Below are positions 1-64,000 of a DNA stretch of 64,000 nucleotides, piece by piece. Numbering within the stretch: position 1 is the stretch's first letter; every line of letters starts with the position of its first letter. The notes under the pieces were generated by a model. The model worked only from the letters and a program-made list of their open reading frames with translations. It had not been told where the DNA came from and searched no databases. This DNA is from an uncultured Oxalicibacterium sp. Its GTDB lineage: Bacteria > Pseudomonadota > Gammaproteobacteria > Burkholderiales > Burkholderiaceae_D. The DNA is taken from assembly GCF_913776015.1 (NCBI RefSeq), contig NZ_CAJYMD010000067.1:66274-130273 (forward strand). Direction: 5' to 3'. The translations under genes were made by a program, and so were the position numbers.

Positions 1-914
1 ATCGGAACCTCGCCGCGCAGCGCGGCTTCGATCCATTTTGCGGTTGTAGCGGCTTCACGATCGGCGGGTAGCGGCGGCATGTCATCGACCGGCTCCTGCT
101 TTTGCACCAGTACCGTGCATTCCCCATCGTGAATCCAGGTAATTTGCTGTGCTCGCTTGGCATTTGCCACGGTTTCACCCTCGGTGCCACGCATCAGGAA
201 CACATCGCCGCGACCTGCAGGCGCGACCGTCGAGAAAAACTCGGTCAGCGTCGTCAGGTATTCGGGGTGCGTGTAAGAGGTCAGACGCAATGCCGGTGTG
301 GCAAACGGCTGCATGATCTTCACCAGCGTATGCGTCGAATTGCGCAAACCCAGCACACGCCGCAACGCCAGCAAACGAAACATCCGTGGTGCCAGCTTTT
401 CGATAGGCATGAACACCGGCGCATTACGTGCGAACTGTTCTGCCACCTGCTTGGCATCAAGGCTCGGTGTGTAACCGAGTTGGCTGAAAATTTCCGCACT
501 TGTCACTCGCCCCGGATCGGTCGTCACGCCGTGAATGAACACGGGTGCACCTGCCCGTCCCAGCAGCAAGGCCAGCAAGGGCAACAGATTCGGCAAGGCG
601 CGTGCACCGTTGTAGCTCGGAATCACGATCGGCGCGTAATCACCAGCCGGTGCATCAAGCGCCGGGAACGAAGCTTCGGCGGCTTCGATGAAGCCAGCTA
701 ATTCCTCAGCCGATTCGCCCTTGATACGCATGGACAGCAGGATCGCACCCATCTCCAGATCGGAGACGCGGCCATCCAGCATGGCACTGTAGAGAAGACA
801 CGCATCGTCACGCGACAGGCTGCGCGCGCCTTTGACGCCACGCCCGATTTCCTTGATGAAACGGGCGGCAGCGAATGGTTCGTTAGGTGTGATGTTGGAT
901 GTGATATTTGACAT
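1..914 (-). CDS. ybiB: YbiB/TrpD2-family protein (anthranilate phosphoribosyltransferase-like, DNA-binding); runs off the left edge
   Basis: Absent from the ORF track because it is incomplete. Hand translation from ATG at 914 gives MSNITSNITPNEPFAAARFIKEIGRGVKGARSL...MLDGRVSDLEMGAILLSMRIKGES...IPSYNGAR...MRGTEGE, the YbiB signature motifs. Confidence 0.85.
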   Translation of the reverse strand, partial: MSNITSNITPNEPFAAARFIKEIGRGVKGARSLSRDDACLLYSAMLDGRVSDLEMGAILLSMRIKGESAEELAGFIEAAEASFPALDAPAGDYAPIVIPSYNGARALPNLLPLLALLLGRAGAPVFIHGVTTDPGRVTSAEIFSQLGYTPSLDAKQVAEQFARNAPVFMPIEKLAPRMFRLLALRRVLGLRNSTHTLVKIMQPFATPALRLTSYTHPEYLTTLTEFFSTVAPAGRGDVFLMRGTEGETVANAKRAQQITWIHDGECTVLVQKQEPVDDMPPLPADREAATTAKWIEAALRGEVP

Positions 915-1023
915 GCGTGGGAGGATACACCGAAGACAAAACGAAGGCGTGCCGACAAGGGGTTATGAATAGCGCAACGTAACGTGCCGCCACGGCATGG
1001 CATATGCCGCTTTCAGATTCCGT

Positions 1024-1058
1024 GCATCGCCATCTATCACCGGGTTTGATGGCGATGC
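1024..1058. other. Intercistronic hairpin between nasA and ybiB (11-bp stem, no U-tract)
   Basis: gcatcgccatc ... gatggcgatgc perfect inverted repeat just after the nasA stop. Confidence 0.6.
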
Positions 1059-1067
1059 CTGGTTTCT

Positions 1068-3860
1068 TCAGGCTGCCTTTACCGTTTCCCCATGCGCGAG
1101 CACGATCTTTTTCAGTTCAGGCACGCAAGAGCCGCAATTGGTGCCGCATTGGAGTCGTCCCTGCAATTGCGCCAGCGCTTCATCCGGCGTGCATTGCATG
1201 GTCGATAGCGCATCACCAATTTCGGTTTCCGCGACATTGAAGCAATTGCAGACGATGCGGCCACGCGACTTGAATGCCTGCGGCGGTTGCGACGACGGCA
1301 TCAGGAGCAGCCGACCCAGCGCGGCAACCGGTTGCTCGCTTTCCAGATATTCCTTGAGCCAGCTTTCAGCATTGGCATCGCCCGCCAATGCCACGGCTTG
1401 CAACTTGCCGTCTGCGATCAAAATGTGCCGCGCATTGCCACGGCGTTTATCGTCGTAGCGCAAGACCTGTTCGCCGGCAATACCGAAGTGCGCTTCGATC
1501 TCTGCCATCAATGTCGCGTCGGCCGGATAATCATCTCCGGCACGGAACAGCACCCCAACCCTGTCGCGACCGAACAGCGTGCAGGATGCGTACGCAAACT
1601 GCCGCATGAAGGGACGCAGCGCCGCCTGCAAGGCAAGCACCTGCGACTCGTCGATCCAGCCGAACACGACAAAGCGCCACGGCAATTCCGCCTTGAGCAT
1701 CTTGACGGCCGCATGCTTGAGTTCCGGCTGCTTGGAACTGGGATCAAATACCGGCGAGGTCAGCGCATTGACGCCATGTGTACCCTCACCATGCGGACCG
1801 CGGCCCGACAGATATTCCTCGCCCCAATGCATGCCGATGAAAACCTGTCCGGCACGCATGTCGTCGCCAATCGCCAGCGGCAGAATCTGCGAACCGTGTT
1901 TGCTCGTCACATGCACGAGATCGCCTTCCTTGAGCAGGCGGCGTTCGACATCGACCTTGGACATCACGACCGTCGGCTCGGAAGCATGCGAGAACAGTTG
2001 TGCCACCGTGCCGGTACGGCTCATGCCATGCCATTGATCGCGCAGGCGACCGGTCGTCAGATGAAAAGGAAAGCGCGCATCAACGCGCTCGGCTACCGGC
2101 TTGTAAACCGTGTTGACGAATTTTGCACGCCCCGAAGCCGTCGGAAAAATGCCGTCTTCATACAAACGTTTGCGACCGCTCGTCGCCCCTTCGGGAAACG
2201 GCCATTGCTGTGGCCCCTGCTGTTCCAGCAAGGCATAGGACAAGCCGGTGATATCGAGATCGCGACCGCGTGTGGATTCGCGATGTTCGTTCCAGATTTG
2301 CTCGGTGGTTTCGTATGGAAACAGGCTGGGCTTGCCCGGCGCGAGTAGCGCTTCCAGACGACGTGCAAAGGCCATGCCGATTTCCCAGTCGTGTTTCGTC
2401 TCACCAGGTTTATGCATGGCGGAACGCACACGCGTGATGCGGCGTTCCGAATTGGTGACCGTGCCTTCCTTCTCGCTCCACGTCGTCGCCGGCAACAGCA
2501 CATCGGCGTATTCGCACGTGACCGTGGTGCGATAGGCTTCCTGCACGACGACGAGTTCGGCCTTTTGCAAGGTTTCACGTATCAGCTTTTGTTCGGGCAT
2601 CGATTGCGCCGGATTGGTACAGGCAATCCACAGCAGCTTGATTTCGCCAGTGCGCACCGCTTCGAACATTTCGACCGCGCTCTTGCCCGGCTTGGCCGGC
2701 ACATCGTCCACGCCCCACAGCTTGGCGATTTCGGCGCGATGCTGCGGATTATCGAGATCACGGTGTGCGGACGACATGGTCGCCAGTCCGCCGACTTCGC
2801 GACCGCCCATCGCATTCGGTTGCCCCGTCAGAGAAAACGGACCTGCGCCCGGTTTGCCGATCTGGTGCGTTGCCAGATGCAGGTTGATGAGTGCCGCATT
2901 CTTGGCCGTACCCGACGACGATTGATTCAAGCCCTGGCAATACATCGACAGCGATGCTTTCGATGCGCCGAACCAACGCGCGGCCTGCATCAAATCGGCT
3001 TCCTTGATGCCACAGGTTTGCGCCACGTATTGCGGGGTGTATTCACGTACCGTGGCTTTCAGCTCCGAGAAACCTTCGGTATGTGCATCGATCCACGCGG
3101 CATCGATCATGTCTTCCCACAGGCAGATATGCAGCATGCCGTTGAACAGGGCGACATCGGTACCGGGCAGAATGGGCAGAAATAGATCGGCCTCGCGCGC
3201 AGTGTCGGTACGGCGCGGATCGGCGACGATGATCTTCAGGTTGGGATTGGCCTTGCGCGCATCTTCGATACGACGATAGATGATCGGATGTGCGTAGGCC
3301 GTATTCGAACCGACGATGAAAATCACTTCGGCGTGATCGATATCTTCGTAGCACGGCGGTGGCGCATCGGCCCCCAGCGTCTGCTTGTAGCCGGCCACCG
3401 CGCTCGACATGCACAGGCGCGAATTGGTATCGACGTTATTGGTGCCGATCAGCCCTTTAGCGAGCTTGTTGAAGACATAGTAATCCTCGGTCAGCAGCTG
3501 GCCCGACAGATAGAATCCGACACTGTCGGGCCCATGTTCGCGAATCGTGGCGGCAAACTTGCGCGCCAGATAATCGAGCGTGCTGTCCCAATCGCTACGG
3601 CTGCGCGCAGCGTCACGTGCCAAGCGCAATTCAGGATACAGCGCACGCGCCTGCTGCTGCAACGCAGGACGTGCCGTCAAATGCAGCGTACTGCCCTTGG
3701 TGCATAACCTGCCGAAATTGGCAGGATGATCGGGATCGCCACGCACACCCGTGACCTGCTGGCCATCGGTCTGTACGAGCACGCCACAGCCGACACCGCA
3801 GTAGCAGCAGGTGGCGCGTGTTTCATTGGGCAATAACCCGTTCACGTTCTTCTCCGGCAA
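1068..3860 (-). CDS. nasA: Assimilatory nitrate reductase catalytic subunit (Mo-bisPGD, N-terminal 4Fe-4S, C-terminal BFD-like 2Fe-2S)
   Basis: TCCYCGVGC...NFGRLCTKG, NNVDTNSRLCMSSA, SLTGQPNAMGGRE, TTGRLRDQWH, and C-terminal CNCF...CGTNCGSC. The true start may be GTG at 3845, which has a GGAG RBS. Confidence 0.95.
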   Translation of the reverse strand: MPEKNVNGLLPNETRATCCYCGVGCGVLVQTDGQQVTGVRGDPDHPANFGRLCTKGSTLHLTARPALQQQARALYPELRLARDAARSRSDWDSTLDYLARKFAATIREHGPDSVGFYLSGQLLTEDYYVFNKLAKGLIGTNNVDTNSRLCMSSAVAGYKQTLGADAPPPCYEDIDHAEVIFIVGSNTAYAHPIIYRRIEDARKANPNLKIIVADPRRTDTAREADLFLPILPGTDVALFNGMLHICLWEDMIDAAWIDAHTEGFSELKATVREYTPQYVAQTCGIKEADLMQAARWFGASKASLSMYCQGLNQSSSGTAKNAALINLHLATHQIGKPGAGPFSLTGQPNAMGGREVGGLATMSSAHRDLDNPQHRAEIAKLWGVDDVPAKPGKSAVEMFEAVRTGEIKLLWIACTNPAQSMPEQKLIRETLQKAELVVVQEAYRTTVTCEYADVLLPATTWSEKEGTVTNSERRITRVRSAMHKPGETKHDWEIGMAFARRLEALLAPGKPSLFPYETTEQIWNEHRESTRGRDLDITGLSYALLEQQGPQQWPFPEGATSGRKRLYEDGIFPTASGRAKFVNTVYKPVAERVDARFPFHLTTGRLRDQWHGMSRTGTVAQLFSHASEPTVVMSKVDVERRLLKEGDLVHVTSKHGSQILPLAIGDDMRAGQVFIGMHWGEEYLSGRGPHGEGTHGVNALTSPVFDPSSKQPELKHAAVKMLKAELPWRFVVFGWIDESQVLALQAALRPFMRQFAYASCTLFGRDRVGVLFRAGDDYPADATLMAEIEAHFGIAGEQVLRYDDKRRGNARHILIADGKLQAVALAGDANAESWLKEYLESEQPVAALGRLLLMPSSQPPQAFKSRGRIVCNCFNVAETEIGDALSTMQCTPDEALAQLQGRLQCGTNCGSCVPELKKIVLAHGETVKAA

Positions 3861-3882
3861 AACCCATCCCTCACGACGTCAC

Positions 3883-4269
3883 TCAGGCAGCCGCGGCTTC
3901 TCCTGCATTGGCCGACCCTGCCGGCAGGAACGGTGCGGCTGGTGTCGCCAGCTCAACCGCATCCAGATACACGCTGCCGGCCTCGACCTTGACGCTGAAC
4001 GATTGCGTGCAGCCCTCATCCGGAGCAACGGCGCAACCCGACTGCATTTCAATGCTCCAGTTGTGCAGCGGACAGGCCACGCGCTCACCGAACACGATGC
4101 CTTGCGACAAGGGCCCGCCTTTGTGTGGGCAGCGATCAAGCAACGCAAATACTTTATCTTCACTGTTGCGGAAGATCGCCACATTCGGCTGATCGGCGCG
4201 TTGTATCACGCGTGCGCCCAGTACCGGGATGTCCTCGACCTTGCAGATTACTTTCCATTCATTCGACAT
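3883..4269 (-). CDS. nirD: Nitrite reductase (NADH) small subunit, Rieske-like
   Basis: DRCPHKGGPLSQG...VACPLHNW Rieske motif; lies directly downstream of nirB. Confidence 0.93.
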   Translation of the reverse strand: MSNEWKVICKVEDIPVLGARVIQRADQPNVAIFRNSEDKVFALLDRCPHKGGPLSQGIVFGERVACPLHNWSIEMQSGCAVAPDEGCTQSFSVKVEAGSVYLDAVELATPAAPFLPAGSANAGEAAAA

Positions 4270-4305
4270 GCTTTGTTTCCTTTGAGGCTATTCCGTGAAA
4301 GCGCT

Positions 4306-6744
4306 TCACACCGTGAGCGGGGAGAACTGGCGCACATCGACATGCGCCTTTTCCGATTCATGCCATGGGTCTGCCTCGCCTTCGAGCGCGAACAGCAAGC
4401 GTTCGTAGAGCGCCTTGCGATTGGCTTCGTCTTCCAGCACACGCTTCTTCACGTGTTCGAGGCCGACACGATCAAGGTAATGCACGGTTCGTTCCAGATA
4501 CCAGCCTTCTTCGCGATAGAGTTGCAGGAAGGCGCCCGTATATTCGAGCACTTCCTCATGCGTCTTCACCTTGACGAAGAATTGCGCGACTTCGGTCTTG
4601 ATACCGCCGTTACCGCCGACATAAAGCTCCCAGCCTGAATCGACACCGATGATGCCGACATCCTTGATGCCGGATTCCGCACAATTACGTGGGCAACCCG
4701 AGACTGCCAGCTTGGTCTTGTGCGGCGTGTACATCAACGCGAGCTGACGTTCGAGCTGTTGCCCCATCAGAGTGGAATTCTGCGTACCGAAGCGGCACCA
4801 TTCCGACCCGACGCAGGTCTTCACGGTACGCAAGCCCTTGGCATAACCGAGACCGGCCGGCATGCCGAGGTCATGCCAGACTTCGCGCAGGTCTTCCTTC
4901 TTCACACCCAGCAAATCGATGCGCTGGCCCCCCGTTACCTTGACGGTAGGGATCTTGAACTTATCCACCACGTCGGCAATGCGGCGCAGTTCGGATGCAT
5001 TCGTCTCGCCGCCCCACATGCGCGGAATCACCGAGAACGTACCGTCCTTCTGGATGTTGGCGTGCGCACGTTCGTTGATGAAGCGCGATTGCGGATCGTC
5101 GATCGCCTCATGCGGCCAGGTCGAGATCAGGTAGTAGTTGATCGCCGGACGGCAGCTCGAACAACCGTTCGGCGTTTTCCAGTTCATCTTGCCCATGACT
5201 TCCGCCACCGTCAGCATGTGCTGTTCGCGAATCGCGTCGCGCACGTCCTGATGCGTGTGATCGGTACAACCGCACATCGATTTGGCCTTTTTCGATGCCG
5301 AGTAATCGCCACCGACCGTCGCCATGATGATCTGCTCGACCAGCCCCGTGCACGAACCGCATGAAGCCGATGCCTTCGTATGCTTGCGCACATCCTCGAT
5401 GGTAAACAGGCCTTTTTCCTTGATCGCCTTGACCACAGTGCCCTTGCACACACCATTGCAACCGCAGACTTCGGCGGTATCGGGCATGGCTGCAGCCTTG
5501 TTGAAACCTTCATGACCGGTATCGCCGGGACGGCTCAGATTGGCTTCGCCGAACATCAGCGAATCGCGAATCTCGGTAATGTCCTTACCTTCGCGCAGCA
5601 TGTTGAAATACCAGCTGCCATCGACCGTATCGCCATACAGGCAGGCACCAACCAGCTTGTTGTCTTTCAGGACCAGCTTCTTGTACACGCCGCCGATCGG
5701 GTCGGACAGCATGATTTCTTCCATGCCATCGCCACCGAGAAAATCGCCGGCCGAAAACAGATCGATACCCGTGACCTTGAGTTTGGTGGACGTAACCGAA
5801 CCCTGATAGCGGCCAATGCCGTAGTTGGCCAAATGATTGGCACAGACCTTTGCCATCTCGAACAATGGCGCCACCAGACCATAGGCGATACCACGATGAT
5901 TCACACATTCGCCGACAGCGTAGATGCGCGGATCATAGGTTTGCATCGTGTCGTTGACGACGATGCCGCGGTTGCAATAGATACCGGTTTCTTCGGCCAG
6001 TTGCGTATTCGGGCGAATGCCGACCGCCATCACTACCAGATCGGCCAGCACTTCCGACCCATCGCTGAATTTCACCGCCTTGACGCGGCCATTGCCATCA
6101 CCAAGCAGTTCCTGCGTATTCTTGCCGAGCAGGAAAGACAGGCCACGATCTTCCAGCGACTTCTGCAGCATCTTGCCGGCAGTCTTGTCGAGCTGGCGCT
6201 CCATCAGCGTTTCCGGCAAATGCACGACCGTCACGTCCATGCCACGCAGCTTGAGACCGTTGGCGGCTTCCAGACCGAGCAAGCCGCCACCGATGACGAC
6301 CGCATGCTTGTACTTGGTGGCCGCATCGATCATGGTGTTGGTATCGTAAATATCGCGATAGCCGATCACACCATCAAGTTCACGACCGGGCACCGGCAGC
6401 ATGAAGGGATTGGAACCGGTCGCCAGCAGCAGGCGATCGTATTCCGCCGTCGTGCCATCGTCGGCGACGACAAGGCGCTTGACGCGATCGATCTTGACGA
6501 TCTTCTTGCCGAGATGCAGCTTGATCTCGTTCGCTTCATACCAATCGACATCGTTCAGCATGATGTCCTTGATCGTCTGTTCACCGGCCAACACGGGCGA
6601 CAGCAGGATACGGTTGTAGTTGGCGTATGGCTCGGAGCCGAACACCGTGATGTCATACAGATCGGGGGCGATCTTGCGCAATTCTTCCAATGTGCGCACG
6701 CCTGCCATCCCGTTACCGACCATGACCAGTTTCATCTTTTTCAT
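4306..6744 (-). CDS. nirB: Nitrite reductase (NADH) large subunit
   Basis: Start trimmed to MKKMKLVMVGNGMAG (FAD-binding). Contains VIGGGLLGLEAA, two BFD-like Cys clusters, and the siroheme/4Fe-4S motifs KTCVGSEWC and SGCPRNC. Confidence 0.96.
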   Translation of the reverse strand: MKKMKLVMVGNGMAGVRTLEELRKIAPDLYDITVFGSEPYANYNRILLSPVLAGEQTIKDIMLNDVDWYEANEIKLHLGKKIVKIDRVKRLVVADDGTTAEYDRLLLATGSNPFMLPVPGRELDGVIGYRDIYDTNTMIDAATKYKHAVVIGGGLLGLEAANGLKLRGMDVTVVHLPETLMERQLDKTAGKMLQKSLEDRGLSFLLGKNTQELLGDGNGRVKAVKFSDGSEVLADLVVMAVGIRPNTQLAEETGIYCNRGIVVNDTMQTYDPRIYAVGECVNHRGIAYGLVAPLFEMAKVCANHLANYGIGRYQGSVTSTKLKVTGIDLFSAGDFLGGDGMEEIMLSDPIGGVYKKLVLKDNKLVGACLYGDTVDGSWYFNMLREGKDITEIRDSLMFGEANLSRPGDTGHEGFNKAAAMPDTAEVCGCNGVCKGTVVKAIKEKGLFTIEDVRKHTKASASCGSCTGLVEQIIMATVGGDYSASKKAKSMCGCTDHTHQDVRDAIREQHMLTVAEVMGKMNWKTPNGCSSCRPAINYYLISTWPHEAIDDPQSRFINERAHANIQKDGTFSVIPRMWGGETNASELRRIADVVDKFKIPTVKVTGGQRIDLLGVKKEDLREVWHDLGMPAGLGYAKGLRTVKTCVGSEWCRFGTQNSTLMGQQLERQLALMYTPHKTKLAVSGCPRNCAESGIKDVGIIGVDSGWELYVGGNGGIKTEVAQFFVKVKTHEEVLEYTGAFLQLYREEGWYLERTVHYLDRVGLEHVKKRVLEDEANRKALYERLLFALEGEADPWHESEKAHVDVRQFSPLTV

Positions 6745-6783
6745 CGCTGCATCCCACAGAAAAGTATTGTTCTGACCTAAATA

Positions 6784-6799
6784 AGCAAAACAGATGCCA
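6784..6799 (-). promoter_or_regulatory. sigma54 -24/-12 promoter for nirBD-nasA-ybiB
   Basis: Minus strand reads TGGCATCTGTTTTGCT (GG-N10-GC), about 40 bp before the nirB ATG. Confidence 0.8.
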
Positions 6800-6879
6800 G
6801 TTTTATTCTGCCGTTTTTCATGGCCTGCTATTAAATATGCGCATGAAATGCACAATTTGAAAAAGACATGCCATGCAAC

Positions 6880-6895
6880 GCACCTGCGAAGTGCA
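6880..6895. promoter_or_regulatory. NtrC-type enhancer site
   Basis: GCAC-CTGCGAA-GTGCA palindrome midway between two divergent sigma54 promoters; a weaker CGCACCA half-site lies at 6912-6918. Confidence 0.6.
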
Positions 6896-6967
6896 TTGAC
6901 GCAACAAAAAGCGCACCAAGAATGCCCATCAAAACAAAAACCTTGCTCTACAAGGGTTTCAAAAAAG

Positions 6968-6983
6968 TGGCATAACACTTGCA
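6968..6983 (+). promoter_or_regulatory. sigma54 -24/-12 promoter for narK and the PP2C/kinase gene
   Basis: TGGCATAACACTTGCA (GG-N10-GC), 35 bp before the narK ATG. Confidence 0.8.
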
Positions 6984-7018
6984 TCTTTTCCCGCATCACT
7001 CAACTTGTGCGGACTGTC

Positions 7019-8233
7019 ATGCAAAAAACCTCGTTCTGGAAAGCCGGCCACACGCCGACACTGCTTTCCTCATTCTTCTATTTCGATCTCAGCTTCATGG
7101 TGTGGGTGATTCTGGGGCCGCTGGCGGTACAGATTTCTGCCGATGTCGGCCTCACCCCGGCGCAGAAAGGACTCGTGGTCGCCACGCCGCTGCTTGCCGG
7201 TGCATTGCTGCGCATGGTGATGGGCGTACTGGTCGATGCCCTGCAACCGAAAAAGGCGGGCGTGATCGGCCAGATTATCGTGATGGCAGGTCTGGTCTGG
7301 GCCTGGCTCGGCGATCTGCACAGCTATCACGCACTGCTCGCCTTTGGCATCATCCTCGGTGTTGCCGGTGCCGCCTTCGCGGTGGCGCTGCCGCTGGCTT
7401 CGCGCTGGTATCCGCCAGAACATCAGGGCATGGCACTCGGCATCGCCGGTGCCGGCAATTCCGGTACCGCACTGGCGGCCCTGTTTGCGCCGACGCTGGC
7501 AATTCATTTCGGCTGGCAAAACGTGTTCGGCCTGTGCCTGATTCCTTTGTCGGTTGCCTTCGTCGTGTATCTGGTATTCGCGAAGGATGCGCCGAATGCG
7601 CCGCCCGCCAAATCGCTGGTCGCGTACCTGCAAGTGCTGAAAGACAAGGATGCCTGGTGGTTCATGTTCTTCTACAGCGTCACCTTCGGCGGCTTTTCGG
7701 GTCTGGCATCTTCGCTGACGATCTACTTCAACGGGCAATATGGTTTGTCACCCGTCACGGCCGGTTACTTCACGGCAGCCTGCGTGTTCGCCGGTTCGAT
7801 GGTGCGCCCGATCGGCGGTCGTCTGGCCGATCGCATCGGTGGTATTCGCACGCTGTCGCTAATGTATATGCTGGCCGCCATCTTCCTGCTGATCGCCAGC
7901 ATCGGCCTGCCGTCGCCGATCATGGCGGCACTCGTGTTCGTGCTGGCGATGCTGTCGCTGGGTACCGGCAACGGTGCTGTGTTCCAGTTGGTGCCACAAC
8001 GCTTCCGCAAGGAGATCGGTGTCATGACTGGCCTGGTCGGCATGGCTGGCGGTATCGGCGGTTTCTATCTGGCTTCCAGCCTCGGCTATTCCAAGCAGTT
8101 GACGGGAACCTATCAAGCTGGCCTGATTTTGTTTGCCGCGCTGGCCATCGTTGCACTGATCGGTCTCTCGACCGTCAAGAAACGCTGGCGCACCACATGG
8201 GGCAGCGCCGCCATGACTAACGCCAAGATATGA
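7019..8233 (+). CDS. narK: MFS nitrate/nitrite transporter (NarK/NasA family)
   Basis: Start trimmed to MQKTSFWKAGH. Has about 12 hydrophobic segments and the nitrate signatures FAVALPLASRWYP..QG.ALGIAGAGN and GNGAVFQLVP. Confidence 0.93.
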   Translation: MQKTSFWKAGHTPTLLSSFFYFDLSFMVWVILGPLAVQISADVGLTPAQKGLVVATPLLAGALLRMVMGVLVDALQPKKAGVIGQIIVMAGLVWAWLGDLHSYHALLAFGIILGVAGAAFAVALPLASRWYPPEHQGMALGIAGAGNSGTALAALFAPTLAIHFGWQNVFGLCLIPLSVAFVVYLVFAKDAPNAPPAKSLVAYLQVLKDKDAWWFMFFYSVTFGGFSGLASSLTIYFNGQYGLSPVTAGYFTAACVFAGSMVRPIGGRLADRIGGIRTLSLMYMLAAIFLLIASIGLPSPIMAALVFVLAMLSLGTGNGAVFQLVPQRFRKEIGVMTGLVGMAGGIGGFYLASSLGYSKQLTGTYQAGLILFAALAIVALIGLSTVKKRWRTTWGSAAMTNAKI

Positions 8234-8267
8234 TGCGCCCTGCTTTCGTGACAACGCCGGATTCGCC

Positions 8268-9980
8268 ATGCCACTGACCCTTTCTGCCGGCCATGCCTCA
8301 CGCGCCGGACTGCGGCCAGCCAACGAAGATTTCGTCGGCATGGTGATGCCGCCCGAGCCGGATCTGTCGAGCAAGGGTTTTCTCGCCGCCGTGGCCGATG
8401 GCGTCTCGGGCAATGATGGTGGTCGGCAGGCATCCGAATACACGGTGCGCGGCCTACTGGGCGATTACTACGCCACCTCCGATACGTGGCCCGTGACACA
8501 ATCGCTGGATCGCGTGATCAAGGCCATCAATAGCTGGGTACAGCAACAGGGTTCGATCCGCCCCGAACTGGCCGGCATGGCCTCGACGCTGACGACGCTG
8601 GTGCTGCGCGGCCATTTCTATTACTTCGCGCATGTGGGTGATACGCGTCTGTACCTGCTGCGCGACGACAAGCTCACACTACTAACCACCGACCACGTGT
8701 GGGATCGTCCCGAAATGCAGCACGTGCTGACACGTGCGATCGGCCTCGATTCACGCCTCGCCATTGATCACGGCATGGGCAATCTGCAGCAGGGCGATGT
8801 GTTCCTGCTGGCTTGCGATGGCGTGTGGGATACCTTATCGCATTACGAATTGCAGGAGCACCTGCAAACGGTCAGCACAGAGCGCGATGCCGAAACCGTT
8901 GCCAACGCCCTGCTCGATCATGCACTCGAAAAAGGTTCGCGCGACAACGTGAGCGCCATCGTCATACGCGTGCAGAACCTGCCCGAGATGAACTTGCGCG
9001 ATGCTGTTTCGGAATCGCAGCGGTTGCCCATTCCGCCGCGCCTCAAGGTCGGGCAGACCATCGACAGCTATCGCATCGAAGAACAGATTCATGCGTCGGC
9101 CACTACGCTGCTCTATCGCGTGAGCGAGCTGCGCCAGACCGGCGCAGCACCGCGCATGCTGGTACTGAAAACGCTGCATCCCGACAAGGCCGACGATCCG
9201 CACGAGCGTTCCGCCTTCGCCCATGAAGAATGGCTGTCGCGGCGTGTCGTCGCGCGCTTCTTTCCGCAGGCAATCGCTGCCGAAAACAAAAGCTATCACT
9301 ACTATCTGACGACGTGGCATGAAGGCAGCACGCTGCAGCAGCATCTCGATGTGGGCGAGCATTTCACGATTCCTGATGCGTTAGCGCATGGCAGCAAACT
9401 GATCCGCGCCATCGGTGCGCTGCATCGGCGCAGCATCATTCACCGCGATATCAAACCGGCCAACATTCATCTCGGCACGGATGGCGAGTTGCGAATTCTC
9501 GATCTGGGTGTGGCGCAATCGGGGCTGGAAGCCGAAGACGAAGTGCGTGCACCGCGCGCCGGCACGCCGTCCTTCCTGGCCCCCGAACAGTTCGATGCCG
9601 CACCTGCCTCACGCGCCACGGATCTGTACGCGGTTGGCGTGACGCTGTATCTGCTGCTGACGCGCCATTTTCCCTATGGCGAGATCGAACCGTTCCAGTC
9701 GCCGCGCTTCGGCACACCGGTTGCGCCAAGCCGCTATCGTCGCGATCTGCCGATGTGGCTGGAGAACGTATTGCTCAAGGCAGTAGCGCGCGATCCTGCA
9801 GATCGCTTTGAAACGGCAGAAGAATTTCAGTTGGCACTCGAACGCGGTGCAGCGCGACCTATCGATCGTCTGCCGAAAAAGCCCTTGGCAGAGCGCGACC
9901 CAACCAGTTTGTGGCGTGCGATTGCGCTGGTATCGGTGGTGACGAATCTTTTGCTGCTTTATCTTTTGGTGGTGCGCTAA
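8268..9980 (+). CDS. Bifunctional PP2C-type phosphatase / Hanks-type Ser/Thr kinase with C-terminal membrane anchor
   Basis: PP2C motifs RPANED, VADGVSG, HVGDTR, LTTDH, CDGVWD, SRDNV. Kinase motifs VLK, HRDIKPANI, DLG, GTPSFLAPE, DLYAVG. Ends in a hydrophobic tail. Confidence 0.9.
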   Translation: MPLTLSAGHASRAGLRPANEDFVGMVMPPEPDLSSKGFLAAVADGVSGNDGGRQASEYTVRGLLGDYYATSDTWPVTQSLDRVIKAINSWVQQQGSIRPELAGMASTLTTLVLRGHFYYFAHVGDTRLYLLRDDKLTLLTTDHVWDRPEMQHVLTRAIGLDSRLAIDHGMGNLQQGDVFLLACDGVWDTLSHYELQEHLQTVSTERDAETVANALLDHALEKGSRDNVSAIVIRVQNLPEMNLRDAVSESQRLPIPPRLKVGQTIDSYRIEEQIHASATTLLYRVSELRQTGAAPRMLVLKTLHPDKADDPHERSAFAHEEWLSRRVVARFFPQAIAAENKSYHYYLTTWHEGSTLQQHLDVGEHFTIPDALAHGSKLIRAIGALHRRSIIHRDIKPANIHLGTDGELRILDLGVAQSGLEAEDEVRAPRAGTPSFLAPEQFDAAPASRATDLYAVGVTLYLLLTRHFPYGEIEPFQSPRFGTPVAPSRYRRDLPMWLENVLLKAVARDPADRFETAEEFQLALERGAARPIDRLPKKPLAERDPTSLWRAIALVSVVTNLLLLYLLVVR

Positions 9981-10003
9981 GACACTAAGACGCTGAAAAA
10001 CAA

Positions 10004-10037
10004 AACGGCCTGCAGCAAACGTGCAGGCCGTTCTTTT
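10004..10037. terminator. Likely bidirectional intrinsic terminator between convergent genes
   Basis: aacggcctgca/tgcaggccgtt stem flanked by A-rich and T-rich runs. Confidence 0.8.
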
Positions 10038-10055
10038 GTGAAGCGCGGCACCAAT

Positions 10056-10808
10056 TCAGGCTACGGCCTCTTCCAGCGCCGCTTTGACCAGATCATCGAT
10101 CTCACCGGTAATACGCGACAGCACGCCAGCCACCACCGAAAATTCTTTGCCGGCTTCCCCGGCACGCGCCGCAACGATACGGGCATTGAATGCCACCATC
10201 TTGGCTTCGCGTGCAATGGTTTCAATATCCGTCATCACGCCATGCAATTGCGCGTGCATCAACCGCGCATGCTTTTTCGATTCGGCTTCATAGATCGCCG
10301 TAAGTTGATTCAGCACGGCCAGCAAGGCGGTCGTGCCATCCACCAGTTCTTCCAGCAGTTGTGGCGCATGGCGCAACTTGTCGTCGATTGCATTGAGCGC
10401 ACGCTCGGCCAGATCCATGAAGTGACGTATCTTGCGATCACCTTCCTGTGTACCGAAATACGCCTGTTCAAGTTCGCCACAGAATACGCCTGGCAATTGC
10501 CCTGAAGGCCGCATGAGCAACTGGTGCGCGTCGCGGAATAGCTTGAGTGCTTCGCGTGCCGTGCTCGTGGCATTCTCGCGCCCCTGCGCACCGAGCACCG
10601 CATACAAGACCAGCCGTTGCGAGGTAAAACGACGACGCCCCGACAGATTGATCAGCATGCCGAACACTTCACCCGACAGCGGGACGATACCGCTGTCCTG
10701 CTCGGCTTCCTGATGGATAAGCGGCGCAGTTCCGACTGCCGGCACCACGGCAGACCGATCTGCATGCTTGTCGTTTGCGGCCATGGGCAGCGTGATCGTC
10801 TGCCGCAT
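10056..10808 (-). CDS. Soluble protein with NarX/PilJ-type sensor motif and a minimal chemoreceptor signalling hairpin
   Basis: INLSGRRRFTSQR resembles the P-box/N-box. C-terminal IAREAKMVAFNARIVAARAGEAGKEFSVVA resembles the MCP tip. No transmembrane segment. Alternative start at 10784. Confidence 0.8.
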   Translation of the reverse strand: MRQTITLPMAANDKHADRSAVVPAVGTAPLIHQEAEQDSGIVPLSGEVFGMLINLSGRRRFTSQRLVLYAVLGAQGRENATSTAREALKLFRDAHQLLMRPSGQLPGVFCGELEQAYFGTQEGDRKIRHFMDLAERALNAIDDKLRHAPQLLEELVDGTTALLAVLNQLTAIYEAESKKHARLMHAQLHGVMTDIETIAREAKMVAFNARIVAARAGEAGKEFSVVAGVLSRITGEIDDLVKAALEEAVA

Positions 10809-10843
10809 CGGAATGACGTTCGCGGCCGAAGCCGCGGGCGCGC

Positions 10844-11656
10844 TCAGGCAGCCTCCTTCGCCGGATGCGATTGACGGTGATACAGGAATTCCAGCACCGC
10901 CGAACGGTATTGCATGTATTGCGGATCCTGAGCCAGCGCCACGCGTTCACGCGGACGGGCCAGTTTCACTTCGCAAATCTCGCCGATGGTGGCCGATGGG
11001 CCATTGGTCAGCATGACGATGCGATCCGACAGCAGCACGGCTTCATCCACATCGTGCGTGACCATGACGACGGTGGAATTGGTCGCGGCCACGATCTTCA
11101 GCAACTCATCCTGAAGATGCGCACGCGTCAAGGCGTCGAGTGCACCGAACGGTTCGTCCATCAGCAGCACTTTCGGTTCCATCGACAGCGCACGCGCAAT
11201 ACCGACGCGCTGCTTCATGCCGCCCGAGATTTCATTCGGCCGCTTTTGCTCCGCATGCGTTAGGCCCACCATCGCCAGCGCAGCCCTGGTGCGTGCCTGC
11301 AATTGCGCTTTCGATTCGCTGCCACCGAACACACGCTCAACAGCCAGATACACGTTTTCAAAACACGTCAACCACGGCAACAGTGAATGGTTCTGGAACA
11401 CGACCGCACGCTCAGGCGACGGGCCGGCAATTTCGCGATTGCCGCACAATAGTGCGCCACCGGTTGCCGTCGTCAGGCCGGCAATCAGATTCAGCAATGT
11501 CGATTTGCCGCAACCCGAGTGACCGATCAGCGTGATGAATTCACCCTTGGCAACCGTCAGGTTGATGTCGCGCAGCGCATTGAAAACGCCCTTCTTGGTG
11601 TGGAACGACATTTCACCGTTTTGAATGTCGATGTATTTGCTGTTGGTGCTGTCCAT
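10844..11656 (-). CDS. nasD: Nitrate ABC transporter ATP-binding subunit (NasD/NrtD)
   Basis: Walker [34 protein letters not shown]; start trimmed to MDSTNSK. Confidence 0.93.
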
Positions 11657-11709
11657 GATGGTTTCCTTCTGCGTATGGATGCGGGGTCGTTGTGATGACA
11701 TCTCGCCTT

Positions 11710-11748
11710 GCATGCGGCCGGCTGGGATACGCGTTGCCGACCGCATGC
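11710..11748. other. Intercistronic hairpin between nasE and nasD (13-bp stem, no U-tract)
   Basis: Minus strand GCATGCGGTCGGC ... GCCGGCCGCATGC. Confidence 0.6.
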
Positions 11749-11779
11749 GATTTTTGTGTTGCTTATCGATGATCTACAC

Positions 11780-12697
11780 TTAGCTCTTCACATCTTCGTA
11801 GGTGAAGGCGCGTGCGATACCAACCAGAATCTGTTCGAGAATCAGGCCGACGACGCCGATGACGACGATGGCGATGATGATGTGCGGCACATTGAGGTTG
11901 TTCCACTCATCCCACACCCAGAAGCCGATACCGACACCGCCGGTCAGCATTTCTGCCGCCACGATCACCAGCCATGCGGTACCGATGGCAAGACGCACGC
12001 CGGTCAGCATGTACGGCAATACGGAAGGAAAAAGAATCTTGGTGATGATCTTCCACTCCGACAGATTCAGTACACGTGCCACATTCATGTAATCCTGCGG
12101 AACCCGCTGCACGCCTACAGCGGTGTTGATGATCATCGGCCAGATCGAGCAGATGAAGATCGCCCAGATCGCAGCCGGATCGGCAGCCTTGAATACCAGA
12201 AGACCAATCGGCAACCAGGCCAGGGGCGACACCGGTTTCAACAGGCTGATGATCGGATTGAACATCCCCGACAGAAAACTGAAGCGACCAATCATGAAGC
12301 CCAGCGGAATACCTACCAACGCCGCCGCGCCGAAGCCAAGGCCAACGCGCTTGAGCGAAGCGAGAATATTCCAGCCGATGCCCTGGTCATTCGGGCCGTT
12401 GCTGTAGAACGGATCGGCGAACAGGTCAAGCGCTGATTTCCACGTCACGAATGGCGAGGGAATGCCACTGTTTTTGGCAGCGATGATTTCCCACACCACG
12501 ATCAGGAAAAACACACCGAACAACGGCGGCAGAATCTTCATCATGAAGGGGCGTAGCGAAGACGGTTTCTTCGGCTTGCCGACGGCCTTGGTGTCCACCG
12601 CTGCCGCTACAGCACCGCCTTGGGTGGTGCTGTCGGCCCTGGTGCTCGATGCGTGGACGACAGGAGATAAGGTTTCTGCAACGACTGCGGTATTCAT
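11780..12697 (-). CDS. nasE: Nitrate ABC transporter permease (NasE/NrtB)
   Basis: LFADPFYSNGPNDQGIGWNILASL, LKPVSPLAWLP, VAAEML, WDEWNNL. Confidence 0.93.
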   Translation of the reverse strand: MNTAVVAETLSPVVHASSTRADSTTQGGAVAAAVDTKAVGKPKKPSSLRPFMMKILPPLFGVFFLIVVWEIIAAKNSGIPSPFVTWKSALDLFADPFYSNGPNDQGIGWNILASLKRVGLGFGAAALVGIPLGFMIGRFSFLSGMFNPIISLLKPVSPLAWLPIGLLVFKAADPAAIWAIFICSIWPMIINTAVGVQRVPQDYMNVARVLNLSEWKIITKILFPSVLPYMLTGVRLAIGTAWLVIVAAEMLTGGVGIGFWVWDEWNNLNVPHIIIAIVVIGVVGLILEQILVGIARAFTYEDVKS

Positions 12698-12706
12698 GAG
12701 GACTCC

Positions 12707-13957
12707 TTATGCCTTGATCTTGAACGATTCGGCGTATGCCTTCGGATTCTTGCCATCCCAGACCACACCATCGATGAGCTTGGACGAACGCATTTCGCTC
12801 TTCGGCAGCGGCACCTTGGCTGCGGTAGCGGCTTCCTTGTAGAGCGCGATACGGTTGATCGATTTCGCCGTGCCCAGGTAATCCGGCTCGCCCTTGGCCA
12901 GACCCCAGCGCTTGTGCTGCGTCATGAACCACATGCCATCCGACAGGTACGGGAAGTTGACCGCGCCTTCGTTGTAGAACTTCATGTAGTTCGGATCGTC
13001 CCAGGTCTTGCCGAGGCCGTTTTGATAGCGACCGAGAATGCGTTCGTTGATCACATCGACCGAGGTATTCACATAAGCCTTGGCCGCGATCGTGTCAGCC
13101 ATCTTGGCCTTGTTCGACAGCGAGGAATCGATCCAGCGACCGGCTTCGAGAATGGCGGCCGTCACGGCGCGTGCGGTGTTGGGATTCTTGGCAACCCAGT
13201 CCGACGTCGTACCCAGCACTTTTTCAGGATGATCTTTCCAGATGTCTTGCGTGGTCGCCGCCGTGATGCCGATGCCATCGACGATGGCGCGGTGATTCCA
13301 CGGTTCGCCAACGCAGAAACCATCCATGTTGCCGACACGCATATTGGCAACCATCTGCGGTGGCGGCACGGTGATGACCTTGGCATCCTTCATCGGATTG
13401 ATGCCATAGGTTGCCAGCCAGTAGTACAGCCACATGGCGTGTGTGCCGGTCGGGAAGGTTTGCGCAAACGTGTACTCGCGCTTTTCCATCTGCATCAGCT
13501 TCGCGAGCGCCGGGCCGTTGATCGCACCGGCATCGGCGAGCTTTTTCGAGAGCGTGATGGCCTGACCATTGTTGTTTAGGTTCATCAGCACGGCCATGTC
13601 TTTCTTGGCACCGCCTATGCCTTCATGCACGCCATACACGAGGCCGTACAGCACATGCGCTGCATCGAGTTCACCATTGACCAGCTTGTCGCGCACACCA
13701 GCCCACGAGGATTCCTTGGTCGGCACGATCTTGACGCCGTACTTCTTGTCGAAGCCCATGACTGATGCCATGACAACCGACGCGCAATCGGTCAGCGGAA
13801 TGAAACCGATCTTGACCTCTTCCTTCTCTGGTTTGTCCGATCCGGCAGCCCAGACACCGCCGGTTGCCAAACCGCCAAATGCGCCCACTGCGGCGGCGGT
13901 ACCTGCCTTGATAATGGTGCGTCGTGTCATGTTGGTTTTCCCGTCGTGCGTTGTCAT
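12707..13957 (-). CDS. nasF: Nitrate ABC transporter substrate-binding protein (NasF/NrtA, CmpA family) with twin-arginine signal
   Basis: Start trimmed to MTTHDGK. Contains TRRTIIK (TAT), GFIPLTDCA, TFPTGTH and GFCVGEPW. Confidence 0.92.
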   Translation of the reverse strand: MTTHDGKTNMTRRTIIKAGTAAAVGAFGGLATGGVWAAGSDKPEKEEVKIGFIPLTDCASVVMASVMGFDKKYGVKIVPTKESSWAGVRDKLVNGELDAAHVLYGLVYGVHEGIGGAKKDMAVLMNLNNNGQAITLSKKLADAGAINGPALAKLMQMEKREYTFAQTFPTGTHAMWLYYWLATYGINPMKDAKVITVPPPQMVANMRVGNMDGFCVGEPWNHRAIVDGIGITAATTQDIWKDHPEKVLGTTSDWVAKNPNTARAVTAAILEAGRWIDSSLSNKAKMADTIAAKAYVNTSVDVINERILGRYQNGLGKTWDDPNYMKFYNEGAVNFPYLSDGMWFMTQHKRWGLAKGEPDYLGTAKSINRIALYKEAATAAKVPLPKSEMRSSKLIDGVVWDGKNPKAYAESFKIKA

Positions 13958-13984
13958 GTCGTCCTCGATAGCGAAGTGGAAAAG

Positions 13985-14033
13985 AAAAAACGTCCGGCGT
14001 CGCAAAAGCACATGCTTCTGCAACACCGGACGT
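13985..14033 (-). terminator. Leader (attenuator) terminator ahead of nasF
   Basis: Minus strand ACGTCCGGTGTTGCAGAAGC-ATGT-GCTTTTGCGACGCCGGACGT followed by TTTTT, between the promoter and the nasF start. Confidence 0.85.
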
Positions 14034-14045
14034 CGTTGTCCTGAG

Positions 14046-14101
14046 ATGACAACCGCCATTGGTCATCATCGTGGTGTATTTTTAGTACCGCCGTTGGTAC
14101 T
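14046..14101 (-). promoter_or_regulatory. Tandem ANTAR-binding RNA hairpins (NasT antitermination element)
   Basis: AGTACC-AACGGC-GGTACT and ATGACC-AATGGC-GG..TCAT. Both are hexaloops with A1/G4 closed by C-G, directly 5' of the terminator. Confidence 0.85.
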
Positions 14102-14112
14102 GAATTGAAACT

Positions 14113-14128
14113 AGCAATTCATATGCCA
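14113..14128 (-). promoter_or_regulatory. sigma54 -24/-12 promoter for nasFED and the mini-receptor gene
   Basis: Minus strand TGGCATATGAATTGCT (GG-N10-GC). Confidence 0.85.
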
Positions 14129-14233
14129 GTTTATGAAAGTCATCGCCAACCGAGCCATTTTAAGAGGAGAAACGGTTGCGGCGTTTGCGGCAACCAATAC
14201 CAGCAACCCAGGTTGATCAGCGCTTTGCCAAGC

Positions 14234-14266
14234 GCGCTGTTTTCGTGCATCGCATTGATTTAGTGC
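14234..14266. promoter_or_regulatory. Tandem NtrC-type sites
   Basis: GCGC-N7-GTGC (14234-14248) and GCAT-N7-GTGC (14252-14266), about 110-140 bp upstream of the sigma54 site. Confidence 0.55.
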
Positions 14267-14369
14267 ATCACAAATGCACTATTTAAAGCGCAGCACGAAC
14301 ACAATCCAGCGACGTCGACACCAACCACCAACAAGATCTCAAGCATTACGGTAGTCGCTCGCGGCTCAC

Positions 14370-15020
14370 TCAACCAAGCAGATCGGCAATATCGATCAGG
14401 CGTTGCGCCAGTTCCGACAGCTTGACGTTCTTGTCCATCGCCATGCGGCGCAACTTGCTGTAAGCCTCGTCTTCGGAAATCTTGTGCCGCTCCATCAGCA
14501 AACCCTTGGCGCGTTCGATCGTCTTGCGTTCGGCCAGCTTGAGCTTGGTGTCGGACAGTTCATTGCGCAGTTTCTGGTCGGCGTTGAAACGCGCCAGCGC
14601 CACGTCCAGCACCGGCTTGACGCGCTCAGCCTGCAAACCGGCGACGATGTAGGCGGACACACCGGCCGCCATTGCCGCTTCCATGCTGGATGGCGCGTGG
14701 TCTTCGGTAAACAGCACGATCGGGCGTGGCGCTTCGCGCGTGGCCATCACCACGTGTTCCAGCACATCGCGCGCATCCGATTCAGCATCGATGATGATCA
14801 TGTCGGGCTGCAATTGCATCACGCGCTCGGGCAAATGCATATCGGCCGGGAACACGGCGACGATGTTATAGCCGGCTTCCAGCAGACCGATGCGCAAGGC
14901 GCGTGCGCGCTCATCCTGCTCCAGCGCCAGATCATCTTCGAGATCGGCTTCAGGCGAGAGCAAGGTATTGACGACGACGATGCGCAGGGAGCGCATATCG
15001 ACTTTGTTATGTGAGGTCAT
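14370..15020 (-). CDS. nasT: ANTAR-domain antiterminator with receiver-like domain (NasT)
   Basis: [19 protein letters not shown]...RPIVLFT...GVSAYIV, and the ANTAR domain [13 protein letters not shown]...SEDEAY..LRRMAM. Confidence 0.9.
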
Positions 15021-15076
15021 GCAAATCAGTCAGAGGAGCAGCCGCAGGCTGCGGGACGGAATACGCTACAATCGCA

Positions 15077-15092
15077 CGCAAGAATCGCACCA
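15077..15092 (-). promoter_or_regulatory. Possible sigma54 promoter for nasT
   Basis: Minus strand TGGTGCGATTCTTGCG (GG-N10-GC with TTGC); the -24 element is imperfect. Confidence 0.45.
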
Positions 15093-15108
15093 ATATACCC
15101 TCATCTTC

Positions 15109-16140
15109 ATGCTTGTCCTCGGAATCGAATCCTCCTGCGACGAAACCGGCATCGCGTTGTATGACACACAACACGGTCTGCGCGCGCACGCCCTTTACTC
15201 GCAGGTCAAGATGCATGAGGAATATGGCGGCGTGGTACCCGAACTGGCTTCGCGCGATCACATTCGCCGCGCCATCCCGCTGTTGCAGCAAGTGCTCGAC
15301 GAAAGCGGCGCACAACGCGATGACATCGATGCCATCGCCTACACGCAAGGCCCGGGCTTGGCCGGCGCACTACTGGTTGGCTCATCAGTTGCGTGCGGCC
15401 TCGGCCTCGCGCTCGACAAACCCGTACTCGGCGTACACCACCTCGAAGGCCATCTGCTGTCACCCTTGCTGGCCAGCGAACCACCGGAATTTCCGTTCAT
15501 TGCGCTGCTGGTATCGGGTGGTCATACACAATTGATGCGCGTGGATGGCGTCGGTCGCTACGAGATGCTGGGTGAAACACTGGACGATGCCGCTGGCGAA
15601 GCCTTCGACAAGTCGGCCAAGCTGCTCGACCTCGGTTATCCAGGCGGCCCGGCGATTTCACGCATGGCCGAATTCGGCGATCCAACCGCCTACACCCTGC
15701 CGCGCCCGATGCTGCACTCGAAGAATCTGGATTTCAGCTTCTCCGGTTTGAAAACGGCTGTGCTGACCGTCGTGAAGAACCACGGCGATGCCAACATCTG
15801 CGAACAGGACAAGGCCAACATAGCGCGCGGCTTCGTCGATGCGATTGTCGATGTGCTGACCGCCAAGTGCATGACCGCGCTCAAGCAAACCGGCCTCAAG
15901 CGCCTCGTCATCGCCGGTGGCGTCGGCGCCAACCGCCAGTTACGCGAATCGCTGAATGCCGCTGCCGCCAAACGCCACTACAAGGTCTATTACCCCGAAC
16001 TCGAATTCTGTACCGACAACGGCGCCATGATTGCCTTCGCCGGCGCCATGCGCTTGCAGATCGATCCAACGCTGGCGCAAAAGGACTACGCCTTCAACGT
16101 CAAGCCGCGCTGGCCGCTCGATAGTTTGACGGCACCTTAA
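15109..16140 (+). CDS. tsaD: tRNA N6-threonylcarbamoyltransferase
   Basis: [57 protein letters not shown]. Confidence 0.97.
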
Positions 16141-16175
16141 TTTCGCTACGTCCTTTAAATACATTCAACATGCCC

Positions 16176-16209
16176 AATAAAAAATCCCGCCGTTGCGGGA
16201 TTTTTATTT
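16176..16209. terminator. Bidirectional intrinsic terminator (tsaD/plsY)
   Basis: aataaaaaatcccgc-cgtt-gcgggatttttatt. Confidence 0.85.
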
Positions 16210-16222
16210 ACACATATCGCCA

Positions 16223-16828
16223 TCACTTCTTCTTGCTGCCGATACGGCTTTCCTTGCCGGCGAGCAGATTGGCAATGTTCTTCTGATGGCGGAACAACAG
16301 CAAGGCGCTCATCACCGCAATCGACAAGGCAATCGCATCCATCTCGAACATCAGCACATAAAAGAACGGCGCAAAGATCGCCGCCACGATAGCCGATAGC
16401 GACGAGTAACGGAACGCATAGGCAATGATCAGCCACGTCGCCAGTGTCGCCAAGCCGAGCCAGCCATTGATTGCCAATAGGATGCCAAGTGCTGTCGCCA
16501 CGCCTTTGCCGCCGACGAAGCGGAAGAACACCGGCCACAAATGGCCAAGGAATACCGCAATCGCCACCAGTGCAATGCCTGTTTCATCGATGCCATAGGC
16601 TGCACCACAAGTCTTTGCCAGATAGACAGCGACGAAACCCTTGGCACCATCGCCGAGCAAAGTCAGCAAGGCTGCTTTCTTGTTGCCGGTACGCAGCACA
16701 TTGGTCGCGCCCGGATTCTTGGAGCCGTAACTGCGCGGATCATCGAGTCGGAAGACCTTGCTCACCACCACGGCAAACGAAATCGAGCCGATCAGATAGG
16801 CGGCCAGAACAAACAACGCTGTATTCAT
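16223..16828 (-). CDS. plsY: Glycerol-3-phosphate acyltransferase
   Basis: [39 protein letters not shown]. Confidence 0.96.
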
Positions 16829-16883
16829 TTCCTTCTCTTCTTTCCAATGGCTGCGTGCATGACTTCACGCAGCGTTCTTTCAT

Positions 16884-17375
16884 TTAATCCGCCAGTGCGC
16901 ATTGCACAGGCTTGGCTCCCAGCACATCGCGCAACGCTGCGGGAACCAGACTCACCAGAAAACCGCGACGTCCACCATTGATGTAGATGCGATCCAGCGC
17001 GAGGATGCTTTCTTCCACATAAACAGGCACCTCCTTGCGCGTGCCGAACGGCGACGTGCCGCCAATCAGGTAGCCGGAATGCCGGTTGGCGACTTCGGGC
17101 TTGCAGGGCTCGACAGATTTACTGCCAATCTGCCGCGCCAGATTCTTGGTCGACACCTTGCAGTCCCCATGCATGAGCACCAGCAGCGGTTTGGCCGCTT
17201 CGTCTTGCATGACCAGTGTCTTGATGACAATATGCTCATCCACCCCTAATGCACGCGACGAACCTTCGGTACCGCCATGCTCTTCGTACGCGTAAGGATG
17301 TTCGGAAAATGCCACCGCGTGGCGGCGCAGCCATTGCGTCGCGGGCGTTTCCGACACATGCTCTTTTCTTGCCAT
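16884..17375 (-). CDS. ybaK: Cys-tRNA(Pro) deacylase
   Basis: IKTLV, GYLIGGTSPFG, INGGRRG; start trimmed to MARKEH. Confidence 0.93.
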   Translation of the reverse strand: MARKEHVSETPATQWLRRHAVAFSEHPYAYEEHGGTEGSSRALGVDEHIVIKTLVMQDEAAKPLLVLMHGDCKVSTKNLARQIGSKSVEPCKPEVANRHSGYLIGGTSPFGTRKEVPVYVEESILALDRIYINGGRRGFLVSLVPAALRDVLGAKPVQCALAD

Positions 17376-17407
17376 CGTGTTACGCTCAATCAAAAAAGGA
17401 GCACATT

Positions 17408-18406
17408 ATGCAGCAAGAACTTCGCTTTGCGACTTTCAACGTCTGCAACCTGGCGCTGCCGGGGATGACATTCTACGCCGACCAGCCTCCCTACTCCGAA
17501 GCTGAGTACGAAGCCAAGATCATGTGGATTGCGCAGCAGCTCGACCGCCTCGATGCCGACGTGATCGGCCTGCAGGAAATCTTCGCGCAGACGGCAGTCA
17601 AGGATGTGCTCGCCCGCACGCAGCGTTATCGCGATGCGCACCATGTCGGCATCGATCCCGATCCGCAAGCCGACAAACTCACCCCCAGCGTCGCCCTGAT
17701 TTCGCGCCTGCCGGTTGCACCAGGCGCTGGCGTGGTCACCGACCTGCCCGACAACCTCAGCATCGATATTCCCGGCGTGAACCAGCCCATGCGCCGCTTT
17801 ACCCGCCCCGTGCTGCACGCACAAATCGAAGTTTCATCGGCACTGAGTATCGATGTGTACGTCTGCCACCTGAAATCCAAGCTGCCCGACTTCCGCCACG
17901 ACAAGGACATCGCCCTGCCCGACCTCGCAGGCATGGCCATGCTGCGTTCCCTGATTCGGCGTGGCACCGATGCTTTGGGTCTGCGCTATCTGCTGGCGCG
18001 GCAGTTACGCACCACGCGTCGCCCCATCGTCGTCATGGGCGATTTCAACGATGTCGCCGATGCCATTTCCACGCGCATGGTCATGGGTCTGGGCCGCTAC
18101 GACGCCGCCGACGAAGAACGTATCGACGACCGTCTGTTCGAGAGTTACCGCATCCAGTCGCATCGCGATCCACTACGCGATGTCGGCTATACGCATATCC
18201 ATGACGGCAGCTATGAAACGATCGACCACATCCTCGTTTCCGCCGCCTTCAATCCTGAACTGCCAGGCGCGATCGGCGAAGTGCTCGATGTGCGCTACTT
18301 GAACGACCATATGCTCTTCAAGCAGCCACAGGCGACCGATCACGGGATTGTGCTTGTGCGGGTTGGCTTGTACGACAACGATGTATCGGATTTGCCGTTG
18401 GCGTGA
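17408..18406 (+). CDS. Endonuclease/exonuclease/phosphatase (EEP) family protein
   Basis: TFNVCNL, GLQEI, HLKSK, VMGDFND, IDHILVS, TDH; GGAG RBS before MQQELRF. Confidence 0.88.
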   Translation: MQQELRFATFNVCNLALPGMTFYADQPPYSEAEYEAKIMWIAQQLDRLDADVIGLQEIFAQTAVKDVLARTQRYRDAHHVGIDPDPQADKLTPSVALISRLPVAPGAGVVTDLPDNLSIDIPGVNQPMRRFTRPVLHAQIEVSSALSIDVYVCHLKSKLPDFRHDKDIALPDLAGMAMLRSLIRRGTDALGLRYLLARQLRTTRRPIVVMGDFNDVADAISTRMVMGLGRYDAADEERIDDRLFESYRIQSHRDPLRDVGYTHIHDGSYETIDHILVSAAFNPELPGAIGEVLDVRYLNDHMLFKQPQATDHGIVLVRVGLYDNDVSDLPLA

Positions 18407-18485
18407 CGACGCTTATATCAAGCGATACACAGCTTATTAAAACGACGCACCACACTTTCACGAAAAGTTAGTTCGCAAGACCACT

Positions 18486-19055
18486 ATGAATCCGTACTAC
18501 ATTTATGCACTCAAGGATCCACGAGGCTCTCCTGCTCAACCGTTTTATATCGGTAAGGGCACAGGCAATCGCGCTTGGGAACATACGATTAAGGTTGATC
18601 AAACTTTAAAAGGAAAGCGAATCTCGCAGATTCAGCATGACGGCCACGCAGTAGTTACGACTATTCTTGCTAATGACTTAACAGAGGTACAAGCGCTGAA
18701 ATTGGAAGCAGAACTTATTTCCGCTTTCGGCACCATTTCTAATGGCGGGATTCTTACCAATACCGTTTCTCCTAGCGGACAGACGCAAAAATTCAGAAAA
18801 GATTTAGTGATTCCATCTGGCTCTGTAGAAAAAGCGCAAATCGCTCTTGAACTTCTTAAGGCGACTGTGATGGAACTCGCTCAGGCTAATCCAGAAGGCA
18901 TAACAAATTCTGATGCTTCAAAAGCCTTAGGTCTTCAAAGCGATTACCTCGGAGGTTCCAAAGATTATTTGAGTTGGAGCATATTGGGACTACTCATGAA
19001 AGAAGGAAAAATGGTTCGAGGCGATTCAAGGAAACATAAAGCAACAATCAAATAA
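18486..19055 (+). CDS. GIY-YIG nuclease (LEM-3-like) with probable C-terminal helix-turn-helix domain; low GC
   Basis: YIYALKDPR...FYIGKG..NR...H, E..A..LEAELI, LTN. Hand count gives about 44% GC over 18481-19020 versus roughly 60% in the flanks. Confidence 0.8.
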   Translation: MNPYYIYALKDPRGSPAQPFYIGKGTGNRAWEHTIKVDQTLKGKRISQIQHDGHAVVTTILANDLTEVQALKLEAELISAFGTISNGGILTNTVSPSGQTQKFRKDLVIPSGSVEKAQIALELLKATVMELAQANPEGITNSDASKALGLQSDYLGGSKDYLSWSILGLLMKEGKMVRGDSRKHKATIK

Positions 19056-19079
19056 TTTCCGCGACCAGTATTCGTATAT

Positions 19080-19114
19080 AAAAAGCCCGATTGAAAAATT
19101 CAACCGGGCTTTTT
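19080..19114. terminator. Bidirectional intrinsic terminator (GIY-YIG/katG)
   Basis: aaaaagcccg.ttgaa-aaa-ttcaa.cgggcttttt. Confidence 0.85.
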
Positions 19115-19143
19115 AGAGGAGGAGATATCAGTTCTCGATACGC

Positions 19144-21507
<2,364 letters not shown>

Positions 21508-21519
21508 CTAATAGATAAA

Positions 21520-21556
21520 ATTAAATGTTTCTAATACTTCTATGCATTAAATCTAT
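21520..21556 (-). promoter_or_regulatory. OxyR-like operator upstream of katG
   Basis: Minus strand ATAG-N7-GCAT-N7-TTAG-N7-TAAT, compared with consensus ATAG-N7-CTAT-N7-ATAG-N7-CTAT, inside an AT-rich island. Confidence 0.55.
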
Positions 21557-21748
21557 TAACAAGATTTACTGGCGTCGCAGCAATCCACCGTGCACGTTGA
21601 TGGCATCAATGCGAAAGTCAGTGTAGCGGAGATATCTCATGCATGACGAATCAGGAAACTGTCATGCTATGAATACAAGAACTGCTCTTGGATAACGTCC
21701 CCTACGGCAAGTTGCAGAAAAAATGCGGTTGGCGAGCGCCGTAAAATG

Positions 21749-22711
21749 CTAGCCGCGTGGATGATGCTGCTTGTGCAGCAATTTCAGACGCTCACGCGCG
21801 ACATGGGTATACACCTGCGTCGTCGAAATATCTGCATGGCCGAGCAAGAGCTGCACCACGCGCAAATCGGCACCGTGATTGAGAAGGTGGGTCGCGAAGG
21901 CATGGCGCAACGTGTGCGGCGATAGCGGCGCGTGGATATCTGCTGCCCGAGCGTGCTTCTTGATCAGCGTCCAGAACATTTGCCGCGTCATCGGGCCGCC
22001 GCGTGCCGTCACGAACAGCGCATCGGCAATCTGCCCCTCAAGGATAGCCGGGCGCGCTTCTTTCATATAGCGTTCGATCCAGGTTCGCGCTTCCTCGCCG
22101 AAGGGAATCAGTCGCGTCTTGCTGCCCTTGCCGGTCACGCGTAGCACGCCTTCATTCATGCCGACTTCAACGGTCTTGAGCAACACCAGTTCACTGACAC
22201 GCAAACCACTCGCATACATAAGCTCCAGCATGGTGCGATCCCGCAAACCGAGCGGGGTACGCAAATCGGGCGCTGCCAGCAACGCCTCTACCTGCGCCTC
22301 ACTCAGCACCTTGGGAATACGCGGCGGCTGTTTAGCCGAACGCATTGTCACGCATGGGTCGACCGTCATGGCGCGATGGCGAATCGCCAGTTGATAGAAA
22401 CGCTTGAAGACGGCGAGACGCCGATTGGAGGTGGTGGCCTTGGTGTCAGTGTGGCAAGCGAAGAAATAAGCGTTGAGATCCTCGGCCTGCACCTGCTGCA
22501 AATGCTTGCCACGCTGCTGCGCCAGCCAGGTTGCCAGTAAGCGCAAATCGCGGCGATACGCTTCGAGCGTGTTCTTTGACAACCCGTCTTCGAGCCACAA
22601 GGTATCGCAGAAGGCATCGATCTGCGACTGACTTGCCTGCATCGGGGCGTCCATGTCAGCAGTCATCTCACCCGTCTTTTCTGCGTGCTTTTTCGTGCTC
22701 GATGCGGCCAT
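21749..22711 (-). CDS. xerD: Site-specific tyrosine recombinase XerD
   Basis: LWLEDGLSKNTLEAYRRDL, LRDRTMLELMYASGLRVSE, GKGSKTR, SPHTLRHAFATHLLNHGADLR, LGHADISTTQVYT. Start taken at the ATG overlapping the ogt stop (ATGA). Confidence 0.95.
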   Translation of the reverse strand: MAASSTKKHAEKTGEMTADMDAPMQASQSQIDAFCDTLWLEDGLSKNTLEAYRRDLRLLATWLAQQRGKHLQQVQAEDLNAYFFACHTDTKATTSNRRLAVFKRFYQLAIRHRAMTVDPCVTMRSAKQPPRIPKVLSEAQVEALLAAPDLRTPLGLRDRTMLELMYASGLRVSELVLLKTVEVGMNEGVLRVTGKGSKTRLIPFGEEARTWIERYMKEARPAILEGQIADALFVTARGGPMTRQMFWTLIKKHARAADIHAPLSPHTLRHAFATHLLNHGADLRVVQLLLGHADISTTQVYTHVARERLKLLHKQHHPRG

Positions 22712-23211
22712 CAGCAATATCCTGCCACCTGCTCATGCGCCAGCAACCAGCGTTTGACGCCGAGATGAAAGCCCGTTTCATCATCCGAATGCGCAAACCC
22801 GCCGAGACCACCGGCAGCTGTCACGCGGTGGCAGGGAATCACCAACGGAAACCAGTTGGCGCCACAAGCCTGTCCGACCGCGCGCGGTGCCGAGCGAATG
22901 CCGCGGGCAATATCGCCATAGGTCAGAACGTCACCACGCGGAATGGCGGAAATCGCCGCCCAGACTTTCTGCTGAAAGGCTGTGCCCGCTGGCGCCAATG
23001 GCAGATCAAAACGGTAGTCGGGATCAGCAAGGTAACGCGTCAGTTGCTCCGCCGCGCGTTCGGCGACCGCGTCGCTGGCGGCCTTTTCATGAAATGAAGG
23101 AGGCAGATAGACAATTTCGCGAATCAAACCGGCTTCACTCCGCACGCCAACGGCACCGAAGCGTGCTTCGACAATGGCGGAGAACAGCCGATCTTGTTGG
23201 GAAGAACGCAT
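22711..23211 (-). CDS. ogt: Methylated-DNA--protein-cysteine methyltransferase
   Basis: GTAFQQKVW, TYGDIA, RAVGQACGAN, IPCHRV active site. Confidence 0.93.
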   Translation of the reverse strand: MRSSQQDRLFSAIVEARFGAVGVRSEAGLIREIVYLPPSFHEKAASDAVAERAAEQLTRYLADPDYRFDLPLAPAGTAFQQKVWAAISAIPRGDVLTYGDIARGIRSAPRAVGQACGANWFPLVIPCHRVTAAGGLGGFAHSDDETGFHLGVKRWLLAHEQVAGYC

Positions 23212-23244
23212 GAGAAAAGCCGTAACCGGAGAAAGTCACAGCAT

Positions 23245-23279
23245 AAAACAAAAAGGCGCATCGCCGGTACGATGCGCCT
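23245..23279 (-). terminator. Intrinsic terminator about 35 bp upstream of ogt
   Basis: Minus strand AGGCGCATCG-TACCGG-CGATGCGCCT-TTTTGTTTT. Confidence 0.8.
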
Positions 23280-23432
23280 CTCAAATACCACTCTGTATCG
23301 CCGTTGCGTATGGTGTCCATCGCAACTTGTATTCGATACAGGTCTCCTCGCTGATCCCGACATTGATGCCGTGTTGGTTTTAGCTGCTCCCCCTTCTTAG
23401 CTTGCCTGGACAAGCATGAATTCGCAGCGCTT
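23245..23432 (-). ncRNA. Candidate ~190-nt structured small RNA or regulatory leader (family not recognised)
   Basis: Bounded by a sigma70 promoter and an intrinsic terminator, contains several hairpins, and has no convincing ATG-initiated CDS. Confidence 0.45.
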
Positions 23433-23438
23433 GGGGCG

Positions 23439-23467
23439 ATTATAGAAATGGCCAAGATTGAAAGCAA
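23439..23467 (-). promoter_or_regulatory. sigma70 promoter
   Basis: Minus strand TTGCTT-N17-TATAAT. Confidence 0.7.
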
Positions 23468-23567
23468 GAAATAATTCAAAACATTTCATTTGACACGATC
23501 AATGCATGATGGTGGCACTTACCATAAATATGAGAGAAGTTCTGCAAGCCCATGATTTTCAAAACAA

Positions 23568-23596
23568 AAAAGGCACGTCCACAGACGTGCCTTTTT
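23568..23596. terminator. Intrinsic terminator after tctA
   Basis: aaaaggcacgtc-caca-gacgtgcctttt. Confidence 0.8.
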
Positions 23597-23615
23597 CATG
23601 AAATGCAAAGCGGAA

Positions 23616-25118
23616 TCAATCTTCCTTGAACGCCTCTTCGCGTTTTTTACGCAATGACGGCAACAGAACCACGATCAGCGCAATCACGGCCAGCGCCAGC
23701 ATGGTGGCGCTGATAGGACGTTGCAGGAAAACCATCGGATCGCTGCGCGACAACAACAGTGCACGACGCAGATACTCTTCCATCATCGGACCGATGATGA
23801 AGCCCAACAGCATCGGTGCCGGCTCTGCCTGCAGCTTGGCGCAGATATAACCGAACAGACCAAACAGCGCCATCAGATAGACGTCGAAATCGCTATTGTT
23901 CAAACTGAACACGCCGATCGCGCAGAACATCAGAATCGCCGGGAACAGATGATGGTAAGGCACCATGATCATGCGCACCCACAGGCCGATCATCGGCAGG
24001 TTCAGCACGATCAGGAAGAAGTTACCGACCCACATCGAGGCGATCAGACCCCAGAACAGCGTCGGCTGCTCGGTCATCACGGCTGGACCTGGCTGAATGC
24101 CCTGAATGATCATGGCACCGATCATCAGCGCCATCACAGGGTTCGATGGAATACCGAGCGTGAGCATTGGAATGAACGATGTCTGCGCACCGGCGTTGTT
24201 CGCCGATTCCGGTGCCGCCACGCCTTCGATCGCACCCTTGCCAAACTCCTTGGAATTTTTCGATACCTTCTTCTCGATCGAATAGGCAGCGAACGAAGCC
24301 AGCATCGCACCGCCGCCCGGCAGAATACCGAGGGCTGAACCGAGCACCGTGCCACGCAGTACCGGCGCGATGATGCGCTTGAAATCTTCCTTCGCCAGCA
24401 TCAGGCCCGAAACCTTCTTCATGACCAGCGTGCGACCTTCCTCGTGTTCGAGGTTGCGGATGATTTCACCAAGACCGAACATCCCCATCGCCACGATCAC
24501 GAAGTTGATGCCATCGGCCAGTTCGGGCGTATCGAAGGTATAGCGTGCCGTACCGGTATTCACATCAGAGCCGACCAGACCCAGCAGCAGGCCCAGAATC
24601 ACCATGCCGATCGCATTGAGCAAGGAACCGCTCGCCAGCACGACCGATGCCACCAGACCCAGCACCATCAGGGAGAAATACTCGGCAGGACCGAACTTCA
24701 ACGCAAGATCAGCCAGCGGCGGCGCAAACAGTGCCAACAGCAGCGTTGCCACCGTACCTGCGAAGAACGAGCCAATCGCAGCGGTAGCCAGCGCCTTGCC
24801 GGCACGACCGTTACGCGCCATCTGATAACCATCGATTGCGGTCACGACCGAGGAAGACTCACCTGGCAAATTCACCAGAATGGCCGTGGTCGAACCACCG
24901 TATTGCGCACCGTAATAAATGCCGGCCAGCATGATGAGTGCCGAAATCGGTGGCAAGCCAAAGGTGGCTGGCAACAGCATGGCAATGGTGGCAATCGGCC
25001 CCAAGCCTGGCAAGACGCCAACGGCCGTACCGATAAAGACGCCGAACAGGCAGTAGCCCAGATTAGCGAGCGTCAGCGCGGTATCGAAACCCAGCGCGAG
25101 ATTATTGAACAGTTCCAT
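23616..25118 (-). CDS. tctA: Tripartite tricarboxylate transporter large membrane subunit
   Basis: [42 protein letters not shown]. Confidence 0.93.
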
Positions 25119-25142
25119 GTTTTTCCTTCTCCGCTTGTCCGA

Positions 25143-25607
25143 TCAACCACCAAACCACGGGCCGATGATTGCCAGTGGCAATCCAAGCGCCTTGATGAAA
25201 ACCAGCACGGCAAAAGCCGTGATGCCGACCGCGACAGCAAGACTGCTGCCGAGTTTGAATTTGGCGCTGGCGAATGCACTGACCATCATCAACAGCATGA
25301 CGGCAATGACCAAACCGCCGCCGCGTACCGTGAAGGCAAACAGAATCACGCCCAGCAACACCAGAATGGTTTCCTTGATCGCGAAACGGCCCATGCGATC
25401 AGGCTCTTCGCGAAAGAAGGAGCGCACAATGGCAATCACGCCTACCAATGCCAGCAACCAGCCAAGCACAGTGGGAAAGTAAGCGGGACCCATGCGGCCT
25501 GCGGTACCCATCGGGTAATCGCGACCGATGATGACCGCAGCCAGTCCGAAGAAGACGAAAATGATTCCCGTCCAGAAGTCTTTGTGATGTTTGATGAATG
25601 ACGGCAC
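25143..25607 (-). CDS. tctB: Tripartite tricarboxylate transporter small membrane subunit
   Basis: Four hydrophobic segments and MGPAYFP; sits between tctC and tctA. Confidence 0.88.
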   Translation of the reverse strand: MPSFIKHHKDFWTGIIFVFFGLAAVIIGRDYPMGTAGRMGPAYFPTVLGWLLALVGVIAIVRSFFREEPDRMGRFAIKETILVLLGVILFAFTVRGGGLVIAVMLLMMVSAFASAKFKLGSSLAVAVGITAFAVLVFIKALGLPLAIIGPWFGG

Positions 25608-25743
25608 GTGCGCCTCCTTGTTTTGAAACTCTTCAGCCGCAATCTCTACACGGACGCCATCTCGGCGTGAAAGATTGGCAGCGCATCACGAAGAAATGCC
25701 GGCATTGCGGGCCGGCACTTCTTCAGATGGAATAGCGGGAAAA

Positions 25744-26721
25744 TCAGTCCGCGTAGACGCCGGCTTTCTTGATGATTGGCGCCCATTTCGCGATCTCTGC
25801 CTTCAGATGCGCACGCAGCGCTTCGGGCGTGGCTTTGTCGCTTGCCACCGGCTCGGTACCGAGATCGGCAAAACGCTGAATGACGGCAGGATCTTTCAGG
25901 GCAGCCTTGAGCGCGGTCGACAATGCATCAACTACTGGCTTCGGCGTACCTTTTGGTGCATACAAACCGTGCCAGACGGCCACTTCAAAGCCAGGCAGAC
26001 CAGCTTCGTTCATGGTTGGCAGGTTTGGCAGCGATGGCACGCGTGTCTTGGTGGTCACGGCATACGCCTTCACCTTGCCGCTCTTGATCTGGCTGGTGGT
26101 GTTGGTGGTCTGATCGCACATGAAATCAACCTGGCCGCCGAGGATATCGTTCATCGCAGGACCGGTGCCCTTGTAGGGAACCGTGGTCAACTCGGTATCG
26201 ATCGCCGTCATAAACAGCATGCCGCACAGATGCGAGGCCGAACCCACGCCCGCGTTGGCATAAGTGACGTTTGCCTTGTGCGCCTTGACGTAGGTCAGCA
26301 GTTCCTTGAAGTCCTTGGCTGGGAAATTCGCACGGGCGATGAAGGTCATCGGCACATCGGTGATCAGGCCGATCGGCTCGAAATCGTCGACGGCGTTGTA
26401 GCTGAGTTTGCGATACAGCGAAGGCGCGGTCGACATGCCGATGTGATGCAGGAACAAGGTGTAACCGTCGTTCGGCGATTTCGCTACACGCGCAGCACCG
26501 ATCGTGCCACCGGCGCCACCGACGTTTTCGACGATGATGGTTTGCTTGAGCGAATTGCCCATCGACTGGGCGACCAGACGTGCCACCGTATCGGTAGGGC
26601 CGCCGGCTGCAAACGGCACGACCATGGTGATCGGCTTGTTCGGATAATTTTGGGCAGAAGCGCCAAAGGCACTGGCAAGCAATGTGAGTCCGGCCAGCGT
26701 CTTGAGGATCTTGTTACGCAT
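25744..26721 (-). CDS. tctC: Bug/TctC-family substrate-binding protein
   Basis: Signal peptide, YPNKPITMVVPFAAGGPTD, ENVGGAGG, VPYKGTGPA, DILGGQVD. Confidence 0.92.
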   Translation of the reverse strand: MRNKILKTLAGLTLLASAFGASAQNYPNKPITMVVPFAAGGPTDTVARLVAQSMGNSLKQTIIVENVGGAGGTIGAARVAKSPNDGYTLFLHHIGMSTAPSLYRKLSYNAVDDFEPIGLITDVPMTFIARANFPAKDFKELLTYVKAHKANVTYANAGVGSASHLCGMLFMTAIDTELTTVPYKGTGPAMNDILGGQVDFMCDQTTNTTSQIKSGKVKAYAVTTKTRVPSLPNLPTMNEAGLPGFEVAVWHGLYAPKGTPKPVVDALSTALKAALKDPAVIQRFADLGTEPVASDKATPEALRAHLKAEIAKWAPIIKKAGVYAD

Positions 26722-27061
26722 GTGATGTCTCCTGAATTGGATTTATTTTGGGATCGTGGATGGACGACGATCGCGACGCCATCTGCCTTTTTGCCTTGAC
26801 GGGTCATGCCGACATAACGATTTGAATCAAACAGATATGTCAGCTGCCCGCTATAGCACCTTCAATCGCGCCTCATTTTATGAATGGAACCTTTCACGAG
26901 GCTTGCGTGAGCCAAGACTAACCATTTTATTTGTAGCCCGCAACAAAGTTTACGCAGGGAACCATGACAGTGTCGCGCATCGACAAAGTAAAAAAGCCGC
27001 TTGTAAACAGGGGGAATGGATGGTGCGCCGTGATCGCGCATCATCTAATAGGGGATAACAC

Positions 27062-28078
27062 TTACTCCGAAGGACGAATGCGGCTTGCTTCCGTATAGAC
27101 AGCGGAAACAATCGCCTTGCCGATACGGTTTTCCAGATCCGTGCGGACTGGCTGCAAGGCTTGTCGCCATGCCTGCTCTTCGCTACTCGTCAGGACATGA
27201 ATACGCAGATTGGGATTTTTTCTCAGGAGCGAGAGGGCATGGGCATTGTCCTGCTCCACCAGATCGTTCCCGTAAGCCGTGGCTTCGCGCATGGCGCGCT
27301 CGATGATGGTGCGCGAAGTCGAAGGCAGGTTGTCCCAGAATTTCTTGTTGACGACGACGGCACTGCCCATGTAACCGTGATTGGACACAGTGAGATTCGT
27401 CTGTACCTCATCCAGCTTGCGCGTGTAGATGCTCAAGGGAATGCCCTCACTGCCATCAATCAGCTTCGCCTTCATCGCCAGATGAATCTGCTTGCTTTCG
27501 ATGATTTGCGACGTGGCGCCGAGCACATCCATCTGCTTGTCAAGCACGCGCGAGGGATAGATGCGCATTTTCATGCCGACGAAATCCGCAGGCATGCGCA
27601 TGGGCCGATTGCCCGTCATGACCTTGAAGCCATTATTCCAGTAAGCCAGGCCAACCATCCCCTTGCTTTCAACCTTCTTCAACATGGCCTTACCGATCGG
27701 ACCATCCGTGACCCGCGACACCATCGTGCGATCACGGAACAGGAAAGGCAGATCAAAGACTTCGAATTCCTGGATGCCGAATTGCGAAAGGCGTGACAGC
27801 GTGGGTGCGGCCATCTGGATGGCGCCGAGTTGCAGCGCTTCCAGCTCGTCGGTTTCTTTATATAACAGGTTGTTGGGATAGACATCGACGCGAATGCGAC
27901 GCTGACTTGCTTGCTCGACGATTTCCTTGAAGCGTTGTGCGGCCTTCGCCTTTGGCGTATCGATTTCAGCGACCAGACTGAACTTGATGACGGTGGTAGT
28001 TTGCGCAGATACGGTTGCACTGACCAGTAACAGCAACAGGCCGAGCACAAACAGATGCAAATTCCTTGCTATTTTCAT
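27062..28078 (-). CDS. dctP: TRAP-type substrate-binding protein (DctP family), no DctQM adjacent
   Basis: Signal peptide, DTPK, ELEALQLG, FDLPFLF, YWNNGFK, KMRI with the conserved carboxylate-binding Arg. Confidence 0.85.
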   Translation of the reverse strand: MKIARNLHLFVLGLLLLLVSATVSAQTTTVIKFSLVAEIDTPKAKAAQRFKEIVEQASQRRIRVDVYPNNLLYKETDELEALQLGAIQMAAPTLSRLSQFGIQEFEVFDLPFLFRDRTMVSRVTDGPIGKAMLKKVESKGMVGLAYWNNGFKVMTGNRPMRMPADFVGMKMRIYPSRVLDKQMDVLGATSQIIESKQIHLAMKAKLIDGSEGIPLSIYTRKLDEVQTNLTVSNHGYMGSAVVVNKKFWDNLPSTSRTIIERAMREATAYGNDLVEQDNAHALSLLRKNPNLRIHVLTSSEEQAWRQALQPVRTDLENRIGKAIVSAVYTEASRIRPSE

Positions 28079-28285
28079 GCGCGAAATGGGGAGTCTCGAA
28101 TTATAGTTTTGTTGGTACTATGCGCAGTCGCCTGAACGGTCACAAGTGTGGAAAACCGCAGACACTAGGATCGCATGCATTACAAGCGTATCGTGACGCC
28201 TGCATGAACCATACCGCGATGCCTCGGGTCATGCAATGCCTTCCCGCAACAAGCGTATCGGGCCATGTGCCTTTCGCCTATTCCT

Positions 28286-30337
28286 ATGATGTCAAAACAG
28301 CTACGCTTTTCCAACTTCAGCTTTCCCAGCCGCAAGCAGGCATGGCGCTGGCTGTTGCCGCTCTTTCTCGGCCTGCTTTTCATCACCACCCTGATCTGGC
28401 TGCCGATCCATGAAAAGGAACAGGAAACCGCCGAGCGCCAGGAACAACTGGTCGCCGATTCGTTGTGGGTGGAGCAAACCATCCGTTTTCAATTGCAGCG
28501 CAATGAAGAAAGCCTGAGCCTGATGGCGGCCGAGGTCGCCGCCGGCTATCTGAAAGGCCGTCGCCTGCAAGAGCGCATGGAAAATCTGATCCGCAACAAT
28601 CACGAAATCCATCGCATCATTTATCTGGACACCAACGGCAAGCTGCTGACCTCGACAGATGAAACCCTGATGTCGCTCGACAGCCTGTCTACGCCTTCGC
28701 GTCAGGCAGATCAACGAGCCCGCACCACACGCTCCGCACTCTACAGTCAGCCTGCCGCCGACAAGACGGGCCCGGTCATGCTCGATTATCACGTACCGAT
28801 CTTCGTCGATGAGCAATACGCGGGCAGCATCATCGCCAGCTATCTGGCTTCCAGCATTCTGGACGACATGGTGCCGTGGTGGTTCGCGCAGGACAACGAG
28901 ATTGCGCTGACCGACATCCATGGCACCGTCATCCACAAGCGCGCGTCAGGTGGCGCGGGCCGTGGCATCTATACCCATCGACGCGCATTGAACCTGGCCG
29001 GTGTGTCATTGCAACTGGCAACCGACAGCATCAAGGGCGCGCCCAAGCTGCTGCCGAGCCTGCTGGTCGACGCCATCATCTTGCTATCGGTCGGGCTGAT
29101 GTGGAGCCTGATCGCGCTGTGGCGCGACATCAACCGACGCAACGCCGCCGAATCGGCATTGCGCGAACAGGTATCGTTCCGGATGGCGATGGAAAACTCG
29201 CTGATCACCGGCTTGCGCGCACGCGACCTCGATGGTCGCGTCACTTACGTCAACCCGGCCTTCTGCGAAATGGTTGGCATGCCGGCCGAGCAAATTGTCG
29301 GCAAATATCCGCCGATGCTCTACTGGGCGCCCGAGGCCATGAACGAATACCAGCGCCGTTTTGCACAGGTGGTGGCCGGCACCGTGACACCTCAGGGTTT
29401 CGAAACCGTGCTGCGACATGCCGACGGCACGCGCATTCCCGTCCTCTTCTTCGAATCGCCGCTGGTGGACGATACCGGCAAACAGACCGGCTGGATGGGA
29501 TCGATCCTCGACATTTCGGACCGCAAGCGCGTCGAAGACCTGAACCGTCAGCAGCAGGAAAAACTGCAGGCCAGCGCACGTCTGGCCACCATGGGTGAAA
29601 TCGCTTCGACGCTGGCGCATGAACTGAACCAGCCACTAGCCGCCATCTCCAGCTACACAACGGGCGCGCTGAACATGCTCGACAGCAAGCATCCGAAGAA
29701 TCTGGATTTCGGCATGATGCAGGAAGCATTGGAAAAGACCAATGCACAAGCCCAGCGCGCCGGTCAGATCATTCGCAGCGTGCATACCTTCGTCAAGAAA
29801 CGCGAACCGATGCGCGCACCGATCACCGTGGCCGAACTGATCGAAGCTGTCACGCCGCTGGTCGAGTTGCAGGCGCAAAAATATTTCGTCTCCATCGAAA
29901 TGGACGTACCGGAAGATTTGCCTCCCGTACTCGCCGATCGCGTGCTGCTGGAACAGGTGCTGCTGAACCTGACGCGTAACGCCATTGAATCCATGCAGAA
30001 CGTGCCGCCGTCCAAGCAAGTGCTACGCATCACGGCGGCCACCAATGATGGCTCGCCGCGCAATGTGATCGTTTCCATCATCGATCAGGGACATGGCATT
30101 TCGCCCGATGTCGCATCGCGCCTGTTTTCACCGTTCTTTTCTACCAAAGCGGATGGCATGGGCATGGGTCTGTCGATCTGCCGCACTGCCATCGAATTCC
30201 ACGGTGGCGCACTCACGCACGAAGACAATCCAGGCGGCGGCACGATTTTCCGCTTCTCGCTACCGGCCTATGTCCCAGCCTTGCACAACCGCTGGATAGG
30301 ATCGACCATGCGCGCCAGCACAGACCAGCTAAAATAA
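28286..30337 (+). CDS. Membrane PAS sensor histidine kinase (DctS-like)
   Basis: Two TM segments around a periplasmic domain, PAS (YVNPAFCEM), H-box LAHELNQPL, and N/G boxes. Confidence 0.9.
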   Translation: MMSKQLRFSNFSFPSRKQAWRWLLPLFLGLLFITTLIWLPIHEKEQETAERQEQLVADSLWVEQTIRFQLQRNEESLSLMAAEVAAGYLKGRRLQERMENLIRNNHEIHRIIYLDTNGKLLTSTDETLMSLDSLSTPSRQADQRARTTRSALYSQPAADKTGPVMLDYHVPIFVDEQYAGSIIASYLASSILDDMVPWWFAQDNEIALTDIHGTVIHKRASGGAGRGIYTHRRALNLAGVSLQLATDSIKGAPKLLPSLLVDAIILLSVGLMWSLIALWRDINRRNAAESALREQVSFRMAMENSLITGLRARDLDGRVTYVNPAFCEMVGMPAEQIVGKYPPMLYWAPEAMNEYQRRFAQVVAGTVTPQGFETVLRHADGTRIPVLFFESPLVDDTGKQTGWMGSILDISDRKRVEDLNRQQQEKLQASARLATMGEIASTLAHELNQPLAAISSYTTGALNMLDSKHPKNLDFGMMQEALEKTNAQAQRAGQIIRSVHTFVKKREPMRAPITVAELIEAVTPLVELQAQKYFVSIEMDVPEDLPPVLADRVLLEQVLLNLTRNAIESMQNVPPSKQVLRITAATNDGSPRNVIVSIIDQGHGISPDVASRLFSPFFSTKADGMGMGLSICRTAIEFHGGALTHEDNPGGGTIFRFSLPAYVPALHNRWIGSTMRASTDQLK

Positions 30338-30452
30338 CGCTTCTTTAACACGTACCGCTTTTGCTTCGTGCACGATACGCATCTTTATCGTGGCATGAAA
30401 ATGTCGTAAACCTCTGCCGTTGACGACATGGCTGACTGACAGGATTTTTGCA

Positions 30453-31043
30453 ATGCTGCACATTATTGACGACGAAGAAGTGATCCGCGATTCGCTGCTA
30501 TGGCTAGCCAAGTCGCGTGGCATTCCCGCCATCCCGCACGAAAACGGCAAGGCATTTCTCGCCATGCTTGACACCATGCAACGTACTGGCGCCCAGGGCC
30601 ATGCCCTGCTGCTGGATGTGCGCATGCCCGATCTGAGCGGCATTGCCCTGTTCGATCTGCTGGCCACGCGTGGCCTGACGCAAACCTTCCCCGTCATCTT
30701 CCTGACTGGTCATGGCGACGTGCCGATGGCGGTCGATGCACTCAAGCGTGGCGCCTTCGACTTCTTCGAGAAACCATTTAACGACAACAAGCTCATGGAC
30801 CGCGTTCAGGAAGCCTTGATCGCTTCCGAAGAAGCGATTGCCAGCGCCGCGATTCATACGCGTCTGGCGGCGCTGTCAAGCCGTGAACGCGAAGTGCTGG
30901 ACCTGATCCTCGAAGGCAAGATGAACAAGGTGATCGCCGACAAGCTCGGCATTTCGATGCGTACCGTGGAAGTCCATCGTGCACACATCTTCGACAAGAT
31001 GAACGTCAAGACAGCGGTGGAACTGGCGCGGCTGCTGAAGTAA
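30453..31043 (+). CDS. FixJ/DctR-type response regulator (REC + LuxR HTH)
   Basis: LHIIDDE, LLDVRMP, FLTGHG, EKPF, LSSREREV...NKVIADKLGISMRTVEVHR. Confidence 0.92.
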   Translation: MLHIIDDEEVIRDSLLWLAKSRGIPAIPHENGKAFLAMLDTMQRTGAQGHALLLDVRMPDLSGIALFDLLATRGLTQTFPVIFLTGHGDVPMAVDALKRGAFDFFEKPFNDNKLMDRVQEALIASEEAIASAAIHTRLAALSSREREVLDLILEGKMNKVIADKLGISMRTVEVHRAHIFDKMNVKTAVELARLLK

Positions 31044-31073
31044 AACAACGGCGTGCCACCCGAAACAACATCC

Positions 31074-31107
31074 GAAGGCGAGCTGCATGCTCGCCTTCAT
31101 TATTTTT
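31074..31107 (+). terminator. Intrinsic terminator
   Basis: gaaggcgagc-tgcat-gctcgccttc followed by attattttt. Confidence 0.7.
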
Positions 31108-31204
31108 CAAGCCGCAACAATGCGCTTCGTGTTTTACTGACGATCTTTGATTGATTGCCGAATCGATACCTGCTTAACGGCCCATTCGCCCATCACGATC
31201 TTCC

Positions 31205-32095
31205 ATGCATATCGTCAACCTTCTGCTGCCGGACTTTTTGCTGATTCTGTTCGGCGCGCTCCTGATTCGCGTCACGAAATGGGGTACGCCATTTTGGGAA
31301 GGCATGGAGAAGATGATCTATTACATCCTCTTCCCTGCACTGCTGTTCTATTCCACCGCTCGCTCGCCTATCGATTTCTCGAAAACCGGTACCTTTCTGC
31401 AGATTGCGCTGGCCGCGTGTATCTCCGGCATCGTGTTCGGCTGGTTCGCCAAACCGCTGTTCAAGGCCAAGCCGATGATGTTCGAATCGGGTGTGCAGAC
31501 GGCCTTCCGTTTCAATTCATATATCGCACTGGCGATCGCCAGTCGTCTCGGCGGCCCCGAAGGCACCTCGCTGATGGGCCTGATCATCGGTTTTGCCGTA
31601 CCGCTCTGCAATATGGCGGCAGTGCATGCGCTCGTGAAAGACAAGGGCGGGCTGCTGCTTGAACTATTGAAGAATCCGCTGCTGGTGGCAACGTTGAGCG
31701 GAGTGCTATTCAATCTGGCCGGTCTGCATCTGCCGGAACTGGCATCGGCTTTCCTGTCGCGCCTCGGCAATGCGTCGATTGCACTGGGCCTGATCATGGT
31801 CGGTGCAGGCCTGCGCATGACGGGGCTGCACGAATCCAAGGGCATCGCCGCATGGTTCCTCACAGTGAAACTGCTGGTTGTGCCTGCCATTACCTACGGA
31901 CTCGGCATCTGGGCCGGACTCTCGCAAGAGCAATTGACGCTGGTGGTAATGTTTGCCGCGCTACCGACCGCATCGAGCTGCTACGTGCTGGCCGTGCGCA
32001 TGGGTGGCAACGGGCCGTTCACGGCATTCCTGATTTCTGCCAGCACCTTGCTGTCGATGGCAAGTTTGCCTCTGTGGCTGGCACTGCTACAGTAA
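31205..32095 (+). CDS. AEC (auxin efflux carrier) family transporter
   Basis: Polytopic membrane protein, ILFPALLF, FRFNSY, AALPTASSCYVLA..MGG. Confidence 0.85.
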   Translation: MHIVNLLLPDFLLILFGALLIRVTKWGTPFWEGMEKMIYYILFPALLFYSTARSPIDFSKTGTFLQIALAACISGIVFGWFAKPLFKAKPMMFESGVQTAFRFNSYIALAIASRLGGPEGTSLMGLIIGFAVPLCNMAAVHALVKDKGGLLLELLKNPLLVATLSGVLFNLAGLHLPELASAFLSRLGNASIALGLIMVGAGLRMTGLHESKGIAAWFLTVKLLVVPAITYGLGIWAGLSQEQLTLVVMFAALPTASSCYVLAVRMGGNGPFTAFLISASTLLSMASLPLWLALLQ

Positions 32096-32165
32096 TGCCT
32101 CGCGCAAGTGCATGCTGGCTAATCCACGCCTGCGTACTACCCGCCCTCGCCAACCGGACATTCGC

Positions 32166-32654
32166 ATGACCCAAACCATCCACGCCCATCTGCATGAAGA
32201 AGCCGCCACACTCGCGCTTGGCAACGCACTGGCGGCCGCAATCATGCCCGGCCTCACGATTTACCTACATGGCGATCTGGGTGCCGGCAAGACTGCACTC
32301 ACGCGCGCATTGCTGCATGCATTGGGTCATACCGGCCATGTCAAGAGCCCGACCTACACACTGGCCGAGCCCTACGCGATCACGACAGCGAACGGGGTGT
32401 TGACGGTGATTCATTTCGATCTGTATCGCATGAGCAGCGCCGAAGAGTTTCTCGATGCAGGTTTTCGGGAACATTTCAACGCAGAAACCGTCTGCATCAT
32501 CGAATGGCCGGAAAAGGCCGAAGGCGTCCTGCCCGATCCCGATCTGCGTATCAGCCTCGCAGTCGCGGGTCAGGGGCGTGATGTAGAATTGCTGGCGTTG
32601 TCCGATCAAGGTATTGCATGTCTGAACCGACTGAAATTCGCTCCCAATCTGTAA
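32166..32654 (+). CDS. tsaE: tRNA threonylcarbamoyladenosine biosynthesis ATPase
   Basis: GDLGAGKT, VKSPTYTL, HFDLYR, IEWPE. Confidence 0.96.
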   Translation: MTQTIHAHLHEEAATLALGNALAAAIMPGLTIYLHGDLGAGKTALTRALLHALGHTGHVKSPTYTLAEPYAITTANGVLTVIHFDLYRMSSAEEFLDAGFREHFNAETVCIIEWPEKAEGVLPDPDLRISLAVAGQGRDVELLALSDQGIACLNRLKFAPNL

Positions 32655-33967
32655 TCGCCAAGCGACGCCGGACGGTCTTGAAGGCCGGCAGCACGCTCCT
32701 CATTTCCCTGCTGACGCCGATCACGGCACGTGCCGCCCAGATTCTGGCGGTGCGCATGTGGCCGGCAGAAGACTACACACGCGTCACGCTGGAAAACGAT
32801 ACTGATCTCAAGACGCAGCATTTCACGCTCGACAATCCTGATCGGCTGGTCATCGACATCGAAGGCATCGACCTCAATCCGACACTGAAGAGTCTGGTCG
32901 CCAAGGTGCAGGCCAACGATCCGTATGTCAGCAAGATCCGCGTCGGGCAAAACAAGCCGCATGTGGTACGGCTGGTGTTCGATCTGAAGGAAAAGATCAA
33001 TCCGCAGGTGTTCACGCTGGCACCTGTCGGCGAATATCAACATCGTCTGGTATTCGATCTTTATCCGGTCAATCCGCCCGATCCGATTGCCGCATTGATT
33101 CGCGACGGCAAATGGTCGATCGACGACCCGGTTGCAGAGGCCGTACCTTCATCGCCTTCGCCAGCGCCGGCACCGAACACGCCTTCTGCGCCACCGATGG
33201 CGGAAGTCTCCCCACCCGTGCCGGAAACCAAGCCCGGACGCAAACCGCAAGTTTCCCGCATGCTGACGATCGCACTCGATCCCGGCCACGGCGGTGAAGA
33301 CCCGGGCGCCATCGGTGCACGCGGCAGTTATGAAAAACACGTCGTGCTGTCGATCGCCAAACGCCTGAAGGCCAAGCTCGAACGTGAACCCAATATGCGC
33401 GTGATGCTGACGCGCGACGGCGATTTCTTCGTGCCGCTCGGCATGCGTGTGCAAAAGGCGCGGCGTGTGCAAGCCGACCTGTTCGTGTCGATCCACGCCG
33501 ATGCCTTTGTAAAACCGACTGCCAATGGTTCATCGGTCTTTGCCCTCTCGGAAAAAGGCGCAAGCTCGACCGCCGCACGCTGGCTGGCGAACAAGGAAAA
33601 TGCGGCCGATCTGATCGGCGGCGCCAACCTCAAAGCGGGTGCCGACAAGCAATTAGCCAGCGTGCTGTTCGATCTTTCGACTACCGCGCAGATCAACGAC
33701 AGCCTGAAACTGGGCAAGGCCGTGCTACAGGAAATCGGCGGCATCAACCGCCTGCACAAGAATGCGGTCGAACAGGCCGGATTTGCGGTGTTGAAAGCGC
33801 CGGACATTCCCAGCATCCTGATCGAAACCGCCTTCATCTCCAACCCCGAAGAGGAAGCGCGCCTCAACGACAATGCCTATCAGGACCGCATGGCCGAGGC
33901 CATCGCACAAGGTATCAAACGCTACTTTGCGAAGAATCCGCCGCTGGCAAAAGGCCGCATGATGTAA
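32618..33967 (+). CDS. amiC: N-acetylmuramoyl-L-alanine amidase with TAT signal and AMIN domain
   Basis: RRRTVLK, AMIN region, LDPGHGGEDPGA, VSIHADA, SILIETAFISN. Confidence 0.92.
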   Translation: MSEPTEIRSQSVIAKRRRTVLKAGSTLLISLLTPITARAAQILAVRMWPAEDYTRVTLENDTDLKTQHFTLDNPDRLVIDIEGIDLNPTLKSLVAKVQANDPYVSKIRVGQNKPHVVRLVFDLKEKINPQVFTLAPVGEYQHRLVFDLYPVNPPDPIAALIRDGKWSIDDPVAEAVPSSPSPAPAPNTPSAPPMAEVSPPVPETKPGRKPQVSRMLTIALDPGHGGEDPGAIGARGSYEKHVVLSIAKRLKAKLEREPNMRVMLTRDGDFFVPLGMRVQKARRVQADLFVSIHADAFVKPTANGSSVFALSEKGASSTAARWLANKENAADLIGGANLKAGADKQLASVLFDLSTTAQINDSLKLGKAVLQEIGGINRLHKNAVEQAGFAVLKAPDIPSILIETAFISNPEEEARLNDNAYQDRMAEAIAQGIKRYFAKNPPLAKGRMM

Positions 33968-33997
33968 AAAAGGCGTGGATCAAATCCACGCCTTTTT
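33967..33997. terminator. Bidirectional intrinsic terminator (amiC/dedA)
   Basis: aaaaaggcgtggat-caa-atccacgccttttt. Confidence 0.85.
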
Positions 33998-34011
33998 CTT
34001 TGCTCCGTGCT

Positions 34012-34662
34012 TCAGGAAGGCTTGCGTGCAAAGCGCTTGCCGAACTTCCACAACACACCGATCAGCACCGGACCCGCCGCCGCGGCAACGCCAATCAAAA
34101 CGATTGAACTCAAGTGGTCGCGAATGATGGGAATGTTGCCGAACAAATAGCCGGCCGTCACCAAACCCACGATCCACAACAGCGCACCCGTGCAATTGAA
34201 CAACTGGAATTTACCGAAGGTCATTTTCGATACGCCCGCCACGAAAGGCGCGAACGTGCGCACGATGGGCAGGAAGCGCGCCAGCACCAGAAACTTGCCG
34301 CCGTGGTTTTCATAAAAGGCGTGCGTGCGTTGCAATGCATTGCGATCCAGCCAGCGGTAGTCGTGCGTATAGACCTTGTCGCCAATGGCAGAGCCGATCC
34401 AGTAATTGACCGTGTTGCCCAGAATGGCTGCGACGCTCAGCAAGAAAATCAGCAAGCCCAGATGCATGGCACCGCTGGCGCAAAAAGCGCCCGCGATGAA
34501 CAGCAAGGTATCGCCCGGCAGAAAGGGGAAAATCACGAGTCCGGTTTCACTGAAGATGATGGCGAACAGGACCAGATAAATGAGGGGGCCGTATTGTGCG
34601 ATGAAGACACCGAGATACTTGTCGACGTGCAAGATCATGTCGACCAACTGCATGAATTCCAT
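34012..34662 (-). CDS. dedA: DedA/VTT family membrane protein
   Basis: FSETGLVIFPFLPGDTLLF, ARFLPIVRTFAP; GGAG RBS before MEFMQLV. Confidence 0.92.
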   Translation of the reverse strand: MEFMQLVDMILHVDKYLGVFIAQYGPLIYLVLFAIIFSETGLVIFPFLPGDTLLFIAGAFCASGAMHLGLLIFLLSVAAILGNTVNYWIGSAIGDKVYTHDYRWLDRNALQRTHAFYENHGGKFLVLARFLPIVRTFAPFVAGVSKMTFGKFQLFNCTGALLWIVGLVTAGYLFGNIPIIRDHLSSIVLIGVAAAAGPVLIGVLWKFGKRFARKPS

Positions 34663-34810
34663 AATTCTCCTTGGTTGCCCGCACATGATACCTGAGCCAT
34701 GAAATGTGGTCAGAACGACATCAGAAATCGTCGCACCACCGCAGCCATGAAGAATGTCAGGCACAGCGCATCCTTCCGCAGTCGCCATCCGTAGCCGCTA
34801 TAATGCGGCG

Positions 34811-36667
34811 ATGCATGCCACCCAGTCTTCCCATCGGCCGATCCAGCCGCTTTCCGACCAGCTCATCTCGCAAATCGCCGCCGGCGAAGTGGTCGAACGT
34901 CCTTCCGCAGTCGTCAAGGAACTGCTCGAAAACGCGCTCGACGCCGGTGCCACGCAAATCACGGTGCGGCTCGAACAAGGCGGCGTCAAGCGCATTGCCA
35001 TCACGGACAACGGCCGCGGCATCCCGCCCGAGCAGATGCCACTGGCACTGGCGCGTCACGCAACCTCCAAGATCGCCTCGCTGAATGAACTCGAAAACGT
35101 CGCCACACTGGGTTTTCGTGGCGAAGCGCTGGCTTCGATCGCCTCGGTCGCGCAATTGACGCTGACCTCGCGCACTGCCGATGCCCCGCATGCATGGGAA
35201 ATCGTCGGCAATCACAATGCGCAGGTAGCACCATCGTCCGGTGCAGTCGGTACCACCATTGATGTGCAGGACCTTTATTTCAATACGCCGGCGCGCCGCA
35301 AGTTTCTGAAAACCGAACAGACCGAGTTCGGCCATTGCGCCGAAGTCCTGCGACGCATTGCATTGTCGCGCCCTGACGTCGCTTTCTCGCTCACGCACAA
35401 CGGCAAGACGGTCGATCACTGGAATGTGACCGACATTGCCAAGCGCAGTGCACACGTTCTCGGCAATGACTTCGCCGGTGCCCGCCTGCCGATCGAAGCG
35501 CAAGCCGGTCCGCTCACGTTGTCGGGCTTCATCGGTTTGCCGACTGCCGCCAAGGCACGCGCCGATGCGCAGTATTTCTATGTCAATGGCCGCTTCGTGC
35601 GCGACAAGCTGCTCACCCATGCGGTGCGCTCGGCTTATCAGGATGTGCTGCATGGCGACCGCTATCCGTCCTATGCGATCAGCCTCGATCTCGATCCGGC
35701 GCTGGTCGATGTGAACGTGCATCCGTCCAAGATCGAAGTGCGCTTCCGTGACAGTCGTGCCGTGCACCAATTCGTGTTCCATGCAGTACAGCGTGCACTG
35801 GCGCAAACCTCGGCTACGGCGCACGGTGTCGCGCCGGCACCGACACCCGCTTCGTCCTCGGTGTTGCCATGGCTGCGCGAACAGCAACAGACATCGTTCA
35901 GCAGTCAATTCGCCGGTAGTGGTGGTTTTGGTGTCGCGCAAACAACCGCGAATTACGGCGCACTGTTCTCGACTTCGCAAACCGACAGACCTGCGTTCTC
36001 AGCTACTTTTACCGACACCGTAACTGGCTCGCCTGTCGATACCATTGGCTTGCCATCGAACAGCACGATGTCGGATGAGGAAGAACATCCGCTAGGCTTC
36101 GCGCTGGCGCAGCTGCACGGCATCTTCGTGCTCGCACAAAACCGCAAGGGCTTGGTGCTGGTCGACATGCACGCCGCTCATGAACGTATCCTCTACGAGC
36201 AATTGAAGAACGCGCTCGACAGCGATGCCATGCAAGTGCAACCGCTGCTGATCCCCGTGACTTTCTATGCAGATGAAGTCGAAGTCGGCACCGCTACCGA
36301 AAGCCAGGACATCCTGCGCTCTCTGGGATTCGACATCACGCCACTGTCGCCAACCACACTTGCGGTACGCGCCGTACCGGCATTGTTGAAGAATGCCGAT
36401 GCGCAATCGCTGGCGCGCGATGTCCTGCGCGACGTACGCGAATTCGGCGGTTCACGGATACTGGTAGAGCGACGTAATGAAATGCTCGGCACACTGGCCT
36501 GCCATACCGCCGTGCGCGCCAATCGCAGCCTGACCATCCCCGAAATGAATGCGCTGTTGCGCCAGATGGAAATTACCGAACGAGCAGACCAATGCAATCA
36601 TGGCCGTCCGACTTGGGTACAACTGGGTCTGTCCGACCTGGACAAACTGTTCCTGCGCGGCCAGTGA
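34811..36667 (+). CDS. mutL: DNA mismatch repair endonuclease MutL
   Basis: [55 protein letters not shown]. Confidence 0.97.
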
Positions 36668-36680
36668 ATCGCGTAGTCGC

Positions 36681-37640
36681 ATGAACATCTCCGCGCACAA
36701 ACCGTTGGCTGTTGCCATCATGGGCCCGACAGCGTCGGGCAAGACTGCCGCCGCACTCAAGATCGCACATCATCTGCCGAGCGAAATCATTTCGGTCGAT
36801 TCCGCACTGGTCTATCGCGGCATGGATATCGGTACGGCCAAGCCGACCATCGAAGAGCGCGCACAGGCCCCGCATCACCTGATCGACATTCTCGATCCGC
36901 TCGATGCCTATTCGGTCATGCAGTTTCGCAACGATGCGATTCGGCTGGTCGCCGACATCCAGTCGCGTGGCAAATTACCGCTACTGGTCGGCGGCACCAT
37001 GCTGTACTTCAAAGGCTTGCGTGACGGTCTCGACGATCTGCCGCAAGCAGATCCCGCGATTCGTGCCGCACTCGATGCCGAAGAAGCAAAGCACGGTACG
37101 CCCGCCATGCATGCACGACTTGCCCTCGTCGATCCTGTCACGGCAGCACGACTCAAACCCAACGATTCGCAACGCATCCAGCGCGCGCTGGAAATCCATC
37201 AGCTCACCGGCCAGCCCATGTCTTCCCTGCTGGCACGCGCACCGAAAGAGGAATTGCCTTTCGATCTCTTGCCGATTGCACTCGAACCGTCGGATCGCAG
37301 TGTGCTGCATCGTCGCATTGCACAGCGTTTCGATGCGATGCTGCGCAATGACGCTCTGATCGATGAAGTCCAAGCCTTGCGCAAACGCGGCGATTTGCAT
37401 CCGGGCCTGCCTTCCATCCGCTGTGTTGGCTATCGCCAGACCTGGGATTATCTGGATGGCTATTACGGCATGGCCGAATTGCGTGAAAAAGGCATCGTTG
37501 CCACGCGCCAGCTCGCCAAACGGCAAATCACGTGGCTGCGCGCCATGCCGGACCGCATCGTCGTGGATTGTCTGAGCACCAATGCCCCAACTATCATTTT
37601 GCAAACCATACAGCGCAGTTTGTCCCGTTTGTCATCCTGA
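36681..37640 (+). CDS. miaA: tRNA dimethylallyltransferase
   Basis: [40 protein letters not shown]. Confidence 0.97.
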
Positions 37641-37681
37641 TACGCCCGCATCTTGACGGACACACAACCACGAGACGATGG

Positions 37682-37710
37682 TTGACAAGCCTTCTGAAAA
37701 CACCCATAAT
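37682..37710 (+). promoter_or_regulatory. sigma70 promoter of the tRNA
   Basis: TTGACA-N17-CATAAT followed by a GC-rich discriminator. Confidence 0.8.
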
Positions 37711-37722
37711 CGCGGGCTATCT

Positions 37723-37799
37723 GGTGATATAGCTCAGTTGGTTAGAGCACAGCACTCATAATGCTGGGGTCGGTGGTTCAAATCCACCTATCACCACCA
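37723..37799 (+). tRNA. tRNA-Met (CAT), elongator-like
   Basis: Cloverleaf GGTGATA...TAGCTCAGTTGGTTAGAGC, anticodon arm CAGCA-CTCATAA-TGCTG, GGTTCAAATCC, encoded CCA. Resembles elongator metT more than initiator or Ile2 tRNA. Confidence 0.93.
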
Positions 37800-37822
37800 A
37801 GACATGTTCTTCGGAACGTCCT

Positions 37823-37864
37823 AAAACCCGTTTCACGCTTCGGCTGGAACGGGTTTTTTGTTTT
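37823..37864 (+). terminator. Intrinsic terminator after the tRNA
   Basis: aaaacccgtt...gc-ttcg-gc...aacgggtttttt. Confidence 0.8.
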
Positions 37865-37982
37865 CATTCGCAGAAATTGCTTTCCGAAGCGCACGATTTG
37901 TAGGAACCTGTGTCTACAACTGCGCATCACCCTTCCCGGCCAAGCTTCTTCGGTCTGAGTCCACCACACTTTCTTCAGGAAT

Positions 37983-40900
37983 ATGGAACCATCCTCTACC
38001 GATCTGAGCTGGCTGTCCGGCGGCGGCGACATGGGCAAACTGATCCGCTCGATGGACTGGTCGCAAACGGCACTCGGCCCGGTCGAGACCTGGCCCCAAA
38101 GCCTTCGCACCTCGGTCAGCCTTTGCCTTTCTTCCACTTTTCCGATCTTGGTAGCATGGGGGCCGGAAGATATCCAGATCTACAACGATGCCTATCGCCC
38201 CATCTGCGGCGATCTGCATCCTGCATCGATGGGACAGAACTTCAAGATCTGCTGGGCTTCGGCCCTGCCGGTCGTCGGCGATGCCTTTGATCGTGCGCAT
38301 GAGGGTGAAGGCACTTACATTCGCGATCAGCGCATGTTCCTCGATCGCTACGGCTATCTGGAAGAAGCGTTCATGACGTTTTCGTTTTCGCCGATCCGTG
38401 TCGAATCCGGCAATGTCGGCGGCGTCTTCCACCCGATTTCAGAAAGCACGGACAAGGTTCTCGCAGCGCGCCGGACACAAGGCTTGCGCGAACTGACGGC
38501 GCACATCGCCAAGTCACGGACTGTCACAGAACTCTGCACGGTGACGGCGGAACAGCATCCGGCATTGCAACTCGATCTGCCATTTCTACTGATCTATACC
38601 TTCGACGACGATGGCACGACCTTGCAGTTGGGCGGCCATGCCGGCTTGCCTGTGGGTTGCCCGCTGACCATCGACAAGGTTGCCATCGATCAGGCATCGA
38701 CTTGGCCATTCGGGCAGACGATCGAGAACGGCACGCTGACGGTGTTGTCCGATCTGGCTGCACGCTTTGGCGATTTCGTGTGCGAACCCTATCCGGAAGC
38801 GCCACACACGGCGGTGCTCTTACCCATCACGGTTGCAGGGCAGGAGAAACCGTTCGGTTTCGTGGTCGCTGGCGTGAGTGCGCGCCGCGCACTCGACAAG
38901 GATTACGAAAGTTTTTACGAATTGCTGATGAATGCCTTCAACACGGCCGTCGGCAACATCGTCGCCTACGAGCAGGAACAGAAACGCGCCGAGGCACTGG
39001 CTGCCATCGATCGCGCCAAGACGGTTTTCTTTTCCAATGTGTCGCATGAATTCCGCACGCCACTGACACTGATGCTGGGGCCGCTCGAAGATGCGCTGGC
39101 CGATACCGAAGAAGTGCTCAGCGAGACGCAGCGCGAACGACTGGATGTCACGCATCGCAATGCCCAGCGCTTGCTGAAACTAGTCAATGGCTTGCTGGAT
39201 TTTTCGCGTATCGAAGCCGGACGCATCCAGGCACACTATGTCAAAACCGATCTCGCACGACTGACCGAAGACCTGGCCAGTGTATTCCGTTCAGCAATGG
39301 AAAAGGCCGGACTCGACTATCGCGTCAGCGTTGCGCCAACGACAGAAGATGTCTATGTCGATCGCGACATGTGGGAGAAGATTGTCTTCAATCTGCTGTC
39401 GAATGCTTTCAAATTCACGCTGCAAGGCAGCGTGAACGTCCATCTGGCGCAAGAAGACGATACGGTGCGCTTGTCGGTTCACGATACCGGCACAGGCGTG
39501 CCGGCGCATGAGTTGCCACGACTGTTCGAACGTTTTCATCGCATTGAAACAGCACAAGGCCGCACCTATGAAGGCTCGGGCATCGGCCTAGCGCTGGTGC
39601 AGGAATTGGTAAAGCTGCACGGTGGCAGTATCGATGCAGAAAGCACGCTCGATGTCGGCACGACATTCCATGTCACCCTGCCGCTGGGCCACGAACACCT
39701 GCCCGCCGAGAACGTCAGTCATACCGATAGCGAGCCAAATGCATCACACAAAGGTGCTGCCTTTTTGCAGGAAGCATTGAGCTGGCTGCCCGACGCTGCG
39801 ACGAAAACCGTCGCGCTCGCACAGACGGCAGAAACAACTGCCGAGACCCTGCTCACGCAACCGGCGCGCATCCTGATCGCCGACGACAACAGCGACATGC
39901 GTAGCTACATTCGCCATCTGTTTGAAAAACAGGCCATTGTCGAAACCTGTGCCGACGGCGAAGAAGCCTATGAAGCCATCTTGCGTTCACCACCTGATCT
40001 GTTGCTGAGCGATGTCATGATGCCGCGTCTCGATGGTTTCGGTCTGATTCACAAGATACGCAATACGCCCGAGATACACGATGTGCCGATCATCCTGCTT
40101 TCGGCGCGCGCTGGCGAAGAGGCACGGCTGGAAGGCCTGCAGGCAGGCGCAGATGACTATCTGGTCAAACCTTTTTCGGCCAAGGAATTACAGGCGCAGG
40201 CGCAACGTCAGATCCACATCAGCCGGCAACGCAAGGCGAGTCGTCATGTTCTGGAAGAAAACGTGCGCTACTTCCAGTCCTTGGTCGATTCGTCGCCAGC
40301 CATTCTCTGGCTGACCGACGATAAAGGCATGTGTACCTATCTGAGCCGTCGCTGGCAAGACTACACCGGACGCAATGCCAAAGACGATCTTGGCACGGGC
40401 TGGCAGGAAGCAATTCACCCAGCAGATGCCGCCGCGATTGGCGCGCAGTTTGCGCAAGCCGTTGCAGATCGAACGCGCTTCAGTTTTGACTATCGCCTGT
40501 TGCGTCGCGACGGCGAATATCGCTGGGTCGTCGATGCAGGCTCCCCCTATTTCGATGAACACAACAATTTCATCGGTCATGTTGGAACGCTGGTGGATAT
40601 TCATGACACCAAGGTACTCGCCGACGATCTATCGGAAAGCAATCGCCGCCAAAGCGAGTTTCTCGTCACGCTGGCGCATGAGCTGCGCAATCCGCTAGCA
40701 CCCATTCGCAACGGCCTCGAACTGTTGCGCATGAGCGAAGGCAAGCTCAAAAACGCGGCAAACGTACAGCGCATGATTGAACGTCAAGTTGGTCATCTGA
40801 CCCATTTGGTCGATGATCTGCTGGATACGGCGCGTATCACGCGTGGCAAGATCAACCTCAAGAAAGCTGACACCTCACTCAACGAAGTGCTAGGGGATGC

Positions 40901-41783
40901 AATCGAGATTAGCATGCCGCTGATCGAGGCCAGCCGTCACCGTCTGACGGTAGACAATGCCGATCGCAACCTGCATCTCGCCATTGATCGTCACCGCATT
41001 GCACAAGTCGTCAGCAATCTTCTTAACAACGCTGCCAAGTACACGCCTGCAGGTGGCAACATCCATCTATCGGTTACGCAGAATGCAAAACAGGTTGTGA
41101 TCAGCGTCAGGGACGACGGTGTCGGCATTCCGACGGATGCTCTGGCAACAGTATTCGGCATGTTCACGCAGATACCAAACCATATTGAACGCGCTCAGGG
41201 CGGCCTGGGAATCGGGCTGTATCTGGTCAAGCGACTGGTGGAATTACACGATGGCGACGTTCGCGTGGAAAGCGCTGGCAGTGGTCTTGGCAGCAACTTT
41301 ATCGTCACGCTGCCGCTACGCCAAAGCATTCCTGAACAAGCGCCTCAGGCGGTAGAAAAACCAGAAACCGGAAATCCGGCATCGTTGCGCATCCTCGTGG
41401 TGGACGACAATGAGGATGCTGCATCCAGCCTGGCAGAAATCATGACGCATTATGGGCATCAGACAAGAGCAGTCCATCGTGGCCGGGAGGCGCTGCTAGC
41501 GAGCATGACTTTCAAGCCGCAAATGGTGTTTCTCGATATCGGCTTACCCGACATGACGGGCTATGAAGTGCTTGAACAGCTCCAAAAGCTGCCTGATTTG
41601 CACAACACGCTTTTCGTGGCGCTAACCGGCTGGGGATCGGAGGCCGATATCGTGCAGGCAAAGCAAGTGGGCTTTCATCACCACTTGACGAAACCCGCTT
41701 CGGTAGAAGCGCTTGGGGTATTGCTTGCCACACGCCCCCAAGATGATACGTTCGGTTCACAACGCGGCGCACAACTGCATTGA
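37983..41783 (+). CDS. Cytoplasmic hybrid sensor kinase: PAS/GAF-like - HK1 - REC - PAS - HK2 - REC
   Basis: H-boxes VSHEFRTPL and LAHELRNPL, two HATPase blocks (GSGIGL, GGLGIGL), receivers LLSDVMMP and FLDIGLP, no TM segment. Confidence 0.9.
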   Translation: MEPSSTDLSWLSGGGDMGKLIRSMDWSQTALGPVETWPQSLRTSVSLCLSSTFPILVAWGPEDIQIYNDAYRPICGDLHPASMGQNFKICWASALPVVGDAFDRAHEGEGTYIRDQRMFLDRYGYLEEAFMTFSFSPIRVESGNVGGVFHPISESTDKVLAARRTQGLRELTAHIAKSRTVTELCTVTAEQHPALQLDLPFLLIYTFDDDGTTLQLGGHAGLPVGCPLTIDKVAIDQASTWPFGQTIENGTLTVLSDLAARFGDFVCEPYPEAPHTAVLLPITVAGQEKPFGFVVAGVSARRALDKDYESFYELLMNAFNTAVGNIVAYEQEQKRAEALAAIDRAKTVFFSNVSHEFRTPLTLMLGPLEDALADTEEVLSETQRERLDVTHRNAQRLLKLVNGLLDFSRIEAGRIQAHYVKTDLARLTEDLASVFRSAMEKAGLDYRVSVAPTTEDVYVDRDMWEKIVFNLLSNAFKFTLQGSVNVHLAQEDDTVRLSVHDTGTGVPAHELPRLFERFHRIETAQGRTYEGSGIGLALVQELVKLHGGSIDAESTLDVGTTFHVTLPLGHEHLPAENVSHTDSEPNASHKGAAFLQEALSWLPDAATKTVALAQTAETTAETLLTQPARILIADDNSDMRSYIRHLFEKQAIVETCADGEEAYEAILRSPPDLLLSDVMMPRLDGFGLIHKIRNTPEIHDVPIILLSARAGEEARLEGLQAGADDYLVKPFSAKELQAQAQRQIHISRQRKASRHVLEENVRYFQSLVDSSPAILWLTDDKGMCTYLSRRWQDYTGRNAKDDLGTGWQEAIHPADAAAIGAQFAQAVADRTRFSFDYRLLRRDGEYRWVVDAGSPYFDEHNNFIGHVGTLVDIHDTKVLADDLSESNRRQSEFLVTLAHELRNPLAPIRNGLELLRMSEGKLKNAANVQRMIERQVGHLTHLVDDLLDTARITRGKINLKKADTSLNEVLGDAIEISMPLIEASRHRLTVDNADRNLHLAIDRHRIAQVVSNLLNNAAKYTPAGGNIHLSVTQNAKQVVISVRDDGVGIPTDALATVFGMFTQIPNHIERAQGGLGIGLYLVKRLVELHDGDVRVESAGSGLGSNFIVTLPLRQSIPEQAPQAVEKPETGNPASLRILVVDDNEDAASSLAEIMTHYGHQTRAVHRGREALLASMTFKPQMVFLDIGLPDMTGYEVLEQLQKLPDLHNTLFVALTGWGSEADIVQAKQVGFHHHLTKPASVEALGVLLATRPQDDTFGSQRGAQLH

Positions 41784-41831
41784 TAAGAACAGGAGCGTTG
41801 CCGCACAGGGTGGCACCGCGCCGCAGCCAAC

Positions 41832-41866
41832 AAAAAAAGCCGTGAAAGCTTGTGCGATCACGGCTT
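41832..41866 (-). terminator. Intrinsic terminator after dps
   Basis: aagccgtga ... tcacggctt stem with a poly-A run on + (U-tract on -). Confidence 0.7.
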
Positions 41867-41909
41867 GATTCAAGACAGCCTGCGTAAAAGCCGCAGGTGT
41901 CGGTCGCGC

Positions 41910-42404
41910 TTACTCTTCCAGCAGGCTGCGCAGCATCCACGCCGTTTTCTCGTGCACTTCCAGACGACGCGTCAGCAGATCGGCCGTTGGTTGGTCGTTC
42001 GCCTTGTCGACGATGGGGAAAATGTTTCGGCCAGTACGTGCAGTCGCTTCATGCGCTGCCACCAAATACGCCACCATATCCATGGCTTTGGGCACACCGG
42101 CGACTTCCTTGACTGTAGCCAGTTTGGCAAATTGGGCATAGGTGCCCGGCGCAGCATAACCGAGTGCGCGAATGCGTTCGGCGATTTCATCGAGCGCGGC
42201 CCATTGTTCGGTGTACTGCGTCATGAACATGGTGTGCAGGCTGGTGAACATCGGGCCCGTCACGTTCCAATGGAAGTTATGCGTCATCAGGTACAGCGTG
42301 TAGCTGTCGGCCAGAAAGCCCGACAGTCCCTCGGCGATCTTGGCGCGGTCTTTTTCGGAAATACCGATATCGATCTTGGTTGGATTGGTTTTCTTGGTTG
42401 CCAT
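41910..42404 (-). CDS. dps: Dps-family ferritin-like DNA protection protein
   Basis: THNFHWNVTGPMF..LH.MF, DEIAERIRALG, HEKTAWML; start trimmed to MATKKTN. Confidence 0.94.
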   Translation of the reverse strand: MATKKTNPTKIDIGISEKDRAKIAEGLSGFLADSYTLYLMTHNFHWNVTGPMFTSLHTMFMTQYTEQWAALDEIAERIRALGYAAPGTYAQFAKLATVKEVAGVPKAMDMVAYLVAAHEATARTGRNIFPIVDKANDQPTADLLTRRLEVHEKTAWMLRSLLEE

Positions 42405-42654
42405 AGTGGTAGTCCCCATCAAAGTGGAATCATGATCATACTGAATTTTCTTGATACAAGCACAAGCCTCGCGGATGTATTGAAACGGCCGACATGCAGG
42501 CGGTAAGCGGCAGGGCTGCGTGATATCATGCGGGTTCGCGAAAACAGGCGATTCGATGCAGTATGGCATGTCTTGTTTCGCACAGTCCGTGCGCTTTCGA
42601 ACCGGTTGCGCGGCGTGCCCATGCGGGCCAGTCTCTTCTGAACACCATCATTTC

Positions 42655-43002
42655 ATGCCGCTCATGCCGCTGTTTCGTCTTGTCATCTGTTGCGCACTAG
42701 CCTTTGCCACATGGAGCGCACACGCCTTCGAGCGGCCGTTTCCGCCAAGCGCCAAGCGCGGTGTCATGACGCCGGGCATGTACCCCGAGATCACGCTCGA
42801 CAGCAAGGCACGCCGATTGTCAGCCGGTTCGCGCATCTGGAATCGCGACAACCTGATCCAGATGCCGGCCAGCCTGCCGAGCACGCAGATGACGGTCCAC
42901 TACACGGAAGATATAGAAGGCAATATCGATCGCGTGTGGATTCTGACCGACGAAGAGATCAAGAAGCCGGCGCCGAAACCCGCGACTGAGACGACGGAAT
43001 AG
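42655..43002 (+). CDS. Hypothetical exported protein
   Basis: Signal peptide ending AHA-F, host-like codon usage, lies upstream of miaB. Confidence 0.7.
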   Translation: MPLMPLFRLVICCALAFATWSAHAFERPFPPSAKRGVMTPGMYPEITLDSKARRLSAGSRIWNRDNLIQMPASLPSTQMTVHYTEDIEGNIDRVWILTDEEIKKPAPKPATETTE

Positions 43003-43093
43003 CAACAGTCAATGACTGTCACCGGCACGGCACGCCATTTGCGCTCCCTGTGACGAGTGACACACCAACCCACGCAGCAATTAAGTAGCAATC

Positions 43094-44434
43094 ATGCAGA
43101 AAAAGATATACATCAAGACGTTCGGTTGCCAAATGAACGAGTACGACTCGGACAAGATGGCCGATGTCCTCAATGCATCGGAAGGCTTGATCAAGACCGA
43201 CAAGCCCGAGGAAGCCGACGTCATCCTGCTCAACACCTGCTCGGTGCGCGAAAAGGCGCAGGAAAAAGTGTTTTCGGATCTGGGCCGCCTGCGCGAACTA
43301 AAGCGTAACAATCCCGACCTGCTGATCGGCGTCGGCGGTTGCGTGGCGTCGCAGGAAGGCGATGCCATCGTCAAGCGCGCGCCGTATGTGGATGTCGTGT
43401 TCGGCCCGCAAACCCTGCACCGCCTGCCAGAGATGCTCAAGCAGCGCCGCACCAGCGGTCGTTCACAAGTCGATATCAGCTTCCCCGAAATCGAAAAGTT
43501 CGATCACATGCCGCCGGCGCGCGTCGAAGGACCAACCGCCTTCGTTTCCATCATGGAAGGCTGCAGCAAGTATTGCAGCTATTGCGTGGTGCCCTACACG
43601 CGCGGCGAAGAAGTCTCGCGCCGTTTCGAGGATGTACTGGCTGAAGTCGCCGGGCTTGAAGCGCAAGGCGTAAAGGAAATCACGCTGCTGGGCCAGAACG
43701 TCAATGCCTATCGCGGCAAGATGGAGGATGGCGAGATTGCCGACTTTGCGCTGCTGATCGAATACATCGCCGAACTGCCGGGCATCGAACGCATTCGCTT
43801 CGTGACCAGCCATCCCAAGGAATTCACGCAACGCCTGATCGATACCTATGCCAAGGTGCCGAAGCTCGTCGATCATTTGTATCTGCCGGCACAGCACGGT
43901 TCGGATCGCATCCTAGCAGCGATGAAGCGCGGTTACACCTCGCTCGAATACAAGTCCGTTTTGCGCAAACTGCGCGCGATTCGCCCGAACATTTCGATCT
44001 CGTCCGATTTCATCGTCGGTTTCCCGGGTGAAACCGACGAAGATTTCGAAGCGATGATGAAGCTGATCACCGATATCGGTTACGACAACAGCTTCAGCTT
44101 CATCTTCAGTCCACGCCCCGGCACGCCCGCCGCGAATCTGGAAGACGATACGCCGCATGAGGTGAAGCTCGCCCGCCTGCAACGCCTGCAAGCCGTGATC
44201 GATGCTAATACGCGCCGCTACAGCGACCAGATGGTGAGCACGATCCAGCGCGTCCTGGTAGAAAGCGTATCGAAGAAGGAAGCCGACGACCTGCAAGGCC
44301 GTACCGAAAACAATCGCGTGGTCAACTTTGCCGGCGGCCCGCATGCGGAACGTCTGATCGGCCAGATGGTCGATCTGAATATCACGCAGTCGCACGGCTA
44401 TACGCTGCGCGGCGAAATCGTTGTCAAACAGTAA
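43094..44434 (+). CDS. miaB: tRNA-i6A37 methylthiotransferase
   Basis: [18 protein letters not shown], radical [12 protein letters not shown]-terminal TRAM domain. Confidence 0.97.
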
Positions 44435-44454
44435 GTCACTTTTCCTGACCTATC

Positions 44455-45525
44455 TTGAAAACAAAAACCGCCGTCCAGCCTTCATATTTCATTCCCGAGC
44501 CGCTCGACAACAAGCGCCTTGCCCATCTGTGCGGGCCGATGGACGAGAACCTGCGCCAGATTTCGGCTGCGCTCGACGTCACCGTCTTTCGTCGCGGCGA
44601 GAAATTCATCGTCAGCGGCAGCAATGCCGCACGCGCCGTCGCCATCCTCGAACACTTCTACGACGAGGCCGATCGCGTCATTCCGCTGGAAGAAGTGCAA
44701 CTGGCACTGGTTGAGCAACGCGCCGAACTGGCCGAACCCGACCTGATCATCACCGCACCCGCAAAAAGCGGCAGCAAGAAAAAAACGACCGAGTCGGTCA
44801 CGGAAACACCTATCACGCTGAAGACGCGCAAGCATGATTTGCGCGGCCGCACGCCGCATCAGGTGCAATACCTGAAGGCGATCATGGAGCATGACATCAC
44901 CTTCGGCATCGGGCCCGCCGGTACCGGCAAGACCTATCTGGCCGTCGCCTGTGCGGTCGATGCACTGGAGCGTGATGCAGTCAAGCGCATTATCCTGACC
45001 CGCCCCGCAGTCGAAGCCGGTGAACGCCTGGGCTTTCTGCCCGGCGATCTGTCACAGAAGATCGATCCCTACCTGCGCCCGCTGTATGACGCGCTCTACG
45101 ACCTGCTGGGATTCGATCGCACGCAAAAGATGTTTGAAAAGCAAGCCATCGAAATTGCGCCGCTGGCGTACATGCGCGGTCGCACGCTGAATCATGCTTT
45201 CGTGATTCTCGATGAAGCACAGAACACCACGCCCGAGCAGATGAAGATGTTCCTGACGCGCATCGGTTTCGGCAGCAAGGCTGTCATCACGGGCGACATT
45301 ACGCAGATCGATTTGCAGCAAAACCAGCGCAGCGGCCTAGTCGAAGCGATGGATGTCCTCGGCAAGGTACGCGGACTGGCATTCACGCAGTTTTCCAGCG
45401 CCGACGTGGTGCGCCATCCTTTGGTGGCACGCATCGTCGATGCCTATGATCAGGCAAAAAAGCCTGCTGCGAAAACCGCCGCAACTACCGCAAAATCTCG
45501 CAGCCCCCGCGCCACCCGTACCTGA
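44455..45525 (+). CDS. ybeZ: PhoH-family ATPase (YbeZ)
   Basis: GPAGTGKTY, RPAVEAGERLGFLPGD, YMRGRT, DEAQN, DVVRHPLV; TTG start. Confidence 0.93.
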   Translation: MKTKTAVQPSYFIPEPLDNKRLAHLCGPMDENLRQISAALDVTVFRRGEKFIVSGSNAARAVAILEHFYDEADRVIPLEEVQLALVEQRAELAEPDLIITAPAKSGSKKKTTESVTETPITLKTRKHDLRGRTPHQVQYLKAIMEHDITFGIGPAGTGKTYLAVACAVDALERDAVKRIILTRPAVEAGERLGFLPGDLSQKIDPYLRPLYDALYDLLGFDRTQKMFEKQAIEIAPLAYMRGRTLNHAFVILDEAQNTTPEQMKMFLTRIGFGSKAVITGDITQIDLQQNQRSGLVEAMDVLGKVRGLAFTQFSSADVVRHPLVARIVDAYDQAKKPAAKTAATTAKSRSPRATRT

Positions 45526-45548
45526 ACATCGACGCACAAGAAGCGATC

Positions 45549-46007
45549 ATGCAACAAGCCAACAAACTCACCCTGTCGGTGCAATACGCCGATTCCAGCC
45601 TGCAACAAACCCTGACGCGCCCCTTGCTGCGGCGCTGGGCCAAGGCGGCGCTGTTCGCACCGGCGCAAATCACGTTGCGTTTCGTCGATGCAGAAGAAGG
45701 CCGAGCGCTTAATCAAGCTTATCGCGGCAAGGATTACGCGACCAATGTGCTGACGTTCGCCTATACCGAAAACGAGGAAGACGAGACGCAGGCCGACATC
45801 ATCTTCTGTTCCGACGTACTGGTGCGCGAGGCGGAAGAACAGAAAAAAACTTTGGAAGCGCATGCCGCACACCTGGTAATTCATGGCATGCTTCATGCTC
45901 AGGGTTACGATCATGAATCGGATGAAGAAGCCGATGAAATGGAAGCTCTGGAAGTAGAAATTCTGGCAACTCTTGGTTTTTCCAATCCGTATCAAAACGA
46001 CAGTTGA
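45549..46007 (+). CDS. ybeY: Endoribonuclease YbeY
   Basis: YRGKDYATNVLTF, HGMLHAQGYDH. Confidence 0.96.
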   Translation: MQQANKLTLSVQYADSSLQQTLTRPLLRRWAKAALFAPAQITLRFVDAEEGRALNQAYRGKDYATNVLTFAYTENEEDETQADIIFCSDVLVREAEEQKKTLEAHAAHLVIHGMLHAQGYDHESDEEADEMEALEVEILATLGFSNPYQNDS

Positions 46008-46020
46008 TGCCGAGGTCACC

Positions 46021-46149
46021 ATGAACGCGCTGCTTTATGCTCTCTGTGTTTTCGCTCTGCCACTTTGGGTTTTCTGGGGATTGCACCTTTTCCTGGAGTT
46101 TCGCGATCAGGCCCGCGCCCAGCAGCCGCAAAAGGAAGATGACATTTAA
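46021..46149 (+). CDS. Putative 42-aa single-pass membrane micro-protein
   Basis: GAGGT RBS then MNALLYALCVFALPLWVFWGLHLFLEFRDQARAQQPQKEDDI*; too short to appear in the ORF track. Confidence 0.6.
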   Translation: MNALLYALCVFALPLWVFWGLHLFLEFRDQARAQQPQKEDDI

Positions 46150-46278
46150 TCTTTCTGCCAGCAGACCTGACCGGCAAGTTTCAACATGGCGTTCGAAGCG
46201 GCACTTTTGAGCCTCGGCGTTGTTTTGTTGTATCCTGATCGTCCTTGAACTACCGCTCCGCACCCGGCATTACGCCTT

Positions 46279-47163
46279 ATGCAAGACAACTCTCCATCTG
46301 AAAAGCCGGCCGATGCCAAGCCGCATCGCTCTCTCTTCGAACGTCTGACGGCGCTGGTCGCGCCGGAACCCGAAAGCCGTACCGAACTCCTCGCCATCCT
46401 GCAGGACGCCCACGAACGCAAGCTGATCGACGCCGACGCCATGTCGATGATCGAAGGCGTGTTCGAGGTTTCCGAACTGTCCGCGCGCGACATCATGGTG
46501 CCGCGTGCACAGATGGATGTGGTCGATGTCAGCAAGCCGATCGAGGAATGGTTGCCGATGGTGCTGGAAACGGCGCATTCGCGTTTCCCGGCCGTCGATG
46601 GCGAGCGTGACAACGTCGTCGGCATTCTTTTGGCTAAGGACTTGCTGCGCTATTACGCCGAAGAATCGTTTGACGTACGCCAATCGCTGCGCAAAGCCGT
46701 CTTCATTCCCGAATCGAAACGGCTGAATGTACTGCTGACGGATTTCCGCTCCAAGCACAATCACATGGCGATCGTGGTGGATGAATACGGTGGCGTCGCG
46801 GGTCTGATCACGATCGAGGACGTACTGGAACAGATCGTCGGCGATATCGAGGACGAATACGATTTCGACGAGGAAGAAGACAACATCCTCGCCATTGCCG
46901 CCGGCAAGGATGGTCCACGCTGGCGCGTGCGTGCACTGACCGAAATCGCCCAGTTCAACGAAGAAGTCGGCACGACCCTAGTCAACCCGAATGTCGAAAC
47001 GATTGGCGGCTTCATCACTGATCATCTGGCGCGTGTGCCGCAGAAAGACGAAGAGATCGTCATCGACGACTTGCGCTTCCGCGTGGTACGTGCCGATGCC
47101 CGTCACATCCACATGCTGCTGGTGGAAAAACTGCCGGCCAGCGAGCAAGCAGTTGCGGAATGA
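46279..47163 (+). CDS. corC: CBS/CorC-HlyC Mg2+/Co2+ homeostasis protein (YbeX)
   Basis: AHSRFP, ILLAKDLL, HMAIVVDEYGG..GL.TIEDVLEQIVGDIEDE. Confidence 0.94.
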   Translation: MQDNSPSEKPADAKPHRSLFERLTALVAPEPESRTELLAILQDAHERKLIDADAMSMIEGVFEVSELSARDIMVPRAQMDVVDVSKPIEEWLPMVLETAHSRFPAVDGERDNVVGILLAKDLLRYYAEESFDVRQSLRKAVFIPESKRLNVLLTDFRSKHNHMAIVVDEYGGVAGLITIEDVLEQIVGDIEDEYDFDEEEDNILAIAAGKDGPRWRVRALTEIAQFNEEVGTTLVNPNVETIGGFITDHLARVPQKDEEIVIDDLRFRVVRADARHIHMLLVEKLPASEQAVAE

Positions 47164-47205
47164 TCGTCGCGCAACCAATCAGCATGGACTGATTGGTTCG
47201 CCAGC

Positions 47206-48750
47206 GTGAACATGCCGCCTCCCTTTTCCCGGACGAAGACCTTGCATGCCATCCTGCTGGCATTGCTGGGCGGAGGCCTGTCCGTCTTCAGCTTTGCACC
47301 ATTCGGCTGGTGGCCCTTGCAATATGCCACGCTGGCTCTGTTGCTCCATCTGCTGGCACAGACATCCTCGATACGCACAAGCTTTCTGATCGGCTGGGCT
47401 TTCGGCACCGGTTGGCTGGCAGCAGGCGTGTACTGGTTGTTCATCAGCATGCATCAATACGGCGGCATGCCGGCACCAATGGCGGGCTTGGCCGTCTTGC
47501 TGCTGTCAGGATTTCTGAGTCTGCTGCCTGCCGGCGCTTTTGCCTTTGCTGCATGGATGCGAACACGCTGCACCTTGCCGCACGCGGCTTTTCTGTTGCT
47601 CGTCCTGCCCGCCATGTGGGCGCTCTCCGAATGGACACGCGGCTGGATTTTCACGGGCTTTCCCTGGATTGCCTCCGGCTATGCACACAGCAATGCGCCG
47701 TTGGCCGGCTACGCTTCGCTGATCGGTGTCTATGGCATTGGCTGGTTGGCCGCGCTGATCGCCGGCACTCTGCTGTTGGTGCGCGAACGCAAGGCATGGA
47801 TCGCATTGCCGGTTGTCGTGCTGGCCGGCGGCATGGGTTTGCAGACTTTTCTGTGGACGCAACCGCACGGCACGCCGATTTCGGTGCGTCTGCTGCAAGG
47901 CAATGTGCCGCAGGAAATCAAGTTCGATGTCGATCAGGCCAACCTGACCTTGCGTCAGTACGAAGACCTGATGCGCGCCGCACCCGCCGATCTGATCGCC
48001 ACGCCGGAAACCGCGCTGCCCCTGCTGTTGCATCAGTTGCCTGAGGACTATCTGCCTCGCCTGGCCGAATTTGCGACAGCGACCGGCAGCCACCTCGCTA
48101 TCGGCGTGCCCGTCAGCGACAGTTCGCAAGCCTATGCCAACAGCGTGATCGGCATCGCGCCTGCAGAAACCGGATCGCCGAAGCTCTACCGTTACGACAA
48201 GCATCATCTGGTGCCTTTCGGCGAATTCATCCCCTTCGGTTTCCGCTGGTTCGTCAACATGATGCACATCCCGCTCGGCGATTTCACACGCGGCAGCGAC
48301 AAACCTTGGCCGTTCGCCGTCAAGGATCAATGGGTCTTGCCTAATATCTGCTACGAAGATCTGTTCGGCGAAGAAATCGCCGGCCAGTTACGTGCGGCCC
48401 GCGCTGATGGCACGCCAGAAGCCAGTATGCTGCTCAACGTTTCCAACATCGCGTGGTTTGGCGATTCAATCGCGCTACCGCAACATCTGCAAATCTCGCA
48501 ATTGCGCGCATTGGAAACCGGGCGCCCCATGATGCGCGCCACCAACACGGGCGCAACGGCCGTCATCGATCCGCACGGCAAGGTCGCTGCACTACTCGCG
48601 CCTTTCACTCTGGATACGCTAACGGCATCGGTACAAGGTTATCGCGGTACCACGCCCTACATCCTGCTTGGCAATGCAGCGATTGTTCTGCTTGCCCTGC
48701 TGGCGCTGGTCTCTGCCGTGTTGATCGGCCGCCGCGCAAAGCATCACTGA
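47206..48750 (+). CDS. lnt: Apolipoprotein N-acyltransferase
   Basis: GFPW, QGNVPQ, PETA, YDKHHLVPFGE, ICYEDLF, NTG. Confidence 0.95.
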   Translation: MNMPPPFSRTKTLHAILLALLGGGLSVFSFAPFGWWPLQYATLALLLHLLAQTSSIRTSFLIGWAFGTGWLAAGVYWLFISMHQYGGMPAPMAGLAVLLLSGFLSLLPAGAFAFAAWMRTRCTLPHAAFLLLVLPAMWALSEWTRGWIFTGFPWIASGYAHSNAPLAGYASLIGVYGIGWLAALIAGTLLLVRERKAWIALPVVVLAGGMGLQTFLWTQPHGTPISVRLLQGNVPQEIKFDVDQANLTLRQYEDLMRAAPADLIATPETALPLLLHQLPEDYLPRLAEFATATGSHLAIGVPVSDSSQAYANSVIGIAPAETGSPKLYRYDKHHLVPFGEFIPFGFRWFVNMMHIPLGDFTRGSDKPWPFAVKDQWVLPNICYEDLFGEEIAGQLRAARADGTPEASMLLNVSNIAWFGDSIALPQHLQISQLRALETGRPMMRATNTGATAVIDPHGKVAALLAPFTLDTLTASVQGYRGTTPYILLGNAAIVLLALLALVSAVLIGRRAKHH

Positions 48751-48884
48751 TTCATCAGGCCCGGCTACACGCATGGGTCACGGCACCTTTTCCCGTACTG
48801 AAAGCAGCCAAAACCCGTTAAAATTCAGGGTTTCGGCAACGCTTGCCGCTCGTCCTCCCGGACGAACAACAAAAAACCACCACG

Positions 48885-49814
48885 ATGCTCACATTTCAAC
48901 AAATCATCCTGAAGCTGCAGTCCTACTGGGACGCGCAAGGCTGCGCCCTGCTGCAGCCCTACGACATGGAAGTCGGCGCCGGCACTTCGCACACCGCAAC
49001 CTTCCTGCGTGCGATTGGCCCTGAACCTTGGCGAGCCGCCTATGTGCAACCTTCGCGCCGTCCGAAAGATGGCCGCTATGGCGAAAACCCGAACCGTCTC
49101 CAGCATTACTACCAATTCCAAGTCGTACTGAAACCGGCACCGGCCAACATCCTGGAACTGTATCTGGGCTCGCTCGAAGCACTCGGTTTCGATTTGCGCC
49201 AAAACGATATCCGTTTCGTCGAGGATGACTGGGAAAATCCGACGCTGGGCGCCTGGGGCCTCGGCTGGGAAGTCTGGCTCAACGGCATGGAAGTCACGCA
49301 GTTCACCTACTTCCAGCAGGTTGGCGGCATCAACTGCAAACCGATTACCGGCGAAATCACCTACGGCCTGGAACGTCTGGCGATGTATTTGCAGGGCGTG
49401 GACAACGTCTACGATCTCGTCTGGACCGAAGCCAATGGCAAGAAGATCAGCTACGGCGATGTCTACAAGCAGAATGAAGTCGAGCAGTCGACCTACAACT
49501 TCGAGCACAGCGATGTCGATTTCCTGTTCACCGCGTTCGGTGCGCATGAAAAGCAGGCGCTGAATCTGATGGAAAACCAGTTGGCGCTACCGGCCTACGA
49601 ACAAGTACTGAAGGCTGCACATACGTTCAACCTGCTGGATGCGCGCGGCGCCATTTCGGTCACCGAACGCGCGGCCTACATCGGTCGTATTCGCAATCTC
49701 GCACGCAGCGTCGCCAAGAGCTACTTGGACAGCCGTGCGCGCCTCGGCTTCCCGATGGCCCCCCCTGAACATGCCGCCGAAGTGCTGGCCCAGATCGAGA
49801 AGGAAGCGGCATGA
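48885..49814 (+). CDS. glyQ: Glycyl-tRNA synthetase alpha subunit
   Basis: [37 protein letters not shown]. Confidence 0.98.
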
Positions 49815-51913
49815 GCAACAAGAATCTCCTCATCGAACTGTTCGTCGAAGAACTGCCACCCAAGGCCTTGAAAAAAATCGGCGACGCCTTTGCACAAGGA
49901 TTGCTGGCGTCACTGAAAGCGCAAGCGCTGCTCGGCACCAATAGCACGCTGACGGCCTTTGCCTCGCCGCGTCGTCTCGGCATTCACCTGACCGATGTCG
50001 TCGAGCAGGCAGACGACAAACAGATTGCACAAAAACTGATGCCGGTTGCCGTCGGCCTGACAGCGGATGGCAAGGCCACGCCTGCACTGCTGAAAAAGCT
50101 GAATGCACTGGGTGCTGACGAGTCGGCAGTCGCTTCGCTCAAGCGTGAAAACGATGGCAAGGCCGAAGTTCTGTTCTTCAACAGTGTCGTGACGGGCGCC
50201 ACGCTGGCTGAAGGCGTGCAAAAAGCACTCGACGACACGCTGGCAAAACTGCCGATTCCGAAAGTCATGACCTATCAACTGGCCGATGGCTGGGAGTCGG
50301 TCAATTTCGTGCGTCCGGCACATGGTCTGGTTGTCCTGCACGGCGCAGATGTATTGAACGTTTCCGTACTCGGCCTGCAATCGCGCAACACCACGCATGG
50401 TCATCGCTTTGAAGCCGGTCTCGATCCGCTCTACATTCGCGATGCCGACAGCTACGAGCAGCAGTTGTCGAACGAAGGCGCAGTTATTCCTTCTTTCGAA
50501 GCACGCCGTGCCGAGATTGCACGTCAGTTGACCGAAGCCGCCGCCAAGGCGGGCGACAATCTGAAGCCGATCGAAGACGAAGCCTTGCTGGATGAAGTGA
50601 CTGGTCTGGTCGAACGTCCGAATGTGCTAATCGGTCAATTCGAAGAAGCCTTCCTCGACGTGCCGCAGGAATGCCTGATCCTGACGATGAAGGCCAATCA
50701 GAAATACTTCCCGTTGCTCGATGCCAGTGGCAACCTGAGCAACAAGTTCCTGATCGTCTCCAACATTCGCCCGACCGATGCCAGCCTCGTCATTGGCGGC
50801 AACGAGCGCGTGGTGCGTCCACGTCTGGCCGATGCCAAGTTCTTCTTCGATCAGGATCGCAAGAAGTCCCTGGAATCGCGCCTGCCCGGCCTCGACAAGG
50901 TGGTCTATCACAACAAGCTGGGCACGCAGGGTGAACGCGTCCAGCGTGTGCAACAGATCGCTGCTGCCATTGCCGACAAACTCGGTGTCGATGCTACGCA
51001 GGTGGAAACCGCCACGCGTCTGGCCAAGACCGATCTGCTGACCGACATGGTGGGCGAATTCCCCGAGTTGCAAGGCATCATGGGCCGCTACTACGCGCAA
51101 CACGATGGCCTGCCGGCCGACGTTGCCGATGCCATCGAGGATCACTACAAGCCTCGTTTCGCCGGTGATGAACTACCACGCAATGCCGTCGGCACGGTCG
51201 CGGCACTGGCCGATAAACTCGAAACGCTGGTCGGTCTCTTCAGCATTGGGCAAGTCCCGAGCGGCGACAAGGATCCGTTTGCGTTGCGTCGTCATGCGCT
51301 GGGCATCATCCGCATGTTGACCGAAGGCAAGCTCGCGATTGGCATCGATGAACTGATCGATGCGGCCGCCGCACCGTTTGACGGCTTGAGCGCAGAACAC
51401 CGCACGGCCTTGCTGACCTTTTTCTTCGACCGTCTTGCCAACGCCCTGCGTGAACAAGGCTACAGCGCGCAGGAAATCGATGCCGTGCTGGCATTGCAAC
51501 CGCAACGTCTGGCCGATGTCACCAGCCGTCTTGCCGCCGTGCGTGCCTTCGCCGCACTGCCGGAAGCCGCCAGCCTGGCAGCCGCCAACAAACGTGTGGG
51601 CAATATCCTCAAGAAGATCGAAGGCGATGTTCCGGCCAACGTCAATACGGCACTGCTGAAGGAAGACGCCGAAGTGGCCCTCAACGCCACACTCGCCAAG
51701 GTCAAGCCGACTGCCGATGCGGCCTTTGCCAAGGGCGACTACACGGCTTCGCTGCAGGCACTGGCTGCATTAAAAACGCCGGTCGATGCCTTCTTCGACA
51801 ATGTCATGGTCAATGCCGATGATGCTGCCCTGCGCGCCAATCGACAAGGCTTACTGGCAACCCTGCATGCGGCGATGAATCAGGTTGCCGACATTTCCCG
51901 TCTGGCGGCCTGA
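49811..51913 (+). CDS. glyS: Glycyl-tRNA synthetase beta subunit
   Basis: [33 protein letters not shown]; 4-bp overlap with glyQ. Confidence 0.97.
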
Positions 51914-51950
51914 CATCATGCCCGGCGAAACCCGCGCGAAAGGCGAGCCC

Positions 51951-52508
51951 ATGAAGCTCATCATTCTTGATCGTGATGGCGTCATCAATCTGGATGCCGC
52001 ACAACCGATCCGCTCGCCGGATGAATGGGTGCCGATTCCGGGCTCACTGGAAGCGATTGCACGCCTGAATCAGGCCGGGTATCGCGTGGTGGTCGCCACC
52101 AATCAGTCCGGCATTGCGCGCGGCATGCTCGACATCATGATGCTCAATGCCATTCATCAGAAGATGCATGAATTTGCGCAGGCAGTCGGTGCCGAGATCG
52201 ACGCCGTGTTCTTTTGTCCGCATGCGGCCGACGATCATTGCGATTGCCGCAAACCGCAGCCGGGCATGCTGCAGGCGATTGCCCAGCGTTTCGAGATCAG
52301 TCTGAAAGGCATGCCGCATGTCGGCGATTCGCTGCGCGACCTGCAGGCGGCCTTCGTTGCGGGTTGCACTCCTTGCCTGGTATCCACCGGCAAGGGACAA
52401 ATGACGCAAGCCAAGGGCGGCCTGCCGCCAGGCACCAAAATCTTCGTCGATCTCGCAGACGTGGTCGATCATCTTCTTTCCCTGCCTTCCGCACCGCCTG
52501 CCCGCTAA
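51951..52508 (+). CDS. gmhB: D-glycero-D-manno-heptose 1,7-bisphosphate phosphatase
   Basis: LDRDGVIN, TNQSG, CPH...CDCRKP, VGDSLRD. Confidence 0.93.
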   Translation: MKLIILDRDGVINLDAAQPIRSPDEWVPIPGSLEAIARLNQAGYRVVVATNQSGIARGMLDIMMLNAIHQKMHEFAQAVGAEIDAVFFCPHAADDHCDCRKPQPGMLQAIAQRFEISLKGMPHVGDSLRDLQAAFVAGCTPCLVSTGKGQMTQAKGGLPPGTKIFVDLADVVDHLLSLPSAPPAR

Positions 52509-52534
52509 GGGAAGCGCGCCTTTCTGGAGTTCCG

Positions 52535-53308
52535 ATGTCCCGCCCCGTTCTTTTCCTGCGCTCACTGGTTTTTGCGATCGGCATGTTTTTCGCAACTGTG
52601 CTGTGGGCCTTCGTTTGCTTTGCGGCTCTGCCGCTGACTTACGAAAAACGCTACTACGTCACCTCGCGCTGGAACGTTTTTATCGTCTGGCTCGGCAAGG
52701 TCGTGTGCGGGATTGATTACCGCGTGATCGGTCGTGAAAACCTGCCCGACTATCCGGTCATCCTGCTGGCGAAACACCAATCGGCATGGGAAACCATCTT
52801 TCTTTTCTACAGCATGCCGCGACCGCTGGTATACGTGCTGAAAAAGGAACTGCTGTACATCCCGCTGTTCGGCTGGGCGCTCGCGCTGCTGCGCATGATC
52901 CCGATCGACCGCAGCAATGGCAAGGATGCCTTTGCTGCCGTCGCCCGTATCGGCAAGCAGCGTCTGGCAAACGGCCAGTGGATCATCATGTTCCCTGAAG
53001 GCACCCGCACGCCGGTTGGCAGCCAGGGCCGCTACAAAGGTGGCGGTGCGCGTCTGGCAGTGGAAACCAATACGCCAGTGGTGCCGATTGCACTCAATGC
53101 GGGCGAATGCTGGCCGCGTAATTCCTTCATCAAGAAACCGGGTGTGATCACGGTTTCCATCGGCAAGCCGATTGCTGCAGAAGGCCGCAATCCGGTCGAT
53201 CTGATGGCCGAAGTCGAAAATTGGATAGAATCGGAAATGCGCGTGATCTCGCCAGATGTCTATACTCAGGCACCAGCCGGCGAGGTTGCGGTTTCCGAAG
53301 CCCGATAA
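52535..53308 (+). CDS. plsC: 1-acyl-sn-glycerol-3-phosphate acyltransferase
   Basis: KHQSAWET, FPEGTR, PIALN. Confidence 0.9.
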   Translation: MSRPVLFLRSLVFAIGMFFATVLWAFVCFAALPLTYEKRYYVTSRWNVFIVWLGKVVCGIDYRVIGRENLPDYPVILLAKHQSAWETIFLFYSMPRPLVYVLKKELLYIPLFGWALALLRMIPIDRSNGKDAFAAVARIGKQRLANGQWIIMFPEGTRTPVGSQGRYKGGGARLAVETNTPVVPIALNAGECWPRNSFIKKPGVITVSIGKPIAAEGRNPVDLMAEVENWIESEMRVISPDVYTQAPAGEVAVSEAR

Positions 53309-53323
53309 GCAAACACACCATCC

Positions 53324-54217
53324 TTGAAACTGCTCCGCCATACCGCTCCCGATCCGCAGCAGCTCGCGTTGCAGCTGGATTTTTTCGCGGGCGATTTTTC
53401 AACGCAACCGAGCGTGGATCAACCGGCTCCGGCGCCGTCGGCACCACACGCGCCCGTGGCGGCTGTGCCCGAAGTGTCGCGTCCCGTACAGCAAGGCAAG
53501 CGGCGCATCCAGATCGGCGAACATGTTCTGGACTACGTGCTCGTGCGTTCCAAGCGCCGTTCGATCGGTTTCATGATCGATGACGACGGCTTGCGCATCA
53601 CGGCGCCCAAATGGGTCACGCTGAGCGAGATCGACAGTGCGATCCACGAAAAGCAGCGCTGGATTTTCAACAAGCTCAATGAACGTCGCGAACGCTCGGC
53701 ACGTCGCCTGCAACCGCAAATGCGCTGGTGCGATGGCGGCATTCTGCCGTATCTGGGTGACGATATCACGCTGCGCCTGCACCCCGGTTCGGCGACCGGC
53801 ATCGCCTACGACGCAGAGAAAAGGGAATTGACGGTAGCGCTGCCGCAAGACGCCGCCGAGCAGCAATTGAAGGATCGCGTGCAGGGTTGGCTGCAACTGG
53901 AAGCCAAGCGCCTGTTCGGCGAACGTCTGCCGATTTATGCAGAAAAACTAGGCGTCAGCTATCAGTCATTTGCGTTGTCATCCGCCACCACGCAATGGGG
54001 ATCATGCACGGCCGACGGACGCATTCGTCTGAACTGGCGCCTCGTGCATTTCTCTCTGCCGCTGATCGATTACGTGATCGCGCACGAACTTGCGCACTTG
54101 CGCGAGATGAATCACAGCCCGCAATTCTGGGCGACCGTGCAATCCATCTTCCCCGAATTCGCCGCCGCAAAAAAAGCCTTGCGCGATCACGCACCGGAAA
54201 CACTACCGATCTTCTGA
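53324..54217 (+). CDS. YgjP/DUF45 (M48/SprT-like) zinc metallohydrolase
   Basis: RSKRRSIG, QWGSC, IRLNWRL, YVIAHELAHL..MNHS..FW. Confidence 0.88.
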   Translation: MKLLRHTAPDPQQLALQLDFFAGDFSTQPSVDQPAPAPSAPHAPVAAVPEVSRPVQQGKRRIQIGEHVLDYVLVRSKRRSIGFMIDDDGLRITAPKWVTLSEIDSAIHEKQRWIFNKLNERRERSARRLQPQMRWCDGGILPYLGDDITLRLHPGSATGIAYDAEKRELTVALPQDAAEQQLKDRVQGWLQLEAKRLFGERLPIYAEKLGVSYQSFALSSATTQWGSCTADGRIRLNWRLVHFSLPLIDYVIAHELAHLREMNHSPQFWATVQSIFPEFAAAKKALRDHAPETLPIF

Positions 54218-54270
54218 TTAGAGCGTACGCTTTTGCTGCGGCGCAGGCATGCTGCATCACCAGCGTGTGC

Positions 54271-54296
54271 GCTGAAACACATCAAGGTGTTTCAGC
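54271..54296. terminator. Hairpin between convergent genes, probable terminator
   Basis: gctgaaacac-atcaag-gtgtttcagc; U-tracts are weak. Confidence 0.5.
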
Positions 54297-54313
54297 ACTG
54301 CACGTTATCGTGC

Positions 54314-54721
54314 TCACAACTTTTCCATGGTTTCCCATTCCTTGCGCTCGATCAGTTCGACCTTGTAGCCGTCAGGATCGGTCACGAAGGCGATCACGGT
54401 CGTACCGCCCTTGACTGGGCCGGCTTCGCGCGTGACATTGCCACCCGCTGCCTTGACCTGTTCGCATGCCTTGTAGGCATCCGGTACGGCAATCGCAATA
54501 TGACCGTAGGCAGAACCCATCTCGTACTGATCGACGCCATAGTTGTAGGTCAGCTCAAGCTCCGCATGATCGGGATTCTTGCCGTAACCGACAAAGGCCA
54601 GCGTGTATTGGTATTCGGGATTGTCGGTCTTGCGCAACAGCGTCATGCCCAGCACATTGGTATAGAAATCGATCGAGCGTTGCAGGTCGCCAACGCGCAG
54701 CATCGTATGCAGAATGCGCAT
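54314..54721 (-). CDS. gloA: Lactoylglutathione lyase (glyoxalase I)
   Basis: [32 protein letters not shown]. Confidence 0.96.
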
Positions 54722-54832
54722 GATAGTCCTCCGGTAAGCAGGGTTATTCGAGAACGCGATTGTAAGGCGTGCGCGCTTTTCCTGCCGGACGATGCCGCCG
54801 AAGAAGCCGTTTGCTATATCTGAAGGCGTGGC

Positions 54833-55606
54833 TCAGGGATACAGCAGATTTGTCAGTGCGACGTACTGCTCCATCGCCACTGCTTCGGGACGCAATTGCG
54901 GATCGATACCCGCCGCACGCAATTGCTGCTCGTCGGCCATGCCGGACAGGCAATTACGAATCACCTTGCGGCGCTGCGAAAACGCTTTTTGCACGACCTG
55001 CTCCAGACGCTCGCCATTGCAAGGCAACGGTTGCGCGCGCGGGATCATGCGCACGATGGCGGAATCGACGCGCGGCGGTGGATCGAAGGCTTCTGGCGGC
55101 ACCACGAACATCGACTCCATGTGGTAACGCCATTGCAGCATGACAGACAGACGCCCGAAGGTTTTACTGCCAGGCTCCGCCACCATGCGTTCGACGACTT
55201 CCTTCTGCAGCATGAAATGCTGGTCCTGCACATGCGGTGCAATCGTCGCCAGATGGAACAGCAAGGGGCTTGAAATGTTGTAGGGCAGATTGCCCACCAC
55301 GCGCAGCTTGCGGTCCGCCGGAACCGGAATCGTCGAGAAATCGAACTGCAGCGCATCGGCGGAATGCACTGTCAACCGCTCTGCGCCGAAATTCTTCTTC
55401 AGATACACCACCAGATCGCGATCCAGTTCGACAACATGCATGGTCGCCACTTCATCGACCAACAGACGCGTCATGGCGGCAAGGCCCGGGCCGATCTCGA
55501 CCATGGTGTCATGCGGTTGCGGATCGATCGCACGGATGATGCCGTGCAGGACGGCGTCGTCCTTGAGAAAATTCTGGCCGAAACGCTTGCGTGGAATGTG
55601 ATTCAT
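54833..55606 (-). CDS. rsmA: 16S rRNA A1518/A1519 dimethyltransferase
   Basis: [35 protein letters not shown]. Confidence 0.97.
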
Positions 55607-55642
55607 GAATGCCGTGAAGGAACGGAATAACCGTTCGTAAAA

Positions 55643-56680
55643 TTAAGAAGGATCGATGGTGCGTGACGCGCGTGCCATCTGCGCTGCCACGCGAATGGCT
55701 TCCATCATGCTGCCGTAATCGGCTGCGCCTAGACCTTGCGCTGCCAGATCGAGCGCCGTACCGTGATCGACCGAAGTACGAATGATGGGCAAGCCCAAGG
55801 TGATATTCACCCCTAGCCCGAAGCTGGCGTACTTGAGTACTGGCAAACCCTGATCGTGATACATCGCAAGCACGCAATCGGCGTTTGCCAAATGCCGTTG
55901 CTGGAACAGCGTATCGGCTGGATACGGGCCTTTTACATCCTGCCCCTTGGCGACTGCGGCCCGCAACACGGGCGTGATCACATCGATTTCTTCGCGCCCC
56001 AGATAACCATCTTCACCTGCATGCGGATTCAATCCCGTTACGATTATGCGTGGACGCGCGATCCCGAATTTGCGTTGCAGATCGTCATGCACGATATCGA
56101 TGATGGATGCCAGCCGGTCAAAGGTGATAGCCGCCGCAACATCCTTCAGCGGCAGATGTGTAGTCGCCAGCGCCACTCGCAAGGGCTGCGGCGTCGCATT
56201 GGTGGCAAGCATCATGACAACCTGTGCCGTCTGCGTGCGTTCGGCCAGATATTCGGTATGACCGGTAAAGGCAACGCCGGCATCGTTGATGGTGGATTTT
56301 TGCAGTGGTGCGGTAACGATGGCATCGACCTGCGACTGCAACGCAGCATCGATCGCCAGGTCGAGCGTATGCAGCACCGACAATCCGTTGCGCGCATCCA
56401 GACGACCCGCCACCACAGGTACCGGCAACGGACAATCCAGCACCAGCAATTGATCACGTGCATGCATAACGGATGCTTGCTGCAACTGCGCCATCGAAGC
56501 CAGCTTCACCAGTTCGATGGCCGGATTGATTGCCGCAGCGATCGAAGACAGCAACGCGGCATCGCCAATCAATACACTGCGTACATCGGCACGCAGCTCA
56601 CAGGCGGCGCGCACCGAGATTTCCGGACCGATACCGGCCGGCTCACCGCAAGTAACGGCAATCGTCGGGCGCTGGTGCAT
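55643..56680 (-). CDS. pdxA: 4-hydroxythreonine-4-phosphate dehydrogenase
   Basis: [39 protein letters not shown]. Confidence 0.96.
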
Positions 56681-56683
56681 ACC

Positions 56684-58117
56684 TTAGAGTTCGTTGATGC
56701 GATATTCGACGTACGCCTGATCGCGCACCTGACGCAGCCAATCCTGCGTGGCTTCTTCGAGTTTCTGTTCACGCAACGCCTGGCGTGCAGCCATGCGCTG
56801 GCGCTCTTGCGATACGTCATCGACCTTGCGTTCCTTGACCAGAATCAGGTGATAGCCGAATGGCGATTCGATCGGCTCGCTGACCTGGCCGACTGCCAGC
56901 TCATTCATCGCACGTTCGAATTCCGGTACGGTATCGCCCGGGTAAATCCAGCCAAGATCACCGCCCTTGGATGCCGACAGGTCGTTGGAATACAGGCGCG
57001 CCAATTCTTCGAAGGTCGCAGCCTTGTTATCCAGACGCTGCTTGAGTTCCTGCAGCTTGCGACGTGCCTCGGCCGCCGTCACCACCTTGTTGACCTTTAT
57101 GAGGATGTGATACGCGTGCGTCTGCTGCACACTCGGCATCGCCGGCTGCGAGGCATTATCGTTACCACCACGCATCACGCTTTGCGCACGTTTGCCAACG
57201 AGTTTGAGAATATGAAAGCCGTTACCGCTGCGCACCAGTTGCGAAACTTGTCCCGGTTGTAGATTGGCCGTGGCATCGATGAACAGTTGCGGCAAGCGAT
57301 CCTTGGGACGCCAGCCAAGATCGCCACCGGCCAAACCATCTGGCGAATCCGAATAAGCTGCTGCCAGCTTGGCAAAATCGCCACCGGCTTGCAGGCGCGC
57401 CAGTACATCGTCCGCGCGCTTCTTGCTTTCGGCCAGTTGCTGTTGCGTCGGATTTTCCGGTACGCGGATCAGGATTTGCGCGATGTTCAATTCCTGCTGC
57501 GGTGCATCGACAGCACCAGTGTGAGCAGCGAGATAGGCGTCGATTTCGGCATCGGAAATCTGAATCTTGTTATCGACCTCGACTTCACGCAAACGCTGCA
57601 TGGTGATTTCCTTGCGAATGTCTTCGCGGAAGGCCGAATAGGAAATGCCATCCTGCTCCAGGCGACGACGGAAATCCGCCAGACCCATATTGTTTTGCTC
57701 GGCAATGCGTGCCACGGCGCGATCAAGCATCGTATCGTCGACCTTGATACTACGTTCCTTGGCCATCTGCATCTGCGCTTTCTCGACGATCATGCGTTCC
57801 AGCAATTGGCGCTGCAATTGATCGCCCGGCGGCATCTGGCCACCTTGACTCTTGAGGCGCTGCTCGACCATTTCTAGACGCTGCAAGAATTCATAGCGCG
57901 TAATGACATCACTATTGACGACAACCAAAATCGCATCGGCCAGACGCGGTTGCTGCTGCGCACTTTTGGTCGCGCCATCCTTGACCGGTGCCGCCACGCG
58001 CTGCGCATGCACGGTCGAACCGACACAGAGGCTGATGCCGAGCGCCGACAACAGCGCGAGTTTTTTGCTACGCGACATCCCGTGGTGCAGTGCCGATATT
58101 GAAACGGATTTCTTCAT
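56684..58117 (-). CDS. surA: Periplasmic chaperone/PPIase SurA
   Basis: VVVNSDVIT and two parvulin domains (HILI...GGDLGW); located between lptD and pdxA. Confidence 0.94.
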   Translation of the reverse strand: MKKSVSISALHHGMSRSKKLALLSALGISLCVGSTVHAQRVAAPVKDGATKSAQQQPRLADAILVVVNSDVITRYEFLQRLEMVEQRLKSQGGQMPPGDQLQRQLLERMIVEKAQMQMAKERSIKVDDTMLDRAVARIAEQNNMGLADFRRRLEQDGISYSAFREDIRKEITMQRLREVEVDNKIQISDAEIDAYLAAHTGAVDAPQQELNIAQILIRVPENPTQQQLAESKKRADDVLARLQAGGDFAKLAAAYSDSPDGLAGGDLGWRPKDRLPQLFIDATANLQPGQVSQLVRSGNGFHILKLVGKRAQSVMRGGNDNASQPAMPSVQQTHAYHILIKVNKVVTAAEARRKLQELKQRLDNKAATFEELARLYSNDLSASKGGDLGWIYPGDTVPEFERAMNELAVGQVSEPIESPFGYHLILVKERKVDDVSQERQRMAARQALREQKLEEATQDWLRQVRDQAYVEYRINEL

Positions 58118-58119
58118 GA

Positions 58120-60357
58120 TTACATGCCACTAACGTTGGATGGTTGATTATTGATCATTTGATAGCCCGGCACATTCCTGCGAATTGCCGTCAATGGGTC
58201 GGAACCGAGCCTGGTCAATCCGCTCAACTCAAGCTGGAAGAACAGGCTGGTATTGGCTTGGCTTGTACCGGTTGGCAGGCGCTGAGCAACAATTCGGAAA
58301 ATCCAGCAATCCGCTTTGTATTCCAGACCGAGCAAGCCTTCTGCAATACGGTTGTTTGTACTGACTGTTTGCGTGCCATCGGACAGCGAATAGTTGATAC
58401 GACCGACGCCATACCAGCGTGTGGACAGCGGCCACTGACCTGAGACGTCGATCTGGCTCAATTCGTTCGCCTTGTCGCGACGATAGGTCAGGTTCAAGAC
58501 TTTTTTATCTGCAGGACGCCAACTCAGGCCGTAATTGGCCCGGCTCAGCGTTTTTTGCGTTGCGCTGTATTGCAGATTGCCTTCCGTACTCAAGGTATCC
58601 GACAGCTTCAACATACCCGAAGCCAGAATATCGGATTTCTTGTCTGTGGTTGCCACTTGGTTGGGCAAGGTCACTTGCGAATCAGTGAAATAGAAGCGTT
58701 GTCCCAAAGCGAGACGCAGTCGCTCCACACCATTGTCCTCGATGAAGCGCGTGGTCGCTGCCACCGTCAACTGATTGGCATCGCTGATGCGATCGTTGCC
58801 GATGAAACGGTTCTCCGCGAAAATCTGCGCGAAGCTCAAATCCGCCAGTGCAGAATCGAAGATCGGAATATTGCTTTGATCGCGATAAGGCGTTTTCACA
58901 TAGAACAACCGCGGCTCGAAAGTCTGCGTCATGCTCTGGCCGAGAAAGCTAGCAGGACGTTCAAAGATCAGACCGGAATCGAGCGACATGGTCGGCAAGG
59001 TGCGGTTGTAACTCGACTGTGCGTTGGTGGTTGGATCCTCCACGCTGTAACTCGATGCATGCAGCGAGACCTTCGGCGTGATGAAATATCCGGGACGAAC
59101 AATGGGATATGACAGGCTGGGATTGACCACATAGCGCTGGCCGCGCACCAGGGTCGGGTGGTAGAAGCTGGTCGCCTCCGCATTCGCTGTCCAGTCGAAA
59201 CCACCGACGTCATAACGCGCGGACGTGAAGCTCAATTGCGGCAAACGATCGTAAGGACGCGTAATCGGCGATAACACGTCTTGCAGCACCTGATAGCTGG
59301 AAGCCCGCGCAGTGGCATTCCAGTAATCGCCCGCATAATTGAAGTAGATATCACGCAATAGCAAGCGGTTGGTGCTCGTCGCTAGGTTACGCGAGAAGTC
59401 ACGCGGATAGTCGTTATCGGAAGCCGAATTGATGTTCCAGCCAAACGTTGCCTGCGGACTCAGACGCTGTGTGTGCAAAGTCGATAGTGAGTAACGATCG
59501 GTCTTGGTTTCGCGATCATTTGCCAGATATTCGAAACGCGTTTCACCCGCGTAGTTCTGTCCCAGATAACGGGCCTCGCCGCCGAGCTGTAGACCGCGCT
59601 TGGCGATAAAACGCGGCGAAAACGTGAAATCGCGGTTTGGCGCAATATTGAAATAGTACGGCACCATGACCTCGAAGCCGCCACGGGAGGTCGTCCCCAT
59701 CGTAGGTGGTAAGACGCCAGATTTACGCGCGTCCGAAAGTGGAAACGACATATAGGGCGTTCCCACGATGGGTACGCCCTTAAAGTAGACGAGTGTGGTA
59801 CCTGCCGTACCGGCATCACGCCCTTTGTCCAGCGTCATCGTATTGGCACGTAGATACCAGTCAGGATCCGGACCTTCACAGGTACTGTACGTGCCTTCGG
59901 TAATACGGGCACGATCTTCGCCCAAAAAGTCAATGCGCTCAGCACCGCCCTGGCCGTTGTTAGCCTTGATGTGAAAAGTCGGGTTATCGGCAAAGCCGGT
60001 GCCGGCATCCATCTTGTAGCGCAGCTTGTCACCGGTATAACGATCACCGAAACGCGTCATTTTCACATTACCGACAGCTTCGATTTCATCTTCGGCAATC
60101 CAGTAGGTGGCCTTGTCCGACGTCATCGTGGTGCCGCCGCGCACGATTTCCACATCGCGCTCCAGAACTAGTTCACGGTCCGGTCTGCCGGTCATCTGCT
60201 CGGCACTGACGTTGGTGGGGGCATTGGCATCGCTTTGTGCTGAAGAAACGGTTGTCTGCGCATGGGACGCGAAGGGCAACGCCGAAATGGCTGCTGCCAT
60301 GGCCGTCATCGCCATCATGGACCGTCGTCCGGGAAGAAGTGGTGAAAGCCAGGTCAT
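58120..60357 (-). CDS. lptD: LPS assembly outer-membrane protein
   Basis: N-terminal jellyroll (YSTCE), SGVLPP, PYYFNIAPNRD, large beta-barrel; first gene of the lptD-surA-pdxA-rsmA operon. Confidence 0.94.
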   Translation of the reverse strand: MTWLSPLLPGRRSMMAMTAMAAAISALPFASHAQTTVSSAQSDANAPTNVSAEQMTGRPDRELVLERDVEIVRGGTTMTSDKATYWIAEDEIEAVGNVKMTRFGDRYTGDKLRYKMDAGTGFADNPTFHIKANNGQGGAERIDFLGEDRARITEGTYSTCEGPDPDWYLRANTMTLDKGRDAGTAGTTLVYFKGVPIVGTPYMSFPLSDARKSGVLPPTMGTTSRGGFEVMVPYYFNIAPNRDFTFSPRFIAKRGLQLGGEARYLGQNYAGETRFEYLANDRETKTDRYSLSTLHTQRLSPQATFGWNINSASDNDYPRDFSRNLATSTNRLLLRDIYFNYAGDYWNATARASSYQVLQDVLSPITRPYDRLPQLSFTSARYDVGGFDWTANAEATSFYHPTLVRGQRYVVNPSLSYPIVRPGYFITPKVSLHASSYSVEDPTTNAQSSYNRTLPTMSLDSGLIFERPASFLGQSMTQTFEPRLFYVKTPYRDQSNIPIFDSALADLSFAQIFAENRFIGNDRISDANQLTVAATTRFIEDNGVERLRLALGQRFYFTDSQVTLPNQVATTDKKSDILASGMLKLSDTLSTEGNLQYSATQKTLSRANYGLSWRPADKKVLNLTYRRDKANELSQIDVSGQWPLSTRWYGVGRINYSLSDGTQTVSTNNRIAEGLLGLEYKADCWIFRIVAQRLPTGTSQANTSLFFQLELSGLTRLGSDPLTAIRRNVPGYQMINNQPSNVSGM

Positions 60358-60458
60358 GAAAAGTAGAGTTGGAGACCCATCGCTGGCGTCTTTTGGAAAT
60401 TAATCCCTTATTATATGGGAACTCACCGCCCATCAACCGTATTACCAGGCAAGCTTCA

Positions 60459-61496
60459 ATGTCCTCTCATCCCCAGCCGGATCGCGCTTCCGATGCGCGT
60501 CTGCAAGCCATCAAAACCTGGCTTTCCTCACTCGCTTCGCCTTCCTTGCAAGTCGAGTCGATTCGCCCTGCCTCCGCCGACGCCAGCTTTCGACGCTATT
60601 TCCGCGTCGATGGCAGCAACGGCAGCAGCTATATTGTCATGGATGCCCCGCCGCCACAGGAGGACGTGCGTCCTTTCCTGCACGTCGCCAAACTGTTCGG
60701 CGAAACCGGCGTTTCCGTACCGGCCATCATGGCGGAAGATATCGACAACGGCTTTCTGCTGCTGAGCGATCTCGGCAACACCACCTATCTGCAGCAACTG
60801 GCGCCGGATACGGCCCACAAGCTGTACATGGATGCCATCGACACGCTGCTCCTGCTGCAAACGCAAAGTCGTCCCGATGCGTTGCCCGAATACGATCGTG
60901 CCATGCTGCTACGCGAGATGAATCTGTTCCCCGAGTGGTATATCGGCAAGCATCTCGGCCTGACGCTGAACGAGAAACAGCAAGCCACGCTGAACAGCAT
61001 GTTCGATCTGCTACTGGCCAATAATCTGGCGCAACCGCAGGTTTATGTGCATCGCGACTATCATTCGCGCAATCTGATGGTGCTGTCACAAGGCAATCCG
61101 GGCATTCTGGATTTTCAGGACGCCGTGTTCGGTCCGATCACCTACGATCTGGCTTCGCTGCTGCGCGATGCCTATATCCAGTGGGATGAAGAACTCGTGC
61201 TCGACTGGGTCATCCGTTACTGGGAAAGGGCGCGTCGCGCCGGCCTACCAGTCGACCCCGATATCGACCATTTTTACCGCGACTTCGAATTCATGGGCCT
61301 GCAGCGCCATCTGAAAGTACTCGGCATTTTTGCGCGCCTTTACCATCGTGATGGCAAGGATGGCTACCTGAAAGATTTGCCGCTCGTGATGGAATACACA
61401 CGCAAGGTCGTTTACCGTTACAAGGAACTGGCACCGCTGAGCCGCCTGCTCGACGAACTTGAAAACAAGGCACCGGCCGTCGGCTACACTTTCTGA
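60459..61496 (+). CDS. amgK: N-acetylmuramate/N-acetylglucosamine anomeric kinase (APH-like fold)
   Basis: ASADASFRRYFR, HRDYHSRNLM, LDFQDA, YDLASLL, QRHLKVLGIFARL; adjacent to murU and divergent from lptD. Confidence 0.88.
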   Translation: MSSHPQPDRASDARLQAIKTWLSSLASPSLQVESIRPASADASFRRYFRVDGSNGSSYIVMDAPPPQEDVRPFLHVAKLFGETGVSVPAIMAEDIDNGFLLLSDLGNTTYLQQLAPDTAHKLYMDAIDTLLLLQTQSRPDALPEYDRAMLLREMNLFPEWYIGKHLGLTLNEKQQATLNSMFDLLLANNLAQPQVYVHRDYHSRNLMVLSQGNPGILDFQDAVFGPITYDLASLLRDAYIQWDEELVLDWVIRYWERARRAGLPVDPDIDHFYRDFEFMGLQRHLKVLGIFARLYHRDGKDGYLKDLPLVMEYTRKVVYRYKELAPLSRLLDELENKAPAVGYTF

Positions 61497-61550
61497 CTCC
61501 CATCCTGCAACAATACTCGCGACGGAAACGCCGCACGGAGCATCACTCGC

Positions 61551-62267
61551 ATGAAGGCAATGATTCTTGCCGCGGGGCGTGGCGAACGCATGCGCCCCCT
61601 GACCGACACCTGCCCCAAGCCACTGCTGAAAGTACGCGGCCGCCCGCTCATCGTCTGGCAGATTCTCAATCTGGTACGAGCCGGGATTACCGACATCGTC
61701 ATCAATCACGCTCATCTTGGCCACATGATCGAGCAAGCGCTGGGAACGGGCGAGCAGTTTGGTGCGCGGATTCTTTATTCGCCGGAGGCACAGGCGCTGG
61801 AGACCGCTGGCGGCATTGCAAACGCTCGCCATCTGCTGGGCGAGGAACCTTTCATCGCGGTCTCGGGCGATATCTATACGCCACACTTCGATTACACAGA
61901 ACTCATCAGTGCACTCGAAGATAACGATTTGTGGGGCAATCCGCTGCCGACGGATCAACGCGATGTGGCATGGCTGTATCTGGTCAAGAACCCGCCCTTC
62001 CATCCGCATGGCGATTTCGCCCTGCACAATTTTTCGCTGGCAAATGAAGGCGAGGAAAAGCTGACGTTTGCCAACATCGGCATCTATCGTCCGCAAATGT
62101 TCGATGGCATTACGCCGGGCGAACACGCCAAACTCGGTTCGCTGCTGCGCGAATATGCGGCGCGCGGACAGATCGGCGGCGATATCTATCGCGGCCAGTG
62201 GCATAACGTCGGCACCATCGAACAACTGGAAGAACTGAATTTGCCGCCCGGAGGAAACCGTCCATGA
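61551..62267 (+). CDS. murU: N-acetylmuramate alpha-1-phosphate uridylyltransferase
   Basis: MKAMILAAGRGERMRPLTD.CPKPLL, LETAGG, W.NVGT. Confidence 0.9.
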   Translation: MKAMILAAGRGERMRPLTDTCPKPLLKVRGRPLIVWQILNLVRAGITDIVINHAHLGHMIEQALGTGEQFGARILYSPEAQALETAGGIANARHLLGEEPFIAVSGDIYTPHFDYTELISALEDNDLWGNPLPTDQRDVAWLYLVKNPPFHPHGDFALHNFSLANEGEEKLTFANIGIYRPQMFDGITPGEHAKLGSLLREYAARGQIGGDIYRGQWHNVGTIEQLEELNLPPGGNRP

Positions 62268-63610
62268 GCATCAACATCACGCCATTCGTCACACGTCGTG
62301 CCCGCCTGATCGCGCAGATGCAGGCAAAAGGCGGCGGTATTGCCATCATTCCGACCGCCCCAGAAGTCATGCGCAACCGCGATGCCGAATATCCGTATCG
62401 CCATGACAGCTACTTCTACTATCTTTCCGGCTTCACCGAACCGGAAGCCGTGATCGTGCTGGTCGCCGGCGCAAAGCCGCAAAGCATCCTGTTCTGCCGC
62501 GAAAAGAATCTGGAACGCGAAATCTGGGACGGCTTCCGCTACGGCCCCGAGGCTGCACGTGCCGCATTCGGCTTCGATGCCGCCTACGCGATCGATACCA
62601 TCGACACGGAACTCCCAAAGCTGATGGCGAATGCGCAGGCGCTGTACTACGCGCTGGGCAGCGACAGCAAACTCGACGCACAAGTCCAGCGCTGGCTGCA
62701 ATCGGTACGCACGCAAGCGCGTGCCGGTGTGACGCCACCGTCCGCCGCGTACGACGTCCAGATCATGCTCGACGAGATGCGCCTGATCAAGGATGCGAGC
62801 GAGATCGACCTCATGCAGCGTTCGGCCGATATTGCCGCCGCGGCACATCGTCGCGCCATGCAAATCGCGCGTCCGGGCTTGCGTGAATATCATCTGGAAG
62901 CAGAAATTCTGCATGAATTCCGTCGCAGCGGTTCGCAGTTCCCCGCCTACGGCTCGATCGTCGCCACGGGTGCCAATGCCTGTGTGCTGCACTACCGCGC
63001 CAGCGATACCGAGCTCAAGAATGGCGATTTGATACTGATCGATGCCGGCTGCGAACTCGATAGCTATGCTTCCGACATCACACGCACATTCCCGGCCAAT
63101 GGCACATTCAGCGGTCCGCAAAAGGAACTGTATGAACTCGTGCTTGCGGCCCAAGATGCCGCCATCGCAGAAACACGACCCGGCAAACGCTTCATGGATG
63201 CCCACGATGCCGCCGTACGCATTCTCGCGCAAGGCATGCTGGATACCGGCCTGCTGGACAAGAAAAAGGTTGGCACACTCGACGATGTGATCGAAAAAGG
63301 CGACTACCGCCAGTTCTACATGCATCGCACCGGCCATTGGCTGGGCATGGATGTCCATGACGTAGGCGATTATCGCGATGCCGCCGCGCCGGGTGTCGAT
63401 CGTCCATGGCGCACGCTGCAGGCGGGCATGGTCGTCACTGTCGAGCCAGGCATTTACGTACGGCCTGCCGAGGGTGTACCCGAACAGTATTGGGACATCG
63501 GCATTCGCATCGAAGACGATGTCCTTGTCACCGCGAACGGCATGCACATCCTGAGCGCGGCCGCACCCAAGACGGTCGCCGACATCGAAGCGTTGATGAA
63601 CAATGCGTAA
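62264..63610 (+). CDS. pepP: Xaa-Pro aminopeptidase
   Basis: LHY, IDAG, DITRTFP, HRTGHWLGMDVHD, TVEPG, GIRIEDD. Confidence 0.95.
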   Translation: MSINITPFVTRRARLIAQMQAKGGGIAIIPTAPEVMRNRDAEYPYRHDSYFYYLSGFTEPEAVIVLVAGAKPQSILFCREKNLEREIWDGFRYGPEAARAAFGFDAAYAIDTIDTELPKLMANAQALYYALGSDSKLDAQVQRWLQSVRTQARAGVTPPSAAYDVQIMLDEMRLIKDASEIDLMQRSADIAAAAHRRAMQIARPGLREYHLEAEILHEFRRSGSQFPAYGSIVATGANACVLHYRASDTELKNGDLILIDAGCELDSYASDITRTFPANGTFSGPQKELYELVLAAQDAAIAETRPGKRFMDAHDAAVRILAQGMLDTGLLDKKKVGTLDDVIEKGDYRQFYMHRTGHWLGMDVHDVGDYRDAAAPGVDRPWRTLQAGMVVTVEPGIYVRPAEGVPEQYWDIGIRIEDDVLVTANGMHILSAAAPKTVADIEALMNNA

Positions 63611-64000
63611 CGCTCCGCAAACCTTCGACATTGCCATTTGTGGTGCCGGCCCGGTCGGACTGGCACTTGCCGCCCTGCTAATTCAGCAGGGACAGCGTGC
63701 CGAAGGTATGGCACTGATCGATGCGCGCCCGGCGGCGCAAGCCATGCGTGATCCGCGCTCGATCGCGCTATCATGGGGCAGCCGCCAGATTCTGGAACAG
63801 ATCGCGGCCTGGCCCGCTGCCGCGACGGCCATCGAACAGATTCACGTCTCGCGGCGCGGTCATTTCGGCCGCACCATGATCGATCGTGCCGATTACGGCT
63901 TACCGGCACTGGGATATGTGCTGCGCTACGGCAGCATTGTCGAAACACTGGAAAACCGGCTGGCGGGTAGCGCGCTGCATGTCGTCCGCCCCGCTTCGGT
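63603..64000 (+). CDS. ubiH: UbiH/UbiF/VisC-family FAD-dependent hydroxylase; runs off the right edge
   Basis: Hand translation gives MRNAPQTFDIAICGAGPVGL...RSIALSWGS...IEQIHVS...ALGYV; follows pepP. Confidence 0.8.
   Translation, partial: MRNAPQTFDIAICGAGPVGLALAALLIQQGQRAEGMALIDARPAAQAMRDPRSIALSWGSRQILEQIAAWPAAATAIEQIHVSRRGHFGRTMIDRADYGLPALGYVLRYGSIVETLENRLAGSALHVVRPAS

What the first reader, a model, noticed from the sequence alone, without database searches (positions are those of the whole stretch)
8268..9980. Tail-anchored PP2C phosphatase-Ser/Thr kinase fusion co-transcribed with the nitrate transporter
Seen: all PP2C metal-binding motifs and the kinase catalytic core (Lys, HRDIKPAN, DLG, APE) are intact, but the Gly-rich loop is degenerate (IHASATTLLY). 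A single C-terminal TM anchor is present, and the gene starts 34 bp after narK. Established from memory, to be verified: a similar fusion sits in the Pseudomonas aeruginosa nitrate-assimilation operon without a defined substrate. Inference: a self-contained phosphorylation switch acting on NarK or the reductases, i.e. post-translational control of nitrate uptake.
Basis: partly seen in the sequence, partly recalled or inferred. Interest (0 to 1): 0.65.

Follow-up and report, generated by a model that had tools for sequence, protein, structure and literature searches.

The report
Nitrate transporter's tethered kinase-phosphatase partner
This gene encodes a membrane-tethered enzyme carrying both a protein kinase and the opposing phosphatase; the family is common, already annotated and untested, and comparison across genomes now points to two threonines in the tail of the neighbouring nitrate transporter as its likely target.

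Summary
ORF 8268-9980 (+) encodes 570 aa: an N-terminal PP2C phosphatase, a Hanks Ser/Thr kinase with a glycine-free P-loop, and a C-terminal transmembrane helix. It starts 34 nt after a nasA-type narK (7019-8233). A sigma-54 promoter precedes the pair and a terminator follows it.

The gene is not new. It belongs to the family NCBI names 'bifunctional protein-serine/threonine kinase/phosphatase' (PA1782/ppkB of Pseudomonas). Full-length relatives occur in 113 of 401 sampled Pseudomonadota genomes. A 2013 genome paper already proposed that it phosphorylates the transporter, and this scan holds 35 notes with the same keywords, at least eight on this family. No functional study was found.

New here: the transporter's C-terminal tail reads RWRTTWG (T392/T393) in every sampled orthologue whose genome has a kinase of this subfamily (52 of 52). 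This holds even when the two genes are unlinked. The Thr-Thr pair is replaced in 30 of 33 orthologues from genomes without the kinase, and one of the three exceptions keeps a kinase remnant. Five of seven well-supported independent contrasts agree and none oppose (p = 0.06). In the AlphaFold2 model the tail is unstructured from residue 387, with low confidence from 392.

Best reading: a phospho-switch on the NarK tail controlling nitrate uptake. Biochemistry is untested.

The parts
6968..6983 (+). Sigma-54 (-24/-12) promoter of the narK-kinase pair (TGGCAT-N5-TTGCA), 36 nt before the narK ATG
   Evidence: Exact match to TGGCAYNNNNNTTGCW. The window has only three exact matches, and all three lie before nitrate-assimilation operons (6784-6799 minus strand before nirB, 14113-14128 minus strand before nrtA).
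7019..8233 (+). narK (nasA-type NNP nitrate/nitrite transporter, 404 aa)
   Evidence: MFS_1 E 3e-44. TIGR00886 scores 284 bits, below its 311.7 cut-off. E. coli NarK and NarU structures match at E 1e-18, and the nitrate-binding Arg and the GAGNSG / GTGNG signatures are aligned. AlphaFold2 model pLDDT 85, pTM 0.86.
8183..8203 (+). Codons of the NarK tail motif RWRTTWG (R389-G395). T392 and T393 (8192-8197) are the proposed phospho-acceptors.
   Evidence: The Thr-Thr pair is present in 52 of 52 sampled orthologues from genomes with a kinase of this subfamily, and replaced in 30 of 33 from genomes without. All four Thr codons are used at both positions in 147 loci. The tail is unstructured from residue 387, with pLDDT below 50 for 392-404.
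8234..8267 (+). 34-nt narK-kinase spacer
   Evidence: No promoter-like or terminator-like site in the spacer; sequence read.
8268..9980 (+). Gene for the tail-anchored bifunctional PP2C phosphatase / Ser-Thr kinase (570 aa, PA1782/ppkB family)
8280..8978 (+). PP2C phosphatase domain (about residues 5-237)
   Evidence: Pfam PP2C_2, PP2C and SpoIIE. D21, D44, G45, D184 and D226 are kept in at least 121 of 124 family representatives. Foldseek matches PstP 1txo (E 5e-17, TM 0.77) and PppA 6jkv.
9051..9857 (+). Hanks-type Ser/Thr kinase domain (about residues 262-530) with a glycine-free P-loop
   Evidence: Pkinase E 6e-24. K301, E320, H392, D394, N399, D412, G414 and P439-E440 are kept in at least 119 of 124 representatives (A438 in 113). 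The P-loop is glycine-poor family-wide, consensus L-H-x-S-x-R-S-x-V-Y. Foldseek matches PknB 3oro and 1o6y, TM about 0.8.
9882..9917 (+). Conserved juxtamembrane motif (residues 539-550, family consensus P-L-x-E-R-[ND]-P-x-x-F-W-[QK])
   Evidence: P539, L540, E542, R543, P545 and W549 are each the majority residue across 124 representatives.
9918..9974 (+). C-terminal transmembrane anchor (residues 551-569), with one residue after it
   Evidence: Hydropathy maximum 2.6. Modelled as helix 545-569. The family is hydrophobic up to its C-terminus.
10002..10034 (.). Bidirectional intrinsic terminator closing the narK-kinase unit and the convergent nrt operon
   Evidence: 11-13 bp G+C-rich stem with a T-run on both strands.

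Best explanation
The gene encodes a tail-anchored cytoplasmic enzyme of the PA1782/ppkB family, with a PP2C phosphatase fused to a Hanks Ser/Thr kinase. It is made together with the nasA-type nitrate transporter NarK from an NtrC/sigma-54 promoter when nitrogen is scarce.

The C-terminal helix and the conserved juxtamembrane motif hold the enzyme at the membrane next to NarK. The kinase most likely phosphorylates the Thr-Thr pair (T392/T393) in the transporter's flexible cytoplasmic tail (RWRTTWG), and the fused phosphatase removes the phosphate. The ratio of the two activities would then set transporter activity, giving fast post-translational control of nitrate uptake.

Shown: domain anatomy, family-wide conservation of the catalytic residues, gene adjacency across classes, and the dependence of the Thr-Thr pair on the presence of the kinase.

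Inferred: co-transcription, catalysis, that the threonines are acceptors rather than a docking site, the input signal, and whether phosphorylation switches transport on or off.
For: Anatomy and conservation
- The catalytic residues of both domains are kept in more than 95% of 124 diverged representatives.
- The markers of Ser/Thr specificity are present: HRD-x-K-x-x-N and G-T before APE.
- The folds match PstP and PknB.

Gene linkage
- narK lies directly upstream in all 80 Oxalobacteraceae loci.
- narK-kinase-nirB is the order in Pseudomonas loci.
- A NarK-family gene is adjacent in 27 of 30 phylum-wide loci, including convergent and divergent arrangements that cannot be explained by sharing an operon.

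The tail
- RWRTTWG is present in 52 of 52 sampled NarK orthologues whose genome has a kinase of this subfamily.
- The Thr-Thr pair is replaced by varied residues (KT, AT, RH, AR, LH, NT, QT, SG, AQ, TS, AS, KS, TA and others) in 30 of 33 orthologues from genomes with no kinase.
- In one family, the tail correctly told in advance which genomes carry an unlinked kinase (3 of 3) and which carry none (9 of 9).
- One of the three exceptions keeps a short kinase remnant right after narK.
- On a NarK tree built without the tail, the kinase state changes at least 10 times. Among 7 well-supported independent pairs, 5 agree, 0 oppose and 2 tie.
- Of 404 NarK columns, the most kinase-associated are D209, R330 and T392, all on the cytoplasmic face, followed by G395 and T393.
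- The constraint acts on the protein: all four Thr codons are used at both positions.
- The tail is unstructured after TM12, with pLDDT below 50 for 392-404.
Against: - No experiment on any family member was found.
- The phylogenetically independent test is underpowered: 5 to 0, p = 0.06.
- Three kinase-less genomes keep the Thr-Thr pair.
- The P-loop lacks all glycines, so ATP binding is not assured.
- The more distant transporter partners (NarK2-type, FNT channel) have other tails, so the RWRTTWG site cannot be universal for the family.
- No sensor domain explains what sets the kinase/phosphatase balance.
- Co-transcription rests on sequence signals only.
Confidence: 0.55

Rival explanations
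1. Transceptor model. The NarK tail is a docking or activating element rather than the substrate. The enzyme reads the transporter's state through the tail and the membrane helix, and phosphorylates another protein such as NasT, the reductases or PII, so that nitrate flux is reported to gene expression or metabolism.
For: - The enzyme has no sensor domain of its own.
- Conservation of the tail would also be expected for a docking site.
- Two other cytoplasmic NarK positions, D209 and R330, also track the kinase, which suggests a surface rather than a single site.
- In some genomes the kinase is unlinked to narK and sits next to an MCP-like protein, a LysR regulator or moeA.
Against: - What decays when the kinase is lost is specifically the two hydroxyl residues, while the W-R-x-x-W frame often stays.
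- No second conserved partner gene is seen across the loci.
Confidence: 0.22
2. Pseudokinase model. Because the glycine-rich loop is missing, the kinase domain does not transfer phosphate. It serves as a scaffold or regulator for a membrane-recruited PP2C phosphatase.
For: The P-loop has no glycine here and is glycine-poor throughout the family. The NCBIfam kinase models score far below their cut-offs.
Against: K301, E320, HRD, N399, D412-x-G and APE are kept in more than 95% of 124 diverged members, which is not the pattern of pseudokinases. The replaced loop has its own conserved pattern (H-x-S-x-R-S), which suggests an alternative way of holding ATP.
Confidence: 0.1
3. No functional coupling. 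The kinase gene simply travels with one clade of narK genes, and the Thr-Thr tail is a marker of that clade.
For: Related genomes share both traits, and the independent-pairs test does not reach 0.05.
Against: - Kinase-plus and kinase-minus NarKs are interleaved on the tree, with at least 10 changes.
- The replacements for Thr-Thr are diverse.
- The rule holds when the genes are unlinked or divergently arranged.
- A kinase remnant lies beside one Thr-Thr narK.
Confidence: 0.05

Closest known systems
PA1782 ('ppkB') of Pseudomonas aeruginosa and PputUW4_03641 of Pseudomonas sp. UW4; NCBI product name 'bifunctional protein-serine/threonine kinase/phosphatase'
   Same: - Same architecture and length.
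- Same position directly after the nasA/narK nitrate transporter in the assimilation cluster (PMC3596284, PMC6954232).
- About 45% identity over the full length.
- The partner transporter carries the same RWRTTWG tail.
   Different: Here narK-kinase is a two-gene unit divergent from nirBD-nasC. In Pseudomonas the order is narK-kinase-nirB on one strand, usually preceded by nasS-nasT. Neither protein has been characterised.
PknB/PstP of Mycobacterium tuberculosis and Stk1/Stp1 of Firmicutes (separate Hanks kinase and PP2C phosphatase pairs)
   Same: These are the closest solved folds for the two halves, with TM about 0.8. Both pair a kinase with an opposing PP2C phosphatase on shared substrates (established knowledge).
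   Different: - Those are two proteins, whereas this is one chain with the phosphatase first.
- This protein has no PASTA or other extracytoplasmic sensor.
- It has a tail anchor instead of a mid-protein transmembrane helix, and its P-loop has no glycine.
- NCBIfam scores are far below the equivalog cut-offs: 137 against 230 and 122 against 450 bits.
Phospho-regulation of eukaryotic nitrate transporters: Arabidopsis NRT1.1 Thr101 by CIPK23, Arabidopsis NRT2.1 C-terminal Ser501 with the PP2C phosphatase CEPH, and Hansenula Ynt1
   Same: Transport activity is set by phosphorylation of a cytoplasmic site. NRT2.1 and Ynt1 belong to the same NNP family as NarK, and in NRT2.1 the site is in the C-terminal tail and is removed by a PP2C enzyme. 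This rests on my own knowledge; the Arabidopsis and Hansenula precedents are cited in PMC3596284.
   Different: The eukaryotic kinases and phosphatases are separate soluble proteins unrelated to this fusion. The tail motifs are unrelated. The bacterial case is only predicted.
Cyanobacterial PII / PphA control of nitrate uptake
   Same: A PP2C phosphatase (tPphA, a Foldseek match at rank 21) takes part in post-translational, ammonium-responsive control of nitrate uptake (established knowledge).
   Different: There the phosphoprotein is PII and the transporter is the NrtABCD ABC system. No kinase is fused and no membrane tether is present.

Membership tests
Bifunctional protein-Ser/Thr kinase/phosphatase (PA1782/ppkB family) | N-terminal PP2C domain followed by a Hanks kinase domain in one chain of about 550-600 aa | tested here: met
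   Pfam domains. Full-length alignment (residues 3-567) to relatives in 113 of 401 genomes. About 130 of the 150 best cluster representatives are 540-640 aa. NCBI names appear on the hits.
Bifunctional protein-Ser/Thr kinase/phosphatase (PA1782/ppkB family) | Glycine-poor P-loop with the family pattern L-H-x-S-x-R-S-x-V-Y | tested here: met
   The window has IHASATTLLY: H275, S277 and Y283 are kept, and R279/S280 are replaced by T/T, as in all Oxalobacteraceae members.
Bifunctional protein-Ser/Thr kinase/phosphatase (PA1782/ppkB family) | Conserved juxtamembrane motif and a transmembrane helix at the very C-terminus | tested here: met
   PLAERDPTSLWR followed by hydrophobic residues 551-569.
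Bifunctional protein-Ser/Thr kinase/phosphatase (PA1782/ppkB family) | Encoded beside a nitrate/nitrite transporter gene | tested here: met
   34 nt after narK. Adjacent in 80 of 80 Oxalobacteraceae loci and in 27 of 30 phylum-wide loci.
PP2C/PPM metal-dependent protein phosphatases | Metal-binding Asp residues of motifs 1, 2, 8 and 11, and the PP2C fold | tested here: met
   D21, D44, D184 and D226 are present and conserved. Foldseek matches PstP and PppA.
PP2C/PPM metal-dependent protein phosphatases | Mn2+/Mg2+-dependent phosphoserine/phosphothreonine phosphatase activity | not testable with these tools
   Needs an enzyme assay.
Hanks-type (eukaryote-like) Ser/Thr protein kinases | Catalytic Lys, alpha-C Glu, HRD-x-K-x-x-N, D-[FL]-G, G-T and APE | tested here: met
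   K301, E320, 392-399, 412-414, 432-433 and 438-440.
Hanks-type (eukaryote-like) Ser/Thr protein kinases | Glycine-rich loop GxGxxG | tested here: not met
   No glycine in 274-283, and this holds across the family.
PknB/Stk1 PASTA kinases and Stp1 phosphatases (NCBIfam equivalogs) | Score above the curated cut-off; extracellular PASTA domains | tested here: not met
   122 bits against a cut-off of 450, and 137 against 230. There is no extracytoplasmic part.
NNP (NarK/NasA) nitrate/nitrite porters, for the partner gene 7019-8233 | 12-helix MFS fold, two nitrate-binding Arg residues and the two nitrate signature motifs | tested here: met
   R65 and R263 align with the E. coli NarK arginines (R89 and R305 by my own knowledge of the E. 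coli protein). GAGNSG and GTGNG are present. The model has pTM 0.86. TIGR00886 scores 284 bits, just under its cut-off of 311.7.

The most novel reading that the evidence does not exclude
Bacteria with a nasA-type nitrate transporter use a dedicated, membrane-tethered kinase/phosphatase to write and erase phosphate on a Thr-Thr pair in the transporter's disordered C-terminal tail (RWRTTWG). This would be a bacterial counterpart, evolved independently, of the tail phospho-switch of plant NRT2.1, and the first transporter-dedicated Hanks kinase/PP2C pair with a defined site.
Probability: 0.45. Interest if true: 0.7.

Novelty: new member of a known kind. Interest (0 to 1): 0.45.

Why it matters
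How heterotrophic bacteria adjust nitrate uptake within seconds, for instance when ammonium appears, is not understood for NarK-type assimilatory transporters. This family is present in over a quarter of the sampled Pseudomonadota, including Pseudomonas and abundant marine and soil groups, so a defined mechanism would apply widely in nitrogen cycling.

The gene and the general idea were already known.

Tried and rejected
- My first NarK query started one base off (7020). It was out of frame and gave false identities of 31-62%. The positions were right but the identities are void. This was corrected: 77-94% within Oxalobacteraceae and 64-68% in Pseudomonas.
- The conserved N-terminal motif of NarK (F-W-K-x-G-H-x-P-T-L) is kept with or without the kinase, so it is not kinase-specific.
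- Literature searches for any functional study of PA1782, ppkB, PA1783 phosphorylation, or NarK with PP2C found only predictions and expression tables. The 2011 review on bacterial nitrate assimilation is not held.
- A search for a kinase remnant beside the Thr-Thr narK of G100/G008 found none, so that genus remains a true exception.
- The MCP-like protein next to the unlinked kinases of one genus resembles the window's orf250 only at the MCP hairpin tip.
- G844 looked like a counter-example because it has a kinase but no Thr-Thr pair. Its kinase is a 30%-identity paralogue that follows an FNT nitrite channel, so I left it out of the tallies and say so here.
- The AlphaFold2 model of the fusion is only moderate (pLDDT 74, pTM 0.53), so I drew no conclusion about how the two domains sit against each other.

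Full report
**What is there**

ORF 8268-9980 (+) encodes 570 aa. Pfam finds a PP2C phosphatase in the first 235 residues and a protein kinase domain at about 262-530.

- PP2C: RPANED, DGVSG, GDTR, DGVWD, DN.
- Kinase: K301, E320, HRDIKPAN 392-399, DLG 412-414, GT 432-433, APE 438-440.
- P-loop position: IHASATTLLY, with no glycine.

The only strongly hydrophobic segment is 551-569, and one residue follows it. The protein is therefore cytoplasmic and tail-anchored, with no outside domain.

An AlphaFold2 model (pLDDT 74) finds PstP and PppA for the first half and PknB for the second half as best solved matches. No solved structure spans both halves. NCBIfam equivalog models for Stp1 and PknB score far below their cut-offs.

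**Surroundings**

narK (a nasA-type NNP transporter, 404 aa) runs from ATG 7019 to 8233, and 34 nt separate it from the fusion gene. nirB-nirD-nasC lie divergently on the minus strand. nrtABD, a small PilJ/MCP-tip protein and nasT lie downstream on the minus strand.

The window holds three exact sigma-54 -24/-12 matches, and all three lie before nitrate-assimilation operons: narK (6968-6983), nirB and nrtA. There is no promoter-like or terminator-like site in the spacer, and a strong bidirectional terminator lies at 10002-10034. A two-gene, NtrC-type operon is therefore the sensible reading.

**The family**

- The closest proteins (61-80% identity) come from Oxalicibacterium, Herminiimonas, Noviherbaspirillum, Undibacterium and Polynucleobacter. 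Many carry the NCBI name 'bifunctional protein-serine/threonine kinase/phosphatase'.
- Full-length relatives occur in 113 of 401 sampled Pseudomonadota genomes.
- At least 1150 clusters at 50% identity match at E below 1e-30.
- In 124 diverged representatives the PP2C metal ligands and the kinase catalytic residues are kept in more than 95%.
- The glycine-poor P-loop is a family trait with its own consensus (L-H-x-S-x-R-S-x-V-Y).
- The anchor is preceded by a conserved juxtamembrane motif (P-L-x-E-R-[ND]-P-x-x-F-W-[QK]).

**What the literature says**

- PA1782 of P. aeruginosa is listed only as a predicted kinase (PMC11197903, PMC8560001).
- It is tabulated as 'ppkB' between nasA (PA1783) and nirB (PA1781), with the same induction (PMC6954232).
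- nasA and nirBD are NtrBC-dependent (PMC7214821).
- The Pseudomonas sp. UW4 genome paper (PMC3596284, 2013) already proposed transporter phosphorylation by analogy with Arabidopsis and Hansenula.
- I found no functional study.

A keyword look-up of this scan's own notes returned 35 findings, and the eight shown, all followed up, describe this same family. None mentions the transporter tail.

**Linkage to the transporter**

- narK is directly upstream in all 80 Oxalobacteraceae loci.
- Pseudomonas loci read narK-kinase-nirB.
- In 27 of 30 phylum-wide loci a NarK-family gene is adjacent. This includes distant members at 35% identity, which are paired with longer NarK2-type porters.
- In some lineages the two genes are convergent or divergent yet still adjacent. 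That argues for a functional tie beyond shared transcription.

**The new result**

Partnered NarKs from beta-, gamma- and other Proteobacteria share a near-invariant C-terminal tail, V-K-x-R-W-R-T-T-W-G. I then collected NasA-type orthologues (at least 47% identical) from a phylum-wide sample, a class-wide sample and five family-level samples. For each genome I asked whether the kinase is present anywhere.

| Kinase in the genome | Thr-Thr kept | Thr-Thr replaced |
|---|---|---|
| Present (this subfamily) | 52 | 0 |
| Absent | 3 | 30 |

These are rows after thinning close relatives. Fisher's exact test gives 6.5e-20, but it is not corrected for relatedness.

- The replacements are varied, while the W-R-x-x-W frame often stays.
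- Of the three exceptions, two are one genus, and the third keeps a roughly 140-bp kinase remnant right after narK.
- In family f50 the tail served as a blind predictor. The three Thr-Thr genomes all proved to have an unlinked kinase, and nine non-Thr-Thr genomes had none.
- In Pseudomonadaceae, 34 of 36 loci have the adjacent pair and all of those read Thr-Thr. The one genome with RWRTAW has no kinase.
- On a NarK tree built without the last 24 residues, the kinase state changes at least 10 times. Of 7 well-supported independent pairs, 5 go the same way, none the other way, and 2 tie. The sign test gives p = 0.06, which is the best five informative pairs can reach.
- A scan of all 404 columns puts D209 (central loop), R330 (loop between TM10 and TM11) and T392 at the top, with G395 and T393 next. 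All five lie on the cytoplasmic face.
- All four Thr codons occur at both positions in 147 loci, so the constraint acts on the protein.
- The NarK model (pLDDT 85, pTM 0.86) ends TM12 at residue 386. The tail beyond it has no secondary structure, and confidence falls below 50 from residue 392. The fold therefore does not explain the tail's conservation.

**Reading**

The simplest account is that the tethered enzyme writes and erases phosphate on T392/T393 of NarK, which would give rapid control of nitrate uptake. Fusing the kinase and phosphatase in one chain is the design known from other bifunctional converter enzymes; this point is general knowledge, not tested here.

The data do not say:
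- whether the threonines are acceptors or a docking element;
- what sets the balance of the two activities;
- whether phosphorylation activates or inhibits transport.

The site also cannot be universal for the family. NarK2-type partners carry a different conserved tail, and one paralogue follows an FNT nitrite channel.

**Verdict**

The gene is a new member of a known, annotated but uncharacterised family. The hypothesis is old and has been rediscovered repeatedly in this scan. The added value here is a specific, testable target site backed by comparative evidence that is strong in raw counts and borderline after correction for relatedness.

Noticed in passing
window 10056-10808 (-); L195:3-1352 (+); L196:3176-4573 (-); L093:133-1482 (+): The window's 250-aa soluble PilJ/MCP-tip protein lies convergent to the kinase gene. 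In one alphaproteobacteria-like genus, where the kinase is unlinked to narK, an MCPsignal-domain protein sits directly upstream of the kinase on the same strand; it resembles orf250 only at the hairpin tip. In another genome the gene upstream of the kinase is an ANTAR-PilJ fusion. These may be recurring sensory partners of the kinase.
   Followed up: partly
L148, L150-L153, L155-L159, L162, L175-L178, L183, L192-L193 (narK loci of kinase-less genomes): NasA-type narK genes in genomes without the kinase usually have an NrtA-like (nasS-type) gene, often with nasT, directly upstream. The four kinase-adjacent loci of that family (f48) do not. Pseudomonas has both, so the two modules are not strictly alternatives.
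   Followed up: partly
L102-L110 (upstream porter genes): The longer NarK2-type porters paired with distant kinase relatives end in their own conserved tail, E-P-[KGE]-G-x-M-x-E ... D-G-[TS]-[IVL]-E-[KR]-I-E-[LIV]-H. It contains a conserved Ser/Thr and could be the equivalent target site in that subfamily.
   Followed up: no
L174:594-1439 (+) and 1489-3231 (+); L108:154-1443 (+): A 30%-identity paralogue of the enzyme follows an FNT (NirC-type) nitrite channel, and the NarK of that genome has lost the Thr-Thr pair. In another locus the upstream gene is an alginate-export-type porin.
   Followed up: partly
L132:4770-4912: A genome whose sister has narK-kinase keeps only a short two-frame remnant of the kinase HRD region right after narK. 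This is a recent deletion caught in the act.
   Followed up: yes
window 6784-6799 (-), 6968-6983 (+), 14113-14128 (-): The only three exact sigma-54 consensus matches in 64 kb all lie before the three nitrate-assimilation transcription units.
   Followed up: partly
window 6991-7012 (+): A short hairpin-capable repeat (CCGCA ... TGCGG) lies between the sigma-54 site and the narK ATG. I did not test it as a NasT/ANTAR target.
   Followed up: no

What the first reader, a model, noticed from the sequence alone, without database searches (positions are those of the whole stretch)
8268..15020. Hypothesis: a non-canonical nitrate-signalling module (NasT + soluble PilJ-MCP sensor + PP2C/kinase) replacing NasS
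Seen: the cluster holds three signalling proteins (ANTAR antiterminator, soluble putative nitrate sensor, kinase/phosphatase fusion) but no cytoplasmic NrtA-like NasS. Inference only: nitrate may be sensed by the mini-receptor or via Ser/Thr phosphorylation and relayed to NasT. Because the mini-receptor gene is itself downstream of the ANTAR terminator, this would form a feedback loop. This is the best candidate for an undescribed system in the window.
Basis: inference. Interest (0 to 1): 0.7.

Follow-up and report, generated by a model that had tools for sequence, protein, structure and literature searches.

The report
NasS-less nitrate regulon with soluble mini-sensor
This is a nitrate-uptake gene cluster whose RNA-binding switch protein (NasT) lacks its usual nitrate-sensing partner; it carries a small uncharacterised cytoplasmic protein that looks like a nitrate sensor, but comparison with relatives shows this protein is an accessory, not a simple replacement for the missing partner.

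Summary
Window 8268-15020 encodes NasT (pseudo-receiver + ANTAR), a TAT-exported NrtA with NrtB and NrtC, a 250-aa soluble PilJ/MCP-tip protein ("Mini") and a tail-anchored PP2C/Ser-Thr-kinase fusion after narK. No cytoplasmic NasS was found anywhere in the 99.9%-complete genome. Mini is the last gene of the sigma54-driven nrtABC operon, behind a covariation-supported two-hexaloop ANTAR leader and terminator.

"Replacing NasS" is only partly supported.
- Mini's sensor domain is homologous to the nitrate-binding McpN ligand-binding domain and keeps the key arginine.
- REC-ANTAR-PilJ fusion proteins exist elsewhere.
- But Mini sits directly after nasT-nasS in many relatives and also occurs in NasR genomes.
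- Mini is missing from a sister species.
- Mini is present in only 7 of 27 NasS-less nasT-nrtA genomes sampled.
- The kinase fusion usually follows narK and co-occurs with NasS once.

NasS-less NasT is therefore the commonest arrangement among the relatives sampled, and its nitrate input is unknown.

My preferred, inferred model is that Mini is a cytoplasmic nitrate/nitrite sensor giving NasT feedback. Coupling to chemotaxis proteins is almost as likely. The Mini family and the fusion family both appear uncharacterised.

The parts
14370..15020 (-). nasT: pseudo-receiver + ANTAR antiterminator, the only ANTAR protein in the genome
   Evidence: Pfam ANTAR E 4.7e-22. Single ANTAR hit in the genome. 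Alignment to Rv1626, 6WSH and CheY keeps the Asp and Thr but replaces the conserved Lys (AYIVAG versus YLVKP).
14262..14280 (-). Inverted repeat AGTGCAT-N5-ATGCACT upstream of the sigma54 promoter; possible NtrC-type enhancer site (inference)
   Evidence: Read directly from the sequence. Not tested.
14113..14128 (-). Sigma54-type promoter TGGCAT-N5-TTGCT of the nrtABC-mini operon
   Evidence: Pattern search gave 3 hits in 64 kb, all in the nas intergenic regions, against 0.44 expected. The site is conserved in 8 related leaders.
13989..14101 (-). NasT target leader: hairpin 1 (14084-14101, loop AACGGC), hairpin 2 (14045-14070, loop AAUGGC), intrinsic terminator (13989-14034) followed by a U-run
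   Evidence: Fold dG -64 kcal/mol, z -6.5. Terminator scan. In 9 relatives, 18 of 29 pairs show compensatory changes. The covariance model finds only this site in the genome. Sub-threshold Rfam narK RNA match, 24.5 bits. Both loops have A at position 1 and G at position 4, as required for NasT (PMC10783516).
12707..13957 (-). nrtA: periplasmic nitrate-binding protein with a twin-arginine signal; not NasS
   Evidence: NMT1_2 E 3e-103. TRRTIIKAG...VWA signal read from the translation.
11780..12697 (-). nrtB: nitrate ABC transporter permease
   Evidence: TIGR01183, 248 bits, above the cut-off.
10844..11746 (-). nrtC/D: nitrate ABC transporter ATPase without a C-terminal NrtA-like regulatory domain; the true start is probably about 30 codons into the ORF
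   Evidence: TIGR01184, 332 bits, above the cut-off.
10056..10808 (-). Mini: soluble N-box-like PilJ four-helix-bundle sensor running directly into a bare MCP hairpin tip (alternative start at 10784)
   Evidence: Pfam. 54-member family alignment. AF2 model pLDDT 89. Family profile against PDB: Tm14 tip E 5e-15, McpN ligand-binding domain 6GCV E 5.6e-7. Foldseek to 6GCV, target TM-score 0.78. No hydrophobic segment.
10002..10034 (.). Bidirectional intrinsic terminator between the convergent mini and kinase genes
   Evidence: Terminator scan on both strands; sequence read.
8268..9980 (+). PP2C phosphatase + Hanks-type Ser/Thr kinase fusion, tail-anchored by a C-terminal membrane helix, 35 nt after narK
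   Evidence: Pfam PP2C, PP2C_2 and Pkinase. HRDIKPAN, DLG, APE, DGVSG and DGVWD motifs read from the translation. Membrane helix at residues 551-569.
7019..8233 (+). narK-type nitrate/nitrite MFS transporter; sigma54 promoter at 6968-6983 and only a short leader without ANTAR hairpins
   Evidence: MFS_1 and TIGR00886, 284 bits, below its 311.7-bit cut-off. Promoter. Sequence.
6784..6799 (-). Sigma54-type promoter of nirBD-nasA, with a leader of about 25 nt and no ANTAR element
   Evidence: The covariance model found no second leader.

Best explanation
The region is the transport and regulatory half of an NtrC/sigma54-dependent nitrate-assimilation regulon of an Oxalobacteraceae-like betaproteobacterium.

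NasT, a pseudo-receiver fused to an ANTAR domain, antiterminates at a two-hexaloop leader in front of nrtABC-mini. That is its only detectable target. nirBD-nasA and narK-kinase have sigma54 promoters but no such leader.

NasS has been lost. A relative (G056) still has nasT-nasS-nrtABC. This NasS-less form is the commonest arrangement among the relatives sampled.

Mini belongs to a widespread, apparently uncharacterised family of about 220-aa soluble proteins. An N-box-type PilJ four-helix bundle, homologous to the nitrate-binding McpN ligand-binding domain, runs directly into a bare MCP hairpin tip.

Inferred mechanism:
- Mini dimers bind nitrate or nitrite in the cytoplasm through the invariant arginine (R60).
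- In this nasT-linked clade, ligand-free Mini restrains NasT and ligand-bound Mini releases it.
- Because mini lies behind the terminator, nitrogen limitation gives a burst of transporter and Mini. The burst is sustained only if imported nitrate keeps Mini off NasT.
- This is a probe-then-commit negative feedback, acting as an accessory layer rather than a universal substitute for NasS.

The PP2C/kinase fusion is inferred to act separately, at the membrane, on NarK or its partners.

Shown: the gene content, the leader, the absence of NasS, the domain homologies and the distributions. Inferred: ligand binding, the Mini-NasT contact and the kinase target.
For: Gene map and domains.

Absence of NasS.

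Leader: with a single hit in the genome.

NasT as a pseudo-receiver.

Mini family and sensor domain:
- The family carries an N-box-like motif. 27 of 54 members match the published pattern [IVL]-[ND]-x-A-G-x-Q-R-M-L-[ST]-Q (pattern and the R61 role from PMC6381276).
- AF2 gives a four-helix bundle plus hairpin.
- Homology to the McpN ligand-binding domain.

Synteny:
- The clade with the window's motif (INLSGRRRFTSQ, at least 62% identity) lies within 4 kb of nasT in 15 of 17 loci.
- It follows either nrtABC or nasS.

Fusion evidence: REC-ANTAR-2xPilJ fusions carry canonical N-boxes. They form a large family whose PilJ part is homologous to Mini (hhalign probability 96.9%).

The terminator stems keep pairing through compensatory changes across genera. 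This argues that antitermination is still regulated in NasS-less genomes.
Against: - Mini is absent from a sister species with the same cluster.
- Mini is absent from 20 of 27 sampled NasS-less nasT-nrtA genomes. At least 8 of these were fully scored and also lack the kinase.
- Mini coexists with NasS and with self-sufficient NIT-ANTAR regulators.
- Paralogues sit in unrelated contexts, some next to GGDEF-EAL proteins.
- The output part is a near-canonical MCP tip, whose only known partners are CheA and CheW.
- The window protein departs from the strict N-box at 4 of 12 positions.
- No interaction or binding data exist.
Confidence: 0.35

Rival explanations
1. Mini is a minimal soluble chemoreceptor. 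Cytoplasmic nitrate or nitrite binding to the four-helix bundle is passed straight to the MCP tip. The tip docks on CheW/CheA, inside or beside chemoreceptor arrays, so that nitrate assimilation status biases motility. NasT only controls its expression.
For: - The C-terminal roughly 85 residues match the Tm14 signalling tip, the fragment crystallised as 3UR1 (85 aa) and 4JPB (E 5e-15 to 8e-15).
- The canonical tip residues N208, R215, G217, G220 and F223 are nearly invariant across the family.
- All 15 full-length Mini-positive genomes in the sample have CheW, against 66 of 81 overall. CheW-negative genomes that carry NasT or NrtA have no Mini.
- The window's own genome has 12 full-length MCP-type signalling-domain hits among 14 matches, and several CheA/CheW genes.
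- Paralogues in non-nas contexts suggest a generic output partner.
Against: - The hairpin is about 5 heptads per arm, far shorter than any MCP length class I know of (from memory). There are no methylation helices or HAMP domain.
- No che genes lie nearby.
- Several positions that I recall as trimer-of-dimer contacts in Tsr are changed. This is a reading from memory and was not tested.
- The CheW co-occurrence is weak evidence, because CheW is present in 81% of the sample and relatives are not independent.
Confidence: 0.3
2. The PP2C/kinase fusion is the missing input. Tail-anchored beside NarK, it reports nitrate or nitrite flux by phosphorylating and dephosphorylating NasT or a NasT partner on Ser/Thr.
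For: - Orthologues (57-78% identity) occur in about 28 of 81 sampled genomes, mostly within nas clusters.
- They are found in about 22 of 39 NasT-positive, NasS-negative genomes, but in only 1 of 12 NasS-bearing ones.
- In two Comamonadaceae the gene directly follows the REC-ANTAR-PilJ regulator gene.
- In G050 it abuts nasT.
- The kinase and phosphatase motifs look intact.
Against: - It usually follows narK: window; L115; L122; L023. This points to the transporter as partner.
- It occurs without NasT (G017, G049, G091) and together with NasS (G056).
- As I recall, and not verified here, P. aeruginosa has both NasS/NasT and the adjacent predicted kinase PA1782. That kinase is uncharacterised (PMC11197903).
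- At least 8 NasS-less nasT-nrtA genomes lack it.
- The anticorrelation with NasS is confounded by phylogeny and by two alternative narK cluster types.
Confidence: 0.15
3. There is no nitrate input to NasT at all. After loss of NasS, NasT antiterminates whenever it is made, and the operon is governed only by nitrogen status through NtrC/sigma54, and perhaps NtrYX as reported for Herbaspirillum seropedicae. Mini and the kinase do unrelated jobs, for example post-translational control of NrtABC or NarK.
For: - As I recall (not checked against a paper here), loss of NasS gives nitrate-independent nas expression in the studied NasS/NasT systems. The read papers describe NasS holding NasT inactive without nitrate.
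- All three nas promoters are sigma54-type.
- NasS-less NasT without Mini or kinase is common.
- NtrYX is implicated in nitrate assimilation in H. seropedicae (Bonato et al. 2016, cited in PMC5424462).
- In Azoarcus, absence of ammonium alone induces nas genes (PMC8467165).
Against: - Leader hairpins and terminator are kept by compensatory substitutions across genera.
- NasT is well conserved (65-86% identity).
- An always-on antiterminator gives no reason to keep the terminator.
- NasT is a pseudo-receiver, the type normally controlled by a bound partner.
Confidence: 0.15

Closest known systems
NasS-NasT two-component antitermination system (Paracoccus denitrificans, Azotobacter vinelandii, Pseudomonas; PMC3795266, PMC10783516)
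   Same: NasT-type pseudo-receiver + ANTAR protein. NtrC/sigma54 promoter followed by a leader with two hexaloop hairpins (A1, G4) and a terminator. The controlled genes are nitrate-assimilation genes.
   Different: No NasS in the genome. The NasT target is the ABC transporter operon only, not nirBD-nasA. A PilJ/MCP-tip protein is encoded behind the terminator.
NasR of Klebsiella oxytoca (NIT + ANTAR; PDB 4AKK)
   Same: Nitrate-responsive antitermination at the leader of an nrtABC-like (nasFED) operon. The ANTAR domain is homologous (E 1e-8).
   Different: The window's NasT has no NIT domain. NIT-ANTAR proteins occur instead in some Mini-bearing relatives (L110, L117).
McpN (PA2788) PilJ-type nitrate chemoreceptor ligand-binding domain, PDB 6GCV, with its N-box (PMC6381276); also the NarX/NarQ sensor domains
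   Same: Four-helix-bundle fold and an N-box-like first helix with the nitrate-binding arginine. The family consensus INLAGRQRMLSQ matches the published N-box.
   Different: Mini is cytoplasmic and has no transmembrane helices. The window protein has S, R, F and T at four N-box positions. The sensor helix runs directly into the MCP tip with no HAMP domain or methylation region.
Soluble chemoreceptors such as Thermotoga maritima Tm14 (PDB 3G67, 3UR1)
   Same: Soluble, with a conserved signalling hairpin tip (E 5e-15).
   Different: Tm14 has a full-length coiled-coil cytoplasmic domain. Mini keeps only about 33 residues per arm and adds an N-terminal ligand-binding bundle.
REC-ANTAR-PilJ fusion proteins of Comamonadaceae (P0272 family; databases name them only as AmiR/NasT-family or PilJ N-terminal-domain proteins)
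   Same: The same two functional parts, a NasT-like antiterminator and an N-box PilJ sensor, in nas clusters next to nirB and the PP2C/kinase gene.
   Different: The parts are fused in one chain, with two PilJ repeats and no MCP tip. In the window they are separate proteins. I found no paper on this family in the searches I ran.
Predicted Ser/Thr kinase PA1782 of P. aeruginosa (uncharacterised; PMC11197903)
   Same: As I recall (not verified here), PA1782 lies between the nitrate transporter gene nasA and nirB in the nas cluster, like the narK-kinase pair here.
   Different: P. aeruginosa also has NasS/NasT (recalled). Orthology and the presence of the PP2C half were not tested here.

Membership tests
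NasS/NasT system | NasT: receiver-like domain + ANTAR RNA-binding domain | tested here: met
   Pfam ANTAR E 4.7e-22 with a weak REC match. Homology to Rv1626 and 6WSH over both domains.
NasS/NasT system | NasS: cytoplasmic NrtA-like nitrate/nitrite-binding partner, usually encoded next to nasT | tested here: not met
   No signal-less NMT1_2 protein was found in the genome (ten of the eleven hits inspected). A NasS query finds only NrtA.
NasS/NasT system | Target leader with two hexaloop hairpins (A1, G4) overlapping or preceding an intrinsic terminator | tested here: met
   Loops are AACGGC and AAUGGC.
NasS/NasT system | Nitrate/nitrite-dependent release of NasT from its partner | not testable with these tools
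   Needs biochemistry.
NasR | NIT sensor domain fused to ANTAR | tested here: not met
   NasT is 216 aa with REC + ANTAR only. There is no other ANTAR gene in the genome.
N-box PilJ nitrate sensors (McpN type) | PilJ-type four-helix-bundle fold | tested here: met
   AF2 pLDDT 89. Foldseek to 6GCV: target TM-score 0.78, rmsd 3.0. Family profile against 6GCV E 5.6e-7. The single-sequence Pfam PilJ score is below the cut-off, 23.1 against 26.6 bits.
N-box PilJ nitrate sensors (McpN type) | N-box pattern [IVL]-[ND]-x-A-G-x-Q-R-M-L-[ST]-Q | tested here: not met
   The window protein reads I-N-L-S-G-R-R-R-F-T-S-Q, so 4 of 12 positions differ. 27 of 54 family members match strictly.
N-box PilJ nitrate sensors (McpN type) | Arginine equivalent to McpN R61 that hydrogen-bonds nitrate | tested here: met
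   R60 is invariant in all 54 aligned members. The role of R61 is from PMC6381276.
N-box PilJ nitrate sensors (McpN type) | Specific nitrate binding | not testable with these tools
   Needs ITC or thermal shift.
Methyl-accepting chemotaxis proteins | Conserved signalling hairpin tip | tested here: met
   PF00015 at 36.6 bits, above the 34.6-bit cut-off, covering profile positions 18-75 only. Tm14 tip E 5e-15.
Methyl-accepting chemotaxis proteins | Full-length cytoplasmic coiled coil with methylation (adaptation) helices | tested here: not met
   Only 58 of 172 profile positions match. The model shows a hairpin of about 33 residues per arm.
Methyl-accepting chemotaxis proteins | Coupling to CheA/CheW | not testable with these tools
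   Only co-occurrence is available: 15 of 15 Mini-positive genomes have CheW against 66 of 81 overall.
Hanks-type Ser/Thr kinase / PP2C phosphatase | Both catalytic domains with their core motifs | tested here: met
   Pfam Pkinase E 6e-24 and PP2C E 1e-12. HRDIKPAN, DLG, APE, DGVSG and DGVWD read in the translation.

The most novel reading that the evidence does not exclude
N-box PilJ bundles are a third class of cytoplasmic nitrate/nitrite sensor for ANTAR antiterminators, beside NasS and the NIT domain of NasR. They act in cis in the abundant REC-ANTAR-PilJ fusions. They act in trans in the Mini family, where a recycled chemoreceptor tip serves as the docking surface. In the window this closes a probe-then-commit feedback loop on an orphan NasT.
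Probability: 0.3. Interest if true: 0.75.

Novelty: new variant of a known kind. Interest (0 to 1): 0.58.

Why it matters
The papers I read describe bacterial nitrate assimilation as controlled either by NasS-NasT or by NasR. Here, the commonest arrangement in a sample of 81 related genomes is NasT with an intact, covarying leader and terminator but no NasS. What tells these NasT proteins that nitrate is present is therefore an open and directly testable question.

Two apparently uncharacterised protein families surfaced that could supply part of the answer. One is the soluble PilJ + MCP-tip family (906 database proteins at E <= 0.001). The other is the REC-ANTAR-PilJ fusions (1882 hits, at least the 120 best sharing this architecture).

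Mini is also an unusual architecture in itself: a ligand-binding bundle fused to nothing but the CheA/CheW-binding tip. It is relevant to how chemoreceptor parts are reused.

The practical value is in annotation. These proteins are now labelled as chemotaxis proteins. There is also possible value for nitrate-responsive genetic switches.

Tried and rejected
- **Hidden NasS.** I searched the whole genome with PF13379 and with a genuine NasS. Only signal-peptide ABC binding proteins were found, so this was rejected.
- **Mutual exclusion of Mini and NasS.** Rejected, because nasT-nasS-mini operons exist.
- **Mini strictly dependent on NasT.** Weakened. Mini also occurs in genomes whose antiterminator is NIT-ANTAR, and in orphan contexts.
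- **Strict exclusion of kinase and NasS.** Rejected by G056.
- **Phosphorylation of NasT by a histidine kinase.** Judged unlikely, because the conserved receiver Lys is missing.
- **Further NasT targets.** A covariance model of the leader found none in the genome, although only 150 of 552 candidates were scored. nirB and narK have leaders of only about 25 nt.
- **Conserved neighbours of orphan Mini paralogues.** None emerged beyond occasional GGDEF-EAL proteins or a second PilJ protein.
- **First related-loci run with the 54-sequence alignment.** It failed because no stretch was conserved enough. It was repeated with 11 sequences.
- **Single-sequence search of the sensor domain against PDB.** It did not reach 6GCV. 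The family profile did.
- **Foldseek E-values.** They are weak for this all-helical model (best 0.09), so I rely on TM-scores and the sequence profile.
- **Literature searches for PA1782 and for kinases in nas clusters.** They gave no functional data. The P. aeruginosa gene order could not be verified with the tools.

Full report
**What is in the window**

ORF listing with Pfam and NCBIfam scans gives this map.
- nasA/C nitrate reductase: 1068-3860(-).
- nirD, then nirB: 4306-6744(-).
- narK: 7019-8233(+).
- PP2C + Ser/Thr-kinase fusion: 8268-9980(+).
- A 250-aa PilJ/MCPsignal protein, here called Mini: 10056-10808(-).
- nrtC/D: 10844-11746(-).
- nrtB: 11780-12697(-).
- nrtA: 12707-13957(-).
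- nasT: 14370-15020(-).
- tsaD follows.

Mini has no hydrophobic segment, with a maximum 19-residue hydropathy of 1.21. The kinase fusion has a C-terminal membrane helix at residues 551-569, so it is tail-anchored rather than soluble. Its kinase motifs (HRDIKPAN, DLG, APE) and PP2C motifs (DGVSG, DGVWD) are intact in the translation.

**Absence of NasS**

The cluster's NrtA-like protein has a twin-arginine signal and is followed by the permease and ATPase genes, so it is the periplasmic binding protein.

A PF13379 search of the whole assembly (3.16 Mb, 82 contigs, 99.9% complete) found eleven hits. The ten I fetched and read (including the cluster's own NrtA) carry signal peptides. The two other NrtA-like ones, L002 and L003, sit in ABC-transporter operons. 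The weakest hit (29 bits) was not inspected.

A genuine NasS from Janthinobacterium (P0121) is 390 aa, has no signal peptide and is encoded directly after nasT. Used as query, it finds only NrtA in this genome. NasT is the only ANTAR protein in the genome.

**Regulatory DNA and RNA**

The pattern TGGYAY-N5-TTGCW occurs three times in 64 kb, against 0.44 expected. All three sites lie in front of nas genes: nirB, narK and nrtA.

Only the nrtA transcript has a long leader.
- It folds into two hairpins with hexaloops AACGGC and AAUGGC, followed by a 20-bp terminator and a U-run (dG -64 kcal/mol, z -6.5).
- The first-A, fourth-G loop rule for NasT RNA is stated in PMC10783516.
- The leader is conserved in eight related loci, and 18 of 29 predicted pairs show compensatory changes.
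- A covariance model built from it finds only this site in the genome (150 of 552 candidates scored).
- Rfam gives a sub-threshold, full-length match to the narK RNA motif (24.5 bits).

No convincing terminator separates the leader from mini. A bidirectional terminator at 10002-10034 ends both convergent operons. NasT appears to gate only nrtABC-mini.

**NasT itself**

Alignment to Rv1626, 6WSH and a CheY shows that the phospho-acceptor Asp and the Thr are present. The conserved Lys is replaced (AYIVAG where the others have Y-[LI]-V-K-P), and the N-terminal acidic-pocket region does not align. It is a pseudo-receiver of the AmiR/NasT kind. This makes control by a bound protein more likely than control by a histidine kinase.

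**What Mini is**

Homologues are numerous. There are 906 proteins in the 90% clustered database. Among the 50% representatives, 677 have E <= 0.001, 116 of them at E <= 1e-10. Sources name them only as chemotaxis proteins or PilJ N-terminal-domain proteins.

An alignment of 54 full-length members (204-265 aa) shows two conserved blocks.
- An N-terminal block, LINLAGRQRMLSQR.
- A C-terminal block, NAxVxAARAGxxGREFxVVA.

The first block is the N-box that Martin-Mora et al. defined around the nitrate site of the McpN ligand-binding domain, where R61 hydrogen-bonds nitrate (PMC6381276).
- 27 of 54 members match that pattern strictly.
- The window protein and its close relatives read INLSGRRRFTSQ. 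The arginine (R60, invariant) is kept, but four other positions differ.

Further evidence on the two halves:
- The family profile hits the Thermotoga Tm14 signalling tip (E 5e-15) and the McpN ligand-binding domain 6GCV (E 5.6e-7).
- AlphaFold2 with the family alignment gives a confident model (pLDDT 89). A four-helix bundle at residues 46-175 has its last helix running on without a break to a hairpin at 148-215/217-249.
- Foldseek places 6GCV among the best matches (target TM-score 0.78, rmsd 3.0). E-values are weak, as usual for helical bundles.

Mini is therefore a cytoplasmic McpN-like sensor bundle joined directly to the part of a chemoreceptor that normally contacts CheA and CheW. It has no membrane segments, HAMP domain or adaptation helices.

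**Genomic contexts of Mini**

Eighty loci from species-representative genomes, plus two look-ups, were annotated by BLAST against the window's proteins. Four situations appear.
- Type 1: nasT-leader-nrtABC-mini. Seen in the window, Herbaspirillum and Duganella.
- Type 2: nasT-nasS-mini, usually followed by narK-nirB. Seen in Janthinobacterium and Pseudoduganella. The NrtA-like protein starts at the mature-protein position, lacks a signal peptide, and no permease follows.
- Type 3: mini next to narK/nasA (Paraburkholderia, Caballeronia) or near nirB-nasA (Comamonadaceae). In these genomes nasT-nasS or nasT-nrtA is encoded elsewhere.
- Type 4: paralogues of 50-59% identity in unrelated surroundings. 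A few lie next to GGDEF-EAL proteins or a second PilJ protein.

Members with at least 62% identity and the window's motif lie within 4 kb of nasT in 15 of 17 loci.

In Methylobacillus, and in one Herbaspirillum-like genome (G052), the antiterminator is a NIT-ANTAR (NasR-type) protein, yet nrtABC and mini are present.

Four type 1 genomes searched whole have no NasS.

**Sample of the taxonomic family**

Eighty-one genomes of the same GTDB family were searched. Mini was found in 16, one of them a partial match. NasT was found in 52. CheW was found in 66. Orthologues of the kinase fusion were found in about 28.

I classified each NrtA/NasS hit by its distance from nasT.
- 27 genomes have nasT, then a gap of 350-800 bp, then nrtA, and no second NrtA-like gene. 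This is type 1, without NasS.
- 12 genomes have a signal-less NasS abutting nasT. A thirteenth, G087, is an unpublished genome on which no conclusion rests.

Among the 27 type 1 genomes:
- 7 have Mini, adjacent to nasT in 3 of them;
- 14 have the kinase fusion;
- at least 8 have neither (G016, G035, G054, G055, G064, G072, G081, G094), and in all eight every candidate was scored.

A second species of the window's own genus (G089) has tsaD-nasT-nrtABC converging on kinase-narK, with no mini at all.

G056 has nasT-nasS-nrtABC together with narK-kinase. This looks like the undivided ancestral arrangement. It also shows that NasS and the kinase can coexist.

Relatives are not independent, so these counts describe the sample and are not statistical tests.

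**A Rosetta-stone fusion**

Two Comamonadaceae carry a 440-aa protein encoded between nirB and the PP2C/kinase gene. It consists of REC, ANTAR and two PilJ repeats, with N-boxes VNRAGQLRMLSQ and LNLAGRQRMLSQ. Its relatives are many: 1882 hits, of which all 120 listed carry both ANTAR and PilJ. They are named only generically. Its second PilJ repeat is homologous to Mini's sensor (hhalign probability 96.9%, E 1.4e-10). N-box PilJ bundles are therefore used in the cytoplasm together with NasT-like antiterminators.

**Interpretation**

The claim of a three-gene module replacing NasS does not survive comparison.
- The three genes are not inherited together.
- Mini is as often found with NasS or NasR as without.
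- The kinase usually follows narK.
- NasS-less NasT commonly has neither passenger.

At the same time, the conserved and covarying terminator, together with the pseudo-receiver, argues that orphan NasT is still regulated by something.

For this genome I favour, at about 35%, a model in which Mini binds nitrate or nitrite and modulates NasT. This would produce a burst of transporter expression under nitrogen limitation that persists only if nitrate is found.

The rivals are:
- Mini uses its chemoreceptor tip for what such tips are known to do, namely bind CheW/CheA (about 30%). All 15 full-length Mini-positive genomes have CheW, and the tip residues are canonical.
- The kinase fusion relays a signal to NasT (about 15%).
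- NasT has no nitrate input at all, with control by NtrC and perhaps NtrYX (about 15%). Bonato et al. 2016, cited in PMC5424462, implicate NtrYX in nitrate assimilation in H. seropedicae.

**Comparison with what is known, and novelty**

The NasT, leader and NrtABC parts are ordinary members of known kinds. The NasS/NasT system as defined requires NasS, and that feature was tested and not met. NasR membership also fails, because there is no NIT domain.

Mini works like an McpN-type nitrate sensor, but it fails the strict N-box pattern and the periplasmic topology. It has an MCP tip, but it fails the defining full-length signalling domain.

I found no paper on this family, on the REC-ANTAR-PilJ fusions, on NasS-less NasT or on the nas-linked PP2C/kinase. 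PA1782 of P. aeruginosa is listed only as a predicted kinase. Its position in the nas cluster beside NasS/NasT is my recollection and was not verified.

I rate the finding as a new variant of known kinds with moderate-to-good interest (0.58). The specific hypothesis is only partly right. It does, however, point at a real gap, the unknown sensor of orphan NasT, and at two uncharacterised sensor families.

Noticed in passing
L113:1078-2397(+) and L114 (Comamonadaceae bacterium OS-4, Curvibacter sp.): A 440-aa REC + ANTAR + 2xPilJ fusion protein with canonical N-boxes, encoded between nirB and a PP2C/kinase gene. It belongs to a large family (1882 database hits) that carries only generic names. 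It may be a third type of nitrate-responsive antiterminator.
   Followed up: partly
L122 (G056:C1:3648500-3662500): nasT-nasS-nrtA-nrtB-nrtC in tandem, plus narK-kinase. NasS (no signal peptide) and NrtA (TAT signal) sit side by side. This suggests that the NasS-less and NrtABC-less clusters arose by differential loss.
   Followed up: partly
L115:1832-3190 (G089, same genus as the window): The sister species lacks mini. It has a 1.3-kb insertion between nasT and the nrtA leader, with an ORF that weakly matches the eCIS_core domain (E 4.5e-9).
   Followed up: partly
G000:C36, L121:1152-1940(-): The window's genome encodes a second short protein (262 aa) that carries only the MCP hairpin tip (profile positions 45-89, 63 bits). 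It lies next to a 341-aa HATPase_c protein. Bare-tip proteins may be a recurring design.
   Followed up: no
window 6745-7018: The divergent nirB-narK intergenic region has back-to-back sigma54-type promoters (6784-6799(-), 6968-6983(+)). It also contains several GCAC/GTGC half-sites that could be NtrC enhancers. Both leaders are only about 25 nt long.
   Followed up: partly
L028, L052, L055 (Mini paralogue loci): Some Mini paralogues lie directly after GAF-GGDEF-EAL or Amt-PAS-GGDEF-EAL proteins. This is of interest because c-di-GMP binds P. putida NasT (PMC10783516).
   Followed up: no
L030, L033, L035, L037 (Cupriavidus, Ralstonia): Here Mini paralogues are followed by a second protein of about 265-300 aa with a PilJ domain (E 4.6e-26), forming a two-gene pair of PilJ proteins.
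   Followed up: no
L002 (G000:C14:645-4358): A second NrtA/CmpA-like binding protein (466 aa) has about 70 residues ahead of its twin-arginine signal. It is followed by its own permease gene; the ATPase was not checked. Its substrate is unknown (nitrate, cyanate or bicarbonate).
   Followed up: no
window 3-914(-) and 1068-3860(-): The nitrate reductase is 930 aa, about 200 residues longer than the NasA/NasC models it matches. The extension contains Cys-rich motifs and was not scanned against Pfam. It is followed by a YbiB-like (TrpD2 family) gene (NF006005, 411 bits).
   Followed up: no

What the first reader, a model, noticed from the sequence alone, without database searches (positions are those of the whole stretch)
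10056..10808. Soluble 'mini-chemoreceptor': nitrate-sensor motif fused directly to an MCP signalling tip, inside the nasFED operon
Seen: a 250-aa protein with no TM helix or signal peptide. It has INLSGRRRFTSQR, then a helical region, then only the hairpin tip of an MCP (IAREAKMVAFNARIVAARAGEAGKEFSVVA), with no HAMP or methylation helices. Established: the motif parallels the NarX/NarQ P-box and the McpN PilJ-domain N-box, whose Arg binds nitrate, and the MCP tip is the CheA/CheW and trimer contact region. Inference: a cytoplasmic nitrate/nitrite sensor that plugs into chemoreceptor arrays, or signals to a non-chemotaxis partner. It is the last gene of a sigma54/ANTAR-controlled operon, linking nitrate uptake to behaviour. 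The tip deviates from consensus (IEAAR to IVAAR, RGF to KEF), so it may modulate or inhibit arrays rather than activate them.
Basis: partly seen in the sequence, partly recalled or inferred. Interest (0 to 1): 0.8.

Follow-up and report, generated by a model that had tools for sequence, protein, structure and literature searches.

The report
Soluble tip-only nitrate sensor protein
The last gene of this bacterium's nitrate-uptake operon encodes a small cytoplasmic protein that joins a nitrate-receptor-type sensing bundle directly to only the hairpin tip of a chemotaxis receptor; it belongs to a conserved, unstudied family that probably links the cell's internal nitrate level to its swimming-control machinery.

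Summary
Window 10056-10808 (minus strand) encodes a 250-aa protein with no membrane segment. Residues 46-182 form a McpN/PilJ-type four-helix bundle carrying the nitrate G-x-x-R motif. Its last helix runs without a break into a 33+33-residue MCP hairpin tip. There is no HAMP domain and there are no methylation helices.

It is not a fragment. About 900 homologues, roughly 100 clusters at 50% identity, share the same ~210-250-aa layout, and most carry the exact McpN N-box.

In Betaproteobacteria the gene sits in nitrate-assimilation clusters in at least five different gene orders. Here it ends a nrtA-nrtB-nrtD operon that has a sigma54-like promoter, two ANTAR-type hexaloop hairpins and a leader terminator.

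The core CheW/CheA-P5 docking residues of the tip are kept across the family, while peripheral contact positions changed in a family-specific way. All 44 genomes checked that carry the gene also have CheW. In one family, none of 41 nitrate-assimilating genomes without CheW carries it.

The idea that it replaces NasS as NasT's sensor is weakened. It coexists with NasS and with NasR, and close relatives have the same nasT-nrtABD operon without it.

Most likely it is a cytoplasmic nitrate/nitrite sensor that acts through chemoreceptor arrays. Neither the ligand nor the partner has been tested.

The parts
10056..10808 (-). CDS of the tip-only soluble receptor (P0001), 250 aa including the stop codon; an alternative start is M9 at 10784
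   Evidence: ORF and translation. Family of about 900 homologues of 205-260 aa.
10680..10808 (-). Residues 1-43: variable, disordered N-terminal tail, with no signal peptide and no membrane segment
   Evidence: pLDDT below 50. Family conservation starts at about residue 43. Hydropathy scan.
10263..10673 (-). Residues 46-182: PilJ/McpN-type four-helix-bundle sensor domain
   Evidence: AF2 helices. Foldseek target TM-scores of 0.73-0.79 to 4HB sensor domains. Family profile against 6GCV at E 4e-8.
10614..10652 (-). N-box/P-box-like motif INLSGRRRFTSQR (residues 53-65). G57-x-x-R60 corresponds to the nitrate-binding G58/R61 of McpN; the R60 codon is at 10629-10631.
   Evidence: Sequence. N-box consensus and the role of R61 from PMC6381276. 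G-x-x-R motif from PMC8199190. N54, R60 and Q64 are invariant in the family. Alignment to 6GCV.
10062..10262 (-). Residues 183-249: MCP hairpin tip, made of N-helix 183-215, a turn at G217-E222 (10143-10160) and C-helix 217-249. This corresponds to Tsr residues about 356-422.
   Evidence: Pfam MCPsignal. PDB matches. BLASTP to Tsr. AF2 model. Conservation table.
10002..10034 (-). Intrinsic terminator ending the operon
   Evidence: 13-bp stem followed by a T-run.
10844..11746 (-). nrtD/nasD, nitrate ABC transporter ATPase
   Evidence: TIGR01184, 331.6 bits.
11780..12697 (-). nrtB/nasE, nitrate ABC transporter permease
   Evidence: TIGR01183, 248 bits.
12707..13957 (-). nrtA/nasF, periplasmic nitrate-binding protein with a twin-arginine signal. 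The start is most likely the ATG at 13957, not 14059.
   Evidence: NMT1_2, 345 bits. The longer ORF would read through the leader terminator.
13980..14033 (-). Leader terminator (about a 20-21-bp stem plus U-run) upstream of nrtA
14045..14100 (-). Two hairpins with hexaloops AACGGC and AAUGGC, which is the ANTAR-target type
   Evidence: Sequence. Fold MFE -60.2 kcal/mol, z-score -7.96. No Rfam family matched.
14113..14128 (-). Sigma54-like promoter TGGCAT-N5-TTGCT
   Evidence: Read from the sequence. The exact consensus TGGCAC-N5-TTGC is absent from the window.
14370..15020 (-). nasT, a receiver-like plus ANTAR antiterminator. It is the only ANTAR gene in the genome, and no nasS lies next to it.
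   Evidence: Pfam ANTAR, 78 bits. Single ANTAR hit in G000. The two other strongest NrtA-like genes examined sit in ABC-transporter operons.

Best explanation
P0001 is a cytoplasmic, probably homodimeric, minimal chemoreceptor-like sensor.

How it is built and expressed:
- A McpN-type four-helix bundle most likely binds nitrate, or nitrite, at the dimer interface through R60 of the G-x-x-R motif.
- The fourth bundle helix continues as one helix into a short MCP hairpin (about 33+33 residues). Ligand-induced shifts would therefore reach the tip directly, with no membrane segment, HAMP domain, glycine hinge or methylation region.
- The protein is made together with the NrtABD nitrate importer. 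The operon appears to depend on nitrogen limitation (sigma54-type promoter) and on NasT antitermination.

Proposed output (inferred): the tip docks on CheW/CheA-P5, or mixes into trimers with full-length receptors, so that the internal nitrate pool biases motility. The sign, activation or damping, is open. Because there are no adaptation sites, any adaptation would have to come from neighbouring receptors in the array.

What is shown and what is inferred:
- Shown: architecture, family conservation, operon membership, leader elements and phyletic pattern.
- Inferred: the ligand (about 0.65) and array docking (about 0.45).
For: Architecture:
- Pfam MCPsignal is above its cut-off.
- The family profile hits McpN-LBD 6GCV at E 4e-8 and MCP tips at E about 1e-15.
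- AF2 shows a continuous helix 148-215 followed by a hairpin.
- The best structural matches are 4HB sensor domains, with target TM-scores of 0.73-0.79.

Ligand:
- Most family members match the McpN N-box consensus exactly (INLAGRQRMLSQ).
- N54, R60 and Q64 are invariant.
- G-x-x-R is the nitrate-binding motif shared by NarX/NarQ and McpN (PMC8199190).

Nitrate link: the gene lies inside nas clusters in at least five different gene orders.
- After nrtD in the window, Herbaspirillum and Massilia.
- After nasS in Janthinobacterium.
- After cobA in Comamonadaceae.
- Next to narK in Paraburkholderia.
- Between a porin gene and cobA in Methylobacillus.

Co-expression: the leader has a sigma54-like promoter, two hexaloop hairpins and a terminator. 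The gap between nrtD and the gene is 35-59 nt, with a terminator only after the gene.

Docking surface: in 71 representatives that have diverged to about 27% identity, the Tsr-equivalent positions are as follows.
- N381 is N in 100%.
- V384 is V or I in 97%.
- L380 is hydrophobic in 90%.
- I377 is hydrophobic in 87%.
- R388 is R in 85%.
- F396 is F in 100%.
- These are the contacts present in both core-complex models 6S1K and 8C5V (PMC13098124).
- Tsr mutants at E385 still assemble core complexes (PMC6681711).

Phyletic pattern:
- CheW is present in all 44 distinct genomes that carry the gene.
- In a 201-genome sample of one family, 20 carry the gene and all 20 have CheW.
- Of the 63 genomes without CheW, 41 have NasA and none has the gene.
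- Naive one-sided Fisher P is 3e-4, or about 4e-3 or lower when restricted to NasA-bearing genomes.

Like ordinary receptor genes, distant family members are scattered and monocistronic, with no adjacent partner.
Against: - Nothing shows physical binding to CheW, CheA or other receptors.
- Several positions that are near-invariant in canonical receptors are changed family-wide: F373 to R/K, N376 to R/K, A383 to Q/R/K, E385 to I/A/V, G395 to E (74%), and the E402-V-R404 motif is lost. That fits an altered partner as well as a retained one.
- The hairpin is about 10 heptads in total, far shorter than any described receptor class (smallest 24H, from my own knowledge). The eight-helix sensor dimer would sit only about 50 A above the baseplate, which may clash inside a packed array.
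- The window's subgroup departs from the N-box at 4 of the 10 specified positions (A to S, Q to R, M to F, L to T), so its ligand could differ.
- The phyletic association is not corrected for relatedness. It could simply reflect motile, sensor-rich lifestyles.
- Tight embedding in nas operons would equally suit a regulator of assimilation itself.
Confidence: 0.45

Rival explanations
1. The tip has been re-used as a protein-binding module for a partner outside chemotaxis that acts within nitrate assimilation. In this reading the protein is a cytoplasmic nitrate/nitrite sensor that tunes NasT/NasS, the PP2C-Ser/Thr kinase, the transporter or the reductases.
For: - The gene is embedded in nas operons in several gene orders. 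In Janthinobacterium it directly follows nasT-nasS.
- In the window genome NasT has no NasS next to it, and the two other strongest NrtA-like genes examined are transporter subunits.
- Family-specific changes at peripheral CheW/P5 contact positions add basic residues.
- There is a precedent for MCP-domain proteins acting outside chemotaxis: BdlA (PMC10746223).
Against: - No single candidate partner co-occurs with the gene throughout. The PP2C-kinase gene lies close to it in only some loci.
- The gene coexists with self-sufficient NasR in Methylobacillus, G134, G280, Hydrogenophaga and Hylemonella, and with NasS-NasT in Paraburkholderia, Stappia, Roseibium and Janthinobacterium.
- Same-family relatives G009, G069 and G325 have nasT-nrtA-nrtB-nrtD without the gene.
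- Distant members lie outside nas clusters.
- None of the 41 NasA-bearing genomes without CheW carries it.
Confidence: 0.25
2. It is an array damper or decoy. In this reading the short, non-adapting tip competes with full-length receptors for CheW/CheA, or poisons mixed trimers. That would lower kinase activity or gradient sensitivity while the cell is importing nitrate, so the cell tends to stay where nitrate is.
For: - The same docking-surface and phyletic evidence as for the best explanation applies.
- There are no methylation helices.
- In Tsr, E385V, the residue found here, gives OFF-shifted output, while E385I/L/M give output that ligand cannot control without adaptation (PMC6681711).
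- Short soluble Tsr tip fragments were reported to inhibit CheA signalling (Ames and Parkinson 1994). This is from my own knowledge; the paper is not held.
Against: - A pure decoy would not need a conserved ligand-binding bundle with an invariant Arg.
- There are no expression-level data.
Confidence: 0.15
3. In the window's subgroup (G-R-R-R-F-T-S-Q) the ligand is not nitrate but another small anion, for example nitrite. This affects only the input, so it is compatible with any of the proposed outputs.
For: - Four of the ten specified N-box positions differ.
- The changes are shared by the whole Oxalobacteraceae-type clade.
- McpN is specific for nitrate, whereas NarX and NarQ also sense nitrite (PMC6381276; PMC8199190).
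Against: - G-x-x-R and the flanking N, S and Q residues are retained.
- The gene sits in a nitrate-importer operon.
Confidence: 0.2
4. It is a decayed fragment of a McpN-type receptor gene with no function.
For: It covers only a third of the MCPsignal profile.
Against: - About 900 homologues and roughly 100 clusters at 50% identity all have the same length and layout.
- Conservation is strong and concentrated on the N-box and the tip.
- AF2 folds it with confidence.
- It is placed tightly within operons, abutting nrtD in Massilia.
Confidence: 0.02

Closest known systems
McpN (PA2788) nitrate chemoreceptor of Pseudomonas aeruginosa, PilJ-type LBD, PDB 6GCV
   Same: - It has the same sensor fold and the N-box. 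The family profile matches 6GCV at E 4e-8, and canonical members read INLAGRQRMLSQ against INVAGAQRMLSQ in McpN.
- Both also have an MCP tip.
   Different: - McpN is a transmembrane receptor with a periplasmic LBD, a HAMP domain and a full methylatable signalling domain. It is repressed by nitrate (PMC6381276).
- This protein is cytoplasmic, has only the tip, and sits in a nitrate-inducible operon.
- The window copy alters four N-box positions.
NarX/NarQ nitrate/nitrite sensor kinases (P-box)
   Same: Both have a four-helix-bundle sensor with a G-x-x-R nitrate site at the dimer interface (PMC8199190).
   Different: NarX and NarQ have a periplasmic sensor, a transmembrane segment with HAMP, and a histidine-kinase output. 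None of these is present here.
Tm14 (TM0014), soluble Thermotoga maritima receptor, PDB 3G67/3UR1/4JPB
   Same: - It is the best PDB sequence match (E 1e-8 for the single sequence, 2e-15 for the profile).
- It is a small soluble receptor whose tip binds CheW and CheA-P5.
   Different: Tm14 is a long hairpin with no sensor domain. This protein has a sensor domain and a hairpin of only about 33+33 residues.
Soluble cytoplasmic fragments of Tsr (laboratory constructs)
   Same: Tip-containing fragments without methylation segments can still activate or inhibit CheA (Ames and Parkinson 1994, 1996; from my own knowledge, papers not held).
   Different: Those fragments are artificial and have no ligand input. 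This is a natural, conserved family with a sensor fused on.
BdlA of P. aeruginosa
   Same: It is a soluble sensor with an MCP signalling domain that is used outside flagellar chemotaxis (PMC10746223, PMC5126104).
   Different: BdlA has PAS sensor domains and a long signalling domain, and it has no link to nitrate assimilation.
NasS (partner of NasT) and NasR (NIT-ANTAR)
   Same: They are cytoplasmic nitrate/nitrite sensors encoded in nas clusters (PMC3795266).
   Different: - The folds are unrelated: NasS is NrtA-like and NasR uses a NIT domain.
- This family coexists with both, so it is not simply a substitute for either.

Membership tests
Methyl-accepting chemotaxis proteins (MCP superfamily) | Conserved hairpin-tip sequence of the signalling domain | tested here: met
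   Pfam MCPsignal 36.6 bits, above the 34.6 cut-off. It shares 47% identity with Tsr residues 364-401. The family profile hits MCP tips at about E 1e-15.
Methyl-accepting chemotaxis proteins (MCP superfamily) | Methylation (adaptation) helices with CheR/CheB sites, a flexible bundle and a glycine hinge | tested here: not met
   Only profile positions 18-75 of 172 are present. The hairpin helices are about 33 residues each and the protein ends at residue 250.
Methyl-accepting chemotaxis proteins (MCP superfamily) | Binding to CheW/CheA and formation of trimers of dimers | not testable with these tools
   Only indirect evidence exists: core contact residues are conserved, and CheW is present in all 44 genomes that carry the gene.
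Methyl-accepting chemotaxis proteins (MCP superfamily) | Near-invariant tip residues QTN (374-376), E385, G395 and E402-V-R404 | tested here: not met
   The window protein has E-A-K, V, E and V-L-S at these positions. The changes are family-wide.
PilJ/McpN-type nitrate-binding four-helix-bundle domain | Four-helix-bundle fold homologous to the McpN LBD | tested here: met
   AF2 helices. Foldseek target TM-scores of 0.73-0.79 to 4HB sensors. Profile against 6GCV at E 4e-8 over chain residues 18-137. Pfam PilJ for this single sequence is below its cut-off (23.1 against 26.6 bits).
PilJ/McpN-type nitrate-binding four-helix-bundle domain | N-box [IVL]-[ND]-x-A-G-x-Q-R-M-L-[ST]-Q (PMC6381276) | tested here: inconclusive
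   Most family members match the consensus exactly. The window protein matches 6 of the 10 specified positions and keeps G-x-x-R.
PilJ/McpN-type nitrate-binding four-helix-bundle domain | Binds nitrate through the conserved Arg | not testable with these tools
   R60 is invariant, but no binding data exist.
PilJ/McpN-type nitrate-binding four-helix-bundle domain | Periplasmic location between two transmembrane helices | tested here: not met
   Neither P0001 nor the family representatives have a signal peptide or membrane segment.
NasS-type partner of NasT | NrtA-like periplasmic-binding-protein fold | tested here: not met
   There is no NMT1_2 match, and the fold is all-helical.
NasS-type partner of NasT | Present wherever NasT lacks another sensor, and mutually exclusive with NasS/NasR | tested here: not met
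   It coexists with NasS and with NasR. It is absent from relatives that have the same orphan nasT-nrtABD operon.
NasR / NIT-domain sensors | NIT domain (PF08376) | tested here: not met
   P0001 has no NIT hit at E up to 1. NIT was readily detected in the neighbouring NasR of Methylobacillus.

The most novel reading that the evidence does not exclude
This would be a natural minimal chemoreceptor: a cytoplasmic nitrate-binding four-helix bundle wired by one continuous helix to a receptor tip of about 10 heptads. It would plug into CheA/CheW arrays or mixed receptor trimers. Flux through the nitrate importer, meaning the internal nitrate pool rather than external nitrate, would then steer motility without an adaptation module of its own.
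Probability: 0.4. Interest if true: 0.8.

Novelty: new variant of a known kind. Interest (0 to 1): 0.62.

Why it matters
- If the tip docks on arrays, this family is the shortest natural input-to-tip signalling unit known, about 200 structured residues with no membrane segment. That would make it an attractive system for structural work on how a ligand-induced helix shift changes tip conformation and kinase control.
- It would also be a direct molecular link between nitrate assimilation and behaviour in soil and plant-associated Betaproteobacteria such as Herbaspirillum, Massilia, Paraburkholderia, Ralstonia and Comamonadaceae. That would be a case of taxis that depends on transport or metabolism rather than on an external signal.
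- If instead the tip binds another partner, it would show re-use of the most conserved chemoreceptor element for metabolic regulation.
- Either way, databases currently label these proteins as ordinary methyl-accepting chemotaxis proteins, although they cannot be methyl-accepting.

Tried and rejected
- **NasS replacement as the general function.** I tested this and rejected it: the gene coexists with NasS and NasR, and relatives have the same operon without it.
- **Gene fragment or pseudogene.** Rejected on family conservation.
- **Informative domain fusions (Rosetta-stone search).** Longer homologues have only N-terminal extensions with no added domain.
- **Foldseek against the PDB.** E-values were weak (at or above 0.17), as is usual for helical bundles. 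Only the TM-scores to 4HB sensors are informative, and 6GCV was not in the top 50. The profile-sequence search recovered it instead.
- **Rfam search of the operon and leader.** No family matched. The ANTAR-type hairpins were read from the sequence and the fold.
- **Exact sigma54 consensus.** There is no exact match. A one-mismatch site was found by eye.
- **First locus scan.** The scan with the 58-sequence alignment failed because it had no conserved stretch. It worked with a 15-sequence alignment.
- **Order-wide genome search.** It showed the family is rare, with 5 of 401 genomes carrying it.
- **Literature searches.** No description of this family turned up. Ames and Parkinson 1994 is not held.
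- **Assigning the tip to one chemosensory class.** A comparison by eye with the genome's own receptors did not discriminate between classes.
Full report
**What is there**

The finding's coordinates hold an ORF on the minus strand, 10808 down to 10056, of 250 aa. It follows four genes on the same strand:
- nasT (14370-15020; ANTAR, 78 bits);
- nrtA (NMT1_2, 345 bits, with a twin-arginine signal);
- nrtB (TIGR01183);
- nrtD (TIGR01184).

A hairpin plus T-run terminator at 10034-10002 closes the unit. The window also holds the rest of a nitrate-assimilation cluster on either side:
- nirB, nirD and nasA on the minus strand (6999-1068);
- a NarK-type MFS transporter (6794-8233, plus strand);
- a PP2C-Ser/Thr-kinase fusion (8268-9980, plus strand).

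**Domain structure**

- Pfam MCPsignal matches above its gathering score (36.6 against 34.6 bits), but only over profile positions 18-75 of 172.
- Pfam PilJ is just below its cut-off for this sequence (23.1 against 26.6 bits).
- A profile of 58 diverse family members hits the nitrate-binding domain of McpN (6GCV) at E 4e-8 over almost its full length, the PilJ receptor LBD at 1e-5, and receptor tips (Tm14, Tsr) at 2e-15 to 3e-11.
- AlphaFold2 with a 47-sequence alignment gives pLDDT 84.5 and pTM 0.70. It shows a disordered tail (1-43) and bundle helices at 46-74, 80-99 and 123-142, with a short helix at 111-118. It then shows a single 68-residue helix 148-215, a turn, and helix 217-249.
- The upper half of the long helix completes the bundle. 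The lower half pairs with the C-terminal helix as a hairpin of about 33+33 residues.
- The best structural matches by target TM-score (0.73-0.79, rmsd 2.5-2.9 A) are four-helix-bundle sensor domains of kinases and chemoreceptors. Foldseek E-values are weak, as is usual for helical bundles.
- No HAMP domain, membrane segment or signal peptide is present in this protein or in 91 family representatives.

**The two motifs**

The McpN paper defines the N-box as [IVL]-[ND]-x-A-G-x-Q-R-M-L-[ST]-Q. R61 hydrogen-bonds nitrate at the dimer axis, and G58, A59 and M62 make contact with it (PMC6381276). NarX and NarQ share the G-x-x-R core (PMC8199190).

Most family members read INLAGRQRMLSQ, an exact N-box, aligned with INVAGAQRMLSQ of 6GCV. 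The window protein and its Oxalobacteraceae-type clade read INLSGRRRFTSQ. G57 and R60 are kept, but four specified positions differ. N54, R60 and Q64 are invariant in both family alignments.

At the tip, BLASTP aligns residue n with Tsr residue n+173. The genome's own ten flagellar-type receptors have an essentially invariant tip ([33 protein letters not shown].LAQRS), from which this protein departs at many positions.

**It is a family, not a fragment**

The protein search finds 906 homologues. The best 120 are 209-346 aa long, most of them 209-265 aa, and come from Herbaspirillum, Massilia, Janthinobacterium, Duganella, Pseudoduganella and Noviherbaspirillum. They are labelled only 'methyl-accepting chemotaxis protein' or 'PilJ N-terminal domain-containing protein'.

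The exhaustive search of 50%-identity representatives gives 677 hits. About 100 full-length clusters of 205-260 aa cover residues 44-246, down to about 27% identity. NCBIfam has no dedicated model. My literature searches found no description of the family.

The family is rare. It was found in 5 of 401 genomes sampled across the order and in 20 of 201 sampled in a Comamonadaceae-type family.

**Genomic context**

In Betaproteobacteria the gene lies in nitrate-assimilation clusters, but in different positions:
- nrtA-nrtB-nrtD-gene in the window and Herbaspirillum robiniae;
- nasT-nrtABD-gene-narK-nirBD-nasA in Massilia endophytica;
- nasT-nasS-gene-cobA in Janthinobacterium agaricidamnosum;
- nirB-nirD-nasA-(Glycos_trans_3N protein)-cobA-gene in many Comamonadaceae;
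- narK-gene beside nirB/nasA in Paraburkholderia;
- nasR-nrtABD-porin-gene-cobA-narK-kinase-nirBD in Methylobacillus.

In Ralstonia and Cupriavidus the gene is followed by a secreted double-PilJ protein with an N-box, and it is not next to nas genes. In Methylotenera it stands alone. More distant members (27-37% identity) are monocistronic. They sit near other signalling or biofilm genes: a GAF kinase, an MCP and a GGDEF protein in one case, and pgaABCD, PilZ and protoglobin in another.

**Expression signals in the window**

The 310-nt nasT-nrtA spacer contains three elements:
- TGGCAT-N5-TTGCT, which is one mismatch from the sigma54 consensus (14128-14113);
- two hairpins with hexaloops AACGGC and AAUGGC (A at loop position 1 and G at position 4, the ANTAR-target pattern, from my own knowledge);
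- a 21-bp terminator with a U-run (14033-13980).

The 131-nt stretch folds at -60.2 kcal/mol, with a z-score of -7.96. No Rfam family matched, and the exact sigma54 consensus is absent.

The long nrtA ORF from 14059 would read through this terminator, so nrtA more likely starts at 13957. Co-transcription of the gene with nrtABD is inferred from the 35-59-nt gap and the single downstream terminator.

**Testing the NasS-replacement idea**

Its premise holds. G000 has one ANTAR gene and no nasS next to it. The two other strongest NrtA-like genes examined lie in ABC-transporter operons.

Across genomes that carry the gene, however, the antiterminator is of three kinds:
- an orphan NasT before nrtABD (window, Methylotenera, Cupriavidus, Ralstonia, several Comamonadaceae);
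- a NasT-NasS pair (two Paraburkholderia, Stappia, Roseibium, Janthinobacterium);
- NasR with its own NIT sensor (Methylobacillus, G134, G280, two Hydrogenophaga, Hylemonella, Acidovorax).

Three same-family relatives (G009, G069, G325; NasT 55-75% identical) have the same nasT-nrtA-nrtB-nrtD operon without the gene. The protein is therefore not a general stand-in for NasS. A lineage-specific role with NasT cannot be excluded.

**Testing the array-docking idea**

A 2026 review lists the Tsr residues within 4 A of CheA-P5 or CheW in both core-complex models. For CheA-P5 these are Q374, I377, L380, N381, V384 and R388. For CheW they are I377, L380, N381, V384, R388 and R404. F373, L378, A383, E385 and A387 appear in one model only (PMC13098124).

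In 71 family representatives the equivalents are as follows:
- N381 is N in 100%;
- V384 is V or I in 97%;
- L380 is F, L, I or M in 90%;
- I377 is I, V, M or L in 87%;
- R388 is R in 85%;
- the F396 switch residue is F in 100%;
- V398 is V in 81%, and the turn glycines are 92-95% conserved.

N381 and F396 were used to select this set, but both are also invariant in the unfiltered alignment A3, and N381 also in A1.

Together with the N-box helix, the tip is the least variable part of the protein. Peripheral positions changed in a family-specific way:
- F373 to R/K;
- N376 to R/K;
- A383 to Q/R/K;
- E385 to I/A/V/L;
- G395 to E (74%);
- R404 to S/T;
- the E-V-R-x-L-A motif is lost.

In Tsr, E385 mutants still assemble core complexes. 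E385A/V/T are OFF-shifted, and E385I/L/M are kinase-active but cannot be controlled by ligand without adaptation (PMC6681711). So the central docking surface is kept while its rim has been remodelled. This fits retained binding to a CheW-fold partner or to other receptor tips, possibly with altered signalling, but it does not prove it.

**Phyletic pattern**

CheW is present in all 29 genome handles first checked, which are 28 distinct genomes. In a 201-genome sample of one family:
- 138 genomes have CheW;
- 20 carry the gene, and all 20 have CheW;
- of the 63 genomes without CheW, 41 have a NasA orthologue at E 1e-150 or better, and none carries the gene.

The naive one-sided Fisher P is 3e-4 over all genomes. 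Restricted to NasA-bearing genomes it is about 4e-3 or lower, depending on how many CheW-bearing genomes have NasA, which I did not count. These figures ignore relatedness and lifestyle confounding, so they are supportive only. In total, 44 distinct carrier genomes were checked and all 44 have CheW.

**Conclusion**

The architecture, the family and the operon setting are solid. The most likely reading is a cytoplasmic nitrate/nitrite sensor whose bundle drives a minimal receptor tip, with output through chemosensory arrays. My confidence is about 0.65 for the ligand and 0.45 for the whole chain.

A partner outside chemotaxis within nitrate assimilation (0.25) and a damping or decoy role (0.15) remain open. 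The protein should not be filed as a methyl-accepting protein, because it has no methylation region. It is best described as a new, uncharacterised architectural variant within the chemoreceptor superfamily.

Noticed in passing
G000:C36, locus L082:3652-4440 (-), with L082:4468-7005 (-) and L082:7243-7941 (-): The same genome has a second short protein (262 aa) with only an MCP tip (MCPsignal positions 45-89, 62.9 bits) and an unassigned N-terminal part. It lies next to an 845-aa HAMP/Hpt/HATPase_c kinase, which also has a weak PAS match, and an OmpR-type response regulator. A gene with a weak CheX match lies downstream. This may be another case of a receptor tip used outside a classical che operon.
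   Followed up: partly
window 13957-14059 (-): The longest nrtA ORF starts at 14059 and would read through the leader terminator (14033-13990). The real start is probably the ATG at 13957, just before the twin-arginine signal.
   Followed up: partly
window 8268-9980 (+): A PP2C phosphatase-Ser/Thr kinase fusion lies convergent with the gene. Homologues recur in nas clusters elsewhere: two copies in Methylobacillus L001, and also in L008 and L018. Its role in nitrate assimilation is unclear.
   Followed up: partly
L005:8725-9519 (+) (Ralstonia; also L003, L006, L008); G000:C77:32076-32969 (+): In Ralstonia and Cupriavidus the gene is followed by a secreted protein with two PilJ domains and an N-box (INKAGRQRMLSQ). 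The window genome has a similar double-PilJ protein elsewhere, next to an OmpR-type two-component system. This may be a periplasmic nitrate-binding protein of unknown role.
   Followed up: partly
L110, L111, L114 (G009, G069, G325); also L085-L087, L092, L094, L096: Many Betaproteobacteria have nasT directly followed by nrtABD, with no nasS and no NIT domain. How NasT senses nitrate in these organisms remains open.
   Followed up: partly
L120:4918-8455 (Janthinobacterium agaricidamnosum): The operon order nasT-nasS-gene-cobA places the tip-only sensor directly after the NasS-NasT pair. This is the closest physical link to the antitermination system that I saw.
   Followed up: no
L023:6163-7068 and homologues (cluster c6); window about 1-1040 (-), partial: A roughly 300-aa protein with only a Glycos_trans_3N helical-bundle domain follows nasA in Comamonadaceae and in the window. 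It is a conserved nas-cluster gene of unknown function.
   Followed up: no
L117:3418-6439 (metagenome contig): A distant family member lies near genes for an ATP_bind_1-domain protein, a roadblock (Robl_LC7) protein, a protoglobin, a PilZ protein and a response regulator, and next to pgaABCD. This suggests links to biofilm or surface behaviour in that lineage.
   Followed up: no
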